The translations under genes and the position numbers were made by a program. From a virus, in IMG/VR virus record IMGVR_UViG_3300017991_000064, positions 32,001 through 96,000 of that record: a stretch of 64,000 bases of DNA; one strand, 5' to 3'. Below are positions 1 through 64,000 of this stretch, one piece after another. Each line of letters starts with the position of its first letter. The stretch's first letter is position 1. The notes under the pieces are model-generated. The model was not told where the DNA came from and did no database searches. It saw nothing but the letters and a program-made list of their open reading frames with translations.

Positions 1-2
1 CC

Positions 3-107
3 GTGGGTTACTTCCATCACATGATCATATCTTTCCATATCTACAAAACGGACGTGGAAAGATTCCAAGAAGCATACTACACACTCATTGGTCAACAACA
101 GAGCTGA
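3..107 (+). CDS. 3' fragment of a thymidylate-synthase-family protein (possible dNMP hydroxymethylase)
   Basis: Not in the ORF track. Frame 3 reads VGYFHHMIISFHIYKTDVERFQEAYYTLIGQQQS*, matching the TS-family C-terminal G-x-[YF]-x-H-x3-S-x-H-I-Y motif. Confidence 0.7.
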   Translation: MGYFHHMIISFHIYKTDVERFQEAYYTLIGQQQS

Positions 108-113
108 TACAAT
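105..113 (+). promoter_or_regulatory. Possible extended -10 promoter (TGaTACAAT)
   Basis: TGn-TACAAT about 45 nt upstream of the ATG at 157, which has a GGAGG RBS. No clear -35. Confidence 0.3.
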
Positions 114-156
114 ATGAGTAAAACTAAAGACAACACAAGGGGAGGCAAATAATAAG

Positions 157-531
157 ATGGGAAAGAGCAAAAAGATCAATACCAGATCCACTCCCAGTAC
201 TTATGTAGTAAGTGCTAAGCTCATGCCAATTGATGGCCAGTATGCTAAAACTAAGCTAACAGGCATGGAGTTTATGGATCGAATCAAAGAGTTACTCGAC
301 AATGATATAGAGGTCGAGTTCTTTATAGGACATGAGAACACACTTCAGTTCCTATCAGAACAGTTAGGAATAGATGATGAGGTCATACAAAAGAAAGGCC
401 GAAAGGTACGACTAAGGAGTGGAGATACAATGTTTGTCATCACTCTGAATAAGCACCACGAGTCTAAGGATGATCCCATTGAGAAGTATGATTACTCAGT
501 GATCACATTCACAGCACCAAAGAACAAATAA
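157..531 (+). CDS. DUF1874 / AcrIII-1-like viral ring nuclease
   Basis: Family-like size and the motif FFIGHENTLQFLSEQLG...R-x2-RLRSGD-x3-V, which resembles the STIV B116 / SIRV1 gp29 GH signature. Confidence 0.65.
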   Translation: MGKSKKINTRSTPSTYVVSAKLMPIDGQYAKTKLTGMEFMDRIKELLDNDIEVEFFIGHENTLQFLSEQLGIDDEVIQKKGRKVRLRSGDTMFVITLNKHHESKDDPIEKYDYSVITFTAPKNK

Positions 532-622
532 CCCAAGCATTCGGCATCCTGGGGGATGATTCAACTTGGCTCTAGCGGGATCATCTCTCATGGGTGTTGT
601 TTGCCTAATAAGGAGGTGTATT

Positions 623-1321
623 ATTGATTACAGAGATATGACCAAGGTGGTTGATAAGGAACTTAGAGATGGACTCAAACTAACCTTTGACTTTCTTTTT
701 CAACGATCGGTAGCAATGCTAGAGGACTACAAACAAATTGAGAAGTGGCCAAGGACCTTGGAGAAGATGTCAATATCATCCAACCATAAACAAAAGATTG
801 TGAAAGAATGCATCTATCGAGTCTTCGAAGAATTATGTGAAGCTACCGCAGAAGAAGAAAACAGTGGTAAATTTACTGAAGAGCTAGCTGATGCCTCATT
901 GTTCTTCATGGAGATGTTAGTTATTCTTGGTTTTAATACCACTGAGAGTCTGGTAGAGTTAGTCGCTAAGCGATCTGAATTTTACCTGCATGAATCTGAT
1001 CCTGACGATGAAGAGATAACTCCAGAGAATTTTGTAGAGTCTATGCGTTACTACTATCATATGGCAGTAGACCCAACCTGTGAGTTTTCTTCTAGTGCTT
1101 TTGAAATGCTAAGTCTCCTCGGTAGGTTTGGAAATGCATTGAAGAACAGACCCTGGAGACAAACAAAAGTACTAACGGATGAAAGCAAAGCATTGACTCT
1201 ATTAGCAGATTCTATTCTAACCTTCTTTGGTTTCATAAGGTTGTTCGGGGGAGTAGATATTCTGAAGTTCATCTACATGAAACAGAAGGTTAACGAGTTC
1301 AGAATCAGATCAAACTATTAA
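623..1321 (+). CDS. All-alpha (MazG / dimeric dUTPase-like) dNTP pyrophosphatase
   Basis: Acidic motifs EELCEA and EELADA, LKNRPWRQT, and C-terminal K-x-x-VNEFRIRSNY. Start is uncertain: ATT at 623 after AGGAGG, or ATG at 638. The track start at 566 is unlikely. Confidence 0.7.
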   Translation: MDYRDMTKVVDKELRDGLKLTFDFLFQRSVAMLEDYKQIEKWPRTLEKMSISSNHKQKIVKECIYRVFEELCEATAEEENSGKFTEELADASLFFMEMLVILGFNTTESLVELVAKRSEFYLHESDPDDEEITPENFVESMRYYYHMAVDPTCEFSSSAFEMLSLLGRFGNALKNRPWRQTKVLTDESKALTLLADSILTFFGFIRLFGGVDILKFIYMKQKVNEFRIRSNY

Positions 1322-1331
1322 ATTAAACTGT

Positions 1332-1419
1332 GCAGAGATGGTGGAACTGGAATACGCAGCAGACTTAGGATCTGCCTCCCACATTGGGAATGGGGGTTCG
1401 ACTCCCCCTCTCTGCACCA
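1332..1419 (+). tRNA. tRNA-Leu(TAG)
   Basis: GCAGAGA/TCTCTGC acceptor stem, GCAGA-CTTAGGA-TCTGC anticodon arm, long variable arm, GGTTCGACT T-loop and encoded CCA. Confidence 0.93.
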
Positions 1420-1442
1420 TTTATTAGAAGGAGATTAAAGTT

Positions 1443-2150
1443 ATGTTTCTTATTTGGAGCGGACCAAGTGGATCAGGAAAAACACACAAGATCCAACAGA
1501 TTGAGGGGTGCAGAGTTGAAAAGTTTGATACCAGAGGTTGCTTAAAAACTAGATTCAACATCATATCTCTTTCTCAGTATCAGAAGATGATCATTTCAGA
1601 TACAGAAAATTTTCTGAAGATCCAGGAAGAAATCATGGAAGAAAGGTATCGAATTTTCAAACGATACATGGGGGAAACATACGAACATGAGCGAAACCGT
1701 GTTGTATTCGATCGTGGCCTGTTTGATAATCTGGTATACCTCCACGACTACAACATTCGTATCCAATCCAAGCTCAGTCTGATTGAACATACCAACAGTA
1801 GACTTCAAATCCTTCACATAATGAACAATCTACTTGCTAGAGCTTATAACCTCATCATCAAGCTTAATTCAGTATCTTATCACTTCATTTGCAAACCACA
1901 TCCTGACAATTTCAAAGACGGAGATTCCTTCAGAGATATTTCTTTTGAGGACTCTCTAAGACTCTTTAATCTGTACATCTATATGGCAGACACACATGGT
2001 ATTTCATATCAGATTCTGGAACGTGGTAATGAGGACCTTGAGATCCTACCTGAACCAACTAATGAGTTCATGAAGATTCATGATGCACTACGTGACGAGA
2101 TAGATATGAGAAAAGATATAGAAAGAAAAAGAAGGTTTAACATCGAATAA
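1443..2150 (+). CDS. P-loop nucleotide kinase (AAA_28 / dNMP kinase-like)
   Basis: Walker A GPSGSGKT, kinase motif VFDRGLFD-x2-VY, and lid DGDSFR. Confidence 0.7.
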   Translation: MFLIWSGPSGSGKTHKIQQIEGCRVEKFDTRGCLKTRFNIISLSQYQKMIISDTENFLKIQEEIMEERYRIFKRYMGETYEHERNRVVFDRGLFDNLVYLHDYNIRIQSKLSLIEHTNSRLQILHIMNNLLARAYNLIIKLNSVSYHFICKPHPDNFKDGDSFRDISFEDSLRLFNLYIYMADTHGISYQILERGNEDLEILPEPTNEFMKIHDALRDEIDMRKDIERKRRFNIE

Positions 2151-2152
2151 AC

Positions 2153-4933
2153 ATGATTAAATACAAATTCAAAAAATCCATCTGCAAGCAGTGCTTAATG
2201 TATCCTGCTAACTTCAATCCTATTCGTGGTATAGGAAATCCTAAAGCAGACATCATGTTCATTGCTGAAACTCCCTCGAACGATGCGAAAGCTGTGAATG
2301 AAATCTTTTCGGGTCGTTCTTCACAATTCTTATTTGAGATCCTCTCAGAACTCTTCTCTATCCCTGTGGAGGATATCAAATCAAAACATTCTCCCTTCTA
2401 CTTCACAAACATCGTCAAATGTTATATTCCCAACAAATATGATGTTGAGGACAAAAAACTAAAAGACATTGCTGTCTCTTGTAGCGATTACGCTAAACAA
2501 GAGATAGAAGAAGTTGATCCTAAGATAGTTGTTCTACTAGGAAGAGCTGCTCTTAATGGTATCCTAGGTGGGGCTACAAAGGTAGAATCAAAAAGGGGTA
2601 GGATTCATACACAAGAGATCAACGAGAAAGAGTATAAGTTTGTACCTGTTTTTCACCAAAGCTACGTATTCAGAAACCCAAATGTACTTCAGATGTTTAT
2701 CAAAGATCTCGAGTTAATGAAGAGGTATGTAGATGGTGATCTGGAAAAAGAGGAATTAGATTACACCATGGTAGATAATAAGAAATCGTTTAACAAGATG
2801 ATAACCTTTCTTGAAAGAAAACAACCAGATCAATCATCCTGGGATGTAGAAACTAGTTCATTTGATTTTGCATCTGGGAAAGCTGTAATGCTCTTGGGTA
2901 TGTCATTCTACAATAGCGAACTGGATGAAGAGTATAATTTCATGCTTGACATAAAACGTTTTAAGTTTCGAAAAGGGTTAACAGCAGATAGAATCATACC
3001 AGTACTGTTAGATAGCATGGGTGGATACTGTAAGTATCTAATAGGTCAAAATTTTAAGTATGATATGAAACACCTCTTCAATTATGGTTTCCCCAAACGT
3101 GGACTCAAAAGCAAAATTTTAGATACTATGATAATGTCATATGTCCTGAATGAAGAAAGATTCGGAAGGTATGGTAAGCATTCATTAGAGAACCTATTGG
3201 GTTTCTACTTTCCAGAGGCGTTAGAATACAAGGTTTCCAAAGGTGAGGAAGCTAAAGAAGATCGAAAGAAACGAAATAAAGAACTCAGCAAGGAAGAGAA
3301 GAAACAAAAACAAAAGGAATCTAAGGTTGATGTGGATAAGGGAAACCCCTTTGATGACCCTGATTACTGTATGAACGATGCTATCTACACTGGACGGATA
3401 GCTAGGATCTTCCTTAAGGAGTTCGAAGAAAAGAAGAACAAGAAGCTACGAAGATTATACTTCAAACTATACGAACCGGCGTTGAAATTAATGACTCGGG
3501 TAGAGTATCGTGGAGCGAAGATAAATGTAAACTATCTCTTAGAATTAGATGAAAAGATGAGTGCAGAAAGAGATGACTACGAAAAGAAACTCCGAGGTTA
3601 CCTTTATCGTATTTTTGATGATAAGAAGTATGCTAAAGGAATTAACTTCAATTCGTCTCCACAGAAAAAGGTCCTCTGCTTTGAGAAGCTGAAGCTACCA
3701 ATAGTTCATTATACGAAGAGTAAGAAAAAAGGTGGAGGAAAGAAAAAGAAAAGTCCTAGTACAGGAAAGGATGCATTTGAAAAATGGGGTATCCTTCTGA
3801 ACAAGGGAGAGCTATTTCAGTGTTGTGATAGAAAGTATACGAAGGACCAAAGGAAGTATACAGCAAAGTTCATCAAGCTCTATAACAAATATAGTAGAGT
3901 TAAACATCTCCACAAGAACTTCGTCATTGGCATTCAGGTTCTTCTCGACAAGAATAATAGAATACATGGAACCTTCAAGCTCGTTGGAACAGTAACTGGG
4001 AGATTGAGTTCTGCTAGGCCAAATCTACAGAATATTCCCAGGACCACAACCAATAGCGAAATAAAGAAGTTATTCATTCCCAGTCATAAAAAATGGTACA
4101 TTGTTGAGGTGGACTACTCTCAAGCTGAATTAAGGGTCCTTGCCCACTTCTCTCAATCCAAAACTTTGATCGAAGCTTTCACACAGGGATTCGACATCCA
4201 TCTATTCGTAGCTTCAGAGATGTATGGTGTTCCATTTAAGGAAGCTGAAAAGATCTACTATAATAAAGACCTGGAAGGAACTGATTTACATATCAAATGG
4301 AAGAAGTGGAGAAAGAGAGCTAAAACGATAGTTTTCGGTATTGTCTATGGAGTTGGTCCAGATACACTAGCTGAGAACCTATCTGATCCTGATGTTGGAG
4401 AAATTGTTTCCAGAGAGGAAGCTATTGAGTTCATTGAGATGTTCTACAGAAAATTCCCTGAGATCAGAGATTACATTGAGCGTTGTATTAAATTTGTACG
4501 ACGACATAAGTACATCGATAATGTTCTTGGGAGACGAAGACACCTACCAAACATTAATAGTGAAGCTAAGAACCTAGCTGCCGAATCTGAAAGAAAAGCT
4601 GTTAATTCTCCGATACAGGCTACCGCCAGTGACTTTGCTTTGTTCTCAGCGGTCCTGATCGATAAGTATATTCATCGGTATAAACTAAGAGCCCATGAGT
4701 TTACTACCGTCCATGACTCTATCCTGTATGATGTACACCTTGATGACATCCTTAAGCTACATAAGATTGTAGATCATGTAATGCCTAATCCGCCACTTAA
4801 GAAATACTTTAAGTCAGAATTTACAGTTCCGCTAGACTATGGTATTGAGGTGGGCCCAGTCTGGGGAGAGATGTACGGTGATCTGAAGAAGTTTGTAGCT
4901 AAGGAAAAACAGAAATATAAAGAGATAGCATAG
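2153..4933 (+). CDS. polA: Family A DNA polymerase with N-terminal family-4 uracil-DNA glycosylase domain and 3'-5' exonuclease
   Basis: UDG: CKQC, GNPKADIMFIAETP, YFTNIVKC, FHQSY. Exo: DVET, NFKYD, YCMND. Pol: TGRLSS, DYSQAELR, RKRAKTIVFGIVYG, VHDS. Confidence 0.95.
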   Translation: MIKYKFKKSICKQCLMYPANFNPIRGIGNPKADIMFIAETPSNDAKAVNEIFSGRSSQFLFEILSELFSIPVEDIKSKHSPFYFTNIVKCYIPNKYDVEDKKLKDIAVSCSDYAKQEIEEVDPKIVVLLGRAALNGILGGATKVESKRGRIHTQEINEKEYKFVPVFHQSYVFRNPNVLQMFIKDLELMKRYVDGDLEKEELDYTMVDNKKSFNKMITFLERKQPDQSSWDVETSSFDFASGKAVMLLGMSFYNSELDEEYNFMLDIKRFKFRKGLTADRIIPVLLDSMGGYCKYLIGQNFKYDMKHLFNYGFPKRGLKSKILDTMIMSYVLNEERFGRYGKHSLENLLGFYFPEALEYKVSKGEEAKEDRKKRNKELSKEEKKQKQKESKVDVDKGNPFDDPDYCMNDAIYTGRIARIFLKEFEEKKNKKLRRLYFKLYEPALKLMTRVEYRGAKINVNYLLELDEKMSAERDDYEKKLRGYLYRIFDDKKYAKGINFNSSPQKKVLCFEKLKLPIVHYTKSKKKGGGKKKKSPSTGKDAFEKWGILLNKGELFQCCDRKYTKDQRKYTAKFIKLYNKYSRVKHLHKNFVIGIQVLLDKNNRIHGTFKLVGTVTGRLSSARPNLQNIPRTTTNSEIKKLFIPSHKKWYIVEVDYSQAELRVLAHFSQSKTLIEAFTQGFDIHLFVASEMYGVPFKEAEKIYYNKDLEGTDLHIKWKKWRKRAKTIVFGIVYGVGPDTLAENLSDPDVGEIVSREEAIEFIEMFYRKFPEIRDYIERCIKFVRRHKYIDNVLGRRRHLPNINSEAKNLAAESERKAVNSPIQATASDFALFSAVLIDKYIHRYKLRAHEFTTVHDSILYDVHLDDILKLHKIVDHVMPNPPLKKYFKSEFTVPLDYGIEVGPVWGEMYGDLKKFVAKEKQKYKEIA

Positions 4934-4942
4934 GAGGAACTC

Positions 4943-5704
4943 ATGCCTAAAACTAAAACTAAGGAAAAGAAAAAATCTACGAAGCGGAAGAAGAAGAAGG
5001 ATGAGGTAACTGAAGAACCAAAGAAGACTAAGAAGAAACGAGTTAGAAAGAAACCTACGAAGAAAGAAAAAGCCAAGAGGGCCAGAAGGTATAGAGAGCG
5101 GCGGCATACTCAGAAGGTTCAGGAAGAGATGACTCGTGAGTTAGAAAAGGGATCCATTGAATTAGAAGGAAAAATGGAATTCATTGAGAAAACCTTTGGA
5201 GTCAAAGATATAAAATTGGTGGCGTATCAATTCTATCAAACATTCTGCACATTAGCAGATGAAGAGGAACCTGAGGAAATATCTGAGATGGATGATGTAG
5301 CCACCAAGGGGAAGAAGAAAACAGTACAACTCTTCTCCCTCATCATGGCTCAGTTATTCAAATCTAAAACTACCGAGTTACTCCAGAGGGTAGAAAAAAC
5401 CATTAACCTTCAGGTTATTGATAACCTTGATGACCTTACTAAACTTCGCTATCATCGTAGCCTAACCAAAACCCGTTTGAAAGAAATCGAGCTTATTCTA
5501 GAGACTCTTATCAAAGTCATGAATCTACTGGATAGACGTACCCAAATGAAACAGGGGCAACTCCCTGGGGATCCCAGATTGTTAGGATACGATGGTAATC
5601 CAACCATAGTACCATTCAGGAAATCCAAGATAATACAAGCACTTATGGAGCCTGGTGTTAGTGATGCTAAACTAAAGAAAATTGAAAAAATCCTCGAGTG
5701 TTAA
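4943..5704 (+). CDS. Hypothetical protein with Lys-rich N-terminus and helical core
   Basis: AGGAGG RBS and a long ORF. No recognised motif. Confidence 0.6.
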   Translation: MPKTKTKEKKKSTKRKKKKDEVTEEPKKTKKKRVRKKPTKKEKAKRARRYRERRHTQKVQEEMTRELEKGSIELEGKMEFIEKTFGVKDIKLVAYQFYQTFCTLADEEEPEEISEMDDVATKGKKKTVQLFSLIMAQLFKSKTTELLQRVEKTINLQVIDNLDDLTKLRYHRSLTKTRLKEIELILETLIKVMNLLDRRTQMKQGQLPGDPRLLGYDGNPTIVPFRKSKIIQALMEPGVSDAKLKKIEKILEC

Positions 5705-5803
5705 CCGTATGAGCAAGCCTTTTAATTTATGAAACCACCACATAAGAAGGCTATAGAAGGCATATAATAATAAATTGAAAGGAGGCATTAGTTTAATTAA
5801 ATA

Positions 5804-5819
5804 GGTTCATATATGAACC
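5804..5819. promoter_or_regulatory. Perfect 16-bp palindrome GGTTCATATATGAACC (possible operator)
   Basis: Lies in an AT-rich intergenic region that also has TATAAT at 5763, upstream of the HU-like gene. Confidence 0.35.
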
Positions 5820-5849
5820 AAAACAAACTACCTTAACAGGAGGCAAAGA

Positions 5850-6536
5850 ATGGCTAAGAAGAAAGAGAAGAAGGAAACCGCAAAGAAGGCCAAGGGCAAG
5901 AAGGAGAACGCCAAGAAGATCAAAGGAAAGGACAAGAAGAAGAAGGACAAGAAGAAGTTCGAGAAGACCAGACTCAAGGATATCCATATCGAGGGTCTGA
6001 CAAAACGTGAAATCCGCCGTTCCTACAAGATCGTTGAAGCTGTTCTCCTGAAGCACATCCTCGAAGAGACAGAGTGCCCAGCACCCCTCGGCACCATGAA
6101 ACTCAAGGTGGGCAAACATCGCACCACGGGGGAACCGGTTCTCAGGATCAAATACAAATGGACCAAGAGTATCCGGAAGAGGGAATACTCCGAAGAAGAC
6201 CTCGAGAAACTGATCGAACAGCTCGGACTCGGAGAGATCCCAGAAGACATGGAAGAGGGAGATGAACCCAAGAGCAAGAAGAAGTCAAAGAAGAGCAAGA
6301 AATCCAAAAAGAAGGCCAAGGAAGAAGAGGACGAAGACGAAGATGATGATGACCTCGATATAGATGAAGAGGAGGACGAAGAGGAAGAGGAGGAGGAGAA
6401 ACCTAAGAAAAGCAAGAAGAAGAAGTCAAAGAAATCCAAAAAGTCAAAGAAGAAAGCCAAGGAAGAAGAGGACGAAGAGGAAGAAGAAGAGGGAGATGAT
6501 GATGATGACCTCGACCTCGACGACGATGACCTCTAA
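5850..6536 (+). CDS. HU/IHF-like DNA-binding protein with Lys-rich and acidic tails
   Basis: GLTKREI...LGTMKLK...RTTGEP...KYKWTKSIRK aligns by eye with HU (GLTKK...FGTF...PQTGE...KFKPGKALK). It has its own RBS and terminator. Confidence 0.55.
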   Translation: MAKKKEKKETAKKAKGKKENAKKIKGKDKKKKDKKKFEKTRLKDIHIEGLTKREIRRSYKIVEAVLLKHILEETECPAPLGTMKLKVGKHRTTGEPVLRIKYKWTKSIRKREYSEEDLEKLIEQLGLGEIPEDMEEGDEPKSKKKSKKSKKSKKKAKEEEDEDEDDDDLDIDEEEDEEEEEEEKPKKSKKKKSKKSKKSKKKAKEEEDEEEEEEGDDDDDLDLDDDDL

Positions 6537-6564
6537 TCCATAATACTACACCAAGTACGAACAA

Positions 6565-6597
6565 GGAGGGGGCTCATTCAGTAGTCCCCTCTTTTTT
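6565..6597 (+). terminator. Rho-independent terminator
   Basis: GAGGGGGCT/AGTCCCCTC stem followed by T6. Confidence 0.8.
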
Positions 6598-6625
6598 ATG
6601 TAACCTACATTGGAGTTAATTAAAT

Positions 6626-7501
6626 ATGACCACACCCACCGCCTACACTGGAGACCTAGAGAAAGAGCTTCGTCGAAATAAGATCCTTCGCAAGAAGAAC
6701 CAGAATTATTATCTTAACTGCTCATTCTGTAGAGAACGGAATAAGAAACTACGAGTAAAGAAGATGCTACCATCAAACAGGTACATGTTTCATTGCTTCA
6801 AGTGTGATACCTCAGGAATCTTAGACTATCCTACACTCCAGGCACTTATAAGGTGGAATACTAAAACTTGGGATGCAAAGAAAAAGACTACCGACACAAA
6901 AGAAACCAAACCTTTCTACTCTGGGACCACAGAGAAATCATTTTTTCATCCACTGTTGATTGCATACTTAAAGAAAGATCGAAAGTTTACTAATCAAGAG
7001 ATTACCAGAATGGTTAATGCCTTTGGAATCTACTGGTGTGATGATGCAATCTACTTCACAAGCTTCTTCCGTGAGAAACCCATCTTCCTATTCAAAAAGA
7101 TACTGGGAAAGAAGGGATACCTCAATCAAACAGGATCCAAATTCCCCTTTAACTTCAATGCTGTATTCAACAACAGAGTCAACTATGTTATCCTTGTAGA
7201 AGGTGTTTTCGATGCTATTAGACTATGTGTTAATGGTTTCAATGCGATGGCTATGTTAGGAAAGAGTTTAGGAACACGGGGTCTATTAACATTTGAACGA
7301 TACATCTCTGATAAGCGTATCATCATTATGCTAGACGGAGATATCACAGATAATGAGGATAAGAAGTTGAAGGTGAAATTACAAAATCTATTACCCCGTA
7401 ATGAGATAAAACGTATTAGATTACCAGGGGGAGATCCAGATGAGTACTTCCAAGAAGAAAAACGAGTTCAGAAACTTCAAGGTATTATTAACTGTAAGTG
7501 A
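6626..7501 (+). CDS. DNA primase (Zn ribbon + TOPRIM)
   Basis: CSFC...HCFKC zinc ribbon, then ILVEGVFDA, LDGD and GDPDE. Confidence 0.9.
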   Translation: MTTPTAYTGDLEKELRRNKILRKKNQNYYLNCSFCRERNKKLRVKKMLPSNRYMFHCFKCDTSGILDYPTLQALIRWNTKTWDAKKKTTDTKETKPFYSGTTEKSFFHPLLIAYLKKDRKFTNQEITRMVNAFGIYWCDDAIYFTSFFREKPIFLFKKILGKKGYLNQTGSKFPFNFNAVFNNRVNYVILVEGVFDAIRLCVNGFNAMAMLGKSLGTRGLLTFERYISDKRIIIMLDGDITDNEDKKLKVKLQNLLPRNEIKRIRLPGGDPDEYFQEEKRVQKLQGIINCK

Positions 7502-8159
7502 ACTCCGTAGGTTCATTAAGAGACTCACCGGAGAGAGTGAACATACTGACCAAGAGATCTATGAAGCTATCATTACTTTCAAATCCAAAAGCCATAACCT
7601 GAAAGCTGGAAATATCAGTGGACACCTTATAGCTCAATTTTTTATAAAGTTATATGGGCACCTGTACGCTCTAAATAAGAATAGTAGTAGACGCGTAGTT
7701 AAATTTCTAAGGGAGCTCCAGTTGGATTTCCCAGATGTAGAAACCGAAGTTCTTCTAACAGCCTTTATTAAATTCATCAAGAGCAGATATAAAGGAAAAA
7801 CAAAACGACTCCCACAGGTTATCTCAAGTGTAAACAAAACTGCTTTCGTAGAGTACTATAAGTATAGTCGAAAATATTCGAAAGCTATAGACTATCTCCA
7901 GACACAAGATGTTATCGTAGACCATGACTCCCAAGGAGTAGAACTAGTAAAGAAGATTATCCAACTCTCAAAAGAATTTGGAATACCCAAGGCTGATAAA
8001 TTGTTTCTCAATATTGTCTCAGAGTTTATTACAAATGAGTATCAAGGTAAAGCATACTACTTCACAAGATACTGTTCTGTAGCTAACTTTATGCAATATG
8101 TTGAAGAAGAGAATAAGAAACGATACTACAGCATATTAAAACAGGCTCAGGGGGATTAA
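7440..8159 (+). CDS. Hypothetical protein
   Basis: Long ORF whose stop overlaps the helicase start (TAATG). Start is uncertain. Confidence 0.55.
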   Translation: MSTSKKKNEFRNFKVLLTVSELRRFIKRLTGESEHTDQEIYEAIITFKSKSHNLKAGNISGHLIAQFFIKLYGHLYALNKNSSRRVVKFLRELQLDFPDVETEVLLTAFIKFIKSRYKGKTKRLPQVISSVNKTAFVEYYKYSRKYSKAIDYLQTQDVIVDHDSQGVELVKKIIQLSKEFGIPKADKLFLNIVSEFITNEYQGKAYYFTRYCSVANFMQYVEEENKKRYYSILKQAQGD

Positions 8160-9598
8160 TGATTATACACTATAGACCTCGTGAAGAAAGGTCAGCCATT
8201 GAGATTGAATCTCTAGATGACATGAAATGGTACACTATTATTGAAAATCTTTTAACCATAGAAACACCAAAGAATCGATTATACTTCATTAATCAAAGAG
8301 CACGTGAAAAGGCTGCAAAGCGAAAACAAAAGTATGAAGACTGGGATGGCAAGAGATCCTTGCTCAAGAATGCTACCTTTCCCTCAGGTTTATTCTATCT
8401 CATCGTTAGAACACTAGACAAAGCAGGAGCAGAATTTGAAACTAATGTTGTACTACCTAAACACTGTCAGTACAAACTAAGGTTGAACAAAGAGTTCTGT
8501 AAAACATTAAGGCCTGCACAAAAGAAATCTGTTAATAAGATTCTAGCTCTTCATGAAAAATGGGGTTGGACTCGAAAGGTTCTAAACATACCCATAGGGA
8601 TTGGCAAGAGTTACATCCTAGCTAATTTCACAAAGATCTTTCCAGGAACCACATCGATTCTAGTAGTAGAGAGTAGATCCCTGTATGAACAGTATTTAGA
8701 GTACCCTGAGATAGTAGAATTAAACACAACTGGAGTTGTTCATGGAAAAGTTAATCTAACGATGGTAGACTTCTACAGAAAGAATTTCGAAGAGATTACT
8801 ACCATTGATATACACTTCTTACTGCTAGATGAAGTCCACCTAGAAGAAATCAAAGGTTCAGTAATGAAGTGGCCTGTGAAATATCTAATCTGCGGAATCA
8901 TAGGGTCAACAGCTACCCTACCTGATGATCGAGGAGAATTGTTACAGGTCATGTCTTATATTTCATCTAGTGTTTTCAAATTACGATACACAGATGCCTA
9001 CGAAAACCCCCCAAGGGTTCTAATCATAGAAAATAAGAAGGTTCACCCCGATTACATGCCTAGGATGAAATACGCTAAATTGTATACCCTCTGGGCTAAG
9101 GATCCTCATCGAAACAAAGGTTTACTCAGGTTGATTAGAATGTATCCAGAAAAGAAATTTGTGGTGATCTTTGAGAAAGTAACTAATCACCTTCTGCCTG
9201 TAGCAAAGTACCTTTCGAAGAAAGGCGTCTCTCTTAATATCATCTATGGCAAAGTGAAACCCAAAGAAAGAATGAAACGACAGCAAGACCTTAGAGATGA
9301 TAAGGTACAGGTCTCCTTAGTTTCCGGTGTTCTCAAGGCCGGTATAGATATTGATCAGGCAGATGTCCTGGTATTCTTCGCCCCATACTGTTCTAAAATT
9401 CCAGTAATACAATTCTCTGGGCGCATTATAAGGGGGGACGATGAATCAATCTCTAAGAAGCTTATCGTGGATTTTTATGACAGCAAGTATAAGCATTTCA
9501 GGACCCATGGAATAAAACGAAAAAGAATTTACCAGCAACAAGGTTGGAAAATTGAGAAGATGAATTTGGAGGATATGAACCAATTAAGACTATGGTAG
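8159..9598 (+). CDS. Superfamily 2 helicase (UvsW-like)
   Basis: IPIGIGKS, DEVH, GSTAT, AGIDI and QFSGRIIR. Confidence 0.9.
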   Translation: MIIHYRPREERSAIEIESLDDMKWYTIIENLLTIETPKNRLYFINQRAREKAAKRKQKYEDWDGKRSLLKNATFPSGLFYLIVRTLDKAGAEFETNVVLPKHCQYKLRLNKEFCKTLRPAQKKSVNKILALHEKWGWTRKVLNIPIGIGKSYILANFTKIFPGTTSILVVESRSLYEQYLEYPEIVELNTTGVVHGKVNLTMVDFYRKNFEEITTIDIHFLLLDEVHLEEIKGSVMKWPVKYLICGIIGSTATLPDDRGELLQVMSYISSSVFKLRYTDAYENPPRVLIIENKKVHPDYMPRMKYAKLYTLWAKDPHRNKGLLRLIRMYPEKKFVVIFEKVTNHLLPVAKYLSKKGVSLNIIYGKVKPKERMKRQQDLRDDKVQVSLVSGVLKAGIDIDQADVLVFFAPYCSKIPVIQFSGRIIRGDDESISKKLIVDFYDSKYKHFRTHGIKRKRIYQQQGWKIEKMNLEDMNQLRLW

Positions 9599-9661
9599 AA
9601 TATAGTGATATTAAGCCTTTTAATAATAAATCCATTAAATCGAACCTAGAGAGGGTGAAAC

Positions 9662-10201
9662 ATGAAAGTATACTTGTATAGAATCCTAAACCTACCACGA
9701 AAGAAGTTTAATGAGTTTATCTACTCTATCAAACTCAGAAAGATAGGGCTGATAATTGCTAACTCAGATTCCTATCCTTACTTCTACTCAACTGTCGGTA
9801 GAAATGAGATTCTAAAACAAAAAGAGAAATGGGGGTTTTACTTTAAGCTCAAACGGATGAGGAAGGTAGATATCTCTCATGCCCAGATTTGGTTTAGGTC
9901 AATGCATCTTATTAGTGCAGGAGTAGAGTCAAATATATTACCTAAGGTAGTAATGAAAGCACTAGAAATACCCCTAAAGAGCCACGTTCTAATTACATTA
10001 AATGATCAAGCAGAATATGTAGGAGCTTTAATGCAAGTAGCTAGCAATAGTCTTACATTAGAACTGATAGGAGAAGAGGGTATTCATCTTGTTATACCCT
10101 ACAGAAGAATCATAGAACTATCAGTAGCACCAAAACAATTTGCTAAGAAGCTTGAAGAAACCCAAGCTAGACTTAGATACCTCAACGAAAATAAGGAGTA
10201 A
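9662..10201 (+). CDS. Hypothetical protein, possible C-terminal Sm/LSm-like fold
   Basis: HVLITLNDQAEYVGAL...LTLE...LVIPYRRIIELSV pattern. Confidence 0.45.
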   Translation: MKVYLYRILNLPRKKFNEFIYSIKLRKIGLIIANSDSYPYFYSTVGRNEILKQKEKWGFYFKLKRMRKVDISHAQIWFRSMHLISAGVESNILPKVVMKALEIPLKSHVLITLNDQAEYVGALMQVASNSLTLELIGEEGIHLVIPYRRIIELSVAPKQFAKKLEETQARLRYLNENKE

Positions 10202-10210
10202 TAGAACTCA

Positions 10211-11506
10211 ATGGAAGAAGTTAAACTTATCGTTGTGCTATTTTTGCTGATGCGAAGAAAGATTAAGGTCAGTCAGTACATCAGCAAGATTAGATTACTA
10301 CCAACCGAAATTCTCACAACAGAGTTCATAGAAAGTCTTCGAAAGAGTAATGCTAGGAAATTTCATGATCTCAAAACAAAATTCCTGGAGTACTATTCAA
10401 CCTGGGAATGGTACGATGATGAACTAGAAGTGAACTATGTAATAGTTAAAATGCGGAAGATGTACAAGAAGTACAGAAAACATTCCGATGATTACTTGCT
10501 TACCTTCGTAAAAGAAAAGTTCCAATCTTTAATTATCAACCATACTAACCAACAATTGCTAGAAGGTCATGATCTGGATAGACGATTCCAAATCCTTGAG
10601 CAGGGACATTCTTTAATCAAAGAATTTCGTGATGAGAAAAGAGCTAGGCAATCTCTAGACCTCAGTGATATGGAGCAGGTTAAAGCCTATGAAAAAGAAC
10701 TTAAGAGTAGGAAAGAAGAGATAGACTTCCGCATCAAAACTAAGTGGCCTACTCTGGATCAATACTTCTCTAATGGAACAGATCTTGGCTTAGCTTGTAG
10801 AAGGATCGTACTGTTATTCGGTATTGCTAAACGTTTCAAAACAACACTCATGTACAATGCTGCCCTAAGAGCTTATCACCAAGGATACAATGTTAGATTC
10901 TATACCCTGGAGATGTCTCTCGAAGATATCTTTGAGAAGAGCAAACTCATTGTTAATCCCATCGCGTTAGCCAAGGTAAAGAAAGATAAGGGAAGAAACA
11001 ACTTCTTCAAGGTCGAATACTATCCATCATACACCTTTGGTTTATCTAATCTTAACCAGGATCTTCAGAATGATAAGGATAAAGGGAATCCCACACATTG
11101 GGTTGGTATAGATTACATTGAGGTTATGTTTCATCGATTATTCACTACCCTTCGAAATTCGAGTGATAAGAGATTTGGAATTAATCAGCTCTACTACGGG
11201 CTCAGAGACTCAGTTAACTATTACAACTACATGCTCTGGACTATTTCACAGGCTAACAGAGGAGCAGTTAAGAAGAAAGGGAAGGCTGCAGAAAGTGGAG
11301 ATATCGCAGAAGATTGGTCTAAGGTGGCTGCTATCGATTACCTTCTCTCAACAAACCAAACACCTGACCAGAGAAAAGCCAGGATCATTATGTTAAAACT
11401 TCTAGAGTCTAGGTGGACAGATTGGGATAAACTCAAAACAGATGAGCTTTTCCTAAAGTATAAATCACCAACCCTTCTCTTCAAAGAGATTGTATCAAAA
11501 TTATAG
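10211..11506 (+). CDS. DnaB-like (SF4) replicative helicase
   Basis: GIAKRFKTT, YTLEMS, IDY, WTISQANR and a DIAED..K..ID motif. Confidence 0.85.
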   Translation: MEEVKLIVVLFLLMRRKIKVSQYISKIRLLPTEILTTEFIESLRKSNARKFHDLKTKFLEYYSTWEWYDDELEVNYVIVKMRKMYKKYRKHSDDYLLTFVKEKFQSLIINHTNQQLLEGHDLDRRFQILEQGHSLIKEFRDEKRARQSLDLSDMEQVKAYEKELKSRKEEIDFRIKTKWPTLDQYFSNGTDLGLACRRIVLLFGIAKRFKTTLMYNAALRAYHQGYNVRFYTLEMSLEDIFEKSKLIVNPIALAKVKKDKGRNNFFKVEYYPSYTFGLSNLNQDLQNDKDKGNPTHWVGIDYIEVMFHRLFTTLRNSSDKRFGINQLYYGLRDSVNYYNYMLWTISQANRGAVKKKGKAAESGDIAEDWSKVAAIDYLLSTNQTPDQRKARIIMLKLLESRWTDWDKLKTDELFLKYKSPTLLFKEIVSKL

Positions 11507-11518
11507 GAGTTAATTTCT

Positions 11519-12538
11519 ATGGACTCGGTAAAAAATCAAGGAGTATTCATTGTAGGAGACATGCATGTTGAGATTACTCAATATGCTTTCAGGGGTAGAA
11601 TCGTAGAAATGATGCAGAAGATTAAAGAACATGAGTGTAAGAGTGTGATATGTCTGGGAGATTTCTTCAACTCCTGGCTACTTAATAACGATTCGCTCCA
11701 GATGTTCAGCTACTATATAAAGATGATGAGTAGGGTAGTTGACCATATCTCATTCATTCAGGGTAACCACGAACTACCTAAAACAAAAGAATTCACACCG
11801 ATCTTTGAAGTAATGCATACCTTGTTCCCCCAAATGAGCACTACTCTAACCTGGCATACTACACCTAGTTCTACATTCTCACACCCCAACCATAACCTTT
11901 ACATTATACCATTTTCTAAAGAATTAGACTACAACTTTCTAGAGAAGCAAGTAAAGGGTAGAATCGTTCTAGGGCATTTTGATATTAAACAAATTCGAAG
12001 AATTAGAAAGATGTCACCAAAGTATATTATCAGTGGACACTACCATACTCCCCAGAAGTTCAAGGGAGGAATGATTCTTGGTAGTTATGTTCCTATAGAA
12101 TTTGATCGGGACTACGAAGGAAAGAACTATTACGCTGTAATTAAACCGGATAACAAAATTAAGATCCGCTCATTTGAACATCAGATACAACAGAAGATTG
12201 TAGAGGTTAATGATAACGATGATGTAAAGGATCTCCTAAAAGAGCAGAAGAAACAAAAGAAGCGAGAAAAAAGAACACCCCGTGAGTTGGTTAAGGTGAT
12301 AGTTACTTCTAAGTCAGTTTCTCATGATGCTCTTAGTAGATTACTTTCTGAGAATGGATGCTCTAGAATTGAGTTTGATACCAGTGCTGAGATATTTCCA
12401 GAAGGTACCATACAAGAATTATACGAGAAATTTCTAGTCGACAAAGACCTCTTAATGAAAGTGAATCCAGGTCTTTATAGTGCTGTGATTTCTTCATTAG
12501 AACAATATGTAGATCCGGATGAGAATGATGATGACTGA
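11519..12538 (+). CDS. Mre11/SbcD-like nuclease (T4 gp47-like)
   Basis: Metallophosphoesterase motifs GDMH, LGDFF, GNHE, GH and SGHYH. Confidence 0.88.
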   Translation: MDSVKNQGVFIVGDMHVEITQYAFRGRIVEMMQKIKEHECKSVICLGDFFNSWLLNNDSLQMFSYYIKMMSRVVDHISFIQGNHELPKTKEFTPIFEVMHTLFPQMSTTLTWHTTPSSTFSHPNHNLYIIPFSKELDYNFLEKQVKGRIVLGHFDIKQIRRIRKMSPKYIISGHYHTPQKFKGGMILGSYVPIEFDRDYEGKNYYAVIKPDNKIKIRSFEHQIQQKIVEVNDNDDVKDLLKEQKKQKKREKRTPRELVKVIVTSKSVSHDALSRLLSENGCSRIEFDTSAEIFPEGTIQELYEKFLVDKDLLMKVNPGLYSAVISSLEQYVDPDENDDD

Positions 12539-13262
12539 GAGAATCAAGGGAGATCCCTACGCTAAAAAGTATAAAGTACGATTATCTCCAAAACAGGTGG
12601 CAGATATTGCATCGCAGTATAAGGAGAGAAAGAATATCCACCATGTTTCAAAACTATTGATTGAGGCCTATCATTTCTTTCTGTTAAAATGGGCTCGATA
12701 TTATGCTAACAAATTTCAAGGAGATGCTGCTATGTCTATAGAAGATTTTATGCAGGAGGGAAGAATAGCTCTTATACTAGCCCTAGAGAAATTTAATCCC
12801 GAGAAGGGAGCTTTTACCACAATAGCCTACTACTATGTTCGGAGGAAAATGAAAAGATTCCTTCAACAGAATGGTCGTAAAGAACACTATAAACGAAGTA
12901 AAGTTTATCAGAAAACCATTATCCCCATGAAGTTTGATGAAATTGATTTTATTAACTTTCCCGCTAGCTACGAAGCAGACAGTTTTGAACAGATTGAAAC
13001 CAAAGTAGACCAGGAAAATTTGTTAAGAGTAGGATTCTCAATCCTAACCAAGAGTGAAAGATATCTAGTAGAAAAATACTTCTTTGAAAACAAATCTCTT
13101 AAAGAGTTAGCATATATTTATGGAGTAACCAAAGAGGCGATTAGGCAAAGAAAGATAGTTATCTTAAACAAACTAAGAGAAAGAATCCAGGAGGTGTATC
13201 CAGATGAACAAGGAATTGAGGGAAGGATTGCAACAGAGAAGAAGAAAAAACGTACTAACTGA
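12519..13262 (+). CDS. Phage sigma70-family RNA polymerase sigma factor
   Basis: Region 2 EDFMQEGRIAL..ALEKFNPEKGAFTTIAYYYV and region 4 LTKSER...SLKELA..YGVTKEAIRQ. Confidence 0.9.
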   Translation: MRMMMTERIKGDPYAKKYKVRLSPKQVADIASQYKERKNIHHVSKLLIEAYHFFLLKWARYYANKFQGDAAMSIEDFMQEGRIALILALEKFNPEKGAFTTIAYYYVRRKMKRFLQQNGRKEHYKRSKVYQKTIIPMKFDEIDFINFPASYEADSFEQIETKVDQENLLRVGFSILTKSERYLVEKYFFENKSLKELAYIYGVTKEAIRQRKIVILNKLRERIQEVYPDEQGIEGRIATEKKKKRTN

Positions 13263-13923
13263 ACAACGAGTATCTCATCTTACACAGATGGAAGATATTC
13301 TTTCCCACAGAAAAGCAGTTCAGCACGTAGCAGACCATCTTATTCACTTCTACCTTAATAACAACGAGGTAGGTCTAGCTCTAGCTATAGGGAAGAGAGC
13401 AGCAGAGCATGATGCAAGTAAGTTCGAAAAGGATGAATACCTAGGAATGTGTTCTGACACCAGAACCATTGCTCAGATGGGTGATGATGACAAGGGAGTA
13501 AAGATCGATCCTTGGAAAGCAATGGGTCCAGAAAAACGAAAGGCCGTGAGACTCCACTATCAAAGAAATCGACATCATCCAGAACACTTTCCGGGTAACA
13601 GGTATGAAACAGACATGACCCAGTTGGATGTTATTGAAATGTGTATAGATTGGTATGCTAGATCTATTCAATTCAATAACAATCCTATCGAGTTTCTTGA
13701 AATAGTTAGGAACGATCGCTACAACTTCTCAGATGCCTTCTATGCCAAAGTGAAATCATGTCTGGAGTTAATAGAGGTTTTAATCTCAACCGGAATAGGG
13801 AAGGATCATCGAGCTGACTTTTGTGAAACAGAGGTGGGTGAAAAGATATTCAAGAAATTCGAGACTTTCAAACGAAGTTGTAAACTAAGAGAAAGGAGGC
13901 CAAGGCGTCATGTCCACAGATAA
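13204..13923 (+). CDS. HD-like phosphohydrolase (DUF5662-like)
   Basis: H..AV, HDASK, HY.RNRHHPEHF and EMCIDW motifs. Confidence 0.7.
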   Translation: MNKELREGLQQRRRKNVLTEQRVSHLTQMEDILSHRKAVQHVADHLIHFYLNNNEVGLALAIGKRAAEHDASKFEKDEYLGMCSDTRTIAQMGDDDKGVKIDPWKAMGPEKRKAVRLHYQRNRHHPEHFPGNRYETDMTQLDVIEMCIDWYARSIQFNNNPIEFLEIVRNDRYNFSDAFYAKVKSCLELIEVLISTGIGKDHRADFCETEVGEKIFKKFETFKRSCKLRERRPRRHVHR

Positions 13924-14557
13924 ACTTCAAAAGCAACTACTTGATAGGGCTATAAATGAAACCATTAATCAAGAAAAACTAGAGGGGAATAATCCATCCG
14001 CCTTGACCAAAGAAAAGCAAGAGGAAGCAATTACGAGACTAAAGGAAGCTCAGGAAGCATTAGCTCAGGATGAAAATTGGAGAGCTATGACAGAAGAAGA
14101 AAGCAACACCTGGGTAAATTGGTGTAATATCCTGGTGCCTAATAACATCAAAGAAAGCACACATTCCTTCTTTCTCAGGGGTATGAGTGAAGCCTTCGGT
14201 GAGCTGGCTCCCTCATTTAACATCTCAATCAACACCTTCCCCCAGAGGCTGTTAGAAGAATTTGGTTTGAAGAATATCAAAACAGCCAGAGATCTGAATA
14301 AGAATGCTGACCCTGGAGTTACCTACAAGAGTAAGATTATAAAGCTTGATCTAACCAGAACAGGTAACTCCAACCGTAAGACTACCTTTCAATCCAAGTG
14401 GAAAAATGCTCTTATTAGAGAGGTACTAAAACAAGATGCCCTTACAGAGATGGTAGTTCTTACGTGCATCTACGAGTATCGCCAGCAGTATCTAGGTTAT
14501 CTACCTAACTACATACGCTACATGGTGGAAGGGTACTTTCCCGAGGTAGCAAAGTAA
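13910..14557 (+). CDS. Hypothetical protein
   Basis: ORF with an RBS in an operon-like arrangement. Confidence 0.55.
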   Translation: MSTDKLQKQLLDRAINETINQEKLEGNNPSALTKEKQEEAITRLKEAQEALAQDENWRAMTEEESNTWVNWCNILVPNNIKESTHSFFLRGMSEAFGELAPSFNISINTFPQRLLEEFGLKNIKTARDLNKNADPGVTYKSKIIKLDLTRTGNSNRKTTFQSKWKNALIREVLKQDALTEMVVLTCIYEYRQQYLGYLPNYIRYMVEGYFPEVAK

Positions 14558-14569
14558 AAGGTCATATAA

Positions 14570-16186
14570 ATGAAGCTATTGAGTTTGAAGATAAAGAATC
14601 TGAAATCAATTTCAACCCTCTCAATGAAATTGAAAGATGGTGTGACATTGATTGTAGGTGACAACAAGATAGGGAAGACATCAATTTTTCAGGCTATAAT
14701 GTTTGCAATCTATGGTGGTGTGAAGAAAAATCTCATTCGTCATGATCAAAAGCTCTGTGAATTAATGCTAGAGTTTGAACATGACCACCATCACTACAAG
14801 ATTCAACGAACATTCTACAACCGGAAAAAATCATCTGATGCTTCCTTATGGATCGATTCAATGGATGAGCCCTATTCATCCAGTACGAAAGTAATCAATG
14901 GTCTCGCTAAACAAAGATTCCACTTCTTCAAACTCTTTGGCTTTATCTACTATACTAAGGTTAACACCTGGTTAGTAGAACAGAAAATGAAAAAAGATCA
15001 ATTTCTTTTAGAACTCTTTGACCTGGACTGTATCAGTCAATTTGTTAAAGAGGGAGAATCCCACATACGGAAGTTCAGAAAAGATATTCCAGAGTGGTAC
15101 TTTGAATTTGATCCTGAAGAAAAACGAATTGAACTAGATGAGGCAAAAGAAAAGAGAGAAAAGTATACTGTGGCTCTAAACAAACTAGATCAGAAAATCA
15201 GTACACTAGATAAACTTCAGGCTAAGATTAAGTTCTATCGAAAACAAACTGAAGGGAAAGAAGTTGTAAAACCTGAAATGATCGAGGAGCTAGAAAATAA
15301 GTTGGAAGATGTCCAAAAAGAAATTGGCGCTATCAATCACCTAATGAAAGCCAAGAGTAAGATTCTGAATTTCACAAAATCCTATGACTCAGAGAACACC
15401 TGTCCACTTTGTCACTCAACAGTAAACCTAAAGAAGGTAGCAAAAGCAATTAAACAAGATCTGGCACAGTTAGAGGAGAAGGAGGAAGAATGGGAAAAGG
15501 TCAATGATCAAATTAATGAAGCTCTCAAGAAAATGATCACAAGGGATGACCTACCAGAAATTACGAAAACACAACTTAAAAAGAACCTTGATACCCTTCC
15601 TCTTCGTCAAAAAAGATCCAAGCTCCGCGAAAGAATGAGTCCCAACTCTGCCATAATTAGTTCTATAAAGGACGAGTTATATGCCCACAGAAAGATTCAA
15701 CGTCGGATAGAGGAGTCTAACATCAATGAGCTTGAAACCTCGGTGCAATCGCTATCAAGTACCATCAAGGTAATTAATGATACAATGAAAGCCAACCTCG
15801 TTAATATGATGAACGAATTCATGTTGGTAGCATATGAGGGTAATAGCTCTATACATCTTATTGATGGTCAACTCTATTTAGAAAACAGCAGAGGAGAGAA
15901 GATTGAGTTTGATGAGATGAGTGGAGCCAATAGCGAGATAGAAATTGTAATCTTTATCTTTGCTACATCACTGAACATTATTACAGGAAACAGAGTACTT
16001 ATAATGGATGAGCTCTTTAATACCCTAGATAAGAAAACTTTTCCTAGAGCGGTGAACCTCATCCAGTATGTTACCAAAAAGTACTTAACTCAACTCTTCA
16101 TTATCTCACATCGCAATGATTTTGAATATGACCATCTATTCACCAAATCAAAGAAAAGAGATAAGTGGGGATATATTTCTAACTAA
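14570..16186 (+). CDS. Rad50/SbcC-like ATPase (T4 gp46-like)
   Basis: GDNKIGKTS, coiled coil with CPLC zinc hook, MSG signature, IMDE and IISH. Confidence 0.92.
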   Translation: MKLLSLKIKNLKSISTLSMKLKDGVTLIVGDNKIGKTSIFQAIMFAIYGGVKKNLIRHDQKLCELMLEFEHDHHHYKIQRTFYNRKKSSDASLWIDSMDEPYSSSTKVINGLAKQRFHFFKLFGFIYYTKVNTWLVEQKMKKDQFLLELFDLDCISQFVKEGESHIRKFRKDIPEWYFEFDPEEKRIELDEAKEKREKYTVALNKLDQKISTLDKLQAKIKFYRKQTEGKEVVKPEMIEELENKLEDVQKEIGAINHLMKAKSKILNFTKSYDSENTCPLCHSTVNLKKVAKAIKQDLAQLEEKEEEWEKVNDQINEALKKMITRDDLPEITKTQLKKNLDTLPLRQKRSKLRERMSPNSAIISSIKDELYAHRKIQRRIEESNINELETSVQSLSSTIKVINDTMKANLVNMMNEFMLVAYEGNSSIHLIDGQLYLENSRGEKIEFDEMSGANSEIEIVIFIFATSLNIITGNRVLIMDELFNTLDKKTFPRAVNLIQYVTKKYLTQLFIISHRNDFEYDHLFTKSKKRDKWGYISN

Positions 16187-16272
16187 ATCATAGGTGCCAG
16201 GATGAAAATTTGGTACCGCTATTGAATTTGTTTACCATTATAGTAGAATCCCAAAAGGTTAAATCTCCACGA
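16186..16272 (+). repeat. Dispersed ~78-bp intergenic element, copy A
   Basis: TGCCAGGATGAAAATTTGGT...AAATCTCCACGA. Positions 16186-16226 are identical to the reverse complement of 55627-55667. Confidence 0.85.
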
Positions 16273-16295
16273 AAACTTTTATAAGGAATGATAAC

Positions 16296-18185
16296 ATGTA
16301 TATAATCAAGAGTAAGAAGGGTTACCAAAGATTGGTCCCTAATGTAGAAATTGAAGAATACTTCTCGGAAGATTATTTCATAGGTAGAAGTACCAAACAA
16401 GGGAAACATATATTTCCTGTTTGGCGAAAAGCTTTGAAAACTATCTTCAGTAAAAAGCGTGGTAAAGACCTCATTGAGGTTATTGCTACTGGAGCTATTG
16501 GTTCGGGGAAGTCCACTCTAGCTATAATAGGATCATCTTTCATACTCTACAAACTTTTATTATTAGAAGATCCACATGATACCTTTGATATGATCAGAGG
16601 TCAACCTATCTTCTACCTATTCTTCAATGTAACAATGGATGCCAGTGAAGAAGGAAACATTCTGGCCCTAGGGAACCTTATACATGAAGCTCCTGTTTTT
16701 AGGGATCTAGGGGTTAGGTTTTCGAAGAATACGAAATACCCAAAACCCATCTTCCCTAAGAATATTCTACTAGCTCCCGGTTCTATGTTTGCTAAAGGTT
16801 TCGGGGCTGTTGGTAAGAATGTCATTAGCGGAATGATGGATGAGGTGAATGAATCTGATACAGACAAGAAACAAAGAAAGGCTCTCTTCACACAGAAGCG
16901 GGCATTGAAAATGTATAAAGCTATCATACGGAGAATGAAATCAAGATTTTTTGATGACCCTGATCAACCCTTCCTTAGGTACATTAAGCTCTTTCTCATT
17001 TCATCCAGACAAGAGAAAGACAATTTCCTTGAGGATTATATCGAGAAGGTAAAAGATAAGAAACATGTTATCGTTTTTGATTTCCCAGTTTGGGTAGCAA
17101 GATCCAAAAAGAAACTATGTGGGGATACATTCCATGTAGCAGTTTCTCCATTCATGGATCCCATGATAGTAAAGAAGAAGAAAGAAATTCCTGATGTTGA
17201 TGGAATCAAATCATATGAAATCCCTGTAGAGTATCTTCCAGCATTTGAACTAGATGCTCTATCCGCCCTTGCTGAGATAGCTGGTGTTAGTGTAAACAGG
17301 ATGAGGACCAGATTCTTTAGAAATAGAAAACTCCTCAAGGCTTCTTTCACAGAACGTCCTATCAATAGAGATATTCTAGAACTTTCTCTCTATGATGCAA
17401 TTCAGGTAGCATCATGTTTTAATATTAAGGAACTGATGAAACTCCGTGGACAAGCTATGACAGTACATATTGATGTTGGTTTGACTGGGGATAGATTGGG
17501 CATTGGTGCTGCTATGGTGGAATCATTCAAGCACCTAACTGTTTCTCCAGATGAGGAAGAGAAGTTAAGATTACTAAAAACAACTCTAGATCAAGAAAGC
17601 GATAGTCCTGTGGATGAGAAGAAACCAAATGAAGTACATGTACCTATAGTTCTAGTTCCCTTTGCTCTAGGTATTCAAGCTAAAGATGAGATTCCCCTAT
17701 TTAAGATTCGTGACTTTCTCTTCTTCCTCCGTGATGATATTGGAATACACTTCATCGAGGTAACTACTGATGGTTATCAATCTCGTGACCTACGACAGTT
17801 GTTAACAGTAGCTAATATTCCAAACAGAGAGTTATCCGTGGATAGAACGATGTCACATCATACAATCTACAGGACATGGGTCTATATGGGATTAGTAAAG
17901 AAAGTGAAGAATAGAATGCTATGGAAGGAGGAAAAAGAGTTACTAGAGTTGATGACAGATGCAAAGATTGATCATCCCGATGGAGGCAGTAAGGACCTTT
18001 CTGATGGAGTAACTGGAGCTGTAGCAAATCTTTTAATACAGAAACAGAGTAGAATGAACATGAGTCCACAGGCTAGGAAGGATCTCTACAGAATGATGCT
18101 AAACCAAGGAAGGTCAAAGACCACAGGATTGATGGATATGATGAGGCCCAAAAGGGGTGGTAACCCATTAAACTATAAAAAATAA
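16296..18185 (+). CDS. Terminase large subunit
   Basis: GAIGSGKS, MDEVN and LISS in the ATPase. HIDVGLTGD, DGYQS and KIDHP.GGSKDLSDG in the nuclease. Confidence 0.9.
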   Translation: MYIIKSKKGYQRLVPNVEIEEYFSEDYFIGRSTKQGKHIFPVWRKALKTIFSKKRGKDLIEVIATGAIGSGKSTLAIIGSSFILYKLLLLEDPHDTFDMIRGQPIFYLFFNVTMDASEEGNILALGNLIHEAPVFRDLGVRFSKNTKYPKPIFPKNILLAPGSMFAKGFGAVGKNVISGMMDEVNESDTDKKQRKALFTQKRALKMYKAIIRRMKSRFFDDPDQPFLRYIKLFLISSRQEKDNFLEDYIEKVKDKKHVIVFDFPVWVARSKKKLCGDTFHVAVSPFMDPMIVKKKKEIPDVDGIKSYEIPVEYLPAFELDALSALAEIAGVSVNRMRTRFFRNRKLLKASFTERPINRDILELSLYDAIQVASCFNIKELMKLRGQAMTVHIDVGLTGDRLGIGAAMVESFKHLTVSPDEEEKLRLLKTTLDQESDSPVDEKKPNEVHVPIVLVPFALGIQAKDEIPLFKIRDFLFFLRDDIGIHFIEVTTDGYQSRDLRQLLTVANIPNRELSVDRTMSHHTIYRTWVYMGLVKKVKNRMLWKEEKELLELMTDAKIDHPDGGSKDLSDGVTGAVANLLIQKQSRMNMSPQARKDLYRMMLNQGRSKTTGLMDMMRPKRGGNPLNYKK

Positions 18186-18198
18186 CAGGAGGAACACT

Positions 18199-18633
18199 AT
18201 GGATGACATGACTAAGGTAAAGGAACCCAAAGACATTAATGACACAGAGAACACAGATGATCTTCTCACAAAGGAAGACCTAGCTAAGGAATGTAATGAG
18301 GAACTCTGGGCACTGAAACTGGTGACTGGGGAAGAAGTTCTAGCCAAGGGGTACTGGAAGGTACCTAAGGAAGGGCTCAATTCAATCTTCATTATTACGG
18401 GATCAATGGTAAGGTTGATGGCTAACCCAGTCTTGGTCAGAGGAAACCTAGCTTTTCAAAAGACTTATGTACCGTGGGTACACGAAGCTCACACGCAGGA
18501 GATTAATTCCTGGTTCGTAATCTCTTCCAACAATCAAGTTTCTAAGAAGGCCACTGAACAGTTCTACAAAACTACAACCGGTCTCAGTATTCATGGTACC
18601 AATGAGATTCCATCCAATGGGGGTCACCAATGA
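18199..18633 (+). CDS. Hypothetical protein, Sm-like phage domain
   Basis: LKLVTGEEVLA...NPV...PW pattern, as seen in T4-like phage Sm-like proteins. Confidence 0.4.
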   Translation: MDDMTKVKEPKDINDTENTDDLLTKEDLAKECNEELWALKLVTGEEVLAKGYWKVPKEGLNSIFIITGSMVRLMANPVLVRGNLAFQKTYVPWVHEAHTQEINSWFVISSNNQVSKKATEQFYKTTTGLSIHGTNEIPSNGGHQ

Positions 18634-19088
18634 GAAAGTTTACTTACTTTTTGCTGCTCATTTTCTTTTTATTAGTTGGCCAGAGTTTCAGAGTAAAGGC
18701 TGAGGTTTTTGTAGTAACCAAAGTGAAGTACCCTGAGAAACCACATAGAACGTATTACCTCCGTTCAGTTACTAAGCCAATCCATAAACTCTCTATGGTT
18801 CAGAAGGATATTAAAGGCCTGTATCTGGAGATGAATGATCAGATTGAGGTAGTTTTAAGTTTTGAGAAACCTGGTGATACAGAAATCTTCGTATATCTGA
18901 GAGTTGAAACGATGGGGGAGAAGAGAACACCGGCTGGAGACCAGAGAACTGTTTACGGGTGTACATTTATCAATGGGGCAAGTTTTGGAGGCTCGGGTAA
19001 ATTTGATGGTGGATTCTTCAATAAAACATTAAAACTGGGTGATAGGTTCTACTTATCCCTACGCAAAGTTTCAGAGGAGGATAGCTGA
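18630..19088 (+). CDS. Exported hypothetical protein
   Basis: N-terminal signal peptide MRKFTYFLLLIFFLLVG...VKA|EV. Confidence 0.55.
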   Translation: MRKFTYFLLLIFFLLVGQSFRVKAEVFVVTKVKYPEKPHRTYYLRSVTKPIHKLSMVQKDIKGLYLEMNDQIEVVLSFEKPGDTEIFVYLRVETMGEKRTPAGDQRTVYGCTFINGASFGGSGKFDGGFFNKTLKLGDRFYLSLRKVSEEDS

Positions 19089-19090
19089 TC

Positions 19091-19768
19091 ATGTACGAAA
19101 ATATAGAAATGATTCCGCAAGATGTCAGGATCATCGAACAGCCCGTACTAAAGAATATCAGAAACTCGGAGTTTGTAGCTAGGTTATCACACCGCTCGGA
19201 AGAAAGAATCTCCGACGATTCTTACGTGGCTCTCATGGATAAAATGACACGTTTGAACCACCAGGCAGCCTTTGAGTTCATGGATATGACCGTAATGTTT
19301 ACTACGAACCGTGGAGTATCCCATGAACTTGTCCGACATCGCCTATGTTCCTTCCTGCAAGAGAGTACGAGATACATCAATTTCGACAAGAAGATGAAGG
19401 GTAAGATTCCTATTATCCGCGGGGATTACCCAATGTATATGTTAAAGATTCTGGATGACATAGCATATACATACAAGAAGATGGTTAACGAAGGTATCCC
19501 ACCACAGAAAGCAAGAGATATCCTACCAATGTCATTGGCTACCAGGATAGCTGTTAAAACCAATCTTAGAGAATGGGCATATTTATTCCACATGAGATTA
19601 TTCAACAAGAAAGCTCATCCTCAGTTTAGAGAGTTGATGTCAATGCTATTGAATAAGCTAGTAAACAAACCAGCCTGGTATCCGGTAGTAAACTGCCTAC
19701 TTCAGAATACCTATGGATACACAGAAGAACAAATCGAAGATGCAAGGGGGGTCTGTCTCAATGAGTAA
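19091..19768 (+). CDS. thyX: Flavin-dependent thymidylate synthase
   Basis: H.AAFEF, RGVSHELVRHR-x7-STRY, ARDILP, NLREW and AHPQ. Confidence 0.95.
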   Translation: MYENIEMIPQDVRIIEQPVLKNIRNSEFVARLSHRSEERISDDSYVALMDKMTRLNHQAAFEFMDMTVMFTTNRGVSHELVRHRLCSFLQESTRYINFDKKMKGKIPIIRGDYPMYMLKILDDIAYTYKKMVNEGIPPQKARDILPMSLATRIAVKTNLREWAYLFHMRLFNKKAHPQFRELMSMLLNKLVNKPAWYPVVNCLLQNTYGYTEEQIEDARGVCLNE

Positions 19769-20597
19769 TGTCACATATGTATTCTATGAAAATGGTGTCA
19801 AGATGCTTGGGTCTACTAACAATGAATTTGATGTGGGATCAGATGCTATAAGAGATGAACTTCTCCAACGACTCCAATCAACAATCAGCCATGTTTCCGA
19901 GTTAGAATTCCAGGTGAAAGATCTTGAGGCCTCAAAGAACCAGGCCTACAAGGAAAGGAATTTAATGGTTCAATTCCTCACCTTCATCTACCCATCATAT
20001 CTTACTAAGCACCCCGAAGATGATCTTTCCTGGGAACAGGACTGGATGAACATTGTTGTGGTTGATGGTCCTGGTGGTCAAATGAGTTGGCACATCCATG
20101 ATTCTGAAATGCTTCTCTTCTCCCATCTGGGGTACAGAGAGAATGATTGGGATGGGCATACCACGGAGGATAAGTACAAAAGGTTAGAGCATTGTTGCCG
20201 AGTAGAGATTCAGAGACCACTAATTGAGAATCCACCGATCGTTAAGTCTCAGGGTGATCGTGATAAAGTAGAATTAGGTCTTTGTCTACAGATGATCGAT
20301 AAAGATAACATCTTTAAGGCCATCGTTCAAGAGATATTCAAACAGAAAGCTGCAGAGAGGGGCTATGTTCTCCCCGATCAGGACTCTGATATTTCTATGA
20401 TCAACGGCGAGCTAGAAGAGAAATTGGTTCTTATGGGATTCCAAACAAAGGTGGAAATGGCAGTTCATCGTATTCCCTACCCCTTTGATAAGAACAAGAA
20501 AACCAAGGTAGAGCATGTTGATGTGTCAGTCACTGAAGGAATTGATAAATTCATAGGTGCTATTAAAGGAGCTAAGGAGGAAAAGAAAGATGAATGA
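19761..20597 (+). CDS. Phage protein with WDGH motif
   Basis: ERN...GQMSWH...WDGHTTE..Y.RL. Start moved to the ATG at 19761. Confidence 0.6.
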   Translation: MSNVTYVFYENGVKMLGSTNNEFDVGSDAIRDELLQRLQSTISHVSELEFQVKDLEASKNQAYKERNLMVQFLTFIYPSYLTKHPEDDLSWEQDWMNIVVVDGPGGQMSWHIHDSEMLLFSHLGYRENDWDGHTTEDKYKRLEHCCRVEIQRPLIENPPIVKSQGDRDKVELGLCLQMIDKDNIFKAIVQEIFKQKAAERGYVLPDQDSDISMINGELEEKLVLMGFQTKVEMAVHRIPYPFDKNKKTKVEHVDVSVTEGIDKFIGAIKGAKEEKKDE

Positions 20598-21597
20598 TAC
20601 CCAACTCATTCAATTGGCGGAGGAAACATTCGGTGGTGCACTTGATGTTATGAAACGAAAGAATGCTGACTACACAGCAGGTATGAAGGAGTATGATGCT
20701 CTTCTAAACTTTAAGTTGATTGCTTCATTGTTGAATATCTCTCCCTATAAGGTCTGGGGTGTTTATGCTATGAAGCATATGCTTGCGATCCTTAAGTTCA
20801 CCAATACTGGTAGGGTAGAAAGTGAAGGTTTATTTGGAAGGGTTGATGACCAGATGAACTATGCCATTCTCCTCAAGGCACTGGCTACAGATGAGAAGAA
20901 TGGTGTCAGAATGACCATTGATCTCGAAGAGTACTTCAGAATTCATATGGCAGAAAATGGGGTTCAGAACGATGACATCATTGACGATGATGAACCAGAG
21001 ATTGATCAAGAGTTTATCCAGACGAGATTAAATACAACTCTTGAAGCATTGAAGGAAAGTCTACAAAGGTCAGACTCCATTCCTGTTGATGTAAAGAAAA
21101 TGATCGAGAAAAAGATACAGAGTATGGAAGAGATGGTAACTACACCCTCCACGTCAGATGTGGAAGGAGTTAAGGTAGTTCCTCCACCTGAGGAGGATAC
21201 GCTAGTTATTGTACCCATCTCGGATACCCTAGAGGCATTGCTAAAAAGGTATCAAATGGACAAGGAGTCTGTGGAGAAGACCATTATTCCAAACATCATT
21301 TCGATGTTCGAAAGGTTTCAGCAGAAGTTTGGTGATGGCAGAAAATGTATGACTAGAGTAGAAACGTTTAAGAAACCCAATAACCTTGAGAAAAAGGTTA
21401 GATATTCTGCTTACGTGGTCTTGTACTTAAAACAGGATGAGCATCCTTCTGGAGTACAGATTGACAGAATGGGATTCGGGGTTTATGACAGTATTCAAGA
21501 TGTCACGGTCGCTGGAGAGATGGTGAGTATCGCATTAGAGCGGGTTCATAAAAAGTGTAAAATTGATATCGAAGTAGCCGAAGCTGTACAATTTTAA
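20590..21597 (+). CDS. DUF1599/Nmad1-like nucleotide-modification-associated domain with C-terminal extension
   Basis: KNADY...NF...KH..AI...D..NY.IL motif. Start set at ATG 20590, which follows AGGAGG. Confidence 0.6.
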   Translation: MNDTQLIQLAEETFGGALDVMKRKNADYTAGMKEYDALLNFKLIASLLNISPYKVWGVYAMKHMLAILKFTNTGRVESEGLFGRVDDQMNYAILLKALATDEKNGVRMTIDLEEYFRIHMAENGVQNDDIIDDDEPEIDQEFIQTRLNTTLEALKESLQRSDSIPVDVKKMIEKKIQSMEEMVTTPSTSDVEGVKVVPPPEEDTLVIVPISDTLEALLKRYQMDKESVEKTIIPNIISMFERFQQKFGDGRKCMTRVETFKKPNNLEKKVRYSAYVVLYLKQDEHPSGVQIDRMGFGVYDSIQDVTVAGEMVSIALERVHKKCKIDIEVAEAVQF

Positions 21598-21851
21598 TGA
21601 ACATGAGTAGAATACCAGAAGCTTTATCTAATGTAATGATGTGGCTATCTGCCTTGAAGGTTAGAGGTCGGATTTTCTTCCACTGGACAACAAAAGGTAA
21701 GGACCTTGAATTCACCCTACGCATTCCAGCCAATGAAGCCATAGCAGTCCCCGCAAAGGAACTTGCTAATCTGAACAAAGCACGGAGTGTTAGTGAGAAA
21801 TTAAGGATCCTTAGACGTATTGCTCTTCTAGTCGAGAATAGAAGAAAATAG
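21597..21851 (+). CDS. Hypothetical protein
   Basis: TAATG coupling to the upstream gene. Confidence 0.5.
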   Translation: MNMSRIPEALSNVMMWLSALKVRGRIFFHWTTKGKDLEFTLRIPANEAIAVPAKELANLNKARSVSEKLRILRRIALLVENRRK

Positions 21852-21879
21852 CCTTTTTATAGTATATAAGGAGGTTCTC

Positions 21880-22248
21880 ATGAGAATGTGGATGGTAGAT
21901 CCAAAGATAATGTGTAGACAACATCTGTTGGGTGAGCATAGAGAGATGCATGCTCTACGAGGTATGATTATGAAAGGACTCAGTCTCGATGGCTATGTCC
22001 GTAATAATTGTCTTCAGTTTAGGGACATCAAGAAACGCCATGATCGAATTGTTGCTGAAATGATTCGTCGTGGTTATAATCACTATTCTCCACTCGAAGA
22101 AATTCCTGATATGGTCACGATAAAATATAGCTACTTCGTTCAGGAATCAAAGGTTGATGTTGAATCTTCACTACAGGATCTACTCCAACGTTGTGTACGA
22201 TGTTCTAAACGATTCAAAAAGTTAAGGAGGAATAATGGAGAACAATGA
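21880..22248 (+). CDS. Pyrimidine dimer DNA glycosylase (DenV/PDG family)
   Basis: MRMW.VDP..MCRQHLLGEH.E.H...RHD.IV.EM.RRGYNH.SP. Confidence 0.85.
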   Translation: MRMWMVDPKIMCRQHLLGEHREMHALRGMIMKGLSLDGYVRNNCLQFRDIKKRHDRIVAEMIRRGYNHYSPLEEIPDMVTIKYSYFVQESKVDVESSLQDLLQRCVRCSKRFKKLRRNNGEQ

Positions 22249-22549
22249 ACACCTACTGAACAGGAATTTTCACTTTCACAAAACAAAAGACAAGGAAGGG
22301 ATTCCGATCATCATGATTATGTCAGTTGAAAATATGGAGGGGACCTTCAAGGGAATAGATCCCCCACTAGAACGAAATGCAGAATCTGATAAGATCGGAA
22401 TCCCCAATCCCAAAACTGGAGAAACAGAGTGGATAGAATATTCTCCAGCACCAGACCTAGCACTGAAAGTCGTGGGGTATCTCACAGACAATGACATGAG
22501 AGCGCTAATGGAAGTAATCCCACGAGATATTCATCTCGAGTACATGTAG
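22235..22549 (+). CDS. Hypothetical protein
   Basis: AGGAGG RBS. Confidence 0.55.
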   Translation: MENNEHLLNRNFHFHKTKDKEGIPIIMIMSVENMEGTFKGIDPPLERNAESDKIGIPNPKTGETEWIEYSPAPDLALKVVGYLTDNDMRALMEVIPRDIHLEYM

Positions 22550-22557
22550 GAGGAATC

Positions 22558-22923
22558 ATGAACTTTATCCGGGTAGGTTTTCATTTCATGGTGGACAATG
22601 CGATCCCTATCCTTTACATTCTTCTTGCTCTCCATATCTTTCTAACTACCCGAAGAGTCTTTTACTTAGAGGGTAAGATTCGAGAGGTGGAAATTAACCT
22701 GGAAGATGTTAAGAGACAATTGGATTACTACGTTGTCTCCACCGCTGATTTCGAGAAGTTCAAGAGTGAAGTATATCTGATTGTGGACAACTTCTCAAGG
22801 TACCAGGAAATAACACGTAGAAGTAACGGAAAGTTGAGTCACCGGGGGTTAATGAATTTTCTCAAGAGTCAGCTCGAGATAGAAAGCTTACAGGCCAAAT
22901 GTGAAGTTAGTGATGATGATTAG
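22558..22923 (+). CDS. Hypothetical membrane-anchored coiled-coil protein
   Basis: N-terminal hydrophobic segment. Last + strand gene; it overlaps the stop of the convergent gene. Confidence 0.55.
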   Translation: MNFIRVGFHFMVDNAIPILYILLALHIFLTTRRVFYLEGKIREVEINLEDVKRQLDYYVVSTADFEKFKSEVYLIVDNFSRYQEITRRSNGKLSHRGLMNFLKSQLEIESLQAKCEVSDDD

Positions 22924-23360
22924 AATCTAAAGGTGAATGAAACACTCTTCTTTCCATATTCAGTTCCAAAGGGGCTTACGACATTCCCAAGTTGTAAGCC
23001 TTCTTTTTTGTGTAGTTTGGTTAGGATTCTGTTCTCAAGGTGTGATGTAATACGATCACTCATCTCCAAACTCATTTCACGTCTCAATGATCTCTTCAGA
23101 TATTTTCCAAAGGCACCTAATCCCCTTGTCTTCATTTCGTATCTATGGTTCGTAATATAATCACCCGTTGCACTACACCAATGCTTTAACCTTTTGTACA
23201 TTACAAGTTCGGTAGCAGTATAGTATTTAGTAGCTCCACTTTCATCTGCTCTCTTCATCGCTTTTGTCGCTACTCTTATGAATTGTGTAAATATCAGTAG
23301 TACAATTAGATTGAAGTAATTCACAAGTACATCATTTAATAGATCACCAATTAATTCCAT
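22920..23360 (-). CDS. Hypothetical membrane protein
   Basis: N-terminal TM segment and a GGGGG RBS. Confidence 0.5.
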   Translation of the reverse strand: MELIGDLLNDVLVNYFNLIVLLIFTQFIRVATKAMKRADESGATKYYTATELVMYKRLKHWCSATGDYITNHRYEMKTRGLGAFGKYLKRSLRREMSLEMSDRITSHLENRILTKLHKKEGLQLGNVVSPFGTEYGKKSVSFTFRF

Positions 23361-23372
23361 TCAAACCCCCCT

Positions 23373-23449
23373 TGCCAGAATGACAAAACAGTACCAAGAT
23401 TTCATTTGTTAGGTTTACCAGTGGAAATCCTTAACTTAAATCTCAACGA
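23373..23449 (+). repeat. Dispersed ~78-bp intergenic element, copy D
   Basis: TGCCAGAATGAC...CAGTGGAAATCCTTAACTTAAATCTCAACGA. Its 3' half matches copy C. Confidence 0.7.
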
Positions 23450-23643
23450 CCCATATAGGGAAAAATTTGACCCTTTATTTTATCCCCTTTTCTCCTTCTC
23501 TTTAATTTCCTGGTGGTCATCCACATTGAGATCATTTGAATTACTACCATCGCTGAGACAAGAATGGTTCCACCCATAAGAATGTAAGCAATGGTTTTGA
23601 GACTCCATTCGAGTTCAATTATTGTCATCATACCTCCTATCAA
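23443..23643 (-). CDS. Small single-TM protein with basic C-terminus
   Basis: Hydrophobic helix followed by RKLKRRRK. Confidence 0.45.
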   Translation of the reverse strand: MIGGMMTIIELEWSLKTIAYILMGGTILVSAMVVIQMISMWMTTRKLKRRRKGDKIKGQIFPYMGR

Positions 23644-23645
23644 CG

Positions 23646-23676
23646 GAAATGGGATAGAGAATGAACTCTATCCCAT
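23646..23676 (-). terminator. Hairpin / terminator after the holin-like gene
   Basis: ATGGGATAGAG/CTCTATCCCAT 11-bp perfect stem with a short T tract. Confidence 0.6.
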
Positions 23677-23716
23677 AACCATGCTCCAAAATATCGTAAC
23701 GTATGTACGACCTGAA

Positions 23717-24181
23717 TCAGTTACCGATGTTGTTCACCTTGAACACATTCTGTTCCACTAGATGCTCAATGTATGCACCGGTATCACCCATGAACTTATC
23801 AAGGAGATCCATCTTTTCCTTACCAAGAATTCTCTTGGCCTCGCTGATAACATTCTGTTTGATGACCTTCTTCTCTGCATCGGTTACCTTAGCACCACCA
23901 TCGCTATCAGGTGCCTGGGCTTTCTTGTACTCCTTAACCAATGTTTGTTCTGCTGACATGACCAAAGTTTCGATTAGTTCAGCCAGGTCCAGCTTGGTTT
24001 CGTAGTACTGTATCTTCTCACCCTGTGCCTCTGCGGCAGCTTTCTTCGCTTCCATATCTTTCTCATAGGTATCAACGTATTTCTTCACCTTTGAGGAGAT
24101 CATGGGAAGAAGAACAATAATAGCTGTTTTGATCAACCAGTTCAGTACGAGACTAACGGCCTCTGATGATAGCCATTCCAT
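23717..24181 (-). CDS. Holin-like protein (LL-H type)
   Basis: One N-terminal TM segment, V.SAEQ, and IE.LVE..V C-terminus. Lies downstream of the endolysin. Confidence 0.55.
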   Translation of the reverse strand: MEWLSSEAVSLVLNWLIKTAIIVLLPMISSKVKKYVDTYEKDMEAKKAAAEAQGEKIQYYETKLDLAELIETLVMSAEQTLVKEYKKAQAPDSDGGAKVTDAEKKVIKQNVISEAKRILGKEKMDLLDKFMGDTGAYIEHLVEQNVFKVNNIGN

Positions 24182-24236
24182 TGTGTTCACCTCCGTTTAT
24201 GTATGTAATCTAATGGTTTACTTATGATTCCTTGTG

Positions 24237-24461
24237 TCACCTCCGTCCCATGTAATATTTGCATCTAATGCATCTTCCTTTCTGTTTATCCTTTAACCCT
24301 TTCCTAAAGTTCCATTTGCCACAATTGTTGCATTTCCGCATGGTAGCTCTTTTCTTAATGGCCCACTTCAAAGAACTAAATGGCGCTTTCACAATTCCTA
24401 CAACTAGATCCTTCGGACTAATGAAGATTCCATGCCCTCGTCTATTGTTAAGAAATTTCAT
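24237..24461 (-). CDS. Small Zn-ribbon protein
   Basis: CNNC...CIRC, basic composition. Confidence 0.5.
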   Translation of the reverse strand: MKFLNNRRGHGIFISPKDLVVGIVKAPFSSLKWAIKKRATMRKCNNCGKWNFRKGLKDKQKGRCIRCKYYMGRR

Positions 24462-25033
24462 TCCTTCCCCTCCTTTACGAACTTGGGAAGATAGATAAGA
24501 TTCAATTTGTTGATTCGATTACTAACTCCGTAGTAGATACTATAGGTCCATATCCTCTTCCGTACGAGAGCAATGTTGTATTTATCTCTCATGTCATTAA
24601 AGAAGGCTGCAAATCTTTCTACAACAACATTGCTGTAATGATCCTCTCCTCCCAAACAATCTTCTACCGCCTTAAGTGTAATGGGACCTATGAGTCCATC
24701 CATTCTTAGCTGAAGGTCATACTTAATGTTGAGACATTGTTGCATGAGACGAATGGATGTATGTGGTGATGCATTGTAGGCAAAGTCCATTACACAGATA
24801 TCTAACCCTGATGGTAACTCTGAGCATTTGGCCTTTTGCCATCGTGGCATGTATACCTCCTCGAATACTGTTGACATCCTCAAGGTTTTATTCTTAATCT
24901 GTTCAGCATACTGAGGATACGCTCGTGATGAAACGCCATACATTGTTGTGCCACCTGGATCATCAGGATCATTACTCCAGTATCCCTCAAATTCCATTAG
25001 AACCGGCCAAAATTTCTTTTCGTTCCCTCTCAT
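24458..25033 (-). CDS. Endolysin, glycoside hydrolase family 108 with PG-binding domain
   Basis: EGYWSNDPDDPGGTTMYGVS, D.AYN and DGLIGP.T. Confidence 0.9.
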   Translation of the reverse strand: MRGNEKKFWPVLMEFEGYWSNDPDDPGGTTMYGVSSRAYPQYAEQIKNKTLRMSTVFEEVYMPRWQKAKCSELPSGLDICVMDFAYNASPHTSIRLMQQCLNIKYDLQLRMDGLIGPITLKAVEDCLGGEDHYSNVVVERFAAFFNDMRDKYNIALVRKRIWTYSIYYGVSNRINKLNLIYLPKFVKEGKE

Positions 25034-25055
25034 TGTGTCACCTCCATTTTATGTT

Positions 25056-25511
25056 TCATTCTGGTGTAAACCATTCTTTTATGATTTTTGACCAGGTAAG
25101 TTGATTACTTTCATTAGGCATTCCCATCACTAGATTCGTATGGTGTGAAAATAATTGGAGATACATATTATAAAGTGTGGTGGAATACATAAGCACTAAT
25201 GATCTGGGATTTAGCATGATAAACTGATCTAGAATAAATAGATCTGCCTTAACCTCATCCTTACTAAAATTCATCTCATGGGTCATAGCTGTTGAGATAA
25301 TTAATAGGTTAGGGTGGGAATCGGTAGCTTCATATATTGTATCAAAACGTTCAATCTCAAACTGTAGATTACAATTGATGGAACATACTTTGAGAAGTTT
25401 TAGAAAGAATTTGTAGTCTACATAGTCATCATACAAATCATCATAACCAGATTCAATAAAAACAGCAGTTCTGATAGAACCATTGGATGTTTCATTCATA
25501 ATGTTTAACAT
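25056..25511 (-). CDS. Hypothetical protein, possible degenerate receiver fold
   Basis: AVFIE...HPNLLIIS...LVLMYS strand spacing resembles REC, but the phospho-acceptor Asp is missing. Confidence 0.35.
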   Translation of the reverse strand: MLNIMNETSNGSIRTAVFIESGYDDLYDDYVDYKFFLKLLKVCSINCNLQFEIERFDTIYEATDSHPNLLIISTAMTHEMNFSKDEVKADLFILDQFIMLNPRSLVLMYSTTLYNMYLQLFSHHTNLVMGMPNESNQLTWSKIIKEWFTPE

Positions 25512-25575
25512 ATCACCCCCATGATAATGGTAATTTTTAATACCTACCGAATTTCTGGGGCGATAGGAATAGCGG

Positions 25576-26271
25576 TTATATTTTTATCTGCCGTTTCCTA
25601 CGCTTCTTCTTTTTTCTCTTCTTTCCAACCCCGATACCAGGTGGATCCTTGTGTACAGCATAGTAACCTAAGGCTATGGCATCTGCTGTATCATGAGGAA
25701 ATTCATCAGGGTCTATGTCATACTCTGATGAAAGGATGATCTTAACAACCTGCTTAACCATGATCTCTTTTCTGAGTTTCTTATCCCTTAACTGATACTT
25801 CTTTGATTTGGATGAAAACTCTTTGGGAATCATAGCTCCTATATGTCTACTCTTAGCTGATGGTCCTACCTTAATCAGTTTCACTCCTGGAAAGTAGAGG
25901 TGGAAGAGTGAGAAGTAGAGACCATTGAGTTCAGCTAGTTGTGAGAGAACTTTCCTACCTAAGGTATAAATGTAGTCATCAATATATACTCTTGTGATAT
26001 TAGCATAGTGCTTTTTGACTGTAGAGATCCATCGGCGAATCATTCTGATGATAATCTCAGGTGTCATTCTCGAGACTCCTAATTCAACCTCTTTATCGAT
26101 CTCTAGGTTCTCGAAATGAATTGTGTAATGATCATAGTATGGTTTACGATCTTTCTTCCGTTTCTTAAGATTCAGATAACCAAAGTCAACGATTTCCTTG
26201 GTGTCCCAATCGAATATCGCAAATCCCATGTTATTCAAACCAGTATCTACCGCTAATACTAGATTACTCAT
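25576..26271 (-). CDS. RuvC-like Holliday junction resolvase
   Basis: LAVDTGLNNMGFAI, VYIDD, P...K and HDTADAIALG. Confidence 0.8.
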   Translation of the reverse strand: MSNLVLAVDTGLNNMGFAIFDWDTKEIVDFGYLNLKKRKKDRKPYYDHYTIHFENLEIDKEVELGVSRMTPEIIIRMIRRWISTVKKHYANITRVYIDDYIYTLGRKVLSQLAELNGLYFSLFHLYFPGVKLIKVGPSAKSRHIGAMIPKEFSSKSKKYQLRDKKLRKEIMVKQVVKIILSSEYDIDPDEFPHDTADAIALGYYAVHKDPPGIGVGKKRKKKKRRKRQIKI

Positions 26272-26272
26272 A

Positions 26273-26414
26273 TTGCCTCCGATGCTGTAATGTGGATGTA
26301 ATGATCATAATAAAAAGAGAGGATACCTGCTCAAAACCAACGATTCATCACAGGTATCCACAATACGGTAGGTGACAAACGAACCAAACCATTGATCGGA
26401 GGCAAAACGACCAT
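26273..26414 (-). promoter_or_regulatory. Structured leader: anti-SD stem, terminator-like hairpin and 27-codon ORF
   Basis: 11-bp inverted repeat 26273-26283/26395-26405 covering the GGAGG RBS. 9-bp stem GGATACCTG/CAGGTATCC followed by TCTCTTTTT. ORF at 26414-26331. Confidence 0.5.
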
Positions 26415-26921
26415 TTAGATCTGTTCATCATCCGGTAGGAAAACATTTTCAATTGCTGAAATGGAGGCCTCGATTCGTGAAGCCATAGATTGGGCCTTGT
26501 CCATCATCTGTTCTCCGTTAGTGATTAGATCAAGAGCATTCATTATTCTTTTATGAACCTCACCCATATGAGCATTCTTAGGAATAATGGTAATACAATT
26601 TCTACCTCGTAGTTCCTCGAGTATGAAACTTTCTGAAACACAAGTGTAAATAACAACTGGGGTGGTTACTCCGGAGTCACGAAGTTCAATGAGAAAATCC
26701 AAGCCAGCTCTACTGTTACCATTGATTCGGATATCGAGCACCAGAAGATCATGTGTCTGAACTTTCATACACTCTCTTGCAGTGAGAACATCCATTGCCC
26801 AATCTACCTGGAGCTTTGCATAATCATCTGGTACTATTTCCTCCAGATATCTTGTCCAGATTCTTCTCATAATGTGTTCATCTTCCATGAATAGGATACG
26901 ATATTTTCCATCCTTTGTCAT
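26415..26921 (-). CDS. Stand-alone response regulator receiver (CheY-like)
   Basis: ILFMEDE, DLLVLD(63)IRI, AGLDFL, PVVIYT and IIPK. All catalytic positions are present; there is no DNA-binding domain. Confidence 0.85.
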   Translation of the reverse strand: MTKDGKYRILFMEDEHIMRRIWTRYLEEIVPDDYAKLQVDWAMDVLTARECMKVQTHDLLVLDIRINGNSRAGLDFLIELRDSGVTTPVVIYTCVSESFILEELRGRNCITIIPKNAHMGEVHKRIMNALDLITNGEQMMDKAQSMASRIEASISAIENVFLPDDEQI

Positions 26922-26932
26922 AGTTTCACCCC

Positions 26933-27373
26933 TTAAACTCCAATGAAATACTTAATTAGAAGTAGAGAGACAGCACCAAGGATACCCCAAAGATACTTGG
27001 AGAAGTGTTCCTTAAAACGATGCTTCTTATCTTCCTTAGTCTCTCTAGCTTCAGTATTCTTTTGTACCTTCTGAAACAGGTCGAACTCGTTAATCTTTTC
27101 CATTAATGCACATTGTCCGGTCATACAGGTATGCATCTGTTTCTTTTCAAGGTCTCTAAGAACCTGACGAACAGATTTCTCAAACATCTCAATGTTGTGC
27201 TTGATGTTGGTAAACTCTAGTTCGTCATCTTTACTCTGCAATTCCATCTGATGAATCTTATTTTTAAGAGCCTCAATCCCCTCAAGGAGTTTTTCTAGTC
27301 TTTCAGGTAACCCTGACATCTGACCCATGAATTGATTCATCTTATCTTGTATTGTAATAGGATCACCTGGCAT
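26933..27373 (-). CDS. Coiled-coil protein with C-terminal TM helix (holin-like)
   Basis: Coiled coil followed by YLWGILGAVSLLLIKYFIGV. It is the first gene after the fibre genes. Confidence 0.5.
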   Translation of the reverse strand: MPGDPITIQDKMNQFMGQMSGLPERLEKLLEGIEALKNKIHQMELQSKDDELEFTNIKHNIEMFEKSVRQVLRDLEKKQMHTCMTGQCALMEKINEFDLFQKVQKNTEARETKEDKKHRFKEHFSKYLWGILGAVSLLLIKYFIGV

Positions 27374-27408
27374 TCTAGCTATCCTCCTTTTCTTTCGTCT
27401 GTAGTTGT

Positions 27409-27441
27409 AAAGGGGGGGGCCAGCCCATTAGACCGGCCCCT
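27409..27441 (-). terminator. Terminator after the giant repeat protein
   Basis: GGGGCCGG/CTGGCCCC stem followed by CCCTTT. Confidence 0.6.
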
Positions 27442-27455
27442 GGTAATTCATTCCG

Positions 27456-30400
27456 TTACGGGTTACTTGCTTCTGTTGCCGTCCATGTTATTTCTCTTGA
27501 ACCACCAGTATTGTCAACAACATAGTAAATGAACCCATCTTTATCAGCTTCCTGAACCCCAAATGAGCCACCTATATACATCCATGACATACCACTGTAA
27601 TATGATTTGGGAGTAATGGTAACTATAACATCATCACTACCAAATGCAGTGCTAAAAGAAACTTCTGTTGTTGTGTATGTACCCATACTGGCATTTATCT
27701 CATCTGTTCCACTCTTGACAGTAGGAATCACAAGTTCAACATCATCAATCTTGTATACACCAGTAATGTTGATATTACCGTCCACATCAAGAACTTCAGC
27801 AGGTGCAAGATCATTGATACCAACCTTACCCCCCATGATTGCCATAGTGCTTGCTTGTGTAAGTGTCGGTGTTGTATTATAGTCTAAACTGAAACCAATT
27901 GAATACTGAGCATCTGAATCCGTAGTACCTACAATTATTCCGGCTCCTAATGCTATAGAATTTGCACTTCTAGCCGTGTTAGATGCTCCCAATGCTACAG
28001 AATTTGCACCAGAAGCAGTTGACCCGCTTCCAATTGAAAGTGAATAAGCACCAGTAGCATCAGCCTGATTGCCAACAGCAAATGAGTATATGCCAGATGC
28101 TTTTGTGTTATATCCCAACGCATTGGAAAGAAAGCCGATATTGGCATCATCCCAGTCTGTAGATGAACTACGACCTGCTCTAAAAGCTCCTTTTGACTTA
28201 TCAAAGAAAAATCTATAGTCATGGTCAGAATCACCATCATCGGCAAGTTGCGGTGAACCCCATACAAAATCATCAGTTGAATATGTTACTTCACTGGAGT
28301 TTGCCCTGACAACAGTACCGGCTTTTTCCCAGTATGAAGTTCCACCGCCACCGGCAGCAAGTTCAGCAAGGGTTTTATCCCCTGTAACTCCGTCTGATAG
28401 TACAAGATTTCCACTGCCATCTTGGAATAGGTCAAATGAGCCAGAACCACCATGAAATGCCGTTGCTTCAATAGTTCCTGAAACTTCCAGTGTTCCAGAT
28501 GGGGGGTTGATTGTATCTGACCTCAAGGCTGTTGCTTCAACAGTACCACCTACAGAAAGCTCATATGAGGGAGTCAGGTCTGCAATACCAACCTTACCTC
28601 TCATAATTGCTAAAGTATTGTCCTGAGAAAGAGTTGAAGATGAAGCAGCAAGATTGATAAGCATTGAGTTATCTGCACTACTATCAACAGTAGCATTACA
28701 ACCCAAAGCAACACCATTACCCCCGTTGGCATTATTACCATAACCAAGAGCAACACCGCCCCAACCTGCAACCTCACACTGATAACCGATAGCAGTTGCA
28801 TAATTGTTTGTAGCCTGTGACTGATACCCCATAGCTACAGCAGCATCAGCGGTAGCATCAGAAGCATATCCAGCGGCAAAAGCATAACTGTCACTGGCAG
28901 CACAATCATCACCGAAAGCAGCCGACCATGATCCTCTGTTAGCATCATCCCAATTCACAGAGTTACAGTACCCAGCCCGGAAAGCAGCTTTACTATCATC
29001 AAAGAAAAACCGCCTGTCTTTGGTTGCGTGTATCTGTCTGTTAAGTGTTGGAGAACCAAACACAAAGTCATTATTGTAGGTTGTATCTGATTCCCTGACC
29101 ACATCTGAATCTTCCTCAAAGACACCACCTGCTACTGCTTCACTTGTCCATTCTCCAGAAGCATCATCATAGGTTAAAACATCATTATCAGAAGGATTTG
29201 ATACATCTACATCAGATAGATCATCAAGTGTTACTGATGAAAGTATTGTATTAACCTCATCCGTTAAACCTACATACTGACCCTCAAGATAAACAGCTTT
29301 CAAAGTACCTTCGACTTCGACTGATCCGGCATTAAGATAAAGTTTTTGATTTGCTACACTATTATCAAAAATACCGTAAATCAATGAAGTATCACGAGCG
29401 TTTGATTCACTATCACGAGGATAAATGTCAATAAAGAGTTTATTACTCCCCGTTTCATAATACCCTGCATCATTACCAAGAAAGATATTATTTGATCCGG
29501 TAGTGTTAGTATAACCAGCACGATAACCTAATGCTGTATTAGCATTACCAGAGGTAATATTTGTCAAGCTATTATACCCGATTGCAGTATTTTTATTACT
29601 ATTACAATCAGCTAATGCTAATGAACCTATAGCTGTATTCTCATCTCCGGTGGTCACAGTATTTAATGAGTTATAACCTACTCCAACATTACTGAACCCC
29701 TCGGTGATTTCCGTTCCAGCATAAGCACCTATTCCGGTATTATTATAGCCACTGGTAACATCTTGTAGAGTATAGCTTCCGATACCTATATTGCTCTGAC
29801 CCGTTTGAGTAAAATTACCAGCCTGAACACCAAGAAATAATGAAGACCCAGAACCTGTGTAAGTATGAAGCAATCTTTCACCATTCTGGGATATAACTCC
29901 TACATATTGCCCTGATGTAGTAGGTAAACTTGCATATCCAGTAATTTCAAGAGAATCAACCTTAACATTGCCAACATTATTATTGACAATATCATCTCCA
30001 TCAGCATCCCAATATGTAGTACCTGCTACTGCTTCACTTGTCCATTCTCCAGTTCCAGAGTCATAAACAAGAGCCTCACCGTCCTCTGGGGAAGCAACAT
30101 TGACATCACCAAGATCATTCAAGTCAAGATCAATAGCAGCAATAGCGGTTTCGATTGTGGAATCCGCTTCCGCTTTGGTATAGGTTTCTGATTCAGTGTA
30201 ATAACGATTGTCCAACTGTCCATTGTCAAGTTCCGTCTGCGTGTAAACCTCTGTAGAGTTGTAACTGTAAGAATCTATTACACCTTCAATCTCGGCATCC
30301 GTTCTGATCTTGCCATCAATGACAGCCTGAGAGTAGGTATATGCTTCGATGGTACTGTCTGTTTGAGCTTTAGTATAAGCATCAACAGCAGGAATAACCT

Positions 30401-32093
30401 CTGATGTCCACTCACCAGTTCCGCCATCATAGGTCAATACATCATTGTCACTTGGAGCAGAAACATTAACATCAGACAGTCCTGCAAGATCTTTGTTCCA
30501 AACTTCAACCGTCCACTCTCCGGGTGTATGTGCATATCTTAAATAAGCATCGTCAAAACCGGGATAAGTGCTTGCATCAACATCTGATAGATTGTCGAGT
30601 GATTGGAGTATGTAATTACCAGTTGGGATATATACTCCTGTTGTTGAGTCCTTTTGATACCAACCTTCTGCCATTGGTACACCTTTTGTATCATCAGTGA
30701 ACAATACTTGACTATTATCAGTAGTAATAGTTTCATCCCATGATGCACCATTATATTCATAGATATTTCCAGCAGTCCAACCGTTACCTGCAACTAAACA
30801 AGCATAACGATCACCTGTGGATGGTGCAATAGGAAGAATACCAGCAGCAACCCAAGCATTGAGGACATCAGGATATATAATTTGCTGTTCATCTTTGGTG
30901 TATACCTCAGTAGAGTTGTAGCTGTAGGAATCAATGATAGTTTCAACTTCTGATGTATTTGTACCACTTGCTATAGCTTCACTTGTCCATTCACCGGAAG
31001 CAGTATCATAAGTAAGAACATCATTATCACTGGGGGCAGAAACATTAACATCAGAAAGATCACCTAATGCATAGTTCGCAAGTGCAGTATCAATCTCAGA
31101 TTTACTGTATGCATAGGTTTCAATGGTGCTGTCCGTTTCTGCTTTTGTATAGGTGGTTGTCGTATCTGCCTTATCATCCAGCAAATTATCAGTTTCTGTT
31201 TGCGTGTAGACCTCTGTAGAATTGTAGGAGTAGGCATCAATGATATTTTCTACAGTAGAATCTAAATCAGTAATGGTGTCAGCCTGATTTACAATACCGT
31301 CATCATTAGTATCATAAGTAGACTTCTCCATATCACCTGTACCAATAGCAGGTTTATTGGTGACATTATCCCAGTGAAGTTGTGCCTGTCCTGATGTCTG
31401 CATATTTGTCTGTGTGTAGTAATCAGCAGGGTCAATATAAGCCTCAATGGTTGAATCTGTTTCAGCCTTTGTATACACATCTGAGGCACTAGCAAAATCT
31501 GATACAGCGGAACCACTATCCTTGATATTGCCAGAGGCATCAAGAGATACAAGGTTGTCCTCTGTACCTGCTGAAACTATATCTGCTTTGTCATCCAACA
31601 GATTATCTGTTTCTGTTTCAGAATAAGCATAGGTTTCTATTGTAGAATCTGTTTCTGCTTTGGTATATACATCTGTTGCATTGGCCTTATCATCCAGTAA
31701 ATTGTCTGTTTCTGTTTGAGTATAGACATCAGCTTTAGGATAAGCATAGGCTTCAACTGTTGCATCTACCTCAACCTTAGTGTAAGTAGTAATTACATCA
31801 GCTTTATCATCCAACAGATTATTGGTTTCAGTCTGAGTATAATAATCTGAGGGATCAATGTAAGCCTCGATTGTAGCATCTACCTGAGTTCTAGTATACC
31901 CCTCTGCCGTATCCAAGAAGTTTTCATCTACTTCTGGAGCCAACTTGTCCAGTGTAACTGCTGTATCCTGAATAGAATCAGTTACAACTGTATCTTCTGG
32001 GGCATCAGGGGGATTTCTCAACCCCAATACTGGAAGACACAGCGACAGCAAAATTAATGTAATGAGTGTTAAGCGTTTGTACTTGTCGTTCAT
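27456..32093 (-). CDS. Giant fibre/adhesin-like repeat protein with signal peptide (1545 aa)
   Basis: Signal-like N-terminus, YTKAETD repeats, LDDLSDV..P.D..VL.YD...GEW repeats, NTAIGY and YadA-head-like (A.G..S.A.G) repeats, and an H-type-lectin-like C-terminus. Confidence 0.75.
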   Translation of the reverse strand: MNDKYKRLTLITLILLSLCLPVLGLRNPPDAPEDTVVTDSIQDTAVTLDKLAPEVDENFLDTAEGYTRTQVDATIEAYIDPSDYYTQTETNNLLDDKADVITTYTKVEVDATVEAYAYPKADVYTQTETDNLLDDKANATDVYTKAETDSTIETYAYSETETDNLLDDKADIVSAGTEDNLVSLDASGNIKDSGSAVSDFASASDVYTKAETDSTIEAYIDPADYYTQTNMQTSGQAQLHWDNVTNKPAIGTGDMEKSTYDTNDDGIVNQADTITDLDSTVENIIDAYSYNSTEVYTQTETDNLLDDKADTTTTYTKAETDSTIETYAYSKSEIDTALANYALGDLSDVNVSAPSDNDVLTYDTASGEWTSEAIASGTNTSEVETIIDSYSYNSTEVYTKDEQQIIYPDVLNAWVAAGILPIAPSTGDRYACLVAGNGWTAGNIYEYNGASWDETITTDNSQVLFTDDTKGVPMAEGWYQKDSTTGVYIPTGNYILQSLDNLSDVDASTYPGFDDAYLRYAHTPGEWTVEVWNKDLAGLSDVNVSAPSDNDVLTYDGGTGEWTSEVIPAVDAYTKAQTDSTIEAYTYSQAVIDGKIRTDAEIEGVIDSYSYNSTEVYTQTELDNGQLDNRYYTESETYTKAEADSTIETAIAAIDLDLNDLGDVNVASPEDGEALVYDSGTGEWTSEAVAGTTYWDADGDDIVNNNVGNVKVDSLEITGYASLPTTSGQYVGVISQNGERLLHTYTGSGSSLFLGVQAGNFTQTGQSNIGIGSYTLQDVTSGYNNTGIGAYAGTEITEGFSNVGVGYNSLNTVTTGDENTAIGSLALADCNSNKNTAIGYNSLTNITSGNANTALGYRAGYTNTTGSNNIFLGNDAGYYETGSNKLFIDIYPRDSESNARDTSLIYGIFDNSVANQKLYLNAGSVEVEGTLKAVYLEGQYVGLTDEVNTILSSVTLDDLSDVDVSNPSDNDVLTYDDASGEWTSEAVAGGVFEEDSDVVRESDTTYNNDFVFGSPTLNRQIHATKDRRFFFDDSKAAFRAGYCNSVNWDDANRGSWSAAFGDDCAASDSYAFAAGYASDATADAAVAMGYQSQATNNYATAIGYQCEVAGWGGVALGYGNNANGGNGVALGCNATVDSSADNSMLINLAASSSTLSQDNTLAIMRGKVGIADLTPSYELSVGGTVEATALRSDTINPPSGTLEVSGTIEATAFHGGSGSFDLFQDGSGNLVLSDGVTGDKTLAELAAGGGGTSYWEKAGTVVRANSSEVTYSTDDFVWGSPQLADDGDSDHDYRFFFDKSKGAFRAGRSSSTDWDDANIGFLSNALGYNTKASGIYSFAVGNQADATGAYSLSIGSGSTASGANSVALGASNTARSANSIALGAGIIVGTTDSDAQYSIGFSLDYNTTPTLTQASTMAIMGGKVGINDLAPAEVLDVDGNINITGVYKIDDVELVIPTVKSGTDEINASMGTYTTTEVSFSTAFGSDDVIVTITPKSYYSGMSWMYIGGSFGVQEADKDGFIYYVVDNTGGSREITWTATEASNP

Positions 32094-32104
32094 TTCATCC
32101 CCCT

Positions 32105-35100
32105 TTACAGGTTTTCATCGTATGAGTAATAAATGGTAATGGCTTCACCACCACTTAAACCCGTAATAACAACATTGTGTTTATCCCCGCTGATAGTAAA
32201 ATCAGAAGGATAATATTGAATGGTGTCATCAACTGTAACCCACGGAATACCTTCCATCTTCCTTGAGGCATCAGCATCACATGGATAATTGGTTACACCA
32301 TTAACACCTACTTCCAGTGTCCAGCCGTTGACGATCTTTGGAATCTTTCTTGCTATCCACTGATTAGAATTATTCCTGATAAGAATTTCATCAGAAGCAA
32401 CTCCCAAGATACTTACATCATTGAGATCGGCAAGTGTAATAGCAGCAGCGAAAGTTTCAATAGTGGAATCAGTTTCCGCTTTGGTGTAAACCTCTGTGCT
32501 GTTATAAGAATAATCGTCAATGATACCTTCTATTTCAGCATCCGTTCTGATCTTGCCATCAATGACAGCCTGAGAGTAAGTGTATGCTTCAATAGTTGAA
32601 TCTGTTTCAGACTTTGTATATATTTCTGTGCTGTTGTAACTGTAGGCATCAATAACCGTTTCTACATCACTCGCATCCAGTATCACATCATTATCAAGAT
32701 GTGTCCTGATTTCAGCAGCGGTGGAGTTATTCACACCATCATACACAACCTCTGCGGAATCGGATATGCCGTTGTCGTTTTTGTCATACTGAGCCTTGAG
32801 CATATCACCAGCACCTGTGACAGTTTCCGATGTCCATTCTCCTGCTCCATCATCCCAAACTAAAGATTCACCATCACTGGGAGTGGAAACATTGACATTA
32901 GAGAGGTCATTGAGAACCCGATTGTCTATCTCTGTTTTTGTATAAACCTCAGTAGAGTTATACGAGTAATCATCAATGATACCTTCTATTTCAGAAGTGG
33001 TTTTTCCTGATGGAGCATCAACATTTTCCCATTCAGAGGCACTGTCATTCCATGCCATCATCTGACCATCTGTAGCACTGCCTACATTGACATCCCCGAG
33101 ATCATCAATGCTTGCATCAGCAATAACGGCTTCAATGGCAGTCTTTGAAAGCAGTGTTACAGTACCACCACCAGTAAATGTCCCACCGTTATCAAGGAAT
33201 GATGAATAAGTTTCGGAATCCATTGGATGTCCACCGCTTCCAGAAATATTTCCACCCTTCCACTTACAGTCAATTAGACCGCCCGGTGGAATGTAATCGG
33301 TGAATGTTCCATCAATACCATTACTGATTTCACACTGTACCAGTCTGCCATATGAAGCTACCTCTATGGTTTCATCAAATTCACAGTTCTGGGCCTCAAG
33401 AAGATTTCCAGCAGAGGCATCCATATCAAATGCAGCATCAAACATACAATCACGCAGGAACATATTAAGGTTGCCAGCATTGCCAGAACCATCCATATCC
33501 CCGATAACCTTCAACTGATTTGCATGGAACTCTTTGCTGGAAGAAGCCCCACCTGACCAGTTGATATCACCAGACACTATGAATCCACAACCATATGAGG
33601 GGTGAGTTGTAGAAGTGGTGGAAGGGGTCAGCGTTCCAATATAGAAAGTTTGTCTGCGTTCCCCGTAATCCTGAGTATCATCAAAGTTTATTGTGATATC
33701 TCTCGGAGTAGTTGAGGCATAGTATGTTCCAACACCATCACCGAGAACAACCGGGCCTATACCAATCAAGGACACACTGATATTTATACCCACTGACAGG
33801 CTTTCATCATACCTTCCAGCATAAATCAAGATAACATCCCTTTGAGCAAGCTCTGTGGCCCCACTGGAAGGTTGTGTGATATTACTCAATGCTCCCTGTA
33901 TAGTTTTCCACGGGAATCTCTCTGAACCATCCTCGGTATAAGAATCGGTACGGTTTCCATCAACCCACTGAACCCTTGTAACCTCATAAGTATCAGTTAT
34001 AAGGTTACTGATATCAGTGTTCTTCCACTCAGAACTTACAGCATCCCAATACATCACCTGATCCTGTTGTAATGAGGTAAATGAAACATCACCAAGATCA
34101 TTCAGGTCAAGATCAACCAGTTTTGTAATGGTAAGTGCTGCTCCTGTTATGGCCCCATTGTCAGCGAACCACTTTGCAGATACATCATCCATTGTGCAGG
34201 TTTTTGGTGCTGAAAGATTAATTTCCGTTTTTCGGAAGAAACAATCAGTGAAATTACCTACAGCATAAGTTGTATCAAAGTTATTGCACTCAATCTCCAC
34301 GGTATTATTAGCTCCCCACTCATCAGAACTAAACTGACAATCACGGATGCTAACTATGGTAGAGGCATCAAAATCCGGCCCCATGAACCTACAACCCTTA
34401 ACCTGCTGCCAGTAAAAAGATGAACCCGTTACTGATCCAGACACTGAACTATCTTTCATATAGATAACACTTGTACCAGTACCAGACTCTTCTGAAAAAT
34501 CTCCAGTAATCCTTGTATGGGTTAAGATTCTATCATGGGTTGTCGACCCTGTTTTCCCTGATTCAACCTGTAAGTGCAAATTACCGTCAATGGTAAAACC
34601 AGACTGCTTAGAAGGATGAGTTCCGTTCCCAAAAGCTATCCCATTAAAAGAAGGAACAGCCCGGAAGGTTCCAGAGGATACCCCGTACTCATACTCAGCA
34701 GCTATCTCCTGCGTAACATTTCCAGTGAAAGTAACCCCACCTACAATATGCTGAATAGAACGATAAGGAACTATCTCACTACCTGTAAGTGTGTATTCAC
34801 CCGGAGCAAAGATAGCCTTAAACCTCTGCTGATACTCTGCTGCTGATCCAGCCTGTCCAATTTCAGTCCAGAGCTTGCCCGGAGTAGCCCACGGATTAGA
34901 GAATGAACCATCACCAGTTGTATCGTTCCCGTTTGGAGCAATATAGTATGTCCTATAGAAGCTGGTATCCATTGAGATAGCTTCACTTGTCCATTCACTT
35001 TCGGAGTCATTCCAAACAAGGCTTTCCCCATCAGAAGGAGATGATACATTAACATCATCCAGATCATTCAGATTAACAGGAACCTCAGCTGTATCGGCTT

Positions 35101-37579
35101 TATCAATATCAAGCTGGTCGATTGCTGCTTTAACATTGGCCCCGGTAACTGTTCCACTGTATACAACCCTTGAAGCATCATCCACATAGGTTGTAGCAGA
35201 GGGGGTTCCACCTGACAGGCTAGAACTTGCATCCAGATAGAGATTTGCCGGAGTAGTACAGTGAATCTCCGATTTGTCAAAACCATAGATTGTAGCACTT
35301 CCGTCATTTAGAGTCAGTGCTTTTGTACCGCCCCATTTCTTGACATTATGGCAAACAACTATACACTCATGTCCACCACAAGAAATAGCATTACCATTAG
35401 CACTAGCACCACCTGTGATATATCCTACATTACTTAATTCAATGTAATTATCACCTGATGCAGTATACAAAGAACCAGAGGTACTATTACGGCAGTAGAT
35501 AATGAGGTTTTCAAACTTAACATTATCACCATACCATGCTCCGGCTCCATTAGACCAGAACAAAGTAGTTCCAACTACAGTATCGCTTAATACCCCTCTG
35601 AAAGTAATGTTTGAAACATCCTTTGAAGCAGGAGTAAAAGCAATCTGTCCACTACAAACTATTGTTCCACCGCCCTTAGAAGCAACATAATCAATAGCAT
35701 TGTGGATATTGGAATAATCAGCACCAGAAGAAGCACAGGTAACTGTTACATTGGTTTTGGAAGCATCAGGAATAGAACCGATACTAGCCCCACTGTCCTT
35801 GATGTTACCCGAACCATCAATTGTAACTACATTGTTCTCAGTGCCTCCACTGATGATATCTGCTTTATCATCCAGCAAATTGTCTGTTTCAGTCTGAGTG
35901 TATATCTCAGTGCTGTTGTATGAATAATCATCAATGATTGTTTCAACCTCTGATGTGTTTGTCCCGCTGGCTACACTACTGTTCTGCCATTCTCCCGCCC
36001 CATCATTCCAGACAAGAGCCTGACCATCTGTGGGGGAACCAGCATTGACATCGGACAGATCATCGAGGACTGCTGATGTATCCAGTTTCCCGGAAAGTTC
36101 AGTGCTGATTTTATCGGATGACCAGACCTCTGCAACATCAGTAGTACTGTCATCAAGTTCACGGGGTCTGTAGTTTTCCCCCAGTGTGCCGGAGTTCAAA
36201 AGGGTCAGACTGCCACGGGGGAGGTGCTGAACAAAGTTCACACCATAATGCGCCCCCCAACTCGGTTTTGATCCTGCATCATCCCAGTCAACAGTAATGT
36301 CACCGGAAGATTCAGAACCCTCATACCAGATACCAGCCGTCTGCTCATAGAGCATATCGCCTGTTATGTAGGTATTCTGGTAATCAATTCCATTTACAAT
36401 ATTGGAATGGATTGATTTTGAACCCCCAAGGCGGCAGTCCATAAACTGAAGCTCATTACCGCCCAGACTTGTTCCAGCTATACCTTGAATAAGAACACCG
36501 TATTCTCCGGCATCAGTGGACTGAATGGAAAAGCCCTTGATCTTCATATCCCACGGTTCTGGGTCAACACCGTTGTCGGCTATGATAAGGGCATTACCAG
36601 CATAATGCCACTGAGAAACACCTTGACCGTATCCAATCAAATGAATCCCCGCCATGTCCACAGTAACCTGTTCGGTAAATTTTCCGAGAATATCAATAAC
36701 CACCGGGTCAATGGCTGTAGGTGTCATTGTTTCAGCGACAGAATAAGCATGAGCGATAGTAAGGAAAGGATCAATTTCAGAACCTGTTCCAGCATCACTA
36801 CCGTCTATCCGTACATACAGAACTCGGTGTGCTTCTTTTACCACATCAATAATCGAATCAATTTCAGATTCAGAATAAGCATATGCTTCAATGGTTGCAT
36901 CAGTTTCTGCTTTGGTATAAGCTACACCAACATCTGCTTTACCCGAAAGAAGTGAATCAACTTCACCACTATTGTAAAGGTCACTCTTTGTATAATAATC
37001 AGAAGCACCAAAACCTGAATCGGAAGCATCACCACCTGCGGTAAGTCCAACAAAGTTACCGGGAACTGGCCCCGTAACCTGATTCATCTTGCCAGTAATC
37101 TCAATATCAAGATCAGTAATATTGACCTCAACATTGTCATCCTTAAAAAAGAGTTTTCCAGTAACGGGATCAAACCATGCTAAAGCTGAAGTTGTGCCAA
37201 TCTCAACCGTATTAGCTTTCAGGGTATGACATTCGACTGTAGTTACCGCTGATAACTTTTGACATTCCAGAGTGCCGAGATTAGTAATAGCAAGACCATC
37301 AAAATCCCAGTCAGCAGTAGGTTCGTGCGTACCATCCCTGCGAGTATAGTCGCTAAGGTCAACTTCAACTGTTACCCCAGAGATATCAGTAACATAAAGG
37401 TGTTCGACCTCTATTGTACCGAAAACATTTGCTTCTCTAGTTCCTTCCCGAATAAGCCTATCAGTTGGCATAGAGTCAACATCTATTCTAGTCCCTGGTA
37501 TTGGTACCAGACAGAAAGCACTCTGTATAGTTACCAGGAGGAACAGGAAAGCAAGCCATAAAATTTTTCCACGTGTCAT
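32105..37579 (-). CDS. Giant fibre/adhesin-like protein with signal peptide and beta-helix modules (1824 aa)
   Basis: Signal-like N-terminus. Repeated YV...G.D..G.GS...P[FW].T pectin-lyase-like module starts. Same linker repeats as the neighbouring gene. Confidence 0.75.
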   Translation of the reverse strand: MTRGKILWLAFLFLLVTIQSAFCLVPIPGTRIDVDSMPTDRLIREGTREANVFGTIEVEHLYVTDISGVTVEVDLSDYTRRDGTHEPTADWDFDGLAITNLGTLECQKLSAVTTVECHTLKANTVEIGTTSALAWFDPVTGKLFFKDDNVEVNITDLDIEITGKMNQVTGPVPGNFVGLTAGGDASDSGFGASDYYTKSDLYNSGEVDSLLSGKADVGVAYTKAETDATIEAYAYSESEIDSIIDVVKEAHRVLYVRIDGSDAGTGSEIDPFLTIAHAYSVAETMTPTAIDPVVIDILGKFTEQVTVDMAGIHLIGYGQGVSQWHYAGNALIIADNGVDPEPWDMKIKGFSIQSTDAGEYGVLIQGIAGTSLGGNELQFMDCRLGGSKSIHSNIVNGIDYQNTYITGDMLYEQTAGIWYEGSESSGDITVDWDDAGSKPSWGAHYGVNFVQHLPRGSLTLLNSGTLGENYRPRELDDSTTDVAEVWSSDKISTELSGKLDTSAVLDDLSDVNAGSPTDGQALVWNDGAGEWQNSSVASGTNTSEVETIIDDYSYNSTEIYTQTETDNLLDDKADIISGGTENNVVTIDGSGNIKDSGASIGSIPDASKTNVTVTCASSGADYSNIHNAIDYVASKGGGTIVCSGQIAFTPASKDVSNITFRGVLSDTVVGTTLFWSNGAGAWYGDNVKFENLIIYCRNSTSGSLYTASGDNYIELSNVGYITGGASANGNAISCGGHECIVVCHNVKKWGGTKALTLNDGSATIYGFDKSEIHCTTPANLYLDASSSLSGGTPSATTYVDDASRVVYSGTVTGANVKAAIDQLDIDKADTAEVPVNLNDLDDVNVSSPSDGESLVWNDSESEWTSEAISMDTSFYRTYYIAPNGNDTTGDGSFSNPWATPGKLWTEIGQAGSAAEYQQRFKAIFAPGEYTLTGSEIVPYRSIQHIVGGVTFTGNVTQEIAAEYEYGVSSGTFRAVPSFNGIAFGNGTHPSKQSGFTIDGNLHLQVESGKTGSTTHDRILTHTRITGDFSEESGTGTSVIYMKDSSVSGSVTGSSFYWQQVKGCRFMGPDFDASTIVSIRDCQFSSDEWGANNTVEIECNNFDTTYAVGNFTDCFFRKTEINLSAPKTCTMDDVSAKWFADNGAITGAALTITKLVDLDLNDLGDVSFTSLQQDQVMYWDAVSSEWKNTDISNLITDTYEVTRVQWVDGNRTDSYTEDGSERFPWKTIQGALSNITQPSSGATELAQRDVILIYAGRYDESLSVGINISVSLIGIGPVVLGDGVGTYYASTTPRDITINFDDTQDYGERRQTFYIGTLTPSTTSTTHPSYGCGFIVSGDINWSGGASSSKEFHANQLKVIGDMDGSGNAGNLNMFLRDCMFDAAFDMDASAGNLLEAQNCEFDETIEVASYGRLVQCEISNGIDGTFTDYIPPGGLIDCKWKGGNISGSGGHPMDSETYSSFLDNGGTFTGGGTVTLLSKTAIEAVIADASIDDLGDVNVGSATDGQMMAWNDSASEWENVDAPSGKTTSEIEGIIDDYSYNSTEVYTKTEIDNRVLNDLSNVNVSTPSDGESLVWDDGAGEWTSETVTGAGDMLKAQYDKNDNGISDSAEVVYDGVNNSTAAEIRTHLDNDVILDASDVETVIDAYSYNSTEIYTKSETDSTIEAYTYSQAVIDGKIRTDAEIEGIIDDYSYNSTEVYTKAETDSTIETFAAAITLADLNDVSILGVASDEILIRNNSNQWIARKIPKIVNGWTLEVGVNGVTNYPCDADASRKMEGIPWVTVDDTIQYYPSDFTISGDKHNVVITGLSGGEAITIYYSYDENL

Positions 37580-37599
37580 AATATTTCTTCCTCCTTACA

Positions 37600-38022
37600 T
37601 TACTTCTTGTAAAGCACTATTACGTTCTGACCAGCAGTTAATGCCGGAGTAAATGTAATAGTGGGGTTTGGGGAAGCAGCTTTGTCTATAGTGTATACAC
37701 CAGTGAGAGGTTGTACTGTGCCTCCTATCTCCCATACAATAGCCCTATTCTCATGCGGGGTTCCATCCGTTAGTGGATAGGTAGCACTACCATCACCATT
37801 AACTTCACAGAATCCCATTCCGTGGCCGGGAATAGCAGCAGCCAGCCCCAACCGTACTGAACCATCACTTTCATCAACTATCTTCCCTAGTATCTCATCT
37901 AGGTTTGTCTTCTCACCAATATCACCATCGGGTAATGGAGTATCAGTGAACTTAACTGTTAGATTCCTGTTGGCTACTAAGTAAATAAACTTGAGTAGCT
38001 TATCAAGAGCCCATTTGCTCAT
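37600..38022 (-). CDS. Small putative virion protein
   Basis: IGEKTNLDE motif shared with 38134..38475, and an Ig-like C-terminus (ITFTPAL.AGQNV). Confidence 0.5.
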   Translation of the reverse strand: MSKWALDKLLKFIYLVANRNLTVKFTDTPLPDGDIGEKTNLDEILGKIVDESDGSVRLGLAAAIPGHGMGFCEVNGDGSATYPLTDGTPHENRAIVWEIGGTVQPLTGVYTIDKAASPNPTITFTPALTAGQNVIVLYKK

Positions 38023-38092
38023 GTATTCCTCCCATGAAATTTATCGTTTGAAAATCTTTATTGGCATCGAGTATTGCAGATTTCGTTAGATA

Positions 38093-38120
38093 GGGGTTGG
38101 CCTGAGATTAGACCAACCCC
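38093..38120 (-). terminator. Hairpin / terminator
   Basis: GGGGTTGGTCT/AGGCCAACCCC stem. Confidence 0.55.
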
Positions 38121-38133
38121 ATTGATCGATCTC

Positions 38134-38475
38134 TTAGGTTAGTTGAACTTTTCTTTGATCACCGGAAGCCAGCCTGGTGACCAACCAGAGAGCATCGGCC
38201 CCTGAAGTATCATACCACAGGACGGATTGTCCATCAACAGCAAGAGTGGGTTCAGCAGCAGCAGACACGAGAGGAGGAACCATAGCAGCGCTACCTTTAA
38301 GATTCACCCTCAGAGCATGGTTACCCTCATCATGAGCCAACCTCAGAAATTCATCGAGGTTGGTAGATTCACCGATAGCATCCACCGATGCAGCAGCACC
38401 ATCAGCTACCACGTTAATCGCACCCTTGGTCTGATCGAACACATCCAGTAAGATCGAGTCAGCAGTTCTTCCCAT
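38134..38475 (-). CDS. Small putative virion protein
   Basis: IGESTNLDE motif, strong RBS and its own hairpin terminator. Confidence 0.5.
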   Translation of the reverse strand: MGRTADSILLDVFDQTKGAINVVADGAAASVDAIGESTNLDEFLRLAHDEGNHALRVNLKGSAAMVPPLVSAAAEPTLAVDGQSVLWYDTSGADALWLVTRLASGDQRKVQLT

Positions 38476-38657
38476 TTTCTTTTACCTCCTGTTTTGATCA
38501 TTAAAATGATCTTTAATTATTAGATATAATAGTGACAATACCAACATCACCCATGCTGATGTTAAAGGTGTATTAAAACTTACCTGAATAAGATGAAAGA
38601 GGAAAGTAAGCATTAGATGAAAGTATCCTTAGATTCCACCCATGTTTACAAATGTCT

Positions 38658-41600
38658 CTAGATATTGTCTTCAATTTTCTTTAGTTTCAGAGGATAAATG
38701 TTATTGTTCTCCTTATCCAAGAAGAGAATCTGAAGACCTAACTCAGTAGTTTTCACTACCTTCATGTATCCATTTGCTACATCCGTAAGGTCAGTCCCGG
38801 AGATGATCTGGATAGACATAATGGTGCCATCCGGATTAGTTATCCAAAGTTGTACGTTACCTGTAACACCGTCATTCACCAAGATGAAAATTCTACCATC
38901 AGCAACAGTTCCCCCAATAATGTTTGCTTTTATAGCAGTTATGGTAGAATTCAATTCTCCGCGATCACTAAATACCATGAAGTCAAACACATGTGCAGAT
39001 GCTACATCGAAGTGTAATTGTCTACTCTTATTCTCAAGACCTAAGTACCAGGTAGCAAATTCTGTACTCGGACTGGTACCACTATGTATAATGGCTACCT
39101 TAGCCACCGAAAGATCCCTAAGAGCAAGTCTAAGGCCGACCACTCTATAAAGATTAGCTGGAGTGGTGTCTGTAGAGTAGTTAGCACTTATGAACCTAAC
39201 AAGAGAGTCTCCAACCAACCTATTCATAACATTCAGACTGTTACCCGTAACATCACCACCTGTAAGGTCATAAGAATCTATTAGATACTCTAAGGAATCT
39301 ACAGACGCTAAAGCAACAGTGGTCTTGAAGGAAAAGTCATATAAGTAAACCATCCAATGATCTACCCCAATAGCTTCAGCATTCAAACTGACCCAGCTAA
39401 AGATCAAATTACCCTCTTGGCTCATTACCTTCAAACCATCAACCGAACCACTTGTAGCTACACCATTCCACCAGGTTACCGTCTTCACAATTGATTGAGA
39501 CAATGAGAGGGTTCCCATATCTACAGCCAGGGCTCTCATTTTATAATCTGTCCCAGTTAAACCCCCCATTAAGAGGTACATATTATTAGCTACGAAGATA
39601 GCATCACTAAGTTCCACATTTGATAATGCCTCAATAACAAATGATTCGGTCGATGATAAGGTTCCTGAATCAATGTCAATAATATGAGCATAGAGAGTAT
39701 TGGTATCGAATTTGAAGAGGATCACATAGTTCTGATACCAACCATACTTGTCAGATATATTTGTATCCCCCGTATCTATATCATCAACCAGTGACATATC
39801 CTTATCATACAGATAAAGATGCCCATTAGCCTTATTTAGAACCATGATATACTCTGGGTGGTCTAAGAATCTGATATCAGTACCTGCAAAGGATACAGCA
39901 GACCCCAATATGGGATAATATTGTCCATTACAGATGTCCATTGTTGATTTCAAAGGTTCATCGATATATTTCATCCTACCCAATAGAGTATCTGAAGTAA
40001 CTACTCCTAGATGACCTATGCTTGGTACCATGAGTAGAGTATCATCCACTAAGCTACCAGAGGGAGATTCTGACTTTACATAGTCAAGTTGATTAACCAA
40101 GACATCATATTGAGCATGACTATGTAAAGCATCAGCAGAACTACCACCAACAAGAGTAGCAAACTGTGTTCTCTGGATAGCCGTCAATTCCCACCGCTTT
40201 AGGAAAGATGGTGTTGTTTGTACTATGTATAGATCCCAGTCATCAACTGAAGCAGAGCCCATCATTGACAGAACCAGGACTGGTACATCATCCAAAGCTT
40301 CGAATACCCAACCGCTAGCAGTATCGGTAGCAATCTGTTGTGGATAACTTGCCCAGGCACCAGTGGGAGAATCAAGGATCAAATATCTTTTATCATCCCC
40401 GGCAGGTGTAGGTGGAGTATTTGAAGCATCGTAAACTGGAAGAATCATTGGCATCTTGAGGAATGACTCAAGGTTCTTAGCGAAGTAGCCAGTAGAAGAC
40501 TTAAACACCCAGTAACGATAGTTCTCTTGTTTAGTACTATCCATCTTTGATAGAACCAGAACAGGAACAGTATACTGCTGGAACTGCCAACCTCCTGCGC
40601 CATCAATAGCAATCTCGCAAGGATGACCATTCCAATCTCCAGTAGGATTATCCAGAGTAAGATATCTTTTGTTATCTGCTGCTGATACTGGAGGTGTATT
40701 TGAAGCGTCCTCAACAGCTTCTACAGTAGCAGGATTATCGCCAATGGCTGCTATGATTGCAGCATATTCCGCCGCTGTAATCTTTTTGTATGCAGATCCC
40801 TGTTGAACCTCATCCATCGTGACCAGTTCAGATACCTTCTGAGTATAACCTGATGGATTAGATTTGAAGATGTAGAATCTCCAATTTGTTTTGGTTGCTG
40901 TATTCTCTTTTGACAGAACCAGTGTATCATCTGTAAAGTCAAAGAATTCCCATCCACCAACAGCATCCTTTGCTACCTGGTAAGCATGACCATTCCAATC
41001 TCCAGTAGGAGAATCAGAGCAGAGATAAAGTTTATTATCCTGGGCGGCAGCCGGGGGTGTATTAGAGATGTACTCCACTGGAGAGATACAAGGAACCTTC
41101 AATCCAAGATAGGTAGTAAGGTTCTTGTAAACTGTACCACTTATATGCCCATAGGTGGCACTATCTGAATCCACCTCAATTGAAAGAGTGTCATTGTGCA
41201 CCATCGTGGATCCAGCATTGAAGATTCCTGTCGCAGTCTGTACAGCCTTCATCTTTGGAGCGGGAGTTGGTTGATCAGCATCCAGGTCCAGGAAGAAGGT
41301 AGCATGATCAAAGGAGTAGAAGGTCCAGGTAGAACTCCCATCGGATACAGCCAGTTCGTAATTGTGATTTAGAAATGCTCCTGTGCCAGCACTTCCTACC
41401 ATTATCCTTAATCCTGCAGCATGAGCTGGCGGTGTATTGGTAACATATGAAACCGGGAATACCATGGGGCCCATGTTTCCAACGGCCTCAACTACACCAC
41501 TATAGCGATCGATATCAGGTACGCTGTCAACCGACAATGGGCCGGTACTGATTGATGCCAGAATGATATCTGTTGCTACCAGTTCTCCGGATGTTACGGA

Positions 41601-41915
41601 TAGAATGTCCATCCATTCATTGACCTGCGGTTTCCATTCAAACCGTGCTATAATGTATTCATCACCTGGGTCCGATGTTACATCGTAGTTCAATGTGGTA
41701 CTGATATTGATGAGCCCGGGATCCCCCGCCTTATCAAGTATAGCCACCTTGAAAGGAGGAACTCTTACATCAGATCCACTCACAAAGGGAATTCCATCCC
41801 TTCCCAGAATCCCAGCATTTAGAACATGTTCGAATACATACTTGAGTACGTCACCTTTGTACTCAGATCCGTATTTACCAAAAACTTTCTGACCAGCGAT
41901 ATTAGTAGCACCCAT
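38658..41915 (-). CDS. Tail fibre / baseplate-attached protein with four DUF2793-like repeats
   Basis: Repeats of NTPP...D.KRYL....PTG.W.GH...IA....GGW.F and a beta-rich C-terminus. Follows the baseplate genes. Confidence 0.65.
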   Translation of the reverse strand: MGATNIAGQKVFGKYGSEYKGDVLKYVFEHVLNAGILGRDGIPFVSGSDVRVPPFKVAILDKAGDPGLINISTTLNYDVTSDPGDEYIIARFEWKPQVNEWMDILSVTSGELVATDIILASISTGPLSVDSVPDIDRYSGVVEAVGNMGPMVFPVSYVTNTPPAHAAGLRIMVGSAGTGAFLNHNYELAVSDGSSTWTFYSFDHATFFLDLDADQPTPAPKMKAVQTATGIFNAGSTMVHNDTLSIEVDSDSATYGHISGTVYKNLTTYLGLKVPCISPVEYISNTPPAAAQDNKLYLCSDSPTGDWNGHAYQVAKDAVGGWEFFDFTDDTLVLSKENTATKTNWRFYIFKSNPSGYTQKVSELVTMDEVQQGSAYKKITAAEYAAIIAAIGDNPATVEAVEDASNTPPVSAADNKRYLTLDNPTGDWNGHPCEIAIDGAGGWQFQQYTVPVLVLSKMDSTKQENYRYWVFKSSTGYFAKNLESFLKMPMILPVYDASNTPPTPAGDDKRYLILDSPTGAWASYPQQIATDTASGWVFEALDDVPVLVLSMMGSASVDDWDLYIVQTTPSFLKRWELTAIQRTQFATLVGGSSADALHSHAQYDVLVNQLDYVKSESPSGSLVDDTLLMVPSIGHLGVVTSDTLLGRMKYIDEPLKSTMDICNGQYYPILGSAVSFAGTDIRFLDHPEYIMVLNKANGHLYLYDKDMSLVDDIDTGDTNISDKYGWYQNYVILFKFDTNTLYAHIIDIDSGTLSSTESFVIEALSNVELSDAIFVANNMYLLMGGLTGTDYKMRALAVDMGTLSLSQSIVKTVTWWNGVATSGSVDGLKVMSQEGNLIFSWVSLNAEAIGVDHWMVYLYDFSFKTTVALASVDSLEYLIDSYDLTGGDVTGNSLNVMNRLVGDSLVRFISANYSTDTTPANLYRVVGLRLALRDLSVAKVAIIHSGTSPSTEFATWYLGLENKSRQLHFDVASAHVFDFMVFSDRGELNSTITAIKANIIGGTVADGRIFILVNDGVTGNVQLWITNPDGTIMSIQIISGTDLTDVANGYMKVVKTTELGLQILFLDKENNNIYPLKLKKIEDNI

Positions 41916-41940
41916 TTCCTATGCCTCCTTTATGTTCTTA

Positions 41941-42315
41941 TCAGAAATTGATCAGAAGTTGTATCCAGCCTTCATTTGAATCTGTTTTAGCTATTGGATC
42001 AAAAACTCCATAACAAAACAAAATCCCGGTATCAGTGAATACACCGATCTCACTGATGGTGGAAGGATCTGGAAGTCCTGATATCTGTGGCAGATGACAG
42101 TAGAAACGAAGTACATTGAATGCGGGTTTCGTTAAAGTTAGATCTGTCTGATCCACAGCAATTGGGGTATTTAATGCCGATTGTGTTTCATCTGGAACAT
42201 AATTGAAACCACCAGTACCAACCAGGAACTTTGGGAAGTCCCAAGCCGAACCAGCAATCGCCTTATCCACCAGATATTCACGACCATCATTGGTCCATAC
42301 AGCTAAAACATCCAT
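41941..42315 (-). CDS. Tail-collar / fibre attachment protein
   Basis: T..GR...GTGG...ISEIGVF...G.LF pattern. Confidence 0.6.
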   Translation of the reverse strand: MDVLAVWTNDGREYLVDKAIAGSAWDFPKFLVGTGGFNYVPDETQSALNTPIAVDQTDLTLTKPAFNVLRFYCHLPQISGLPDPSTISEIGVFTDTGILFCYGVFDPIAKTDSNEGWIQLLINF

Positions 42316-42334
42316 CTTCTTTTGCCTCCTGTAA

Positions 42335-43204
42335 TTATGTGAATGTCACTTCAATACCAACTCTTGTGGTACTTTGTTTGTCTGATTGGAAGCCCTGTAC
42401 AGTATCTGTATGTACCCCCATATCAGCATAAAGAAATTGAGTAACCTGATCATACTCTAAGGTATATGTAAAATCAGTGTTAGTAAAGCTCACTGATATT
42501 TCAGCGTAGGGAATGTCTGTATTTTCCCACTCTAACGGATCCTCATTTAATCTCTGTTCATTCTGCCACTTCCAATGAATCCAAAGATACTGTAACCATT
42601 GAACAAAGATAGAAGCTGTAACGTTTGCCTGGTATGGTGGAATCACTACACCCCAGTAAGCCCCAGATATAACATTCTTTGTAAAGGGATAGTAATAGTA
42701 GTCAATGAACTCTTTCAACCTAGCAAAGTCATCTGCCCAGTCATATTCATCCTTCGTAGATGTGGGATCAAAAATGGGAATGACCAAGTAATCATTGGTT
42801 TCAATCGGATACAGGATAGGATTAATACCATAATTTCCAGCACCGTCTGTACGAAGTCTAATAACAAAAACACCTAGATGATACTCAAACAATTTGAAGA
42901 TCTCGGTAAGAACTTTAGTTTTCGTCCCAATCAATCCATCCAATCTATAAAAACTTCCTGCTAGTCTTAACTTATCATCAGTAGTAAGTTTAAGAGTGTA
43001 AGGTAATGCTCTCTCTTTATAGTACTGAATGAAGATTAGTTCTGCTAAGCGTTCCCGATAGAAGGTTGTATCTGGGGAAATGTTCTCAAAGAAATTTTGT
43101 ATCTCCTCCGTAGCAAGAACCTCTTCCAACCCCTCGAACAATTGATACACAGAAGGATTGCGTTTGAGGTATTCTGGTATCAAATGTATTAGTTTCAAGT
43201 TCAT
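42335..43204 (-). CDS. Baseplate wedge protein (gp7 / tail protein I-like)
   Basis: LIPEYL...Y...GTK pattern and position after the gp6-like gene. Confidence 0.5.
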   Translation of the reverse strand: MNLKLIHLIPEYLKRNPSVYQLFEGLEEVLATEEIQNFFENISPDTTFYRERLAELIFIQYYKERALPYTLKLTTDDKLRLAGSFYRLDGLIGTKTKVLTEIFKLFEYHLGVFVIRLRTDGAGNYGINPILYPIETNDYLVIPIFDPTSTKDEYDWADDFARLKEFIDYYYYPFTKNVISGAYWGVVIPPYQANVTASIFVQWLQYLWIHWKWQNEQRLNEDPLEWENTDIPYAEISVSFTNTDFTYTLEYDQVTQFLYADMGVHTDTVQGFQSDKQSTTRVGIEVTFT

Positions 43205-43216
43205 TGAGTTACTCCC

Positions 43217-45397
43217 TTAGTCATTCACGAAGTTTACAATACCGGTAGTAAGGACAGATGATCCCTTCATGTACTCTCTATTGTTAAGAATTAAAGAATA
43301 ATTGTCACATACTGGAAGAACATAAATTCGTGAGGTAGACCCTAAGAATGACAGCGTAAAACTAATCACCCCATTTGGTTTATCTATCGTATATGAGATA
43401 GATACATAAGCATCCTGATACGTCCCCGAGGCGTCAGATAGCTCCACCTGATGATAACCAAGAGCAGGAAAAACGAGAGTAAACTTCTTCAAATTTCTAC
43501 TAATGGTATCACTAAAAGCTACCGTTGGAGCATAAGTTTCATTCGTTGATATCATAAAACGGAAGGTACCATTGAGAGTAATAATCTCCTCAACCTCCGT
43601 TGCAATCTGAGACTTGAGAGTATCGAGTGTTAGGGTCTGATCAAAGAAGTAATTCAGATTCTCAAGAGCAGCATTGAAAAGATCACTAATGTCTCCACTT
43701 GAAGTATGATAAACATTTCCTATGTAGCACAATCCTAATTCACGGGGAGCCAGGATGGTATAGTCTACGAAGGAATTATCTACAAAGAACTCATTCACAG
43801 CATCAATCACTGCTTGAGTGTAGGGATAGAATGTTACCTTAATAACATCACTCTCCTCATAGGCATTAGACTCATAAACCTCTGGGATGTTCTGAAGATG
43901 GTACCTGAAATCATTCCTGGTAACCAAAGCATTATTCTCAACCTTCTTATCTCTCATATAGTTCCTAAGGAGATCAACAGTGGAAAGATTCGGTTGAAAG
44001 ATTTTTCTTTCAAACCCAATATTGATAGTTCCGAAGGTAACATCAGCATCATCAGTAAGAAGTTTGAGTAGCATATATGAAGAGTCTGTAGCTCCAGTTT
44101 GAGAGTTACAAAGATTCGTAAAATCAACATCACCAGCATCGTAAACCGTACCTGGGGCCGGAAGATCATTCAACTTCATTCGAAAGGTGAAAGGTAGGTT
44201 AACGGGGGAGATATTCGGTTGAAGGTTAAATGACCATAATGTATCAGACAAACGAGTAATATCAGATGATATGATTTCGAAGTCAGACGCCTGTAGAAGT
44301 TTAATGTTACCGGTAGGAATGTAGGTAGCCTGGCCTGTGATGCTATTCAAAGTGATGGTTCCAGCATTAAGAATCTCAGTAATAAACTCTAGGGGAAGTT
44401 CAGTAGAAGACAGGTCTGTATCATCCAGAAGAACCTTAAAATCCTCAGTATTCAGAAGACCCGAGAATTCAACAGAGTTTAGTATCGAGAGTTCCATTGT
44501 GTCATTCACATTGAAACCCTCAAATACAATCATTACTTGTTCTTCATCGCCATTGTATGAAAGAAAAGTTTTTGTGGAATCGGTAGATTGATATTGATTA
44601 GCATACAACTCAAACTCAGTACTATCACTGACTCTTCTGATGTAGTAAACTTTGTTCAGATTACTGAAGAGTTGATTGAAGTTAGTAGATGTGAGGACAA
44701 CACTTTGAAGTGTCTGGAGTAGAGTCCGAAAGACATGATTAGAAACAATGTCGTACTGCGTGGAAGCTGTAGTTGAGCCACTTTCCCAATTGGTCACAGA
44801 CATTGAAATTAGTGGAGCAGCAAACCCCAGGATCCTAGTGATAGTGATCCCTACATTCATTGTAAGGGGTACCTGAAAAACAGCAGGGTCGTTGTTAGCA
44901 GAATACAACTTCTTCGTTGGATAGAACTTGAAGTAACCTTCTACTTTTCCATCATCAGTGAACTTATGCCTTAGTCTAATTACCCCACTTAGAGTCAAGG
45001 TAAGATTCACTTCCCATGAAGCATTGTAGTCTGGATCAGTATTAGGATTCTCAGAAAAGGTGTAGTCTGTAGCACCAGTCAGTTCATAGCCGCCCCAGAG
45101 TACCCTATTGATGGTAAACTGTCTTGCATTGAATTGAAGGAACTTCTCAAAATTGAAACCATGCCGTTGAAGAAAATTCACCAGGGTATCGAACCTTCGT
45201 GCTGATTCCTCAAAGGTCTCCTCATATGTTCTGTTAGCAAAGTAGTTTACTCTCCCGGCTATCTCACATAGGAGCTTGGAGATTACTTGCCCTGCTTCTG
45301 ATTCTATCTCTCGTGACCAGTATCCCTGGTCCGACATATACTGAAAAAATTCAGACCATAATGTTTCTGGATCTGTTGTAATGAAACGCTCACTCAC
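43217..45397 (-). CDS. Baseplate wedge subunit (T4 gp6 / J-like)
   Basis: E.F.ESA N-terminal motif, ALVT.NDF, and position after the gp25-like gene. Confidence 0.7.
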   Translation of the reverse strand: MSERFITTDPETLWSEFFQYMSDQGYWSREIESEAGQVISKLLCEIAGRVNYFANRTYEETFEESARRFDTLVNFLQRHGFNFEKFLQFNARQFTINRVLWGGYELTGATDYTFSENPNTDPDYNASWEVNLTLTLSGVIRLRHKFTDDGKVEGYFKFYPTKKLYSANNDPAVFQVPLTMNVGITITRILGFAAPLISMSVTNWESGSTTASTQYDIVSNHVFRTLLQTLQSVVLTSTNFNQLFSNLNKVYYIRRVSDSTEFELYANQYQSTDSTKTFLSYNGDEEQVMIVFEGFNVNDTMELSILNSVEFSGLLNTEDFKVLLDDTDLSSTELPLEFITEILNAGTITLNSITGQATYIPTGNIKLLQASDFEIISSDITRLSDTLWSFNLQPNISPVNLPFTFRMKLNDLPAPGTVYDAGDVDFTNLCNSQTGATDSSYMLLKLLTDDADVTFGTINIGFERKIFQPNLSTVDLLRNYMRDKKVENNALVTRNDFRYHLQNIPEVYESNAYEESDVIKVTFYPYTQAVIDAVNEFFVDNSFVDYTILAPRELGLCYIGNVYHTSSGDISDLFNAALENLNYFFDQTLTLDTLKSQIATEVEEIITLNGTFRFMISTNETYAPTVAFSDTISRNLKKFTLVFPALGYHQVELSDASGTYQDAYVSISYTIDKPNGVISFTLSFLGSTSRIYVLPVCDNYSLILNNREYMKGSSVLTTGIVNFVND

Positions 45398-45412
45398 CTT
45401 ATGCCTCCTACG

Positions 45413-45754
45413 TTAAAATCCTGGAATGACCATTTCTAATGTGAGTTGATTCCCCTTGAAGGATGTCATATTAATAGTAAGCTTATAACTATTAGCATCC
45501 AACCTATCCAGGAAGATCGTATCCACTGCCACCCTTGGTTCGTATTTCTCTATTGTCTGCCTTATTAAGGGTTCTAGCCCCCTAGTAAAACTAACCTCAT
45601 TCTTAAATAGTAGGGACCTAAGATTCATAAAACCTTGAATCCCTAAGGCCTCTTTGTCGCTTACTCTCAAAATCATCTTCACCGATTCAAGAATTGCCTC
45701 ATCCTCATTGGTAGTAAAAGTAAACGTCTTCAAAAGTAGAGCATAATCAGCCAT
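45413..45754 (-). CDS. Baseplate gp25-like protein
   Basis: AI.ESV..IL...LF...I...IEKYEPRV. Confidence 0.85.
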   Translation of the reverse strand: MADYALLLKTFTFTTNEDEAILESVKMILRVSDKEALGIQGFMNLRSLLFKNEVSFTRGLEPLIRQTIEKYEPRVAVDTIFLDRLDANSYKLTINMTSFKGNQLTLEMVIPGF

Positions 45755-45774
45755 ATCAATTCTCTCCTCAATGA

Positions 45775-45852
45775 TCGTCGATTTTTAAGTTAAGGATTTC
45801 CACTGCTAGGATAAACAAATTAAACCTACCCACCAAATTTTCATCCTAGCAT
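45775..45852 (-). repeat. Dispersed ~78-bp intergenic element, copy C
   Basis: TGCTAGGATGAAAATTTGGT...AAAAATCGACGA aligns without gaps to copy A. Confidence 0.8.
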
Positions 45853-45857
45853 AGGGA

Positions 45858-47081
45858 TTATTTCGTCTCAATTTCCTTACCATTATATTTTGCTTTCCCG
45901 GCGGTAAGTAGATTTATGTCACCACCACAAAGTATTCTTACGCTAGATGCGGCATCTAACTGAATCTCACCAGCGGTTTCTATCTTTACTTCATCAGTTG
46001 CAGAGATTCTAATCTTGTTCGTTGCCTCTATAACAGTTTCATCATCAGATGCCACAAGGACCTTCTCTCCACCAAATGCTGCAGCTCCCTCTCCTGCCGC
46101 CGCCGCTACATGAATTTCATCACCACCAAATTGGCCGGTGGGATCCAGATTTTCATGTGAGATCCCGATAAAATGAGAATCTAGTGGGCCAGAACCAAAG
46201 AAACATCGTGCCGTAACACCCAAAGGAGAAATTTCAACCTCATACCGCTTATCAGGATCGGTGTCATCGTAAGGAATAGTAATCTTTATCTTACTATCTT
46301 CACCCACTAACGAAAACCCTAGAGCACCCTGGATGATTGTGATAAGTGAAACCTTAAAGTAAGTATACCAATACTTTGGGGAGAGGAGAGAGAGAAAACC
46401 AGTTTCAGTCTCATCAGGATTAGTATCCTTAGGTTTCTCTGCTCTCCCAATCCTTAACCAGGGAAAAAACGGTGTAACTGGATCACTATCACTTCCAACC
46501 TCAGTTTCATCCTTGTAACTAGTAAATGATGTTATAGGTTGTTCTTTATTGAAGAAGGTCTTTTGTCTACCTTCATCAGCAATCTTTTCGTAGTTGTCCT
46601 TGAAGTAATCTTCGTCTAGGTCAAGTTGTTCCAGTGCAGCATTAATTGTATCTAGAGTTTCGGTATCAAAGATCTCTTCCAACACTTCGTAGATGTTATC
46701 ATACTCACTAGGAACCTCTTCTTCTGTCTCTTCATCAATGTAAGCAGGGCGGATGTATCTATAAGGTAGGTAAAGGGGTTTGGAGATATCATCATTCTCA
46801 AAGAGAAGAATAACTCTATCACCAACCGCTGGAACCGTACCTTCAAGGATTTCACTCCCTAGTTTCCTATGAATCAGAGAGACGGACCAGGGCAGTAGAT
46901 CATATTTTAGTTTAGTCGTGGCAGCATCGTTGTCAACCATCCCTTCAAACATAAAGCAGTTGACCTTGACCTGACTAGATAACAGATATTCATTCTCATC
47001 ACGATCCTGAAGAACAACTTTACCCACAACCATTTGTTTCGTTAATCCAAAATTTTGAAAACCTCTTTGATTTATGTTCAT
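45858..47081 (-). CDS. Baseplate central spike (gp5/VgrG OB-fold + beta-helix)
   Basis: QVKV...LPW...VP.VGD.V.L.FE.DD...P.Y, and C-terminal I.I.A repeats. Confidence 0.75.
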   Translation of the reverse strand: MNINQRGFQNFGLTKQMVVGKVVLQDRDENEYLLSSQVKVNCFMFEGMVDNDAATTKLKYDLLPWSVSLIHRKLGSEILEGTVPAVGDRVILLFENDDISKPLYLPYRYIRPAYIDEETEEEVPSEYDNIYEVLEEIFDTETLDTINAALEQLDLDEDYFKDNYEKIADEGRQKTFFNKEQPITSFTSYKDETEVGSDSDPVTPFFPWLRIGRAEKPKDTNPDETETGFLSLLSPKYWYTYFKVSLITIIQGALGFSLVGEDSKIKITIPYDDTDPDKRYEVEISPLGVTARCFFGSGPLDSHFIGISHENLDPTGQFGGDEIHVAAAAGEGAAAFGGEKVLVASDDETVIEATNKIRISATDEVKIETAGEIQLDAASSVRILCGGDINLLTAGKAKYNGKEIETK

Positions 47082-48250
47082 CGTGGATCTCTCTTCAAAA
47101 CTACACCGTAGAGTTTAGTGTAGATACCTGAGTTTCTTTTCACAAAAAATAATTTCTGGAGAACAACATAGAGACCAGATGCTCCTGTGTTTGATGTTAT
47201 TTTGTAGAGATGTCCAACTTCTGGATCCCCGGATATGTATCCTTGTATAGTTGTGGTATATAAGTAATTTCGGACAAACCTCCAAAATTCATGATTGTTA
47301 GCGTAGGTGTCAAGATAGAGTCGTTGTAAGTCATTTTTCCTTCCTATGTCAAAAGTTCGGATTGGTTCAATTCCACCCTCAACAGCTTCAGCTCCCTCTT
47401 TCTCTGGGTCAAAGAGCTCTTCTGTTAGGTAGGGTACGAAATCTTGCCACTCTTCAGGTTTCAATGTTGTCCCTGTACTATCGGTCTCATTCTCTTCATC
47501 ACGTGAATGGTAAGTATGGTATAAAGCATCCTTGTAAAATTGCCACTTGAGGTTGTTGTTAAGAATAGCATGAGTGTACTTGTATACATGAGATCGTGTC
47601 CTAACAACATCTTTCAAATTAGATGGTTTTACATCTTTTCCCTCGGCCGAATTGATCTTATCTATAAACGACACTACCTTGCCTTCACCAGAAAGATTAA
47701 TGTAAGCTACCATACCAGGAACATCATCCTCAGAGGTAGCAAAGTAAGTAAGGTTGCTCAAGAATTGCAATGCTGTTTCATATCCCTTATAAACAAAGAA
47801 GAAATCATCTTCTTCAACAAGTGGTTCTTCTCTTTCATATGAGAAGTTGTAATGATCATAAACTTCCTGAAGAGAGTTTACTTTGAAAGCTTTCGGCAAC
47901 CTATCATTAATCAAACTAGCAGACTGAAGGTTGTGGCCAGCAAAATCTAGTACTCTCTCTTGATTCTCTTCTAACCTAATACCCGACTGGGATAGCTTTG
48001 ATGATATGAGAAATTCAGTTTCCACATGTTGATTCGGATCTGGTCCATTCCCAAATTTCAGAGTAATTGGATACCATCCTTTAATACCAGTTGTTACCCC
48101 GAATCTATCAAAACCAGTGAATCTCAGTGTAGGAATTACTGAGAGAAACCCATATGAGAGTACGATGCTCTCAAAGTCTACATCCGTCATTGGTAGAGAG
48201 AGCTCATTAAATTTGATGTCAGCATAAAGACTATTGGTAAAAGCTGGCAT
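47078..48250 (-). CDS. Baseplate hub protein (gp27-like)
   Basis: Position before the spike gene and a C-terminal G.P.VG...SGLYVV motif. Confidence 0.55.
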   Translation of the reverse strand: MPAFTNSLYADIKFNELSLPMTDVDFESIVLSYGFLSVIPTLRFTGFDRFGVTTGIKGWYPITLKFGNGPDPNQHVETEFLISSKLSQSGIRLEENQERVLDFAGHNLQSASLINDRLPKAFKVNSLQEVYDHYNFSYEREEPLVEEDDFFFVYKGYETALQFLSNLTYFATSEDDVPGMVAYINLSGEGKVVSFIDKINSAEGKDVKPSNLKDVVRTRSHVYKYTHAILNNNLKWQFYKDALYHTYHSRDEENETDSTGTTLKPEEWQDFVPYLTEELFDPEKEGAEAVEGGIEPIRTFDIGRKNDLQRLYLDTYANNHEFWRFVRNYLYTTTIQGYISGDPEVGHLYKITSNTGASGLYVVLQKLFFVKRNSGIYTKLYGVVLKRDPR

Positions 48251-48253
48251 AGA

Positions 48254-48565
48254 TTACTCCACAGTTTCAGAAGGGTTGTTTACTTCGATCGCATCATCCA
48301 AGGTTGTATTTAATTCTGCTATATCAGAGACATATGGTATTTTTATAATCATACCTGGCACAACCTCGTTAATGGGATCCATAAGATTATTTACTTCAGC
48401 AATAATCCACCAGTATTCTTTGTCACCCAGATTACGTTGTGCAATAAGATCCAACCTACCCTGTTCGTCGCTAGCAACAGTAATCTCACTATAACCCTCT
48501 TTCCGGTAGGAGTATCGTTTCTTTTTGAAGAAGTCACCATCATTTAGTAATACAGCCCAACCCAT
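48254..48565 (-). CDS. Baseplate wedge gp53 / LysM-like protein
   Basis: GRLDLIA...LG...YWWIIA..NN..DP...PG..IKIP. Confidence 0.8.
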   Translation of the reverse strand: MGWAVLLNDGDFFKKKRYSYRKEGYSEITVASDEQGRLDLIAQRNLGDKEYWWIIAEVNNLMDPINEVVPGMIIKIPYVSDIAELNTTLDDAIEVNNPSETVE

Positions 48566-49218
48566 TATCTGGTCCTCCCTCTAAAGAAATCATCACCACG
48601 AGTGAGAAGGTTCTTCTTCCTGAATGAACAGTCTAGCTGAGCTAGGCCAAAGACACCGTCGTTCATTATCGGTAAGTAACATCTTCCCTGTATACGTGTT
48701 GGAAGAAGATTTACTAGATTTATCTGAGTTATACCCGGATCACCAATGAAAACATTGATGATTCTAAGTGGTTCAAATGCTCTACCCAAAGTACCCCAAT
48801 CCCCATTGACAAAAGCGGCATTCAGAACATCCCAAGTTAAGCCACCTTTGTAACCAGCTGGGGGTACTATCCTTCCAGTACCTGAAGTTAGATCTACTCC
48901 GAACATTGAAGTGAGATCAACGATTTTGTCCATTACCTCACTTGCCCCATCTTCCTTGGCTCTAAAGAGAATTGAAATCTCAACCTCTGGTGGGGTAGCA
49001 GATTCCCAGGTTTCAACATATTGAAAACCAAATTGTGTCGTTGCTCCCCCGCCAAAGCCTATTTGTGCTGCAATATCAAAAATCCCCTTACTATTAGCAG
49101 AGAATGGTTTCTGATAAGAGTTAGAAATACTGAAGTCAAGAGAATCACTTTGAAGGATTCCTGTTACTTCAGTGATTCCACCGGTTTCGGCATTTATTTC
49201 TTGAATTGTTGCTTTCAT
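48565..49218 (-). CDS. Baseplate-tube junction protein (tube-fold)
   Basis: Position between tape measure and gp53-like gene, with W....P...PP motifs. Confidence 0.5.
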   Translation of the reverse strand: MKATIQEINAETGGITEVTGILQSDSLDFSISNSYQKPFSANSKGIFDIAAQIGFGGGATTQFGFQYVETWESATPPEVEISILFRAKEDGASEVMDKIVDLTSMFGVDLTSGTGRIVPPAGYKGGLTWDVLNAAFVNGDWGTLGRAFEPLRIINVFIGDPGITQINLVNLLPTRIQGRCYLPIMNDGVFGLAQLDCSFRKKNLLTRGDDFFRGRTR

Positions 49219-51633
49219 TTAGAATCCCTCCACTGGGATTGTGATGTCATCAATGTTCGTGGTTGGTTTCATCACTTTCACCTCTAATGGATTCTGTCTT
49301 CCACCTGAAGAAGTTGCTTCCCCACCTCGTTTAATAGCATCCATGAACACTGCCATTTGTTCCCTATTCGCCCTAGCATATTCTTCAGCAGCATTACGTG
49401 ACATACTTGTAACTTTCTGTAGTTGCGTAGCTTCCTCTTTGATCTTTATCTCATCAGCCGCTCTCTTCAAATTCTCGGTCATTGTATCACCAACTCTACC
49501 TACTTCGTCAAGAGACCTATCAACAATACTGTCCCTCATTTCTTTCACATTCATGGTAGCTTGTTCTAGAGCATCTTGGTATGCTTGTGCTATTGCACGT
49601 TTATCTGCTATACCAGCTTCCTCAGCTTTGATCTTCTTAGTTAAACTTGCTTGTCGAATCCCTTCAGCAATGGCTACCCCGGGAATATAGCCTAGTGGGC
49701 TTTCCATCCGTTTCTTACTTTTAGCTAATTGTGATTTGAGATCCTCTAGAACTTTCTCTCGACCTTCGACTCCTATCTCCAAAGCTTTTGTACTTTGTTC
49801 AACCTGAAATTTAGCTGCTTCCACCCCCTGAGTTTCAACAACTTTCTCAAGAGATGAAATAAGCTGTTTTGGTTCTTTAATGGCTTTCTCTTTTTGAAAT
49901 TCTAACTGCTTCTTGGCCATTTCTTCTGCTTCTTTTAGGTTTTTGATATCATCAAACAATCCTTTAGCTTCCTTAAAGAGATTCTTCAACTGAACATATG
50001 CAAACCTGGAAACAAGGGCTACCCCTAGAATCTTGAGACCCCCGAGAAATAGACCAGAAGCAAGCATAGGCTGGATCCATGACATCAGTTTCTGTTTGAG
50101 ACTACCAACACCAAAGACCCCAGTGTCTTTTTCTTTACCTTCAAACTTTGAAGCTAAATCCCCCATTTCATCAGCAAACTGTTCTCTATTGGCTTCATTG
50201 ATATCTTTAATAGCTCGCTCTGTTTGTTGCTGTTCTCTTTTCCGTGCTTCAATATCTCTTTCCCGAACCATCCCATCAGCTATTAAAACATTCAGCGTCT
50301 CCTCATTTAACCCACGAATTGATTCAAGGGATTCCTTGACTTCCTGATCCCCAGACACCCTCTCTGTTTTCCGTGCTGCGGATAGAGAGGACTCAATGAA
50401 TTGATTCGCCGCTGCTATAGCCTCATCATATGTTTTCCCTGCTTCTCGTGCATCCTTGAAGACCTCAGCCCCTTTTTCATAGATAGCAGCTCTCTCTTCC
50501 TCAGTAACAGGTTTAATTGTTACTCTAACAGACTTAGCAGCTCTGGTTCTCACCGAAGGAGTAGGTACCTCCTTAACCTGTTCTCTAGGTTGTTCAATCT
50601 CACCGAATGCTCCAGCAACCTTAGCTCTTTCTGTCCTTCGTCTTTCTCTCTCGGCCCTATCAGTCTGTTTCCTAAGAAACTGAAAGTTTGAAGTTGCTTC
50701 CTTAGCAAAGTCATAAAAACCACCAAAAGCAGAACGTCCCAACAGATCCTGAACATTCTCTTTATAGGCCTGGCTGATTACATCCGAGTAATCAATGAAC
50801 AACTTTTTATTACGTTCAAAATCGATATTTCGCTGTTTCAGTTGATCTGATAGATAAGTTTCATAATCAACAGTCAGAACGCTATTTTTAGTCAGAGCAT
50901 TCTTCACATCTTCGTTGATTTCCTTGGAGGCCAGAATCTCCTTTCTCATTCTACTCTGCTCATCCAAAAGATCAAACATAGCCTTTGTTCGCTGTTGACT
51001 AAATTTAATACTAGGATCAACAAATTCCGCTATCTCTTTACTTAACTTCGTAAGGAGATTGCTATAGTTTTGAAGAGTCTCGTTATTCTGTAGAAGAGCG
51101 GTGTCCAACCGTGTAATTCTCTTCACCTCTTTGGAAATGTCTAAACCCACATCCTTGAAAACCCTCAAGGATGCCTGGATTACTTCATAACTCTGACCAG
51201 TAATAGCAGATAGATCAACAACAGATTCTGTAACATCATTAGTCCCAACCTTCGCTTCCTGGATACCTAAAGCAATGGTAGACTTTAACTCATTCAGTAA
51301 GTCTCTAACCTCTGAGAGTCTTTCACTATTCCTCTGCTGCGTATCAGCACTAGTATCTGAGATATTTTCAGATAGCTCCATACCTAAGGAATCAATTACG
51401 CTTGAAAGAAGACCTAGCGATTTTTGCATCTGAACACTAGCATCTAAGCGTACGATAGCTTCCTTCATGCTTGTCTCAATCTCACCGAGCCTCACTTCGA
51501 TATTAATAAGGTGGGTGCTTATTGATCCACCACCTTCAGGAATCATATCTCTAATAGACTGAGTAATTCCTTTAGTGAGTCCCCGAAGTAACCTTCTCAG
51601 GTCAATTCCTACACTTTCAAAGATTGAGAACAT
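49219..51633 (-). CDS. Probable tape measure protein
   Basis: Long helical/coiled-coil protein with a hydrophobic segment, directly after the chaperone. Confidence 0.65.
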   Translation of the reverse strand: MFSIFESVGIDLRRLLRGLTKGITQSIRDMIPEGGGSISTHLINIEVRLGEIETSMKEAIVRLDASVQMQKSLGLLSSVIDSLGMELSENISDTSADTQQRNSERLSEVRDLLNELKSTIALGIQEAKVGTNDVTESVVDLSAITGQSYEVIQASLRVFKDVGLDISKEVKRITRLDTALLQNNETLQNYSNLLTKLSKEIAEFVDPSIKFSQQRTKAMFDLLDEQSRMRKEILASKEINEDVKNALTKNSVLTVDYETYLSDQLKQRNIDFERNKKLFIDYSDVISQAYKENVQDLLGRSAFGGFYDFAKEATSNFQFLRKQTDRAERERRRTERAKVAGAFGEIEQPREQVKEVPTPSVRTRAAKSVRVTIKPVTEEERAAIYEKGAEVFKDAREAGKTYDEAIAAANQFIESSLSAARKTERVSGDQEVKESLESIRGLNEETLNVLIADGMVRERDIEARKREQQQTERAIKDINEANREQFADEMGDLASKFEGKEKDTGVFGVGSLKQKLMSWIQPMLASGLFLGGLKILGVALVSRFAYVQLKNLFKEAKGLFDDIKNLKEAEEMAKKQLEFQKEKAIKEPKQLISSLEKVVETQGVEAAKFQVEQSTKALEIGVEGREKVLEDLKSQLAKSKKRMESPLGYIPGVAIAEGIRQASLTKKIKAEEAGIADKRAIAQAYQDALEQATMNVKEMRDSIVDRSLDEVGRVGDTMTENLKRAADEIKIKEEATQLQKVTSMSRNAAEEYARANREQMAVFMDAIKRGGEATSSGGRQNPLEVKVMKPTTNIDDITIPVEGF

Positions 51634-51638
51634 TTATA

Positions 51639-51815
51639 CTATCTCCTCCGTTGATTTTGCTCTTTCCTTCTTTCAATGGTTTTATTTGCAACTTCATTTA
51701 GGTCGGTAGGTTCCGACTCTAAGATATCGTTGAGACTCATCTTCATTAACTCATTCAGAATACTTAGATTCTTGTAGAATGAGTCATGACTATATAAACG
51801 TAGTAATCTCTCGAA
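51639..51815 (-). CDS. +1-frame extension of the tail assembly chaperone (gp51/gpT-like)
   Basis: Open 59-codon frame (58 aa plus stop) FERLLRLYSHDSFYKNL...MSLNDILESEP...RRR* fills the gap to the tape measure gene and is entered at CCC TTT CGA. Confidence 0.6.
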   Translation of the reverse strand, partial: FERLLRLYSHDSFYKNLSILNELMKMSLNDILESEPTDLNEVANKTIERRKEQNQRRR

Positions 51816-52539
51816 AGGGTATTCGTAGCGACACCTCCTGGTCGCATTTAGAACAGGTCTTTTTCATTGTAGCGGGAAGACCGTAGGACATCATTCGTCC
51901 TATCATCTGCTTTATGGGAACATACCATTGATAATCAAAGTCGTTCTCAACCATTTCGAATCTCTCATCTAGAGTAGTTGACCTCTCTGTAATAAGACAG
52001 GCGGCTGCTCTTAGTTTAACCTCTTCCATGAACAGATCATCAAGAGCCTCATCATAAGCAACTGAGTTGACATCCTCTGGGAGATTGTTTTTCATCTCTT
52101 CAGTTCTAGCAAGGATCTCAGCAAGATCGCCCACTCTCAGGAACGTGAATTTATGCTTATCGACCCTAAATTCCTTTCCATCGTATGGTATTGGAACTAG
52201 CTCAGAGAGATCAAGAATATCAGTGTTTTCTACACCACAATCACATTCCCACCCAAAGGTGTAGAGATTCCCCTCTGGGATGGAAGCCATTCTGATAGCC
52301 ACCGCTAAGAAATCAAAATCCACTACGGCGAGATTTGACATCTTCTCTAGTCCCTCAATAGCTACAACCTCTTGAAAGACTTCCACCATAGCTTCATACT
52401 TGATGGCCCTAGGCATCTCTTTCTTCTGAAATTTAGCAAGGTGTTTCTGGTGTTTCATCTTGATCCCAGTAAACAAAGCCTCGTTTCCATAAATACTCCC
52501 ATTTGTAGGAAGCATAAGAATAAGATCTGACATTGTCAC
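51790..52539 (-). CDS. Baseplate hub / tail assembly chaperone (T4 gp26-like)
   Basis: LPT.G..Y, DFDFL...IR..S, CDCG, CSKC and a C-terminal IPFR. Confidence 0.75.
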   Translation of the reverse strand: MTMSDLILMLPTNGSIYGNEALFTGIKMKHQKHLAKFQKKEMPRAIKYEAMVEVFQEVVAIEGLEKMSNLAVVDFDFLAVAIRMASIPEGNLYTFGWECDCGVENTDILDLSELVPIPYDGKEFRVDKHKFTFLRVGDLAEILARTEEMKNNLPEDVNSVAYDEALDDLFMEEVKLRAAACLITERSTTLDERFEMVENDFDYQWYVPIKQMIGRMMSYGLPATMKKTCSKCDQEVSLRIPFREITTFI

Positions 52540-52550
52540 CTACCTCCGCT

Positions 52551-53054
52551 TTAACCAGTTACTCTCTCAGCGTGAACCTCGAAGGTACCAGTTAGTTTGT
52601 ATACTTGGTTTCTGTCCTCTCCCATTCTAGGATGAGATAAGGATGATAAAAATCCTGTGTATGTAAAAGTCTTAAAGACCTGATTTCCAGTTTGTTCATA
52701 GATATATATAGAGAGATCCCTCTGATATTCCACAGGATAATTAAGCAGACCGTCTTTGGTTCTATTACTTCTAACCCAAGTATCAAAGTAGTTTAGAATC
52801 TCTGCTTTTTGTTCATCCGTGATTAACACATCGAATGAAATATCAGTTCTTTGCTCATTCAAAGGAACCTTAATTTGCTCTGAAGCTTCATTCCTGATGT
52901 TATTAGTATTAAACTCCTTGGATGGAACCCCAATCTTCACTATAAGGTTCTCAATATTTAGGTCCTGAAATTCCACGCGGTACTTGTAACACTTAAGAAA
53001 TGACATGAGTAGGGTGGGGGAAAAGACCCCCACCCCAGCGTTTCTCGATGCCAT
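52551..53054 (-). CDS. Tail-tube-fold protein (tube initiator-like)
   Basis: F..W...G..NYP.EY.RD motif; follows the sheath gene. Confidence 0.6.
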   Translation of the reverse strand: MASRNAGVGVFSPTLLMSFLKCYKYRVEFQDLNIENLIVKIGVPSKEFNTNNIRNEASEQIKVPLNEQRTDISFDVLITDEQKAEILNYFDTWVRSNRTKDGLLNYPVEYQRDLSIYIYEQTGNQVFKTFTYTGFLSSLSHPRMGEDRNQVYKLTGTFEVHAERVTG

Positions 53055-54955
53055 TAAGCTACACCTTCAGTTACGAACACTGAAGAAGGAGCAACAACAA
53101 CCTTAACATACAGATTCTTAATCAACCGAGTAGGTGACATATAGAATTCTGCATTGAGATCTTCAGAATCAAGATCGTTGATGTCAAGGTCACATTTAGG
53201 GTCTGGTGATGTCTCAAGTATGGCTTCCTGAGCAACCAACCAATCCCTCTCTTCCTTCAGTACACCCTGGAACCTAGCTATCCTCGTGGGAGTCAGATAC
53301 TTAAATCTGAATCCAACAGCCAGGTTCCTTATCCTTCGTTTCACATAGTTGAGAAGCAATCTGATTGCAATAGACTGAGCATAGCCTTCCTTCGGGTGGG
53401 AGGTGAACTCAGTCTCAACCACATTGCCAACCCCAGTGAAGTACCGAACCGGGTTAATCTCAGCATCAGCAAGGGATTCAGCTTCAGATTCTGTAAGAAT
53501 CCTTTCTACCGTCCCCATGAGTTTGAAATCATCCCCAATAGGCACCTGGAAGATGCTATAGTTCGGATCGAGGAACAAAGGCTGCATTGCAGATGAAGCA
53601 TAGAGCGGTACATCGCTGATATCATTGTCCACATCCTCAAAGGATAGATTCGGATAATACCAACAACTGTACTTCGAATCTATACCTGTTCCCTCCTTGT
53701 GGGTGATAGCATCAGCAGGTATTGTCCCCCATGGAATTGAAAGAACTGCAATTGACTGTTCAGCTGTTTCGCAGATTGATTCAATCTTCTGTTGGATAGT
53801 AGACGTCGTGTAACCACAGTCAGGAAAGCAATGTGGTTTCAGAGCTGCCAGATCAGACAGATAATCCAGAGCAGTTACAATGTCACCAGCAGCGGGTTCT
53901 GAACCATTGTCTCCCCCACCAAACAGAAGCTGTGTTGCCTGAGCTTCTGGTAGTACAGTTTCAGCAATGACATCATTGTTGATAACATTGATATATGCAC
54001 TCTTTCCATTTATCTTGTCTTCAATGAACTGACTCCGACCAAAACCATCCTTCTTGTTGGTATTCCTAGATACCTCATATTCCTCAAGGAACTCATAGGT
54101 TGCCAGGTCACTGTCATACCGATAGACAGAAAGAACAAAGGTTTCATCGGTTGCATCAACACCAGTAACAGTTACCGCCAGGTTGTTGTCAACCTGGCCC
54201 CAATACTTTCCGACCACCAGGAAAAGCTCGTTAGCCTGGAAAACGTAGGTATTGGGATCAAGGAGACCAGTTGTTAAGGCATGATTACCAAAACCATCTG
54301 GGTCAACATCAAAAGTGAAACCAGCACCAGATACATCATTCGGGGCAGCTAGTACCACACCCTTGTTGGCATTGGTTACTGTTACCTCAGCCGCCGGTGG
54401 GTTAGGAGCAGAGAAGTCTGCTTCAGCATCGAGGGCTGTAGCTACAGCATCTGCAACATCATTGGCAGTATCAGCGGTACTAATGCTAACCTTTACATTC
54501 TCCACATTGTCAGCACTATCATCCGGCTCATTGGTACCTGCGGCATCAATATCAAACCATACCTGATAGGTTGTTGATGGAGAACTGATAGTAAAGTAAT
54601 CACCCTGACTGATGGCAGCTTCTGCAACACAAGTTACATCGGTTACCTCAGCAACCGGTGAATCCTTGGATACGATTATTGCACCACCAGCAAGCATCCC
54701 ATCGGCTATTCTCATACACCAGGTGGGTGCCTTAGCAATTGCTGCCATTGCAGCGTAGTAGAACTTGGTATCAAAACCACGAGCAGCTCCACCGAAGATC
54801 CTTACGAAATCACTCTGCTTCTCAAGAAGCATAGGTGTAAATGGCTGGCCCTGTTTTGCATAACCGAAGGCTACACCATACTTACCCAGATCACGTGAGG
54901 CTTTATTCGGTTCGACGATTTGCTCAATGATCTTCAGTTCAGGAAGTTTTCCCAT
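53054..54955 (-). CDS. Contractile tail sheath protein
   Basis: G.A..G....P...F...FG, L..GG.NG, INP and RLL motifs. Carries an inserted accessory domain (T.A.DVA.AV..AL). Confidence 0.9.
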   Translation of the reverse strand: MGKLPELKIIEQIVEPNKASRDLGKYGVAFGYAKQGQPFTPMLLEKQSDFVRIFGGAARGFDTKFYYAAMAAIAKAPTWCMRIADGMLAGGAIIVSKDSPVAEVTDVTCVAEAAISQGDYFTISSPSTTYQVWFDIDAAGTNEPDDSADNVENVKVSISTADTANDVADAVATALDAEADFSAPNPPAAEVTVTNANKGVVLAAPNDVSGAGFTFDVDPDGFGNHALTTGLLDPNTYVFQANELFLVVGKYWGQVDNNLAVTVTGVDATDETFVLSVYRYDSDLATYEFLEEYEVSRNTNKKDGFGRSQFIEDKINGKSAYINVINNDVIAETVLPEAQATQLLFGGGDNGSEPAAGDIVTALDYLSDLAALKPHCFPDCGYTTSTIQQKIESICETAEQSIAVLSIPWGTIPADAITHKEGTGIDSKYSCWYYPNLSFEDVDNDISDVPLYASSAMQPLFLDPNYSIFQVPIGDDFKLMGTVERILTESEAESLADAEINPVRYFTGVGNVVETEFTSHPKEGYAQSIAIRLLLNYVKRRIRNLAVGFRFKYLTPTRIARFQGVLKEERDWLVAQEAILETSPDPKCDLDINDLDSEDLNAEFYMSPTRLIKNLYVKVVVAPSSVFVTEGVA

Positions 54956-54990
54956 TTTCTTTTACCTCCTTTATTTTCCTGAAATCGTCA

Positions 54991-55527
54991 TCACGAATGC
55001 AGATAGATATCATACAGCCACGTGATACTCAGATCCACCTTAGCTGTCTTGTCTGCGTAGTCAAGGTTCGTATCTGGATTTGAGGACGGCTGAGCATTCT
55101 TCAGAGTGTAGGTCATGTAAGCCTCATCTGCATCACTAAGAGCCTGTAACAACCTTAGCTGAATGTCAACAACCCTATCTTCCTTGCGAACTGCTTCACC
55201 AGTTTCTGGATCAAAAGATAGATCGAGCCAGGATTCAATGATCTTCAGTACTGAACCATCTATAGTTTCAGTGAAATTACAAGTCCAGTTGTGTTCATAA
55301 GAGGGAGCACCAGTGTCTGTAATCTCAATTCCCATGTAGTTATCAATGATTGGTTCCATTGACCGTTTAGGAATTGTAAGACTCCTGACCCTCAACCTAA
55401 GAACATCTGGAGCATTGGGAACAATACCTGCTATTGCAGATGGTAGCCGGGGAAAAGACAGTTCCCATAGGAAACCTTTTGCTACCGTTCCAAGGCCCTG
55501 GACCAAAGAGAAAGGAACTCTTGGCAT
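54991..55527 (-). CDS. Tail tube protein (gp19-like)
   Basis: WEL.F, P, W...F.ET, and AQPS....LDY...ITW.YD. Confidence 0.8.
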   Translation of the reverse strand: MPRVPFSLVQGLGTVAKGFLWELSFPRLPSAIAGIVPNAPDVLRLRVRSLTIPKRSMEPIIDNYMGIEITDTGAPSYEHNWTCNFTETIDGSVLKIIESWLDLSFDPETGEAVRKEDRVVDIQLRLLQALSDADEAYMTYTLKNAQPSSNPDTNLDYADKTAKVDLSITWLYDIYLHS

Positions 55528-55568
55528 GTTTGCTCCTCCTTTGTGAATTTAGGCGAAAGTAAATTTAA

Positions 55569-55667
55569 TCGTAGAGATATCCAATGGGGTGTCACCCTTT
55601 GGTGACCTGTGGTGGGGTGTTAATTTTTCAATAGCGGTACCAAATTTTCATCCTGGCACCTATGATT
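55569..55667 (-). repeat. Dispersed intergenic element, copy B (with inserted hairpin)
   Basis: 41 bp identical to copy A, then a GGTCACCAAAGGGTGAC hairpin, ending ATCTCTACGA. Confidence 0.85.
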
Positions 55668-55676
55668 CAATGATAT

Positions 55677-56333
55677 CTATGGTGCATCCCAATGAATTGT
55701 TTCATCGGTAACATGAAGTGCACCAAGATAAAGATCAACATTAATGTGTTTGATCTGCTTCCAAGCTTGAAGTTTTCTTATATATCCTTCCACCTCCATC
55801 GTTGTATTTATACCAAATCGATAACCTACATTGTATTCATCTCCTTCTCGATTAATATTAAGGTTATCAGCGTAGGTTAGCCAATAGAAGTACCAAAAGT
55901 CTGTGTACTCGGGATCCTGAATACAGAACTTATTCTGATCCTCCTGGTTGATATCATTCCCAGCAAACATGATCTCCAACATAAAATCATCCAGCATGGT
56001 CATATCATCAGAGAGTATGTTAAGGTCATACTCAACCAGTACTGGAAGTAATTTTACAGCAGGTGGGAGATCACCTGGATCGTACACTGCTGTCAACTCT
56101 TCTAATGATGCACCTGAGTGAACCATTGGGAAATTGGCAGCTTCTGTCATCTTCCTAACACCAGTTTTTCTGAACCAGAAGATAGGAAACTGTTTGTTAT
56201 CATACTGAGCTAAAGCTTTTCTTAATGCTGTCTCACTCTCAGCATAAACAACCTTAGGTGGATTCCCACAAGTTCCAGGAACACGAATTGATTCGTATAT
56301 CTGCCTAATTTCATTATTGATCAGTAGGAACAT
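55677..56333 (-). CDS. Tail terminator / completion protein (gp15-like)
   Basis: FP...F...PV.VEY.L.I...VEG pattern and position. Confidence 0.55.
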   Translation of the reverse strand: MFLLINNEIRQIYESIRVPGTCGNPPKVVYAESETALRKALAQYDNKQFPIFWFRKTGVRKMTEAANFPMVHSGASLEELTAVYDPGDLPPAVKLLPVLVEYDLNILSDDMTMLDDFMLEIMFAGNDINQEDQNKFCIQDPEYTDFWYFYWLTYADNLNINREGDEYNVGYRFGINTTMEVEGYIRKLQAWKQIKHINVDLYLGALHVTDETIHWDAP

Positions 56334-56754
56334 TACTTGCCTCCATACTAATCTTCTTTAGATAGTATTTATCAAGATCATCAGAGTCTGTTATGCTATC
56401 TCTGTATAGAGCCTCAGCTTCCTGCGAAGTACAACCATACCCACGATAAACGGGGATCATCTCGTTTGGAATAGAAGACCTGAACCATTCTCCAAGCTCT
56501 TCAAAGTAAGGAAAAAGAAGCACAACCTCTATATAGTTCTCCATCAACTTCTTCTGTGAAAATTTTCCATCATTCTCTTGTCTCTCTATAAACTTACCGT
56601 AGAACAATAAGAATTTACTGAAATCTATGTTGGGAAGAACCTTGAGTATGTTGTTTAGTTCATCTTCATCACCTAAGATATCCATGAGTTTTTGGCGTAC
56701 ATTATCATCAATCTTTGTAATGGTCATAATCTGTGGATACTGTTTTTCGCTCAT
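56314..56754 (-). CDS. Hypothetical protein
   Basis: ORF coupled to its neighbours in the neck region. Confidence 0.5.
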   Translation of the reverse strand: MSEKQYPQIMTITKIDDNVRQKLMDILGDEDELNNILKVLPNIDFSKFLLFYGKFIERQENDGKFSQKKLMENYIEVVLLFPYFEELGEWFRSSIPNEMIPVYRGYGCTSQEAEALYRDSITDSDDLDKYYLKKISMEASNVPTDQ

Positions 56755-57872
56755 TTGAAGTTTCCTTGTATGGTTTCACCACCGGGATTCGAATCCATCA
56801 TTACTTTCTCAAAAGCTTTCGATCGAGCTCCACTGTTATCAGCTTCCTCATTTATAGCATCCAGAAGATTAATCCTTCCAGGTTCTGTCTCCCTTGGTGG
56901 TTGTTCCTCGGTTTCTTCAATTTCATCACCTTCTGGTGCTTTGGGTTTTAGTGAACCCCAGGATGAGATTGGTTCGCTATCGTTCTCCAGGACCTCTCTA
57001 CGTTTTGAAAGATATCCTGTGGAGGTGTATGATTCTTCAGGTCTTGACCGAGGAAGGCGGGTTAGAGTATCTCCCACTTCAGCATTTTCACCTATGAAAC
57101 CTTGATGAACCACGTTTTCTAGGTTGAAGCTTTCGAGTATATCCTCATCTACAACATAGAAGTTTTTCTTAAAGATAAGGTTAACAGCTCTGGGATCTGC
57201 TACCACGCGTTTGATGGTTTTTCTACCTACTCTCGTAAAGGAATCAACCCCATTACCCATAACCTTCGAACTGGTAGTTTCACCGGTAAAGAAAGGCTTT
57301 CCTGTCAGACTTCTACTGTTTGCAATGTAAGGATTGCTCTTAAAGAATTCGATCAGTTCCTTGAATAACCTTGAAGATATTCGCTTATTCCAATGGATAC
57401 CTAGGTATGAATCCTCAGTGTGTTCCCACCATAGGCAATAAATTGTGGTCCCATACTCGAACTGTTGTTCAATGTTCATCTTGGCTGAAACGTCATTCCA
57501 CTCATCGAAGTACTTTTTTCCCCGTTTATTGACTAACCTTCTCTGAACCTCGAATGTACCCCCATGATCAGGTTGAATACCATGAATCTGCATCTGGTAA
57601 GCATGTATCATTTCATGAGCCAGAATCATAACTAGAGTAGCTTCATCCTTGGCCGCTAGTTTGTTCACCACAATTGCTTCAGAACCTGGTACTAAAGTAT
57701 ACCCCCCTTGGCCATCAGGTCTTGCAGAAGATCGATACGTTCCCCCACTTTTCCTTTTTGTACCTACTGAGGTTCTAAAAGTAATCTGTTCAATGTTTAG
57801 CGTACTATTGAATAGTTTCTGATTCAGCTCTCTTGCTAACTCTTTTAGTTTCCTACCGGTTATCTTAAACAT
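56751..57872 (-). CDS. SprT-like zinc metalloprotease
   Basis: LN..LFN, ILAHEMIHAYQ and DHG..F. Confidence 0.8.
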   Translation of the reverse strand: MFKITGRKLKELARELNQKLFNSTLNIEQITFRTSVGTKRKSGGTYRSSARPDGQGGYTLVPGSEAIVVNKLAAKDEATLVMILAHEMIHAYQMQIHGIQPDHGGTFEVQRRLVNKRGKKYFDEWNDVSAKMNIEQQFEYGTTIYCLWWEHTEDSYLGIHWNKRISSRLFKELIEFFKSNPYIANSRSLTGKPFFTGETTSSKVMGNGVDSFTRVGRKTIKRVVADPRAVNLIFKKNFYVVDEDILESFNLENVVHQGFIGENAEVGDTLTRLPRSRPEESYTSTGYLSKRREVLENDSEPISSWGSLKPKAPEGDEIEETEEQPPRETEPGRINLLDAINEEADNSGARSKAFEKVMMDSNPGGETIQGNFK

Positions 57873-58485
57873 ACTTCTGTCTCCATCTTTTTAGAATCCG
57901 TAGGGTATTGAATGGTAGAACATCAAGTACTAGTTGCATATGTTTACAATACATACCCCTGAGTTTTGGATTCCTCTGATCGGGATACCGATCCTCCTCT
58001 CTTCCGGGAATGATTGAGTCTAGGTCGGTATTGATGTATTGAAAACCCCAGTAAAGAAATGATGGACATGAACAGTAGATCTCAATGTCTCCAGAATTTA
58101 TCGCTAACTCAAAGACATCACGAAGTGTTAGCTTCCCTGCTTCATATTCTTCTAAGAGATTGTCGAGATCAACCAACCTAACTCTTTGAGTATATTCTCT
58201 ACCGGTCTCAGCAAACTTGGAAGATTTGGTTCTGAAAACAATTGTATCCTTCGAGATTCCAACTAACCTTGTGGTGGTCAGTTCTTTAACCCTTTCTGCC
58301 TGCTTCAAGAAAGAAGGATCATTCATTAGTTCGAGTTCGTGTCTGTTTAATTCATTAACTGACCGAAGTAAGTTGAAAAAAGCAGCCTGATCCGAGATCG
58401 TCGGTATTCTTACATAACCTTTGCTCTCAACTAGCTCAGTTAACTCCCGAACCAGATACTCATGAAAATCTGTCATCTTCATCAC
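57865..58485 (-). CDS. SWIM-type zinc-finger protein conserved in large myoviruses
   Basis: IYCSCPSFLYWG...P..RNP...G.YCKH. Confidence 0.7.
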   Translation of the reverse strand: MMKMTDFHEYLVRELTELVESKGYVRIPTISDQAAFFNLLRSVNELNRHELELMNDPSFLKQAERVKELTTTRLVGISKDTIVFRTKSSKFAETGREYTQRVRLVDLDNLLEEYEAGKLTLRDVFELAINSGDIEIYCSCPSFLYWGFQYINTDLDSIIPGREEDRYPDQRNPKLRGMYCKHMQLVLDVLPFNTLRILKRWRQKYV

Positions 58486-59193
58486 CTACGCCGGCATCAC
58501 AAATGGCCGAAGTCTCTCTTTCAATTGGAGCTCCAACTCTTCTTTCTCTTTGTTACCATCATCTACCATCTCCGCACCATCAATCTCAATTTCTACAGCT
58601 CTACTCTTTCTGAGTATAGACCCCTCGGCAATCTTGGCCAGAGCAATTGAGTACTTTCTAATCCACTCTTCAGGAAATCCGGTGTATTCAAAATCGTCAT
58701 CAGTTTTGTCAAAGAAAAACTTATACTTAATGGTACAGTAGGGAGCTCCCCAGTTGGGACTCAGCATTAAGAGACTCTGTTGTCCCCCTGGAGCACCATG
58801 TTTCAAGAATCTCCATCCTTCGCTAGGTTGAAATAGATACTGAATCATTGACCAATGGGTTCTAATGGCAATGAGTTCTAGGAGTGAGACATTGTTAGCA
58901 TAAGGACCCCCATAACGACGTAGATACATATTCCATAGGTCATTCATATTCTGATCAAGTGCAGCATTGGTTTCGTTAGCGTAGACTTGCATCACGTCAT
59001 CCACATGGGCACCTATGGTCAGAATATTACCAGAGACGGTTAAGGTCTCATAAGTGTAAAAGTAGTAATGACTATTGAAATACTGTATTGCTTCTCTTAC
59101 CTTAGTAACCATTTTTGGATCCTGAGAGATAAGAGGTATTGGTTCAAACTCATCTTTTATAGCTTGAACGAAGTCAGCGATCTTTGATGCCAT
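58486..59193 (-). CDS. Neck protein (T4 gp13-like)
   Basis: WIRKYSIALAK...G....K...IDG..M...G..EKEELE..L. Confidence 0.75.
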   Translation of the reverse strand: MASKIADFVQAIKDEFEPIPLISQDPKMVTKVREAIQYFNSHYYFYTYETLTVSGNILTIGAHVDDVMQVYANETNAALDQNMNDLWNMYLRRYGGPYANNVSLLELIAIRTHWSMIQYLFQPSEGWRFLKHGAPGGQQSLLMLSPNWGAPYCTIKYKFFFDKTDDDFEYTGFPEEWIRKYSIALAKIAEGSILRKSRAVEIEIDGAEMVDDGNKEKEELELQLKERLRPFVMPA

Positions 59194-59239
59194 TGTCTCA
59201 CTCCTAGATTAAATATGCAAAAAGCTTTTCAACCACCGA

Positions 59240-59929
59240 TTACTTCATATCCTGGTAGTCAACGATGCGGGTAGCCAGGTCCATCTTGGTTCCATCTGTA
59301 TCAAGTTTGAACTTCTTACACATGGACTGAAGTTGAGCAAGCTTGTTTTCCTTCATGAGTTGATGAATTCTCTCTTCGCGATCTTCCTCTTCATCTTCAC
59401 CCTCTTCTGGGGCCTCTTCCTCTTCATCGTCACCTTCCTCATCTACCTCTTCGTCGTCATCCTCGGTTTCCTCATCTACCTCTTCATCGTCATCCTTTTC
59501 AACTTCAGGAACCTCTTCCTCCTCTTCAATCTCGTTATCTTCATCATCCAGTTTAAGGATTTCGACGAAGAGTCCCTGCTGAGAGTAGAATTTCACTGAG
59601 ATAGCATTGATGAGTTCTAGAACATCACCGGGGTTGAGATGATATTCATTGTGATCCTCAGTAATCACCAACATCTCGTACTTGTTCCTGTTAGTGAGTT
59701 TTAGATTCTTCTTCAGAGCGTATTCTGAACAAGCAAGCTTGTTTTTGTAAAGATTCTGAAAACCTTCAACATGACCTTCTGGAAGGGTGATGAGCTTCGA
59801 GCGTCTTGGGAGAAGCGTAAAGCTTAGGCCATTAAAATTCACATTCACTGAAACTTTTGTTACGTTTGTCACCTTCAGGTGTTTCTTATCCCTGAGTTTG
59901 AATTTGCTTATTGTATGTCTCTTTACCAT
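59240..59929 (-). CDS. Protein with acidic linker and C-terminal SAP-like DNA-binding motif
   Basis: KLAQLQSMCKKFKLDTDGTKMDLATRI. Confidence 0.65.
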   Translation of the reverse strand: MVKRHTISKFKLRDKKHLKVTNVTKVSVNVNFNGLSFTLLPRRSKLITLPEGHVEGFQNLYKNKLACSEYALKKNLKLTNRNKYEMLVITEDHNEYHLNPGDVLELINAISVKFYSQQGLFVEILKLDDEDNEIEEEEEVPEVEKDDDEEVDEETEDDDEEVDEEGDDEEEEAPEEGEDEEEDREERIHQLMKENKLAQLQSMCKKFKLDTDGTKMDLATRIVDYQDMK

Positions 59930-59961
59930 TGAGATTTGCCTCCTTGGAAAAACATTGAGTG

Positions 59962-59994
59962 AAAATAGGGCCCCATCAATGAAGACAGGGCCCC
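59962..59994 (-). terminator. Terminator after the major capsid gene
   Basis: GGGCCCTGTC-TTCATT-GATGGGGCCC followed by TATTTT. Confidence 0.7.
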
Positions 59995-60019
59995 ATGTAC
60001 AGTTAGACTATATTACCGA

Positions 60020-61468
60020 TCAGGAATCGATAATCTTCCCCTTCACGAAAGCATTCGACCTAACCATGTGCTGGCCAAAGGCGGTTCCCATACCCTTCCT
60101 TGCCTTGAAGAAATCTTTGTAATCGATTTCAGTGGTGTAGAAAGGAATGTACGGAGCATAGATGAAATTCGCTTCGAGATAGTTCTCACCCTTTGCACCC
60201 ATGACGAACTCATCATTCGGATAGTCCGGATTGAAGACGATCGTGTAATCCTGGTAAACACCAGAGATGTACGAACCAGTGGGCCTTTTGGAACCCTTCG
60301 GAATCTTGGATTCGAAGTCATCCAGCGAGCGAATGATTGTATGAGCTCTCTTACCAGCCATGATGTAGTTACCACCGGTCAGCCTGGTGTTCTTGGCAAT
60401 GGTATCACTCATATCATTGAGAGTATACTTGATATCCTCAAAGTGTTCGTGCTTGCTGATACCGGTGGGTACTTCTGTGTAGAAGTTCTTCAGTCCACCG
60501 GCTGCCTGCTTACGAACCTTATCCATGAGAAGAGTATCCAGAGCCCTACGTACAATACCAGCCTGGGACTGCATCAGAGTATTTTCAGCCGACTTACCGT
60601 GAGCTAGCTGAAGATCATAAGCAGCATCCAGCAACCAGCTTGCGCCGAGGTGGATAGTAATCGCCTGAACGATCTCGTCCCTGATGTCCAGCTTGACCTC
60701 CGGAGTCTTTTCCGGGTAGTTTTCCATATGGAATTCATAGTCAGCCAGGACCGGATTACCACCAGGAATAGCAGCACTGAAGGTAGCAGTCCAGATACCA
60801 GTGTCATAGGCAATAGTACCTGTACCATTACCAGTTAGAACACCAGCACCATTGTCAGTCAGGGTCAGTGTGTTACCACCAGCGTCTTCAGCAGTGATAA
60901 CGAGTGTTGAAGTAAATAGATCCGGAAATGCCAGCGTTCCACCATATCCAGTACCACCATCACCGGTATCGACCTGCTCATTATCAATGAGCTGTGTCGG
61001 ATAGGTGTAGTCTCCGTTGTAACCGCTTTCTGGGGTTGCCAGCTTATCACCAGCAGATACACCGCCCTTATCGGTCTCAGCCAGAATGTCCAGATAGAAG
61101 ATCTGAGCCTTCCTTCTTTCCATCGGCTGGACAGAGAATAGTTCTTCCGCCAGGAGGTTCGGGATAATAGCAGCAATCAGATCGAATGCCCAGTTTGCAA
61201 ACTTGATGTTTGCAGAGGTTGTGGCCTCAGCAATAGGGCTTCCCATCATTTTTCTGTACAGCTGCCTCTCCAAAGCGTACCTGAAGTTCTCCATACAGTA
61301 AGCCATTGTTGCAATGGTGTTATCCTCGAGATCCCTCCCGTGCTTGGAAAAAACTTCAGCAACCGGTTCGATATGGCGAGCGTATGCAGACTCAGCCAGA
61401 CGAACACCCTGGGTAATAACGCCCCGGGCTTCCTGGATTCTTGCCATGTCTCTCTTACTTTTAGGCAT
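60020..61468 (-). CDS. Major capsid protein (T4 gp23-like) with inserted beta domain
   Basis: PNLLA.ELFSVQPM....QIFYL, L.A.W..DA..DL...HG and G.KG......IYAPYIP. Confidence 0.95.
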   Translation of the reverse strand: MPKSKRDMARIQEARGVITQGVRLAESAYARHIEPVAEVFSKHGRDLEDNTIATMAYCMENFRYALERQLYRKMMGSPIAEATTSANIKFANWAFDLIAAIIPNLLAEELFSVQPMERRKAQIFYLDILAETDKGGVSAGDKLATPESGYNGDYTYPTQLIDNEQVDTGDGGTGYGGTLAFPDLFTSTLVITAEDAGGNTLTLTDNGAGVLTGNGTGTIAYDTGIWTATFSAAIPGGNPVLADYEFHMENYPEKTPEVKLDIRDEIVQAITIHLGASWLLDAAYDLQLAHGKSAENTLMQSQAGIVRRALDTLLMDKVRKQAAGGLKNFYTEVPTGISKHEHFEDIKYTLNDMSDTIAKNTRLTGGNYIMAGKRAHTIIRSLDDFESKIPKGSKRPTGSYISGVYQDYTIVFNPDYPNDEFVMGAKGENYLEANFIYAPYIPFYTTEIDYKDFFKARKGMGTAFGQHMVRSNAFVKGKIIDS

Positions 61469-61584
61469 GTTCTAACTCCTCCTTCTGTTGATTGTAGATT
61501 GTTTTTAGAGTTATCCAATGTTTCCAATGTAATTGAAAGTACCCCACCAGGTTACGTATCCAATTGTATATTTAATGCATATGC

Positions 61585-61962
61585 TTAAAGCCTTCTATAG
61601 CTCCTCCTTTCATTACTTTCTTCATTTTCTGTATCTTCAATTTCTTCATCATCGCCTTCCACCTCATCAGTATCCAGCTCCTCTACTCCTTCTGGAGTTT
61701 CAGGTTCTAAGAGAGAATCCTTGATGTCATCGAGTTTGTCTGAAATGATATCAATAAATTCTTTCTCCGTGGGATCAACTGTATCAGCTACCCCGGCTAC
61801 CCAATCTCTTAGGAGATCCAAGAAATCTGGTCCTGTGATCTGAAGACCCTTGAGATGCTCCACTGCAGCTTCTAGGTCCTCAGCCGAAGCATCCTCTAAA
61901 CCTACCTCTTCTGGTAACCCAAGAAGACCGTAGACTAATTCAGAAAGTTGTAGATTAACCAT
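61585..61962 (-). CDS. Acidic hypothetical protein (possible core component)
   Basis: Acidic composition and position upstream of the capsid gene. Confidence 0.5.
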   Translation of the reverse strand: MVNLQLSELVYGLLGLPEEVGLEDASAEDLEAAVEHLKGLQITGPDFLDLLRDWVAGVADTVDPTEKEFIDIISDKLDDIKDSLLEPETPEGVEELDTDEVEGDDEEIEDTENEESNERRSYRRL

Positions 61963-61975
61963 CTATCATTCCCCC

Positions 61976-63982
61976 TTAGGCTCTTTTATTCTTTATCAGT
62001 TTTCCAGCCAGTCTCCCAGATTCTCCTTCATCCCTTTCTGTAAGACTCTGTTGAAGATCACCAAGAACTCTAAACTCAGATACTGTGAAGTCCTTATCCG
62101 TTAAATCCTCAAAACCTCTGAGTTCATTGAGTTTCATTGTATGTCCTTTAGCACCCTTGTAGATTTGGAGATCCGTATTCTCTTTCACTCTTTTGCTTCT
62201 TCGTTTAAGATTCTGTTTGGTCTCCTTCAAGGTCTTCTTCCGTTTTTGTTCACGAAGCTTGAGTCTCTGTTCAAAATCTCCTAGCTTACGAAGTCTGGTT
62301 CTCATCTCCCCAATTGTTAGAGAACCCCCATTGATTCTTGCTACCTCTTTTTCCATAGCTGTGGCTCTGGAAGAATCTACTTTCACGATTCTCGTAGCTG
62401 TCTCAATGATTCTCTTTCTGTATGATCGTTTCTTTGACTCTTCCATCTTCTTTGATTTCTCCTTCTTGTCTTTGTCAGATTCTGGTTCTTTCTCTTTTTT
62501 CTGTTTCTTCTTAGGCGGAGGCTCTTCCTCAACTTCCTCATCCTTCTTCTTATCAGTGGCCTCATTAGCATTATTAGTAATATCAGCACGAGCCGTTTCT
62601 GGTTCAGCCTCAGGTGGTACCTTCAGGTCGGGTTCAACCGGTGTTGAAGGAATCTCAGAACCCTCTGGCGCTACAATCATTATCACCGTTTTATCATCAG
62701 CTGGCATTACAGATGATGCAGGAGCTAGCTGTGTTTGATAACCGGGGAGTTCTGTGGCAACAGCGGTAGGGAGAACCTCAACAGGTTTCAATTCGTTTTC
62801 ATCAACCTCATCATCTGGTACCGCTATAATTGCACAGGCATCGTTTTCCATCATTGCAGATGTAATGATCCTATACCCGTTCTTACGGAATGCTGATTCC
62901 AACATATCCTTGGATTCTGAGAATAATGATCTCTGTGATGTACTACCTAGTACTAGGTTCACATCTTTTTTAAGGAACCAGGTATTAAATAATACTAATC
63001 CCACCGCCCCATCAACATTATAAGTCTCATTCATTAAGAGGGTAACTACCGGCACCTTTTCCCCAGAGTCAAGCCTGGGCTGGATTGAAGGAATCTTTTT
63101 CTGCATCTCTTTAGCAATAGGAGGAAAACCAACCATAGCATAATCGTAAGATGATACTCTACCTGTAGACTCCTCTACGAGTTCAAGGAGGTCAGAGTAT
63201 TCTTTCTGCAGATAAGCATGTATCTGAGCCCCCAGAGATTTTACATCCGGGTCGGTTGTTATCTCATAGGTCCATTTCTCCCTGGCGTACTTAGTTGGTT
63301 TCAAACTGAACTTTGATGAAACATCTTTGAACATCTCATCCAATTTTAGAAGATATTGTTTTAGATCATCACCTGGTAGATCATCCTCATGAACTTTCTT
63401 CTTCGGGAGTTGATCATTGGTATAGGCAATGTCGGCTGATGTGGTGGCCTCGTCCGTATGGGTTTCCTCATCCTGCTCCTCAATACTATCACCAAAGAAA
63501 TTACCAACCTCTTTCTCATCATCCATACCGTAATCCTCAATCCAGTCAACTACGGTATCCTGCGTATCTTTCATCACCTTCTCTTCCTGTCTTTCAATTG
63601 CTTGTTCATCCTGAAAGACCATAGCATCAGGATACTCTGGAGACCAACCTGATCCTGTCCAGAACTCATCATTGTCCTTACGAACCAGGACAATTTCGCG
63701 GGCCTCCGGTATTTTCTTTTTATTCTCTAGGATCACGGTTCCAACCTCCCCCACTAATTCGTGGAACTTTAGAAGATAGCTCTCCTTCACCTCGAAGTCC
63801 TTTAGCATCTCTTTTATAGAGTTCCATACCTTATTTGAAATTCTAGTAGTTCCTCTTTCATCAACAGACTCCTCCATCATCTTCTTCACAAACTCACTGA
63901 CAGATTCGTCAATCTTCTTCTTTTGAGCATCAGTGGGAGTAATGTTCTGTTCCCTCAAAACTGAATTAACCATCGTTCCCAT
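61976..63982 (-). CDS. Prohead core/scaffold-like protein (may extend beyond the window)
   Basis: Charged low-complexity sequence with many [ILMV]-x-E-[SANT] sites and an EATTSADI motif shared with the capsid protein. Confidence 0.5.
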   Translation of the reverse strand: MGTMVNSVLREQNITPTDAQKKKIDESVSEFVKKMMEESVDERGTTRISNKVWNSIKEMLKDFEVKESYLLKFHELVGEVGTVILENKKKIPEAREIVLVRKDNDEFWTGSGWSPEYPDAMVFQDEQAIERQEEKVMKDTQDTVVDWIEDYGMDDEKEVGNFFGDSIEEQDEETHTDEATTSADIAYTNDQLPKKKVHEDDLPGDDLKQYLLKLDEMFKDVSSKFSLKPTKYAREKWTYEITTDPDVKSLGAQIHAYLQKEYSDLLELVEESTGRVSSYDYAMVGFPPIAKEMQKKIPSIQPRLDSGEKVPVVTLLMNETYNVDGAVGLVLFNTWFLKKDVNLVLGSTSQRSLFSESKDMLESAFRKNGYRIITSAMMENDACAIIAVPDDEVDENELKPVEVLPTAVATELPGYQTQLAPASSVMPADDKTVIMIVAPEGSEIPSTPVEPDLKVPPEAEPETARADITNNANEATDKKKDEEVEEEPPPKKKQKKEKEPESDKDKKEKSKKMEESKKRSYRKRIIETATRIVKVDSSRATAMEKEVARINGGSLTIGEMRTRLRKLGDFEQRLKLREQKRKKTLKETKQNLKRRSKRVKENTDLQIYKGAKGHTMKLNELRGFEDLTDKDFTVSEFRVLGDLQQSLTERDEGESGRLAGKLIKNKRA

Positions 63983-64000
63983 AAGAGAACTGGTTCGATC

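Follow-up and report, generated by a model that had tools for sequence, protein, structure and literature searches.

The window analysed here, a stretch of 64,000 nucleotides, belongs to the complete genome of an uncultured phage (106,874 bp; CheckV completeness 100%) and carries, after the tail-fibre genes, a minus-strand block that encodes in order a coiled-coil transmembrane protein (TMcc), a stand-alone receiver (REC), a RuvC-like protein, a 151-aa protein, a GH108 endolysin, a Zn-ribbon protein, and small membrane proteins (Table 1). All seven open reading frames listed in a preliminary description of this DNA are present on the minus strand, with the coordinates and order given there. 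The block is closed, where the plus-strand replication block converges, by the gene of a 146-aa protein that has no family match in Pfam and PHROG searches. A terminator-like hairpin of the plus strand lies at 22971-23002.

Table 1. Features of the minus-strand block in the order of transcription (window coordinates)
Feature	Position	Strand	Basis
Hairpin, 11-bp, G+C-rich	27416..27440	-	Sequence read; in both MFE and centroid folds
TMcc, 146-aa tail-anchored coiled-coil membrane protein	26933..27373	-	ORF, hydropathy
REC, 168-aa stand-alone response-regulator receiver	26415..26921	-	PF00072, AF2, Foldseek
Structured intergenic leader, 143 nt	26272..26414	-	RNA fold
RuvC-like Holliday-junction resolvase, 231 aa	25576..26271	-	phrog_159
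151-aa acidic protein	25056..25511	-	ORF
GH108 endolysin, 191 aa	24458..25033	-	PF05838, phrog_315
CxxC...CxxC zinc-ribbon-like protein, 74 aa	24237..24461	-	ORF, charge
157-aa protein with N-terminal transmembrane segment	23717..24190	-	Hydropathy, weak phrog_36209 match
66-aa single-transmembrane protein, basic C-tail	23443..23643	-	ORF, hydropathy
146-aa protein, N-terminal hydrophobic segment	22920..23360	-	ORF, hydropathy

Lysis genes and intervening features

The endolysin, already assigned to GH108 in the preliminary description, matches PF05838 with 55.2 bits (cut-off 21.2) and the phrog_315 endolysin profile (3.9e-25), and its C-terminus shows a weak, below-cut-off similarity to PG_binding_3 (PF09374, 19.3 bits). 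Its stop is overlapped by 4 nt by the start of the 74-aa protein, which is very basic (net charge +20) and has no family match in Pfam or PHROG. The 157-aa protein has a transmembrane segment at residues 9-33 followed by a charged helical domain, whose flanking charges suggest a cytoplasmic location, unlike that of an i-spanin. Its earlier designation as holin-like has behind it a weak phrog_36209 match (5e-4), and the protein is a putative holin-like or lysis-accessory protein. Moreover, the 66-aa protein, missing from the earlier list, combines a transmembrane segment at residues 15-44 with a strongly basic C-terminal tail (net charge +8); its Pfam matches are all sub-threshold, and it is a holin candidate at least equal to the 157-aa protein. 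The minus-strand ORFs in 22800-27500 were also checked for the lipobox of a spanin-type lipoprotein, and none was found.

The TMcc-REC gene pair is flanked on both sides by structured intergenic regions. On the 5' side of TMcc, just 3' of the gene coding for a 1545-aa tail fibre, lies a hairpin without a proper U tract, in a 106-nt stretch whose overall z-score is only -1.05, which may function as a 3' stabiliser or weak terminator. On the other side, the leader folds with -52.7 kcal/mol (z -4.65; equally stable shuffles, 0/200): base pairs form between UUGCCUCCGAU, just 3' of the REC stop, and AUCGGAGGCAA, which contains the Shine-Dalgarno (SD) sequence of the RuvC-like gene, and the leader also harbours an internal hairpin with a U-rich run 3' of it, as well as a sigma-70-like hexamer pair at 26334-26307. 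REC and the endolysin are separated by this leader with its promoter-like site, the RuvC-like gene, and the 151-aa gene. The resolvase call for the RuvC-like protein, which has a lysine-rich tail, is borne out by a phrog_159 profile match (1.9e-9) over residues 5-226, with no match in Pfam. No homologue was found in the record of IMG/VR contig L005 (a fragment, 29% complete), which carries a related module, and since the gene is missing at this position there, the module has likely acquired it by insertion.

The 151-aa acidic protein probably adopts an alpha/beta doubly wound fold. Its structural neighbours in the ESM Atlas include receivers, at TM values of 0.6-0.68, and also GATase, B12-binding, and other folds, while VIA-align gives Z values of 5-6.4 to many generic alpha/beta folds and about 5 to receivers; the AF2 single-sequence model is of low confidence (pLDDT 47). 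It has no match in Pfam (PF00072 included) or PHROG, a homologue search returned none, and hhalign gives a probability of 0.3% for its relation to the REC family. The label of possible pseudo-receiver, given to it in the preliminary description, is accordingly a tentative one.

The receiver, its membrane partner, and the missing kinase

REC matches PF00072 with 46.9 bits (cut-off 30.2; E 3.6e-12) over profile positions 1-110 of 111, and with 47.1 bits in the whole-genome scan. Alignment to the solved receiver 5lwk and the family alignment locate a complete active-site quintet, namely the acidic pair after beta1 (E13, D14), the Asp after beta3 (D63), the Thr/Ser after beta4 (T93), and the Lys after beta5 (K115). 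The AF2 model (pLDDT 93.9, pTM 0.82) displays the (beta-alpha)5 arrangement, with strands at residues 7-12, 37-42, 59-62, 89-93, and 111-114, and helices at 16-29, 45-54, 72-82, 97-104, and 119-161, the last of which is an alpha5 lengthened to about 43 residues. Foldseek retrieves with this model the receivers of PhoP, KdpE, ArlR, PorX, and RssB at probability 1.0, with an rmsd of 2.6-3.1 to the first three. PF00072 is the sole domain in the 168 aa and the last 45 residues form one continuous helix, leaving REC without an output domain, in agreement with its earlier identification as an intact single-domain response regulator.

The relatives of REC form a small metagenomic family of 126-174 aa proteins with a GxNC hallmark, which in REC (G106-x-N108-C109) maps to the loop between alpha4 and beta5, which is part of the face normally used for interactions and lies outside the active site. 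Across the family alignment, D63 is found in 12/13 members, T/S93 in 13/13, and K115 in 11/13, a conservation expected if phosphorylation matters. Conversely, the second acidic residue varies, one member (P0004) lacks both Asp and Lys, with G at 63 and R at 115, and the acid pocket of another (P0085) is degenerate and reads 'EP', indicating that phosphorylation is not universally required.

TMcc consists of a roughly 120-residue coiled coil with a TCxxxxC motif and a C-terminal transmembrane segment at residues 127-146 by hydropathy. Pfam and PHROG searches assign it to no family, and a word-index search found no relatives beyond the homologue encoded 5' of the L005 receiver (BLASTP 1e-13). 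Its stop codon is 11 nt from the REC start, and both genes have strong SDs. TMcc and REC are produced together as a two-gene module that travels with phage lysis genes, and the close partner of REC is this upstream protein, not the 'holin-like' proteins with which it was originally proposed to be modelled.

The absence of a histidine kinase, previously noted for the window, holds genome-wide: HATPase_c, HisKA, and Hpt were searched across the 106,874 bp at E<=1 and none was found, while among the control genomes (n=14) HATPase_c matched in 14, HisKA in 13, and Hpt in 11. REC is therefore not part of a phage two-component system, which would have a cognate kinase or Hpt encoded with it. Likewise, the complete genomes of V22 and A5 and the L005 record contain no HATPase_c, HisKA, or Hpt match above cut-off.

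Recurrence beside lysis genes in other phages

The linkage of the receiver with lysis genes, which the preliminary description proposed to examine in relatives, holds in 6/6 retrieved contexts, namely the window, L005, metagenome contig L002, and the cultured Alteromonas phages V22, A5, and PB15, which represent about four independent lineages in a non-systematic search. In each of them a single-domain receiver lies directly 3' of a single-pass membrane protein with a coiled coil predicted to be cytoplasmic, and the pair adjoins lysis genes. The positive-inside rule allows membrane proteins to be oriented from their flanking charges, and by these the coiled coil is predicted to be cytoplasmic for every partner.

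Specifically, L005 carries a fibre gene, the TMcc homologue, a receiver 42% identical to REC, an abutting GH108 endolysin (29% identity to that of the window), and a 153-aa homologue (27% identity) of the 157-aa protein, kept in the same position 3' of the endolysin. The order in L002 is M15 peptidase, 146-aa tail-anchored coiled coil, and REC, and in PB15 tail-anchored coiled coil, REC, Peptidase_M15_3, and GTA_holin_3TM. V22 encodes an amidase, ORF29 (N-terminal transmembrane segment and coiled coil), REC, an i-spanin with overlapping o-spanin, and a 2-transmembrane holin-like protein, while in A5 gp10 and REC precede the spanins, again an overlapping pair, a holin-like protein, and the endolysin. 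The two-gene arrangements of V22 (ORF29/ORF30, MN877442), A5 (gp10/gp11, OP481051), and PB15 (a 101-aa protein and a 'response regulator', KX982260) resemble that of the window in combining a receiver of about 125-150 aa with a single-pass coiled-coil partner beside endolysin, spanin, or holin genes, and their receivers retain DD, D, S/T, and K. However, these receivers share only about 11-14% identity with REC and lack the GxNC hallmark, and the partners in V22 and A5 have their anchor at the N-terminus, whereas that of TMcc is C-terminal. The partners of different lineages are alike in architecture, with no detectable sequence similarity. The endolysins of the six contexts are of GH108, M15, and papain-like amidase types and the carriers of myo-, podo-, and siphovirus types, a diversity which argues that the link is with the lysis process and not with a single enzyme.

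A possible phospho-switch in lysis timing

The initial proposal of a receiver in the lysis region that depends on host phosphodonors is partly supported, that is, as anatomy. From the gene context, we infer with a probability of roughly 0.45 that REC and its partner constitute a phospho-switch, tethered to the membrane, through which lysis timing is modulated. The cytoplasmic coiled coil of the partner would serve as a docking site for REC, which would bind it with its long helix and its alpha4-beta5-alpha5 face, and D63 would be phosphorylated by acetyl phosphate or by a host kinase/Hpt, a host donor being proposed because the phage encodes neither kinase nor Hpt. Phosphorylation might then alter the membrane complex and make holin triggering occur earlier or later, so that the module would time lysis in an antiholin-like, signal-gated manner according to host physiology. 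It is a more tentative, and still less probable, generalisation that kinase-less receivers tethered to the membrane through coiled-coil partners, and gating holin triggering by the state of host phosphodonors or kinases, may form an undescribed class of lysis control, spread as a module across the myo-, podo-, and siphoviruses that infect aquatic bacteria and exchanged freely between endolysin types. The lysis-timer reading is weakened by the RuvC-like gene, the 151-aa gene, and the leader with its promoter-like site that intervene before the endolysin, by the lack of detectable similarity among the partners of different lineages, by the REC family members with degenerate pockets, and by the slot itself, since accessory cargo is commonly located just 3' of tail-fibre genes.

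The intact active site, the absence of a phage kinase, and the membrane anchor of the partner would also suit a membrane-tethered phosphate sink or decoy, in which REC, positioned near the sensor kinases of the host, drains or obstructs its two-component signalling (e.g., envelope-stress or motility systems) at a late stage of infection and does not touch the holin directly. Single-domain receivers serve as phosphate sinks in some chemotaxis systems, and one phage protein, PIT4, is described as interfering with two-component systems of the host (PMC10714779). This explanation is unlikely, as it does not account for the fact that in each of the six contexts the pair immediately adjoins endolysin, spanin, or holin genes, and the family members with degenerate pockets would make poor sinks. 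The family member without Asp and Lys, together with the variable second acidic residue and a hallmark placed on the interaction face instead of the active site, argues for a phosphorylation-independent adaptor, in which the receiver fold and the long helix, in the manner of a pseudo-receiver, assemble or stabilise a lysis membrane complex and the Asp is a relic or has a structural role. Bacteria commonly encode pseudo-receivers (PMC12632262). The near-constant D63, T/S93, and K115 of the family and the active-site residues kept in V22, A5, and PB15 speak against an adaptor, which we consider quite improbable.

About as improbable is accessory cargo unrelated to lysis, i.e., an auxiliary signalling or PhoB-like gene that occupies the variable fibre-lysis slot, as the resolvase and the 151-aa gene also do in the window, and acts on host metabolism or transcription. 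The literature points in this direction: V22 CDS-30 is listed as a class II auxiliary metabolic gene (AMG) for signalling (PMC7289586), and R8W G48 is called a PhoB-type regulator for low-phosphate adaptation (PMC8228385). However, REC has no DNA-binding or other output domain in its 168 aa, which excludes a PhoB-like role in the strict sense, and neither the constant pairing with a membrane protein nor positions within the cassette, as in V22 between the amidase and the spanins, would be expected of random cargo. The cultured homologues are annotated in papers only as signalling or PhoB-type AMGs, and if the lysis-timer reading is correct, this annotation of the genes would be corrected. Phages would then read the energy or signalling state of the host directly at the lysis decision. 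The moment of lysis determines phage burst size and fitness, and, to our knowledge, few sensory inputs to its timing are known, namely the superinfection-driven lysis inhibition of T4, N4, and ICP1. The lysis-timer idea is directly testable, since the cultured Alteromonas phages V22, A5, and PB15 carry the module.

Among known systems, single-domain response regulators exert their effect by contacting other proteins, and for many of them acetyl phosphate can serve as the phosphodonor. REC resembles CheY, Spo0F, DivK, and CpdR in its single receiver domain with a complete DD/D/T/K site and no enzymatic or DNA-binding output; it differs from them in being encoded by a phage with no kinase in the genome, in its 43-residue alpha5 and GxNC motif, and in its genetic pairing with a membrane-anchored coiled-coil protein in a lysis region. 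The T4 antiholins RI and RIII are small lysis-region proteins that act on holin T to delay or trigger lysis upon a signal. In N4, lysis timing is regulated by gp62, which acts on the pinholin gp63, and the 'Receiver domain' of gp63 is the name of a region of that protein, not a REC fold (PMC12642591). REC shares with RI/RIII and gp62, whose action on the holin is partly cytoplasmic, the character of a small protein encoded in or near the lysis cassette, and its position beside lysis genes in six contexts makes it a candidate for a comparable action; in contrast, it has no sequence or fold relation to them, and its proposed signal is the phosphorylation state of the host, not superinfection. 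Lastly, Staphylococcus LytSR regulates lrgAB/cidAB and ties phospho-signalling to holin/antiholin-like membrane proteins. LytR binds DNA, regulates at the transcriptional level, and is served by a dedicated kinase, whereas REC has neither a DNA-binding domain nor a kinase, so that any control it exerts must be post-translational.

The receiver and the phage genome

The receiver at 26415 (REC hereafter) carries an acidic pair, E13 and D14, after beta1, followed by D63 after beta3, T93 after beta4 and K115 after beta5, as placed by alignment to its family members and to 5lwk, a receiver of solved structure. The AF2 model, for which 22 sequences were aligned, is confident (pLDDT 93.9, pTM 0.82) and adopts the canonical (beta-alpha)5 fold, in which alpha5 is predicted to form one continuous helix (residues 119-161), and an output domain is absent. 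The identity of this ORF as a receiver, proposed in the preliminary description, is borne out by its PF00072 match and by Foldseek matches to the receivers of PhoP, KdpE, ArlR, PorX and RssB, all with a probability of 1.0. Moreover, the claim that the window holds no histidine kinase extends to the complete genome, where no HATPase_c, HisKA or Hpt domain was detected even at E<=1, in searches that matched 14/14, 13/14 and 11/14 control genomes, respectively. REC is an intact, orphan, stand-alone receiver and, since it resides in a kinase-less genome, it would be phosphorylatable by host donors only.

The 106,874-bp record, of which the window represents bases 32001-96000, is 100% complete according to CheckV. 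Its first 100 bases are found again 231 bases ahead of its end, which points to a short terminal repeat or to an assembly closed into a circle, despite the IMG/VR class 'linear, no end repeats'. PHROG matches reveal genes for a PolA-type polymerase, for helicases, for the tail sheath and for the major head protein, the latter with only ~30% identity to its SPO1-like and Maribacter phage counterparts. No close relative was retrieved by blastn of the region or tblastn of REC among 50,697 phage records, and IMG/VR peptide-pattern scans with REC, MCP, the RuvC-like protein and two metagenomic REC homologues (P0002 and P0003) gave no match. No tyrosine integrase is encoded in the genome, so that a temperate lifestyle was rejected. 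Therefore, this is the genome of an orphan, probably virulent, myovirus-type phage.

The late block and its lysis genes

On the minus strand, the late block extends from the head genes, by way of two giant fibre genes, to ~22920, its point of contact with the plus-strand replication block. The seven ORFs of the preliminary description are all present, in the same order, downstream of the 1545-aa fibre gene.

Features of the receiver and lysis region, with partner genes and a HATPase_c-like match in other records
Feature	Record	Coordinates	Strand	Evidence
Coiled-coil protein (TMcc), 146 aa, one C-terminal TM (residues 127-146)	window	26933-27373	-	hydropathy
Receiver (REC), 168 aa	window	26415-26921	-	PF00072, 46.9 bits vs cut-off 30.2
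Spacer between REC and RuvC-like gene, 143 nt	window	26272-26414	-	predicted fold
RuvC-like resolvase	window	25576-26271	-	phrog_159, 1.9e-9
151-aa protein, without family	window	25056-25511	-	no Pfam or PHROG match
GH108 endolysin	window	24458-25033	-	55.2 bits; phrog_315, 3.9e-25
74-aa protein, net +20, CxxC...CxxC	window	24237-24461	-	ORF, charge
157-aa protein, N-terminal TM and charged helical domain	window	23717-24190	-	weak phrog_36209 'holin', 5e-4
66-aa single-TM protein, basic tail	window	23443-23643	-	ORF, hydropathy; absent from the preliminary description
146-aa small membrane protein	window	22920-23360	-	ORF, hydropathy; absent from the preliminary description
Coiled-coil partner, 131 aa	L005	11075-11470	-	BLASTP to TMcc, 1e-13
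ORF29, coiled-coil partner	phage V22 (L055)	5370-5747		
gp10, coiled-coil partner	phage A5 (L056)	4631-4999		homologous to V22 ORF29, 1e-11
HATPase_c-like match within an 854-aa ORF	phage A5	55928-56161		weak, sub-threshold, 18.2 bits, E 1.5e-4

The 66-aa protein, with its strongly basic C-terminal tail (net +8), is a good holin candidate; compared with the 157-aa 'holin-like' protein, it is the one that more closely resembles small holins of the classical kind. Judging by its flanking charges, the 157-aa protein would have its C-domain in the cytoplasm, and between 22800 and 27500 of the window the coding strand shows no lipobox-bearing ORF that could serve as o-spanin; therefore, a role of the 157-aa protein as i-spanin is unlikely and the cassette is seemingly without recognisable spanins. 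The start of the 74-aa gene overlaps the endolysin stop (ATGA), and its product is an unusual endolysin companion.

The 151-aa protein, previously regarded as a possible pseudo-receiver, has no homologue, and hhalign assigned it a probability of 0.3% against the receiver family. Structural neighbours of its ESM Atlas model include both receivers (TM 0.6-0.68) and further folds of flavodoxin-like type, the AF2 single-sequence model is poor (pLDDT 47), and VIA-align returned only generic alpha/beta matches (Z<=6.4). Its strands and helices are predicted to alternate in a way that may fit a receiver-like fold lacking the Asp and the Lys.

A strong SD lies ahead of the gene for TMcc, the membrane partner of REC, and the SD of REC begins inside the 11 nt that follow the partner stop, while a G+C hairpin of 11 bp is located downstream of the fibre gene. 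The spacer between REC and the RuvC-like gene is far more stable than its shuffled versions (-52.7 kcal/mol, z -4.65) and, in the predicted fold, UUGCCUCCGAU, immediately after the REC stop, base-pairs with AUCGGAGGCAA, the stretch that bears the RuvC-like gene's SD; a promoter-like hexamer pair is also found within the spacer. These features fit co-transcription with translational coupling at a distance, and the spacer may function in translational coupling or as an attenuator. It also has an AUG immediately behind the UAA, and a U-rich run preceded by an internal hairpin.

The receiver family, its neighbourhoods and its membrane partners

When 1.84 billion cluster representatives were searched exhaustively with HMMER, only 84 matches to REC were obtained at E<=1e-3. 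The best of them form a small family of single-domain receivers of 126-165 aa, all metagenomic (including P0002, with 40% identity to REC, 2e-21), that have the C-terminal helix in common and bear the hallmark G106-x-N108-C109 in the alpha4-beta5 loop. Within the family, D63 is conserved in 12/13 members, T/S93 in 13/13 and K115 in 11/13; the second acidic residue is variable, and neither the Asp nor the Lys is kept in the homologue P0004. More distant matches are ordinary cellular regulators with unrelated outputs, and a single cellular ancestor was discarded as none emerges; the outputs of the next-best matches are AraC, GGDEF-EAL, sigma-54 AAA+, CheB and hybrid kinases. A degenerate DNA pattern for GxNCxT[VI]xPK retrieved from IMG/VR one true member, in the contig L005, and four chance matches, and a second degenerate pattern, G-x-[WY]-[IV]-PACFYT, gave no match. 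In 185,579 prokaryote genomes, the GxNCxT[VI]xPK pattern had 47 matches, none of them a true family member; by this motif-exact scan, the family is not seen in cellular genomes. P0003 had no match in JGI metagenomes, and no proteins other than those of the window were retrieved when REC, TMcc and the 151-aa protein served as queries in word-index searches.

The synteny of receivers and lysis genes, which the preliminary description had singled out for verification, is found in all six retrieved contexts, window included; among their endolysins are GH108 enzymes, peptidases of M15 type and a papain-like amidase. In L005 (IMGVR_UViG_3300009149_005829), a fibre gene homologous to that of the window is followed by a tail-anchored coiled-coil protein homologous to TMcc, a receiver with 42% identity to REC, an abutting GH108 gene and a homologue of the 157-aa protein. 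Homologues of the RuvC-like and 151-aa proteins are absent from this record, which is 29% complete, and, as both genes are missing at that position, their presence in the window resembles an insertion into the module. The JGI metagenome contig L002 carries, downstream of a fibre-like gene lying further away, an M15-type peptidase, a coiled-coil partner of 146 aa with a hydrophobic anchor at its C-terminus, and the receiver. The Alteromonas myovirus V22, whose receiver ORF30 was reached through a BFVD fold search, has the order fibre, fibre chaperone, papain-like amidase, ORF29 (an N-terminal, weakly hydrophobic anchor and a coiled coil), receiver, spanins (an i-spanin and the lipoprotein o-spanin that overlaps it) and a holin-like protein with 2 TM segments. 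In the Alteromonas podovirus A5 (Schitoviridae), gp10 precedes a receiver 45% identical to that of V22, behind which lie the i-spanin and o-spanin, then a 2-TM protein, then the endolysin. Lastly, the Alteromonas siphovirus PB15 encodes a multi-TM protein, a 101-aa tail-anchored coiled coil, the receiver (64 bits), a Peptidase_M15_3 overlapping the receiver stop (50 bits) and a GTA_holin_3TM (60 bits). No kinase above threshold was found in the V22, A5 or L005 records; the sub-threshold match of A5 probably reflects a different ATPase of GHKL type and not a histidine kinase. The six contexts are a small, non-systematic sample of roughly four independent lineages. On the assumption that ~5% of gene slots in genomes of this kind adjoin a lysis gene, chance would produce four independent coincidences about once in 10^5, a rough estimate rather than a formal test.

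The coiled coil of every partner is predicted to be cytoplasmic, on the same side as the receiver, by the positive-inside rule applied to the residues flanking the TM segments. TMcc was rejected as a DHp/Hpt-like phosphotransfer protein, as a comparison of the window and L005 partners reveals no conserved His and no Hpt or HisKA match was obtained. These two partners have in common a TCxxxxC motif with a nearby His (residues 81-88 in TMcc), which the L002 partner lacks, and the receiver family shows a nearly invariant Asn-Cys at REC residues 108-109; the two elements could form a metal or redox site at the partner interface. The N-terminal anchors of V22 ORF29 and A5 gp10 are Gly/Ala/Ser-rich, fall under the standard hydropathy threshold and are reminiscent of SAR-type or pinholin-type segments.

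Possible functions and comparison with known systems

A kinase-less, intact receiver is co-expressed with a membrane-anchored cytoplasmic coiled coil and recurrently lies against lysis genes. We favour, at slightly less than even odds (about 0.45), a membrane-tethered, antiholin-like phospho-switch. Specifically, the receiver would be held at the membrane, host acetyl phosphate or kinase activity would provide its input, and the switch would modulate holin triggering in the manner of an antiholin. Against the phospho-switch stand the two genes inserted between the receiver and the endolysin of the window, the partners of different lineages, which are without sequence similarity, and the degenerate pockets of some family members.

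A membrane-localised phosphate sink targeting host signalling is an unlikely explanation, and one would be still more hesitant to regard the receiver as an adaptor that works independently of phosphorylation. Equally doubtful as the adaptor is an accessory cargo unrelated to lysis, although published annotations imply it: the V22 receiver gene is classified as 'class II AMG, signaling' (PMC7289586), and the R8W homologue was named PhoB and tied to low phosphate (PMC8228385).

Full-text searches of the literature yielded no paper in which the receiver domain of a phage is connected with a lysis cassette. The V22 and A5 cassettes have spanins, whereas that of the window seems to have no recognisable ones. 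In the N4 lysis preprint, 'Receiver domain' denotes part of the pinholin, which resembles REC in name but differs from it in being devoid of the REC fold (PMC12642591).

Follow-up and report, generated by a model that had tools for sequence, protein, structure and literature searches.

Sec-type signal sequences on two giant fibre-like proteins that close a myovirus tail operon suggest export from the infected cell's cytoplasm

P0001 and P0002 are two giant fibre-like proteins that close the tail operon of a myovirus. Since both start with real-looking Sec-type signal sequences that are kept by relatives in other phages, they are probably exported from the cytoplasm of the infected cell. The fuller reading, export through Sec and signal peptidase I followed by action at the envelope of that cell, is put forward tentatively and as a whole falls slightly short of an even chance.

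The window (a stretch of 64,000 nucleotides) belongs to a complete 107-kb myovirus genome and contains the minus-strand virion operon. This operon starts with the major head protein (60020-61468), which is followed by the adaptor, the sheath (53054-54955), the tube, the hub and the baseplate, with baseplate proteins at 42335-47081. Distal to the baseplate lie a 1085-aa fibre, two small ORFs, P0002 and P0001, and then the lysis genes:

38658..41915, minus strand: conventional 1085-aa tail fibre without signal (DUF2793; Pfam, PHROG, N-terminus), candidate cytoplasm-assembled receptor-binding fibre
37600..38475, minus strand: two small ORFs of 140 and 113 aa, paralogous to each other, which separate the 1085-aa fibre from P0002, without Pfam or PHROG match
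32105..37579, minus strand: P0002 gene, 1824-aa modular fibre- or spike-like protein with predicted signal (ORF, translation, PHROG fibre-type matches only, relatives P0003-P0007)
27456..32093, minus strand: P0001 gene, 1545-aa fibre- or adhesin-like protein with predicted signal (ORF, translation, Pfam YadA_head, PHROG tail spike 4636)
26933..27373, minus strand: coiled-coil protein of 146 aa, transmembrane segment at its C-terminus, encoded immediately after P0001, without family match

Both ORFs are confirmed with the limits given in an earlier note on this DNA, and the gene order places them last in the tail module. P0002 and P0001 are tightly coupled (gap of 11 nt) and together cost about 10 kb, or 9.5% of the genome. 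The lysis region beyond P0001 encodes a GH108 endolysin (24458-25033), and no spanin was recognised in it. The sheath is only ~25% identical to those of known phages, so there is no cultured relative or host to draw on. Megablast and tblastn searches with the region and with P0002 against 50,697 phage records gave no match. Scans of IMG/VR with P0002, P0001, the relative P0007, an alignment of the N-terminal module described below and a 726-aa baseplate-region protein returned motif-level matches or none; the last of these has no homologue beyond its own genome pair. A scan of bacterial species genomes yielded only an uninformative 29-residue motif match in Limnohabitans.

The N-termini and start sites of the two proteins are characterised by the following features:

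37590..37596, minus strand: Shine-Dalgarno sequence AAGGAGG upstream of the P0002 start (sequence)
37511..37579, minus strand: predicted P0002 signal peptide, residues 1-23, with R3 and K5 in the n-region, a 13-residue h-region and a c-region ending A-F-C (hydropathy, AlphaFold2 helix 2-20, signals of the same kind in 10 relatives)
32098..32104, minus strand: Shine-Dalgarno sequence AGGGGGA just past the P0002 stop, ahead of P0001 (sequence)
32022..32093, minus strand: predicted P0001 signal peptide, residues 1-24, with K4, K6 and R7 in the n-region, an h-region at 8-20 and candidate cleavage after C19 or G24 (hydropathy, sequence)

Both proteins take on the n/h/c layout that the earlier note had described. 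A positively charged n-region is followed by an uncharged 13-residue hydrophobic core (Kyte-Doolittle 11-residue maximum ~3.0) and by candidate sites with small residues at -3/-1 (S/A..C before Leu, or V..G) that are weaker than those of the relatives described below. The exact cleavage sites proposed at that time are plausible but are not the sole candidates; cleavage of P0001 after G24 would leave an Arg at +2. Both ATGs are preceded by strong Shine-Dalgarno sequences (AAGGAGG and AAGGGGGA). True starts downstream of the hydrophobic segments were looked for as well, and none of the internal ATG/TTG candidates of either gene is preceded by a Shine-Dalgarno sequence. A dual start, in which an internal start would yield a signal-less isoform, is rejected for this reason. 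Signal-like N-termini are found in about 4 non-lysis ORFs of the ~139 in the genome, and all other virion proteins of the phage lack them. This includes the 1085-aa fibre, which has no such segment and for which the absence of a signal had already been stated. Given this rarity and the conservation in ten relatives, a chance origin of both signals is unlikely.

All ten distinct relatives that share the N-terminal module of P0002 carry a signal (P0003, P0004, P0005, P0007, P0123, P0134, P0135, P0138, P0139 and P0141); the earlier note had proposed to check homologues for this. Their signal sequences diverge, yet all retain the hydrophobic core, an Ala at -1 and one of I/V/A/G at -3. The cores measure 11-13 residues and lead into polar c-regions that end in V-x-A, I-x-A or A-x-A, and sequence conservation begins directly after the predicted cleavage site.

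These relatives bear on the question of whether the N-terminal helix is cleaved at all. Within the family, the c-regions are least canonical in the two window proteins, with C or G at -1. Together with flanking residues, the hydrophobic stretch of these two comes to 18-22 residues, so an uncleaved anchor is possible. The helix would then act as a signal-anchor in the inner membrane or as a structural hydrophobic element of a cytoplasmic fibre. The first AlphaFold2 model fits this, as helix 2-20 runs on into a disordered linker, with low confidence for residues 22-130 of the N-terminal module. The short cores and V-x-A, I-x-A or A-x-A ends of the relatives, however, are the signature of cleavage and not of an anchor. 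Moreover, the helix retains its physicochemical pattern but not its sequence, which a structural interface would preserve. The cores are also rich in Leu, Ile and Phe, unlike signal-arrest-release (SAR) domains, and a SAR domain was rejected on that ground. Retention of the helix is therefore considered unlikely.

Still less probable, to the point of being far-fetched, is a lipoprotein route, in which signal peptidase II would cut before Cys19 of P0001 and Cys23 of P0002 and leave both proteins lipid-anchored. The hydrophobic core does end with a Cys in P0001, P0002, P0005, P0135 and P0138, but the preceding residues in the window proteins (L-S-L and S-A-F) misfit the lipobox [LVI][ASTVI][GAS]C, and seven relatives combine the absence of this Cys with clean A-x-A ends. 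Sorting by T9SS or sortase was rejected too, as there is no family match and no LPXTG motif was seen by eye.

The signal is followed at once by a conserved module:

37100..37510, minus strand: conserved N-terminal module, residues 24 to ~160, always after the signal, holding the fibre motif DYT-R/K-RDGT..PT.DW.F (alignments, N-termini; AlphaFold2 monomer confidence low)

In an exhaustive HMMER search with P0002 residues 1-450, about a dozen proteins and no others matched the module itself (the first ~220 residues); contigs were looked up for nine of them and measure 6-64 kb. This search detected no relation between the module and any surface-anchor domain of bacteria. In a set of 143 fibre-like representatives, the signal is confined to carriers of this module. 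It is absent from relatives with other N-termini, and the fibre-like proteins P0006 and P0124-P0133 share modules with P0001 and P0002 and are yet signal-less.

P0004 (2334 aa) is one of the ten signal-bearing relatives, and its start on contig L003 is the only place at which the tail context of a relative was read. It occupies the fibre slot of an unrelated siphovirus-type tail and begins 2 nt past the preceding gene; none of the proteins in that tail module is common to the tail of the window phage. P0004 is collinear with P0002 and P0001 joined, so the window phage has one fibre divided between two genes, each with its own signal. P0002 is also collinear with P0005 and P0007. The export proposed in the earlier note thus receives comparative support at the sequence level: the signal is kept together with the module, is absent with other N-termini and stands on both halves of the split fibre.

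The same comparison addresses the origin of the genes. They may be morons, captured bacterial adhesin genes that keep their bacterial signal and serve the host or hitchhike. A precedent for such a placement is lambda lom, a signal-bearing outer-membrane protein gene within the tail region. The YadA-like modules of P0001 have >1000 bacterial relatives on Mb-size contigs, with annotations that read "tail fiber domain-containing protein" or trimeric autotransporter adhesin. Most of these relatives have signals, which also speaks for export. Against capture, the combination of signal and N-terminal module is found only on contigs of 6-64 kb and never on large bacterial ones; the closest relatives (44-73% identity) are in this small-contig set, as opposed to 28-36% for the bacterial ones. 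The two genes are further co-transcribed in the late operon, with no obvious promoter/terminator island. A moron origin is quite unlikely on this evidence.

Behind the N-terminal module, both proteins are mosaics:

36170..36832, minus strand: right-handed parallel β-helix module A, P0002 residues 250-470 (AlphaFold2 pLDDT >90; Foldseek)
32105..36067, minus strand: remainder of P0002 from residue 505 (motif map; collinearity with P0004, P0005 and P0007)
27834..30014, minus strand: YadA-head-like left-handed β-roll repeats, P0001 residues ~694-832, 980-1180 and 1260-1420 (PF05658 in 4 stretches, phrog_4636, PDB 1p9h, 7o23 and 3wp8)

The predicted structure of β-helix A resembles carbohydrate esterases and tailspikes: pectin methylesterases (E 3e-5) head the Foldseek matches, and phage tailspikes follow further down. 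The remainder of P0002 is punctuated by five L-x-D-L-x-D-V...W...EW linker motifs at residues 505, 837, 1159, 1556 and 1716. The stretches between these motifs hold three more putative β-helix modules, fibre repeats of the YSYNSTEVY type and a small tip domain at the C-terminus. The AlphaFold2 model of residues 590-1160 (modules B and C; 5 sequences) reached a pLDDT of 33. In P0001, the YadA_head family PF05658 is matched with 39.6 bits against a cut-off of 25, and the PDB matches to the repeats are the heads of YadA, BpaC and AtaA. These repeats were not detected in P0002. The earlier note had assigned β-helix modules and YadA-head repeats to both proteins; of this, the YadA repeats stand for the 1545-aa protein only, and a β-helix is demonstrated only for residues 250-470 of the 1824-aa protein. 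The C-terminal YadA anchor barrel PF03895 gave no match at E<=0.01, the NCBIfam YadA match is confined to head positions and scores 24 bits where the cut-off is 750, and the Pfam S74 chaperone-protease domain is absent from both proteins.

This architecture can be compared with three known groups. With trimeric autotransporter adhesins (YadA, BpaC, AtaA) the proteins share the N-terminal Sec signal and, in P0001, the YadA-head β-roll repeats. They differ in having neither a C-terminal YadA anchor barrel nor a long coiled-coil stalk, and type Vc secretion is not available to them because the barrel is absent. With the P22 and CBA120 tailspikes, phi29 gp12 and the lambda Stf slot they have in common that they come last in the tail module, as well as the right-handed β-helix, linker repeats and mosaic exchange of modules between phages. 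Known tailspikes and fibres, however, are without a signal peptide and dock to the virion in the cytoplasm through their N-terminal domains, whereas here the N-terminal module stands behind a conserved signal and is common to unrelated tail types. The third group comprises the mosaic adhesive trimer (MAT) fibres of Bdellovibrio bacteriovorus, whose surface location on a diderm cell has been shown experimentally (Caulton et al. 2024, PMC10769870). They display the same succession of a signal, a conserved N-domain immediately behind it, a long phage-tail-fibre-like trimer and swappable tips (PMC10769870), with the trimer being assumed for P0001 and P0002. In contrast, MAT genes are chromosomal genes of a predator and not part of a phage tail operon, and in the phage proteins S74 is missing and the place of the MAT shaft is taken by β-helix modules of esterase-like type and by YadA-like heads. 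A PDB search with P0001 and P0002 gave no MAT match, and with HMMER the N-terminal module matched no bacterial protein.

Exported phage proteins of other kinds have been published. Endolysins with signal peptides or SAR domains (fOg44 Lys44, P1 Lyz) use the host Sec system (PMC6116005), Porphyromonas phages have signal-bearing genes (PMC10367356), and prophages encode carbohydrate-active enzymes (CAZymes) with signals, in a survey that deliberately left out structural genes (PMC13507307). None of these is a fibre-like protein of a tail module. For tailed phages, export of fibres from the tail module has not been described in print: tail fibres with signal peptides did not turn up in the full-text literature search, and reviews name exported endolysins only. 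The word "unusual" in the earlier note is fair as far as print goes. Among late phage proteins, use of Sec is known only for those of lysis and for the products of a few accessory genes. PblA and PblB of the Streptococcus mitis phage SM1 are tail-fibre-like proteins that become surface adhesins; they are without signals and reach the surface after holin/lysin release.

In the reading that we favour, both proteins would carry functional, probably cleavable Sec-type (signal peptidase I) signals. After late synthesis from the tail operon, they would pass unfolded through the host SecYEG. The signals would be trimmed by host enzymes, because the phage genome, when searched for DsbA and S26 signal peptidase, was found to encode neither. 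Folding outside the cytoplasm would then give long modular fibres composed of linker repeats, glycan-esterase/lyase-like β-helices, YadA-head-like β-rolls and small tips; a trimeric state is assumed from the fold types. As the destination we infer the envelope of the infected cell, to which the fibres would be anchored or bound via the conserved module right after the signal. There they may serve as cell-bound adhesive or glycan-processing fibres of a design as in the Bdellovibrio MAT fibres. Plausible roles are the removal or masking of receptors or surface glycans, by which progeny would not be trapped and superinfection would be blocked, or the tethering of neighbouring host cells. The signal-less 1085-aa fibre would stay the cytoplasm-assembled receptor-binding fibre of the virion. 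We infer each of these elements, from export as such and cleavage to the trimeric state and the role at the envelope. The classical fibre slot, the ~10 kb cost and the mosaicism of the receptor-binding type speak against an envelope role, as does the need for a fibre of >1500 aa to cross or fit beneath the outer membrane.

The same observations can be accommodated if P0001 and P0002 are true virion fibres that are Sec-exported, trimmed and folded in the periplasm and that join cytoplasm-built baseplates at or just after lysis, once the holin opens the inner membrane. This alternative is possible, though somewhat doubtful. It would account for the tail-fibre slot in two unrelated phages and the tight coupling to tail genes, for the modules common to the signal-less fibre-like P0006 and P0124-P0133, and for the large size of the proteins together with the mosaicism of their family, a usual trait of virion receptor-binding proteins. 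By their language-model features, residues 1-170 lie nearest to viral fibre and baseplate N-terminal clusters, with scores <0.9 that are leads only and lend weak weight to virion attachment. More speculatively, as no spanin was recognised, the outer membrane might stay intact while virions mingle with the periplasm beneath it. The alternative nevertheless faces a topology problem, and assembly after lysis would suffer dilution. A signal-less 1085-aa fibre is already there, and the N-terminal module stands behind two unrelated tail types, myo- and sipho-type, without a shared partner, which argues mildly against specific docking to the baseplate. To our knowledge, heads, tails and fibres of the studied tailed phages are assembled in the cytoplasm, and there is no precedent for the docking of fibres after export.

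A conserved export signal on large mosaic proteins of the fibre slot means one of two things. Either the host-recognition apparatus partly matures outside the cytoplasm, a novel assembly route that would matter for phage engineering and for the expression of such fibres, or lytic phages spend ~10% of their genome on decorating or remodelling the envelope of a cell that is about to be killed. The first outcome, with P0001 and P0002 as real host-recognition fibres that are Sec-exported and dock after holin opening, would imply a two-compartment assembly in myovirus- and siphovirus-type relatives and appears rather unlikely. The envelope outcome would amount to a new class of phage-encoded surface fibre that is comparable to the MAT fibres of a predator. 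Annotation pipelines and host-range predictors count such genes as virion receptor-binding proteins and may be misled.

The cysteine content of P0002 (1.2%, compared to 0-1.1% in the other structural proteins, most of which have ≤0.7% and of which the sheath has 1.11%) was rejected as evidence of disulfide-dependent folding. The conserved cysteines of P0002 form a ladder of five, one per rung, and are not paired.

The source record is a single 106,874-bp IMG/VR virus record that is 100% complete by CheckV; the window covers its bases 32001-96000. It represents a myovirus that is distant from all cultured phages, with a sheath about 25% identical to those of known phages. The virion operon lies on the minus strand and ends with two small ORFs, the two giant fibre-like proteins P0002 and P0001, and a lysis region with a GH108 endolysin. 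In operon order, its main features are:

60020-61468, minus: major head protein, followed by the head-tail adaptor
53054-54955, minus: sheath, together with the tube and followed by hub and baseplate proteins
38658-41915, minus: DUF2793 fibre, 1085 aa, after the baseplate proteins
32105-37579, minus: P0002, 1824 aa, ATG start with AAGGAGG upstream
27456-32093, minus: P0001, 1545 aa, ATG start with AAGGGGGA upstream

A comparison with 50,697 phage records gave no match to either giant, at the nucleotide or the protein level. P0002 starts 20 nt past the preceding ORF and is separated from P0001 by 11 nt. Both N-termini take on the same layout, in which two to three Lys/Arg residues are followed by a 13-residue uncharged core of Leu/Ile/Phe and a short c-region whose -3/-1 residues are small but make only weaker candidate cleavage sites. 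The signal-like N-termini that the earlier note had described for both proteins are confirmed and exceed chance, as the n/h/c pattern sits at ATGs with a Shine-Dalgarno sequence and is kept in relatives. A true start beyond the hydrophobic segment, which the same note had considered, or a signal-less isoform is unlikely from the sequence, since no Shine-Dalgarno-like sequence precedes the in-frame ATG, GTG, or TTG codons within or just past this segment. A crude scan of the approximately 139 ORFs of the genome returned signal-like N-termini among the structural-module proteins for P0002 and P0001 only; the remaining matches were two small non-structural ORFs and holin-like membrane proteins. 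Signals are absent from all other virion proteins, including the 1085-aa DUF2793 fibre, as had been noted before. Besides the giants, textbook signal-like N-termini are found in a 152-aa ORF (window 18630-19088, plus strand), which has no Pfam or PHROG match, and in a 175-aa ORF beyond the window (genome 23115-23642, plus strand); with these two, at least four of the phage's proteins seem to be exported.

Relatives were sought with P0002 residues 1-480 and 1-450, by word matching among 5.8 billion proteins and by exhaustive HMMER comparison with 1.84 billion representatives. The N-module, the conserved segment directly after the P0002 signal, has few relatives in these searches (P0003, P0004, P0005, P0007, P0123, P0134, P0135, P0138, P0139, and P0141). 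All ten keep the signal: the start Met precedes one to three positive residues and a hydrophobic core of 11-18 residues, and the c-region ends with Ala at -1 and I/V/A/G at -3, the next residue being Glu, Asp, or Val. The signal sequences themselves cannot be aligned, and conservation starts directly after the predicted cut. Such a pattern would be expected for a working signal peptide rather than for a structural helix; a reading as an uncleaved anchor is given lower weight. The signal is tied to this one N-module. Among 143 representative matches with the fibre repeats or beta-helix of the query, it occurs on only six, all of them N-module carriers, and three further representatives that met the crude signal rule are visibly false positives. 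P0006, the one relative with a counterpart of P0002 residues 71-450 but no signal, has a different, longer N-terminus.

In P0002 the signal peptide is followed by the N-module, which harbors a common fibre motif around DYT-R/K-RDGT, and by a right-handed beta-helix (residues 250-470, predicted with pLDDT above 90). The closest structures to this helix are pectin methylesterases (Foldseek E 3e-5); phage tailspikes rank lower. A beta-helix cap motif of this kind also opens three more segments of putative fold, and a linker motif that occurs five times separates them; the remainder consists of fibre repeats and a small tip domain. Residues 1063-1128 (~34190-34393, minus) contain five cysteines spaced 15-19 residues apart and conserved in P0004, P0005, and P0007, which look like a one-per-rung ladder within a beta-helix rather than disulfide pairs.

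In P0001 the signal peptide is followed by fibre repeats over ~350 residues, and a globular insert then leads to three beta-roll regions of YadA-head-like type and a small C-terminal domain. The beta-roll regions score above the Pfam cut-off and match the YadA, BpaC, and AtaA heads in the PDB. P0001 has neither a YadA anchor nor an S74 domain. The giants were rejected as a trimeric autotransporter and as members of the mosaic adhesive trimer (MAT) fibres of Bdellovibrio. More than 1000 bacterial proteins are related to the YadA-like modules; most of these have signals, and many lie on contigs of Mb size from Bacteroidota, Limnobacter, and Alphaproteobacteria. Nine of the ten N-module relatives (all but P0139) lie on contigs of 6-64 kb, and none of these nine on a large bacterial contig; that the giants are captured bacterial adhesin genes carries lower weight. 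Six giant bacterial fibre-domain relatives of P0001 from alphaproteobacterial-type MAGs (P0016, P0022, P0023, P0073, P0079, and P0093) lack a classical signal and start with a conserved hydrophobic motif, RGN[VI]FF.LFGAV; this motif may serve the same fibre modules as another means of anchoring or export.

The post-signal segment of P0001 leads directly into fibre repeats, and the segment itself lacks an orthologue. The sole comparative support for its signal comes from P0004, a 2334-aa relative that is collinear with both P0002 (residues 5-540 at 50% identity, 810-1525 at 73%) and P0001 (403-1205 at 47%, 1199-1545 at 44%). By this alignment, the single signal-bearing gene of P0004 corresponds to two genes in the window phage, each with one signal. 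The 9.6-kb metagenome contig L003 (Ga0190359_1003154, 1-9615) ends within P0004 and encodes its first 92 residues identically, signal included. The gene starts 2 nt past the preceding ORF, and the genes 5′ of it encode a tape-measure protein, a lambda-K-like tail assembly protein, and a 947-aa J-like protein, a siphovirus-type tail module. Since the L003 proteins bear no resemblance to the tail proteins of the window phage, the signal and N-module, judged from this one relative's neighborhood, move between unrelated tail architectures with no visible partner.

The export part of the earlier interpretation stands as likely, given the conserved n/h/c pattern. The giants would probably be exported via Sec, cut by the signal peptidase I of the host, as the phage encodes no S26 peptidase, and folded outside the cytoplasm; DsbA is likewise not encoded. 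They are phage fibre or tailspike-like proteins, or MAT-like secreted fibres. As lipoproteins they were rejected, because their sequences do not match the lipobox. For their destination, which the earlier note had left between virion and cell surface, an envelope-bound role is preferred: the N-module is not bound to one baseplate type, a conventional signal-less fibre is also encoded, and the MAT fibres, whose layout is exactly that of the giants, are surface fibres on a diderm cell (PMC10769870). That the giants are virion parts is rather unlikely, even though they occupy the fibre slot, are tightly coupled to the tail genes, cost 10 kb, show mosaicism like receptor-binding proteins, and have an N-terminus whose language-model features weakly resemble those of viral fibre and baseplate N-termini. 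In the preferred envelope role, the esterase/lyase-like beta-helix modules would fit the removal of receptors or glycans on the infected cell.

No description of tail-module fibres with signal peptides turned up in full-text literature searches. Exported phage endolysins have been described (PMC6116005), and Porphyromonas phages carry signals on accessory, capsid, and spanin genes (PMC10367356). Signals are present on 5% of prophage CAZymes in a survey that left out structural genes (PMC13507307). Target proteins of phage DGRs lack signals, in contrast to the surface-displayed targets of bacterial DGRs (PMC6199706).

Several neighboring ORFs accompany the giants. Just upstream of P0002 lies a small paralogous pair (37600-38022 and 38134-38475, minus) with the common motif GE[KS]TNLDE and no family match for either; the C-terminal half of the 140-aa ORF is similar to the fibre family's small tip domain, and the pair could be chaperones or adaptors. 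For a 726-aa protein whose gene lies between those for the baseplate and the fibre (43217-45397, minus), the only homologue in 5.8 billion clustered proteins is on a second, near-identical contig of 106,760 bp. The stretch from the giants to the lysis genes also encodes a stand-alone response-regulator receiver domain (26415-26921, minus; PF00072, E 3.6e-12). The lysis region around the endolysin (22500-25100) harbors small holin-like membrane proteins, and neither a spanin pair nor a unimolecular spanin is recognizable there by eye. Directly 3′ of P0001, a 146-aa coiled-coil protein without a family match (26933-27373, minus) has one C-terminal transmembrane segment and could serve in lysis or in fibre handling.
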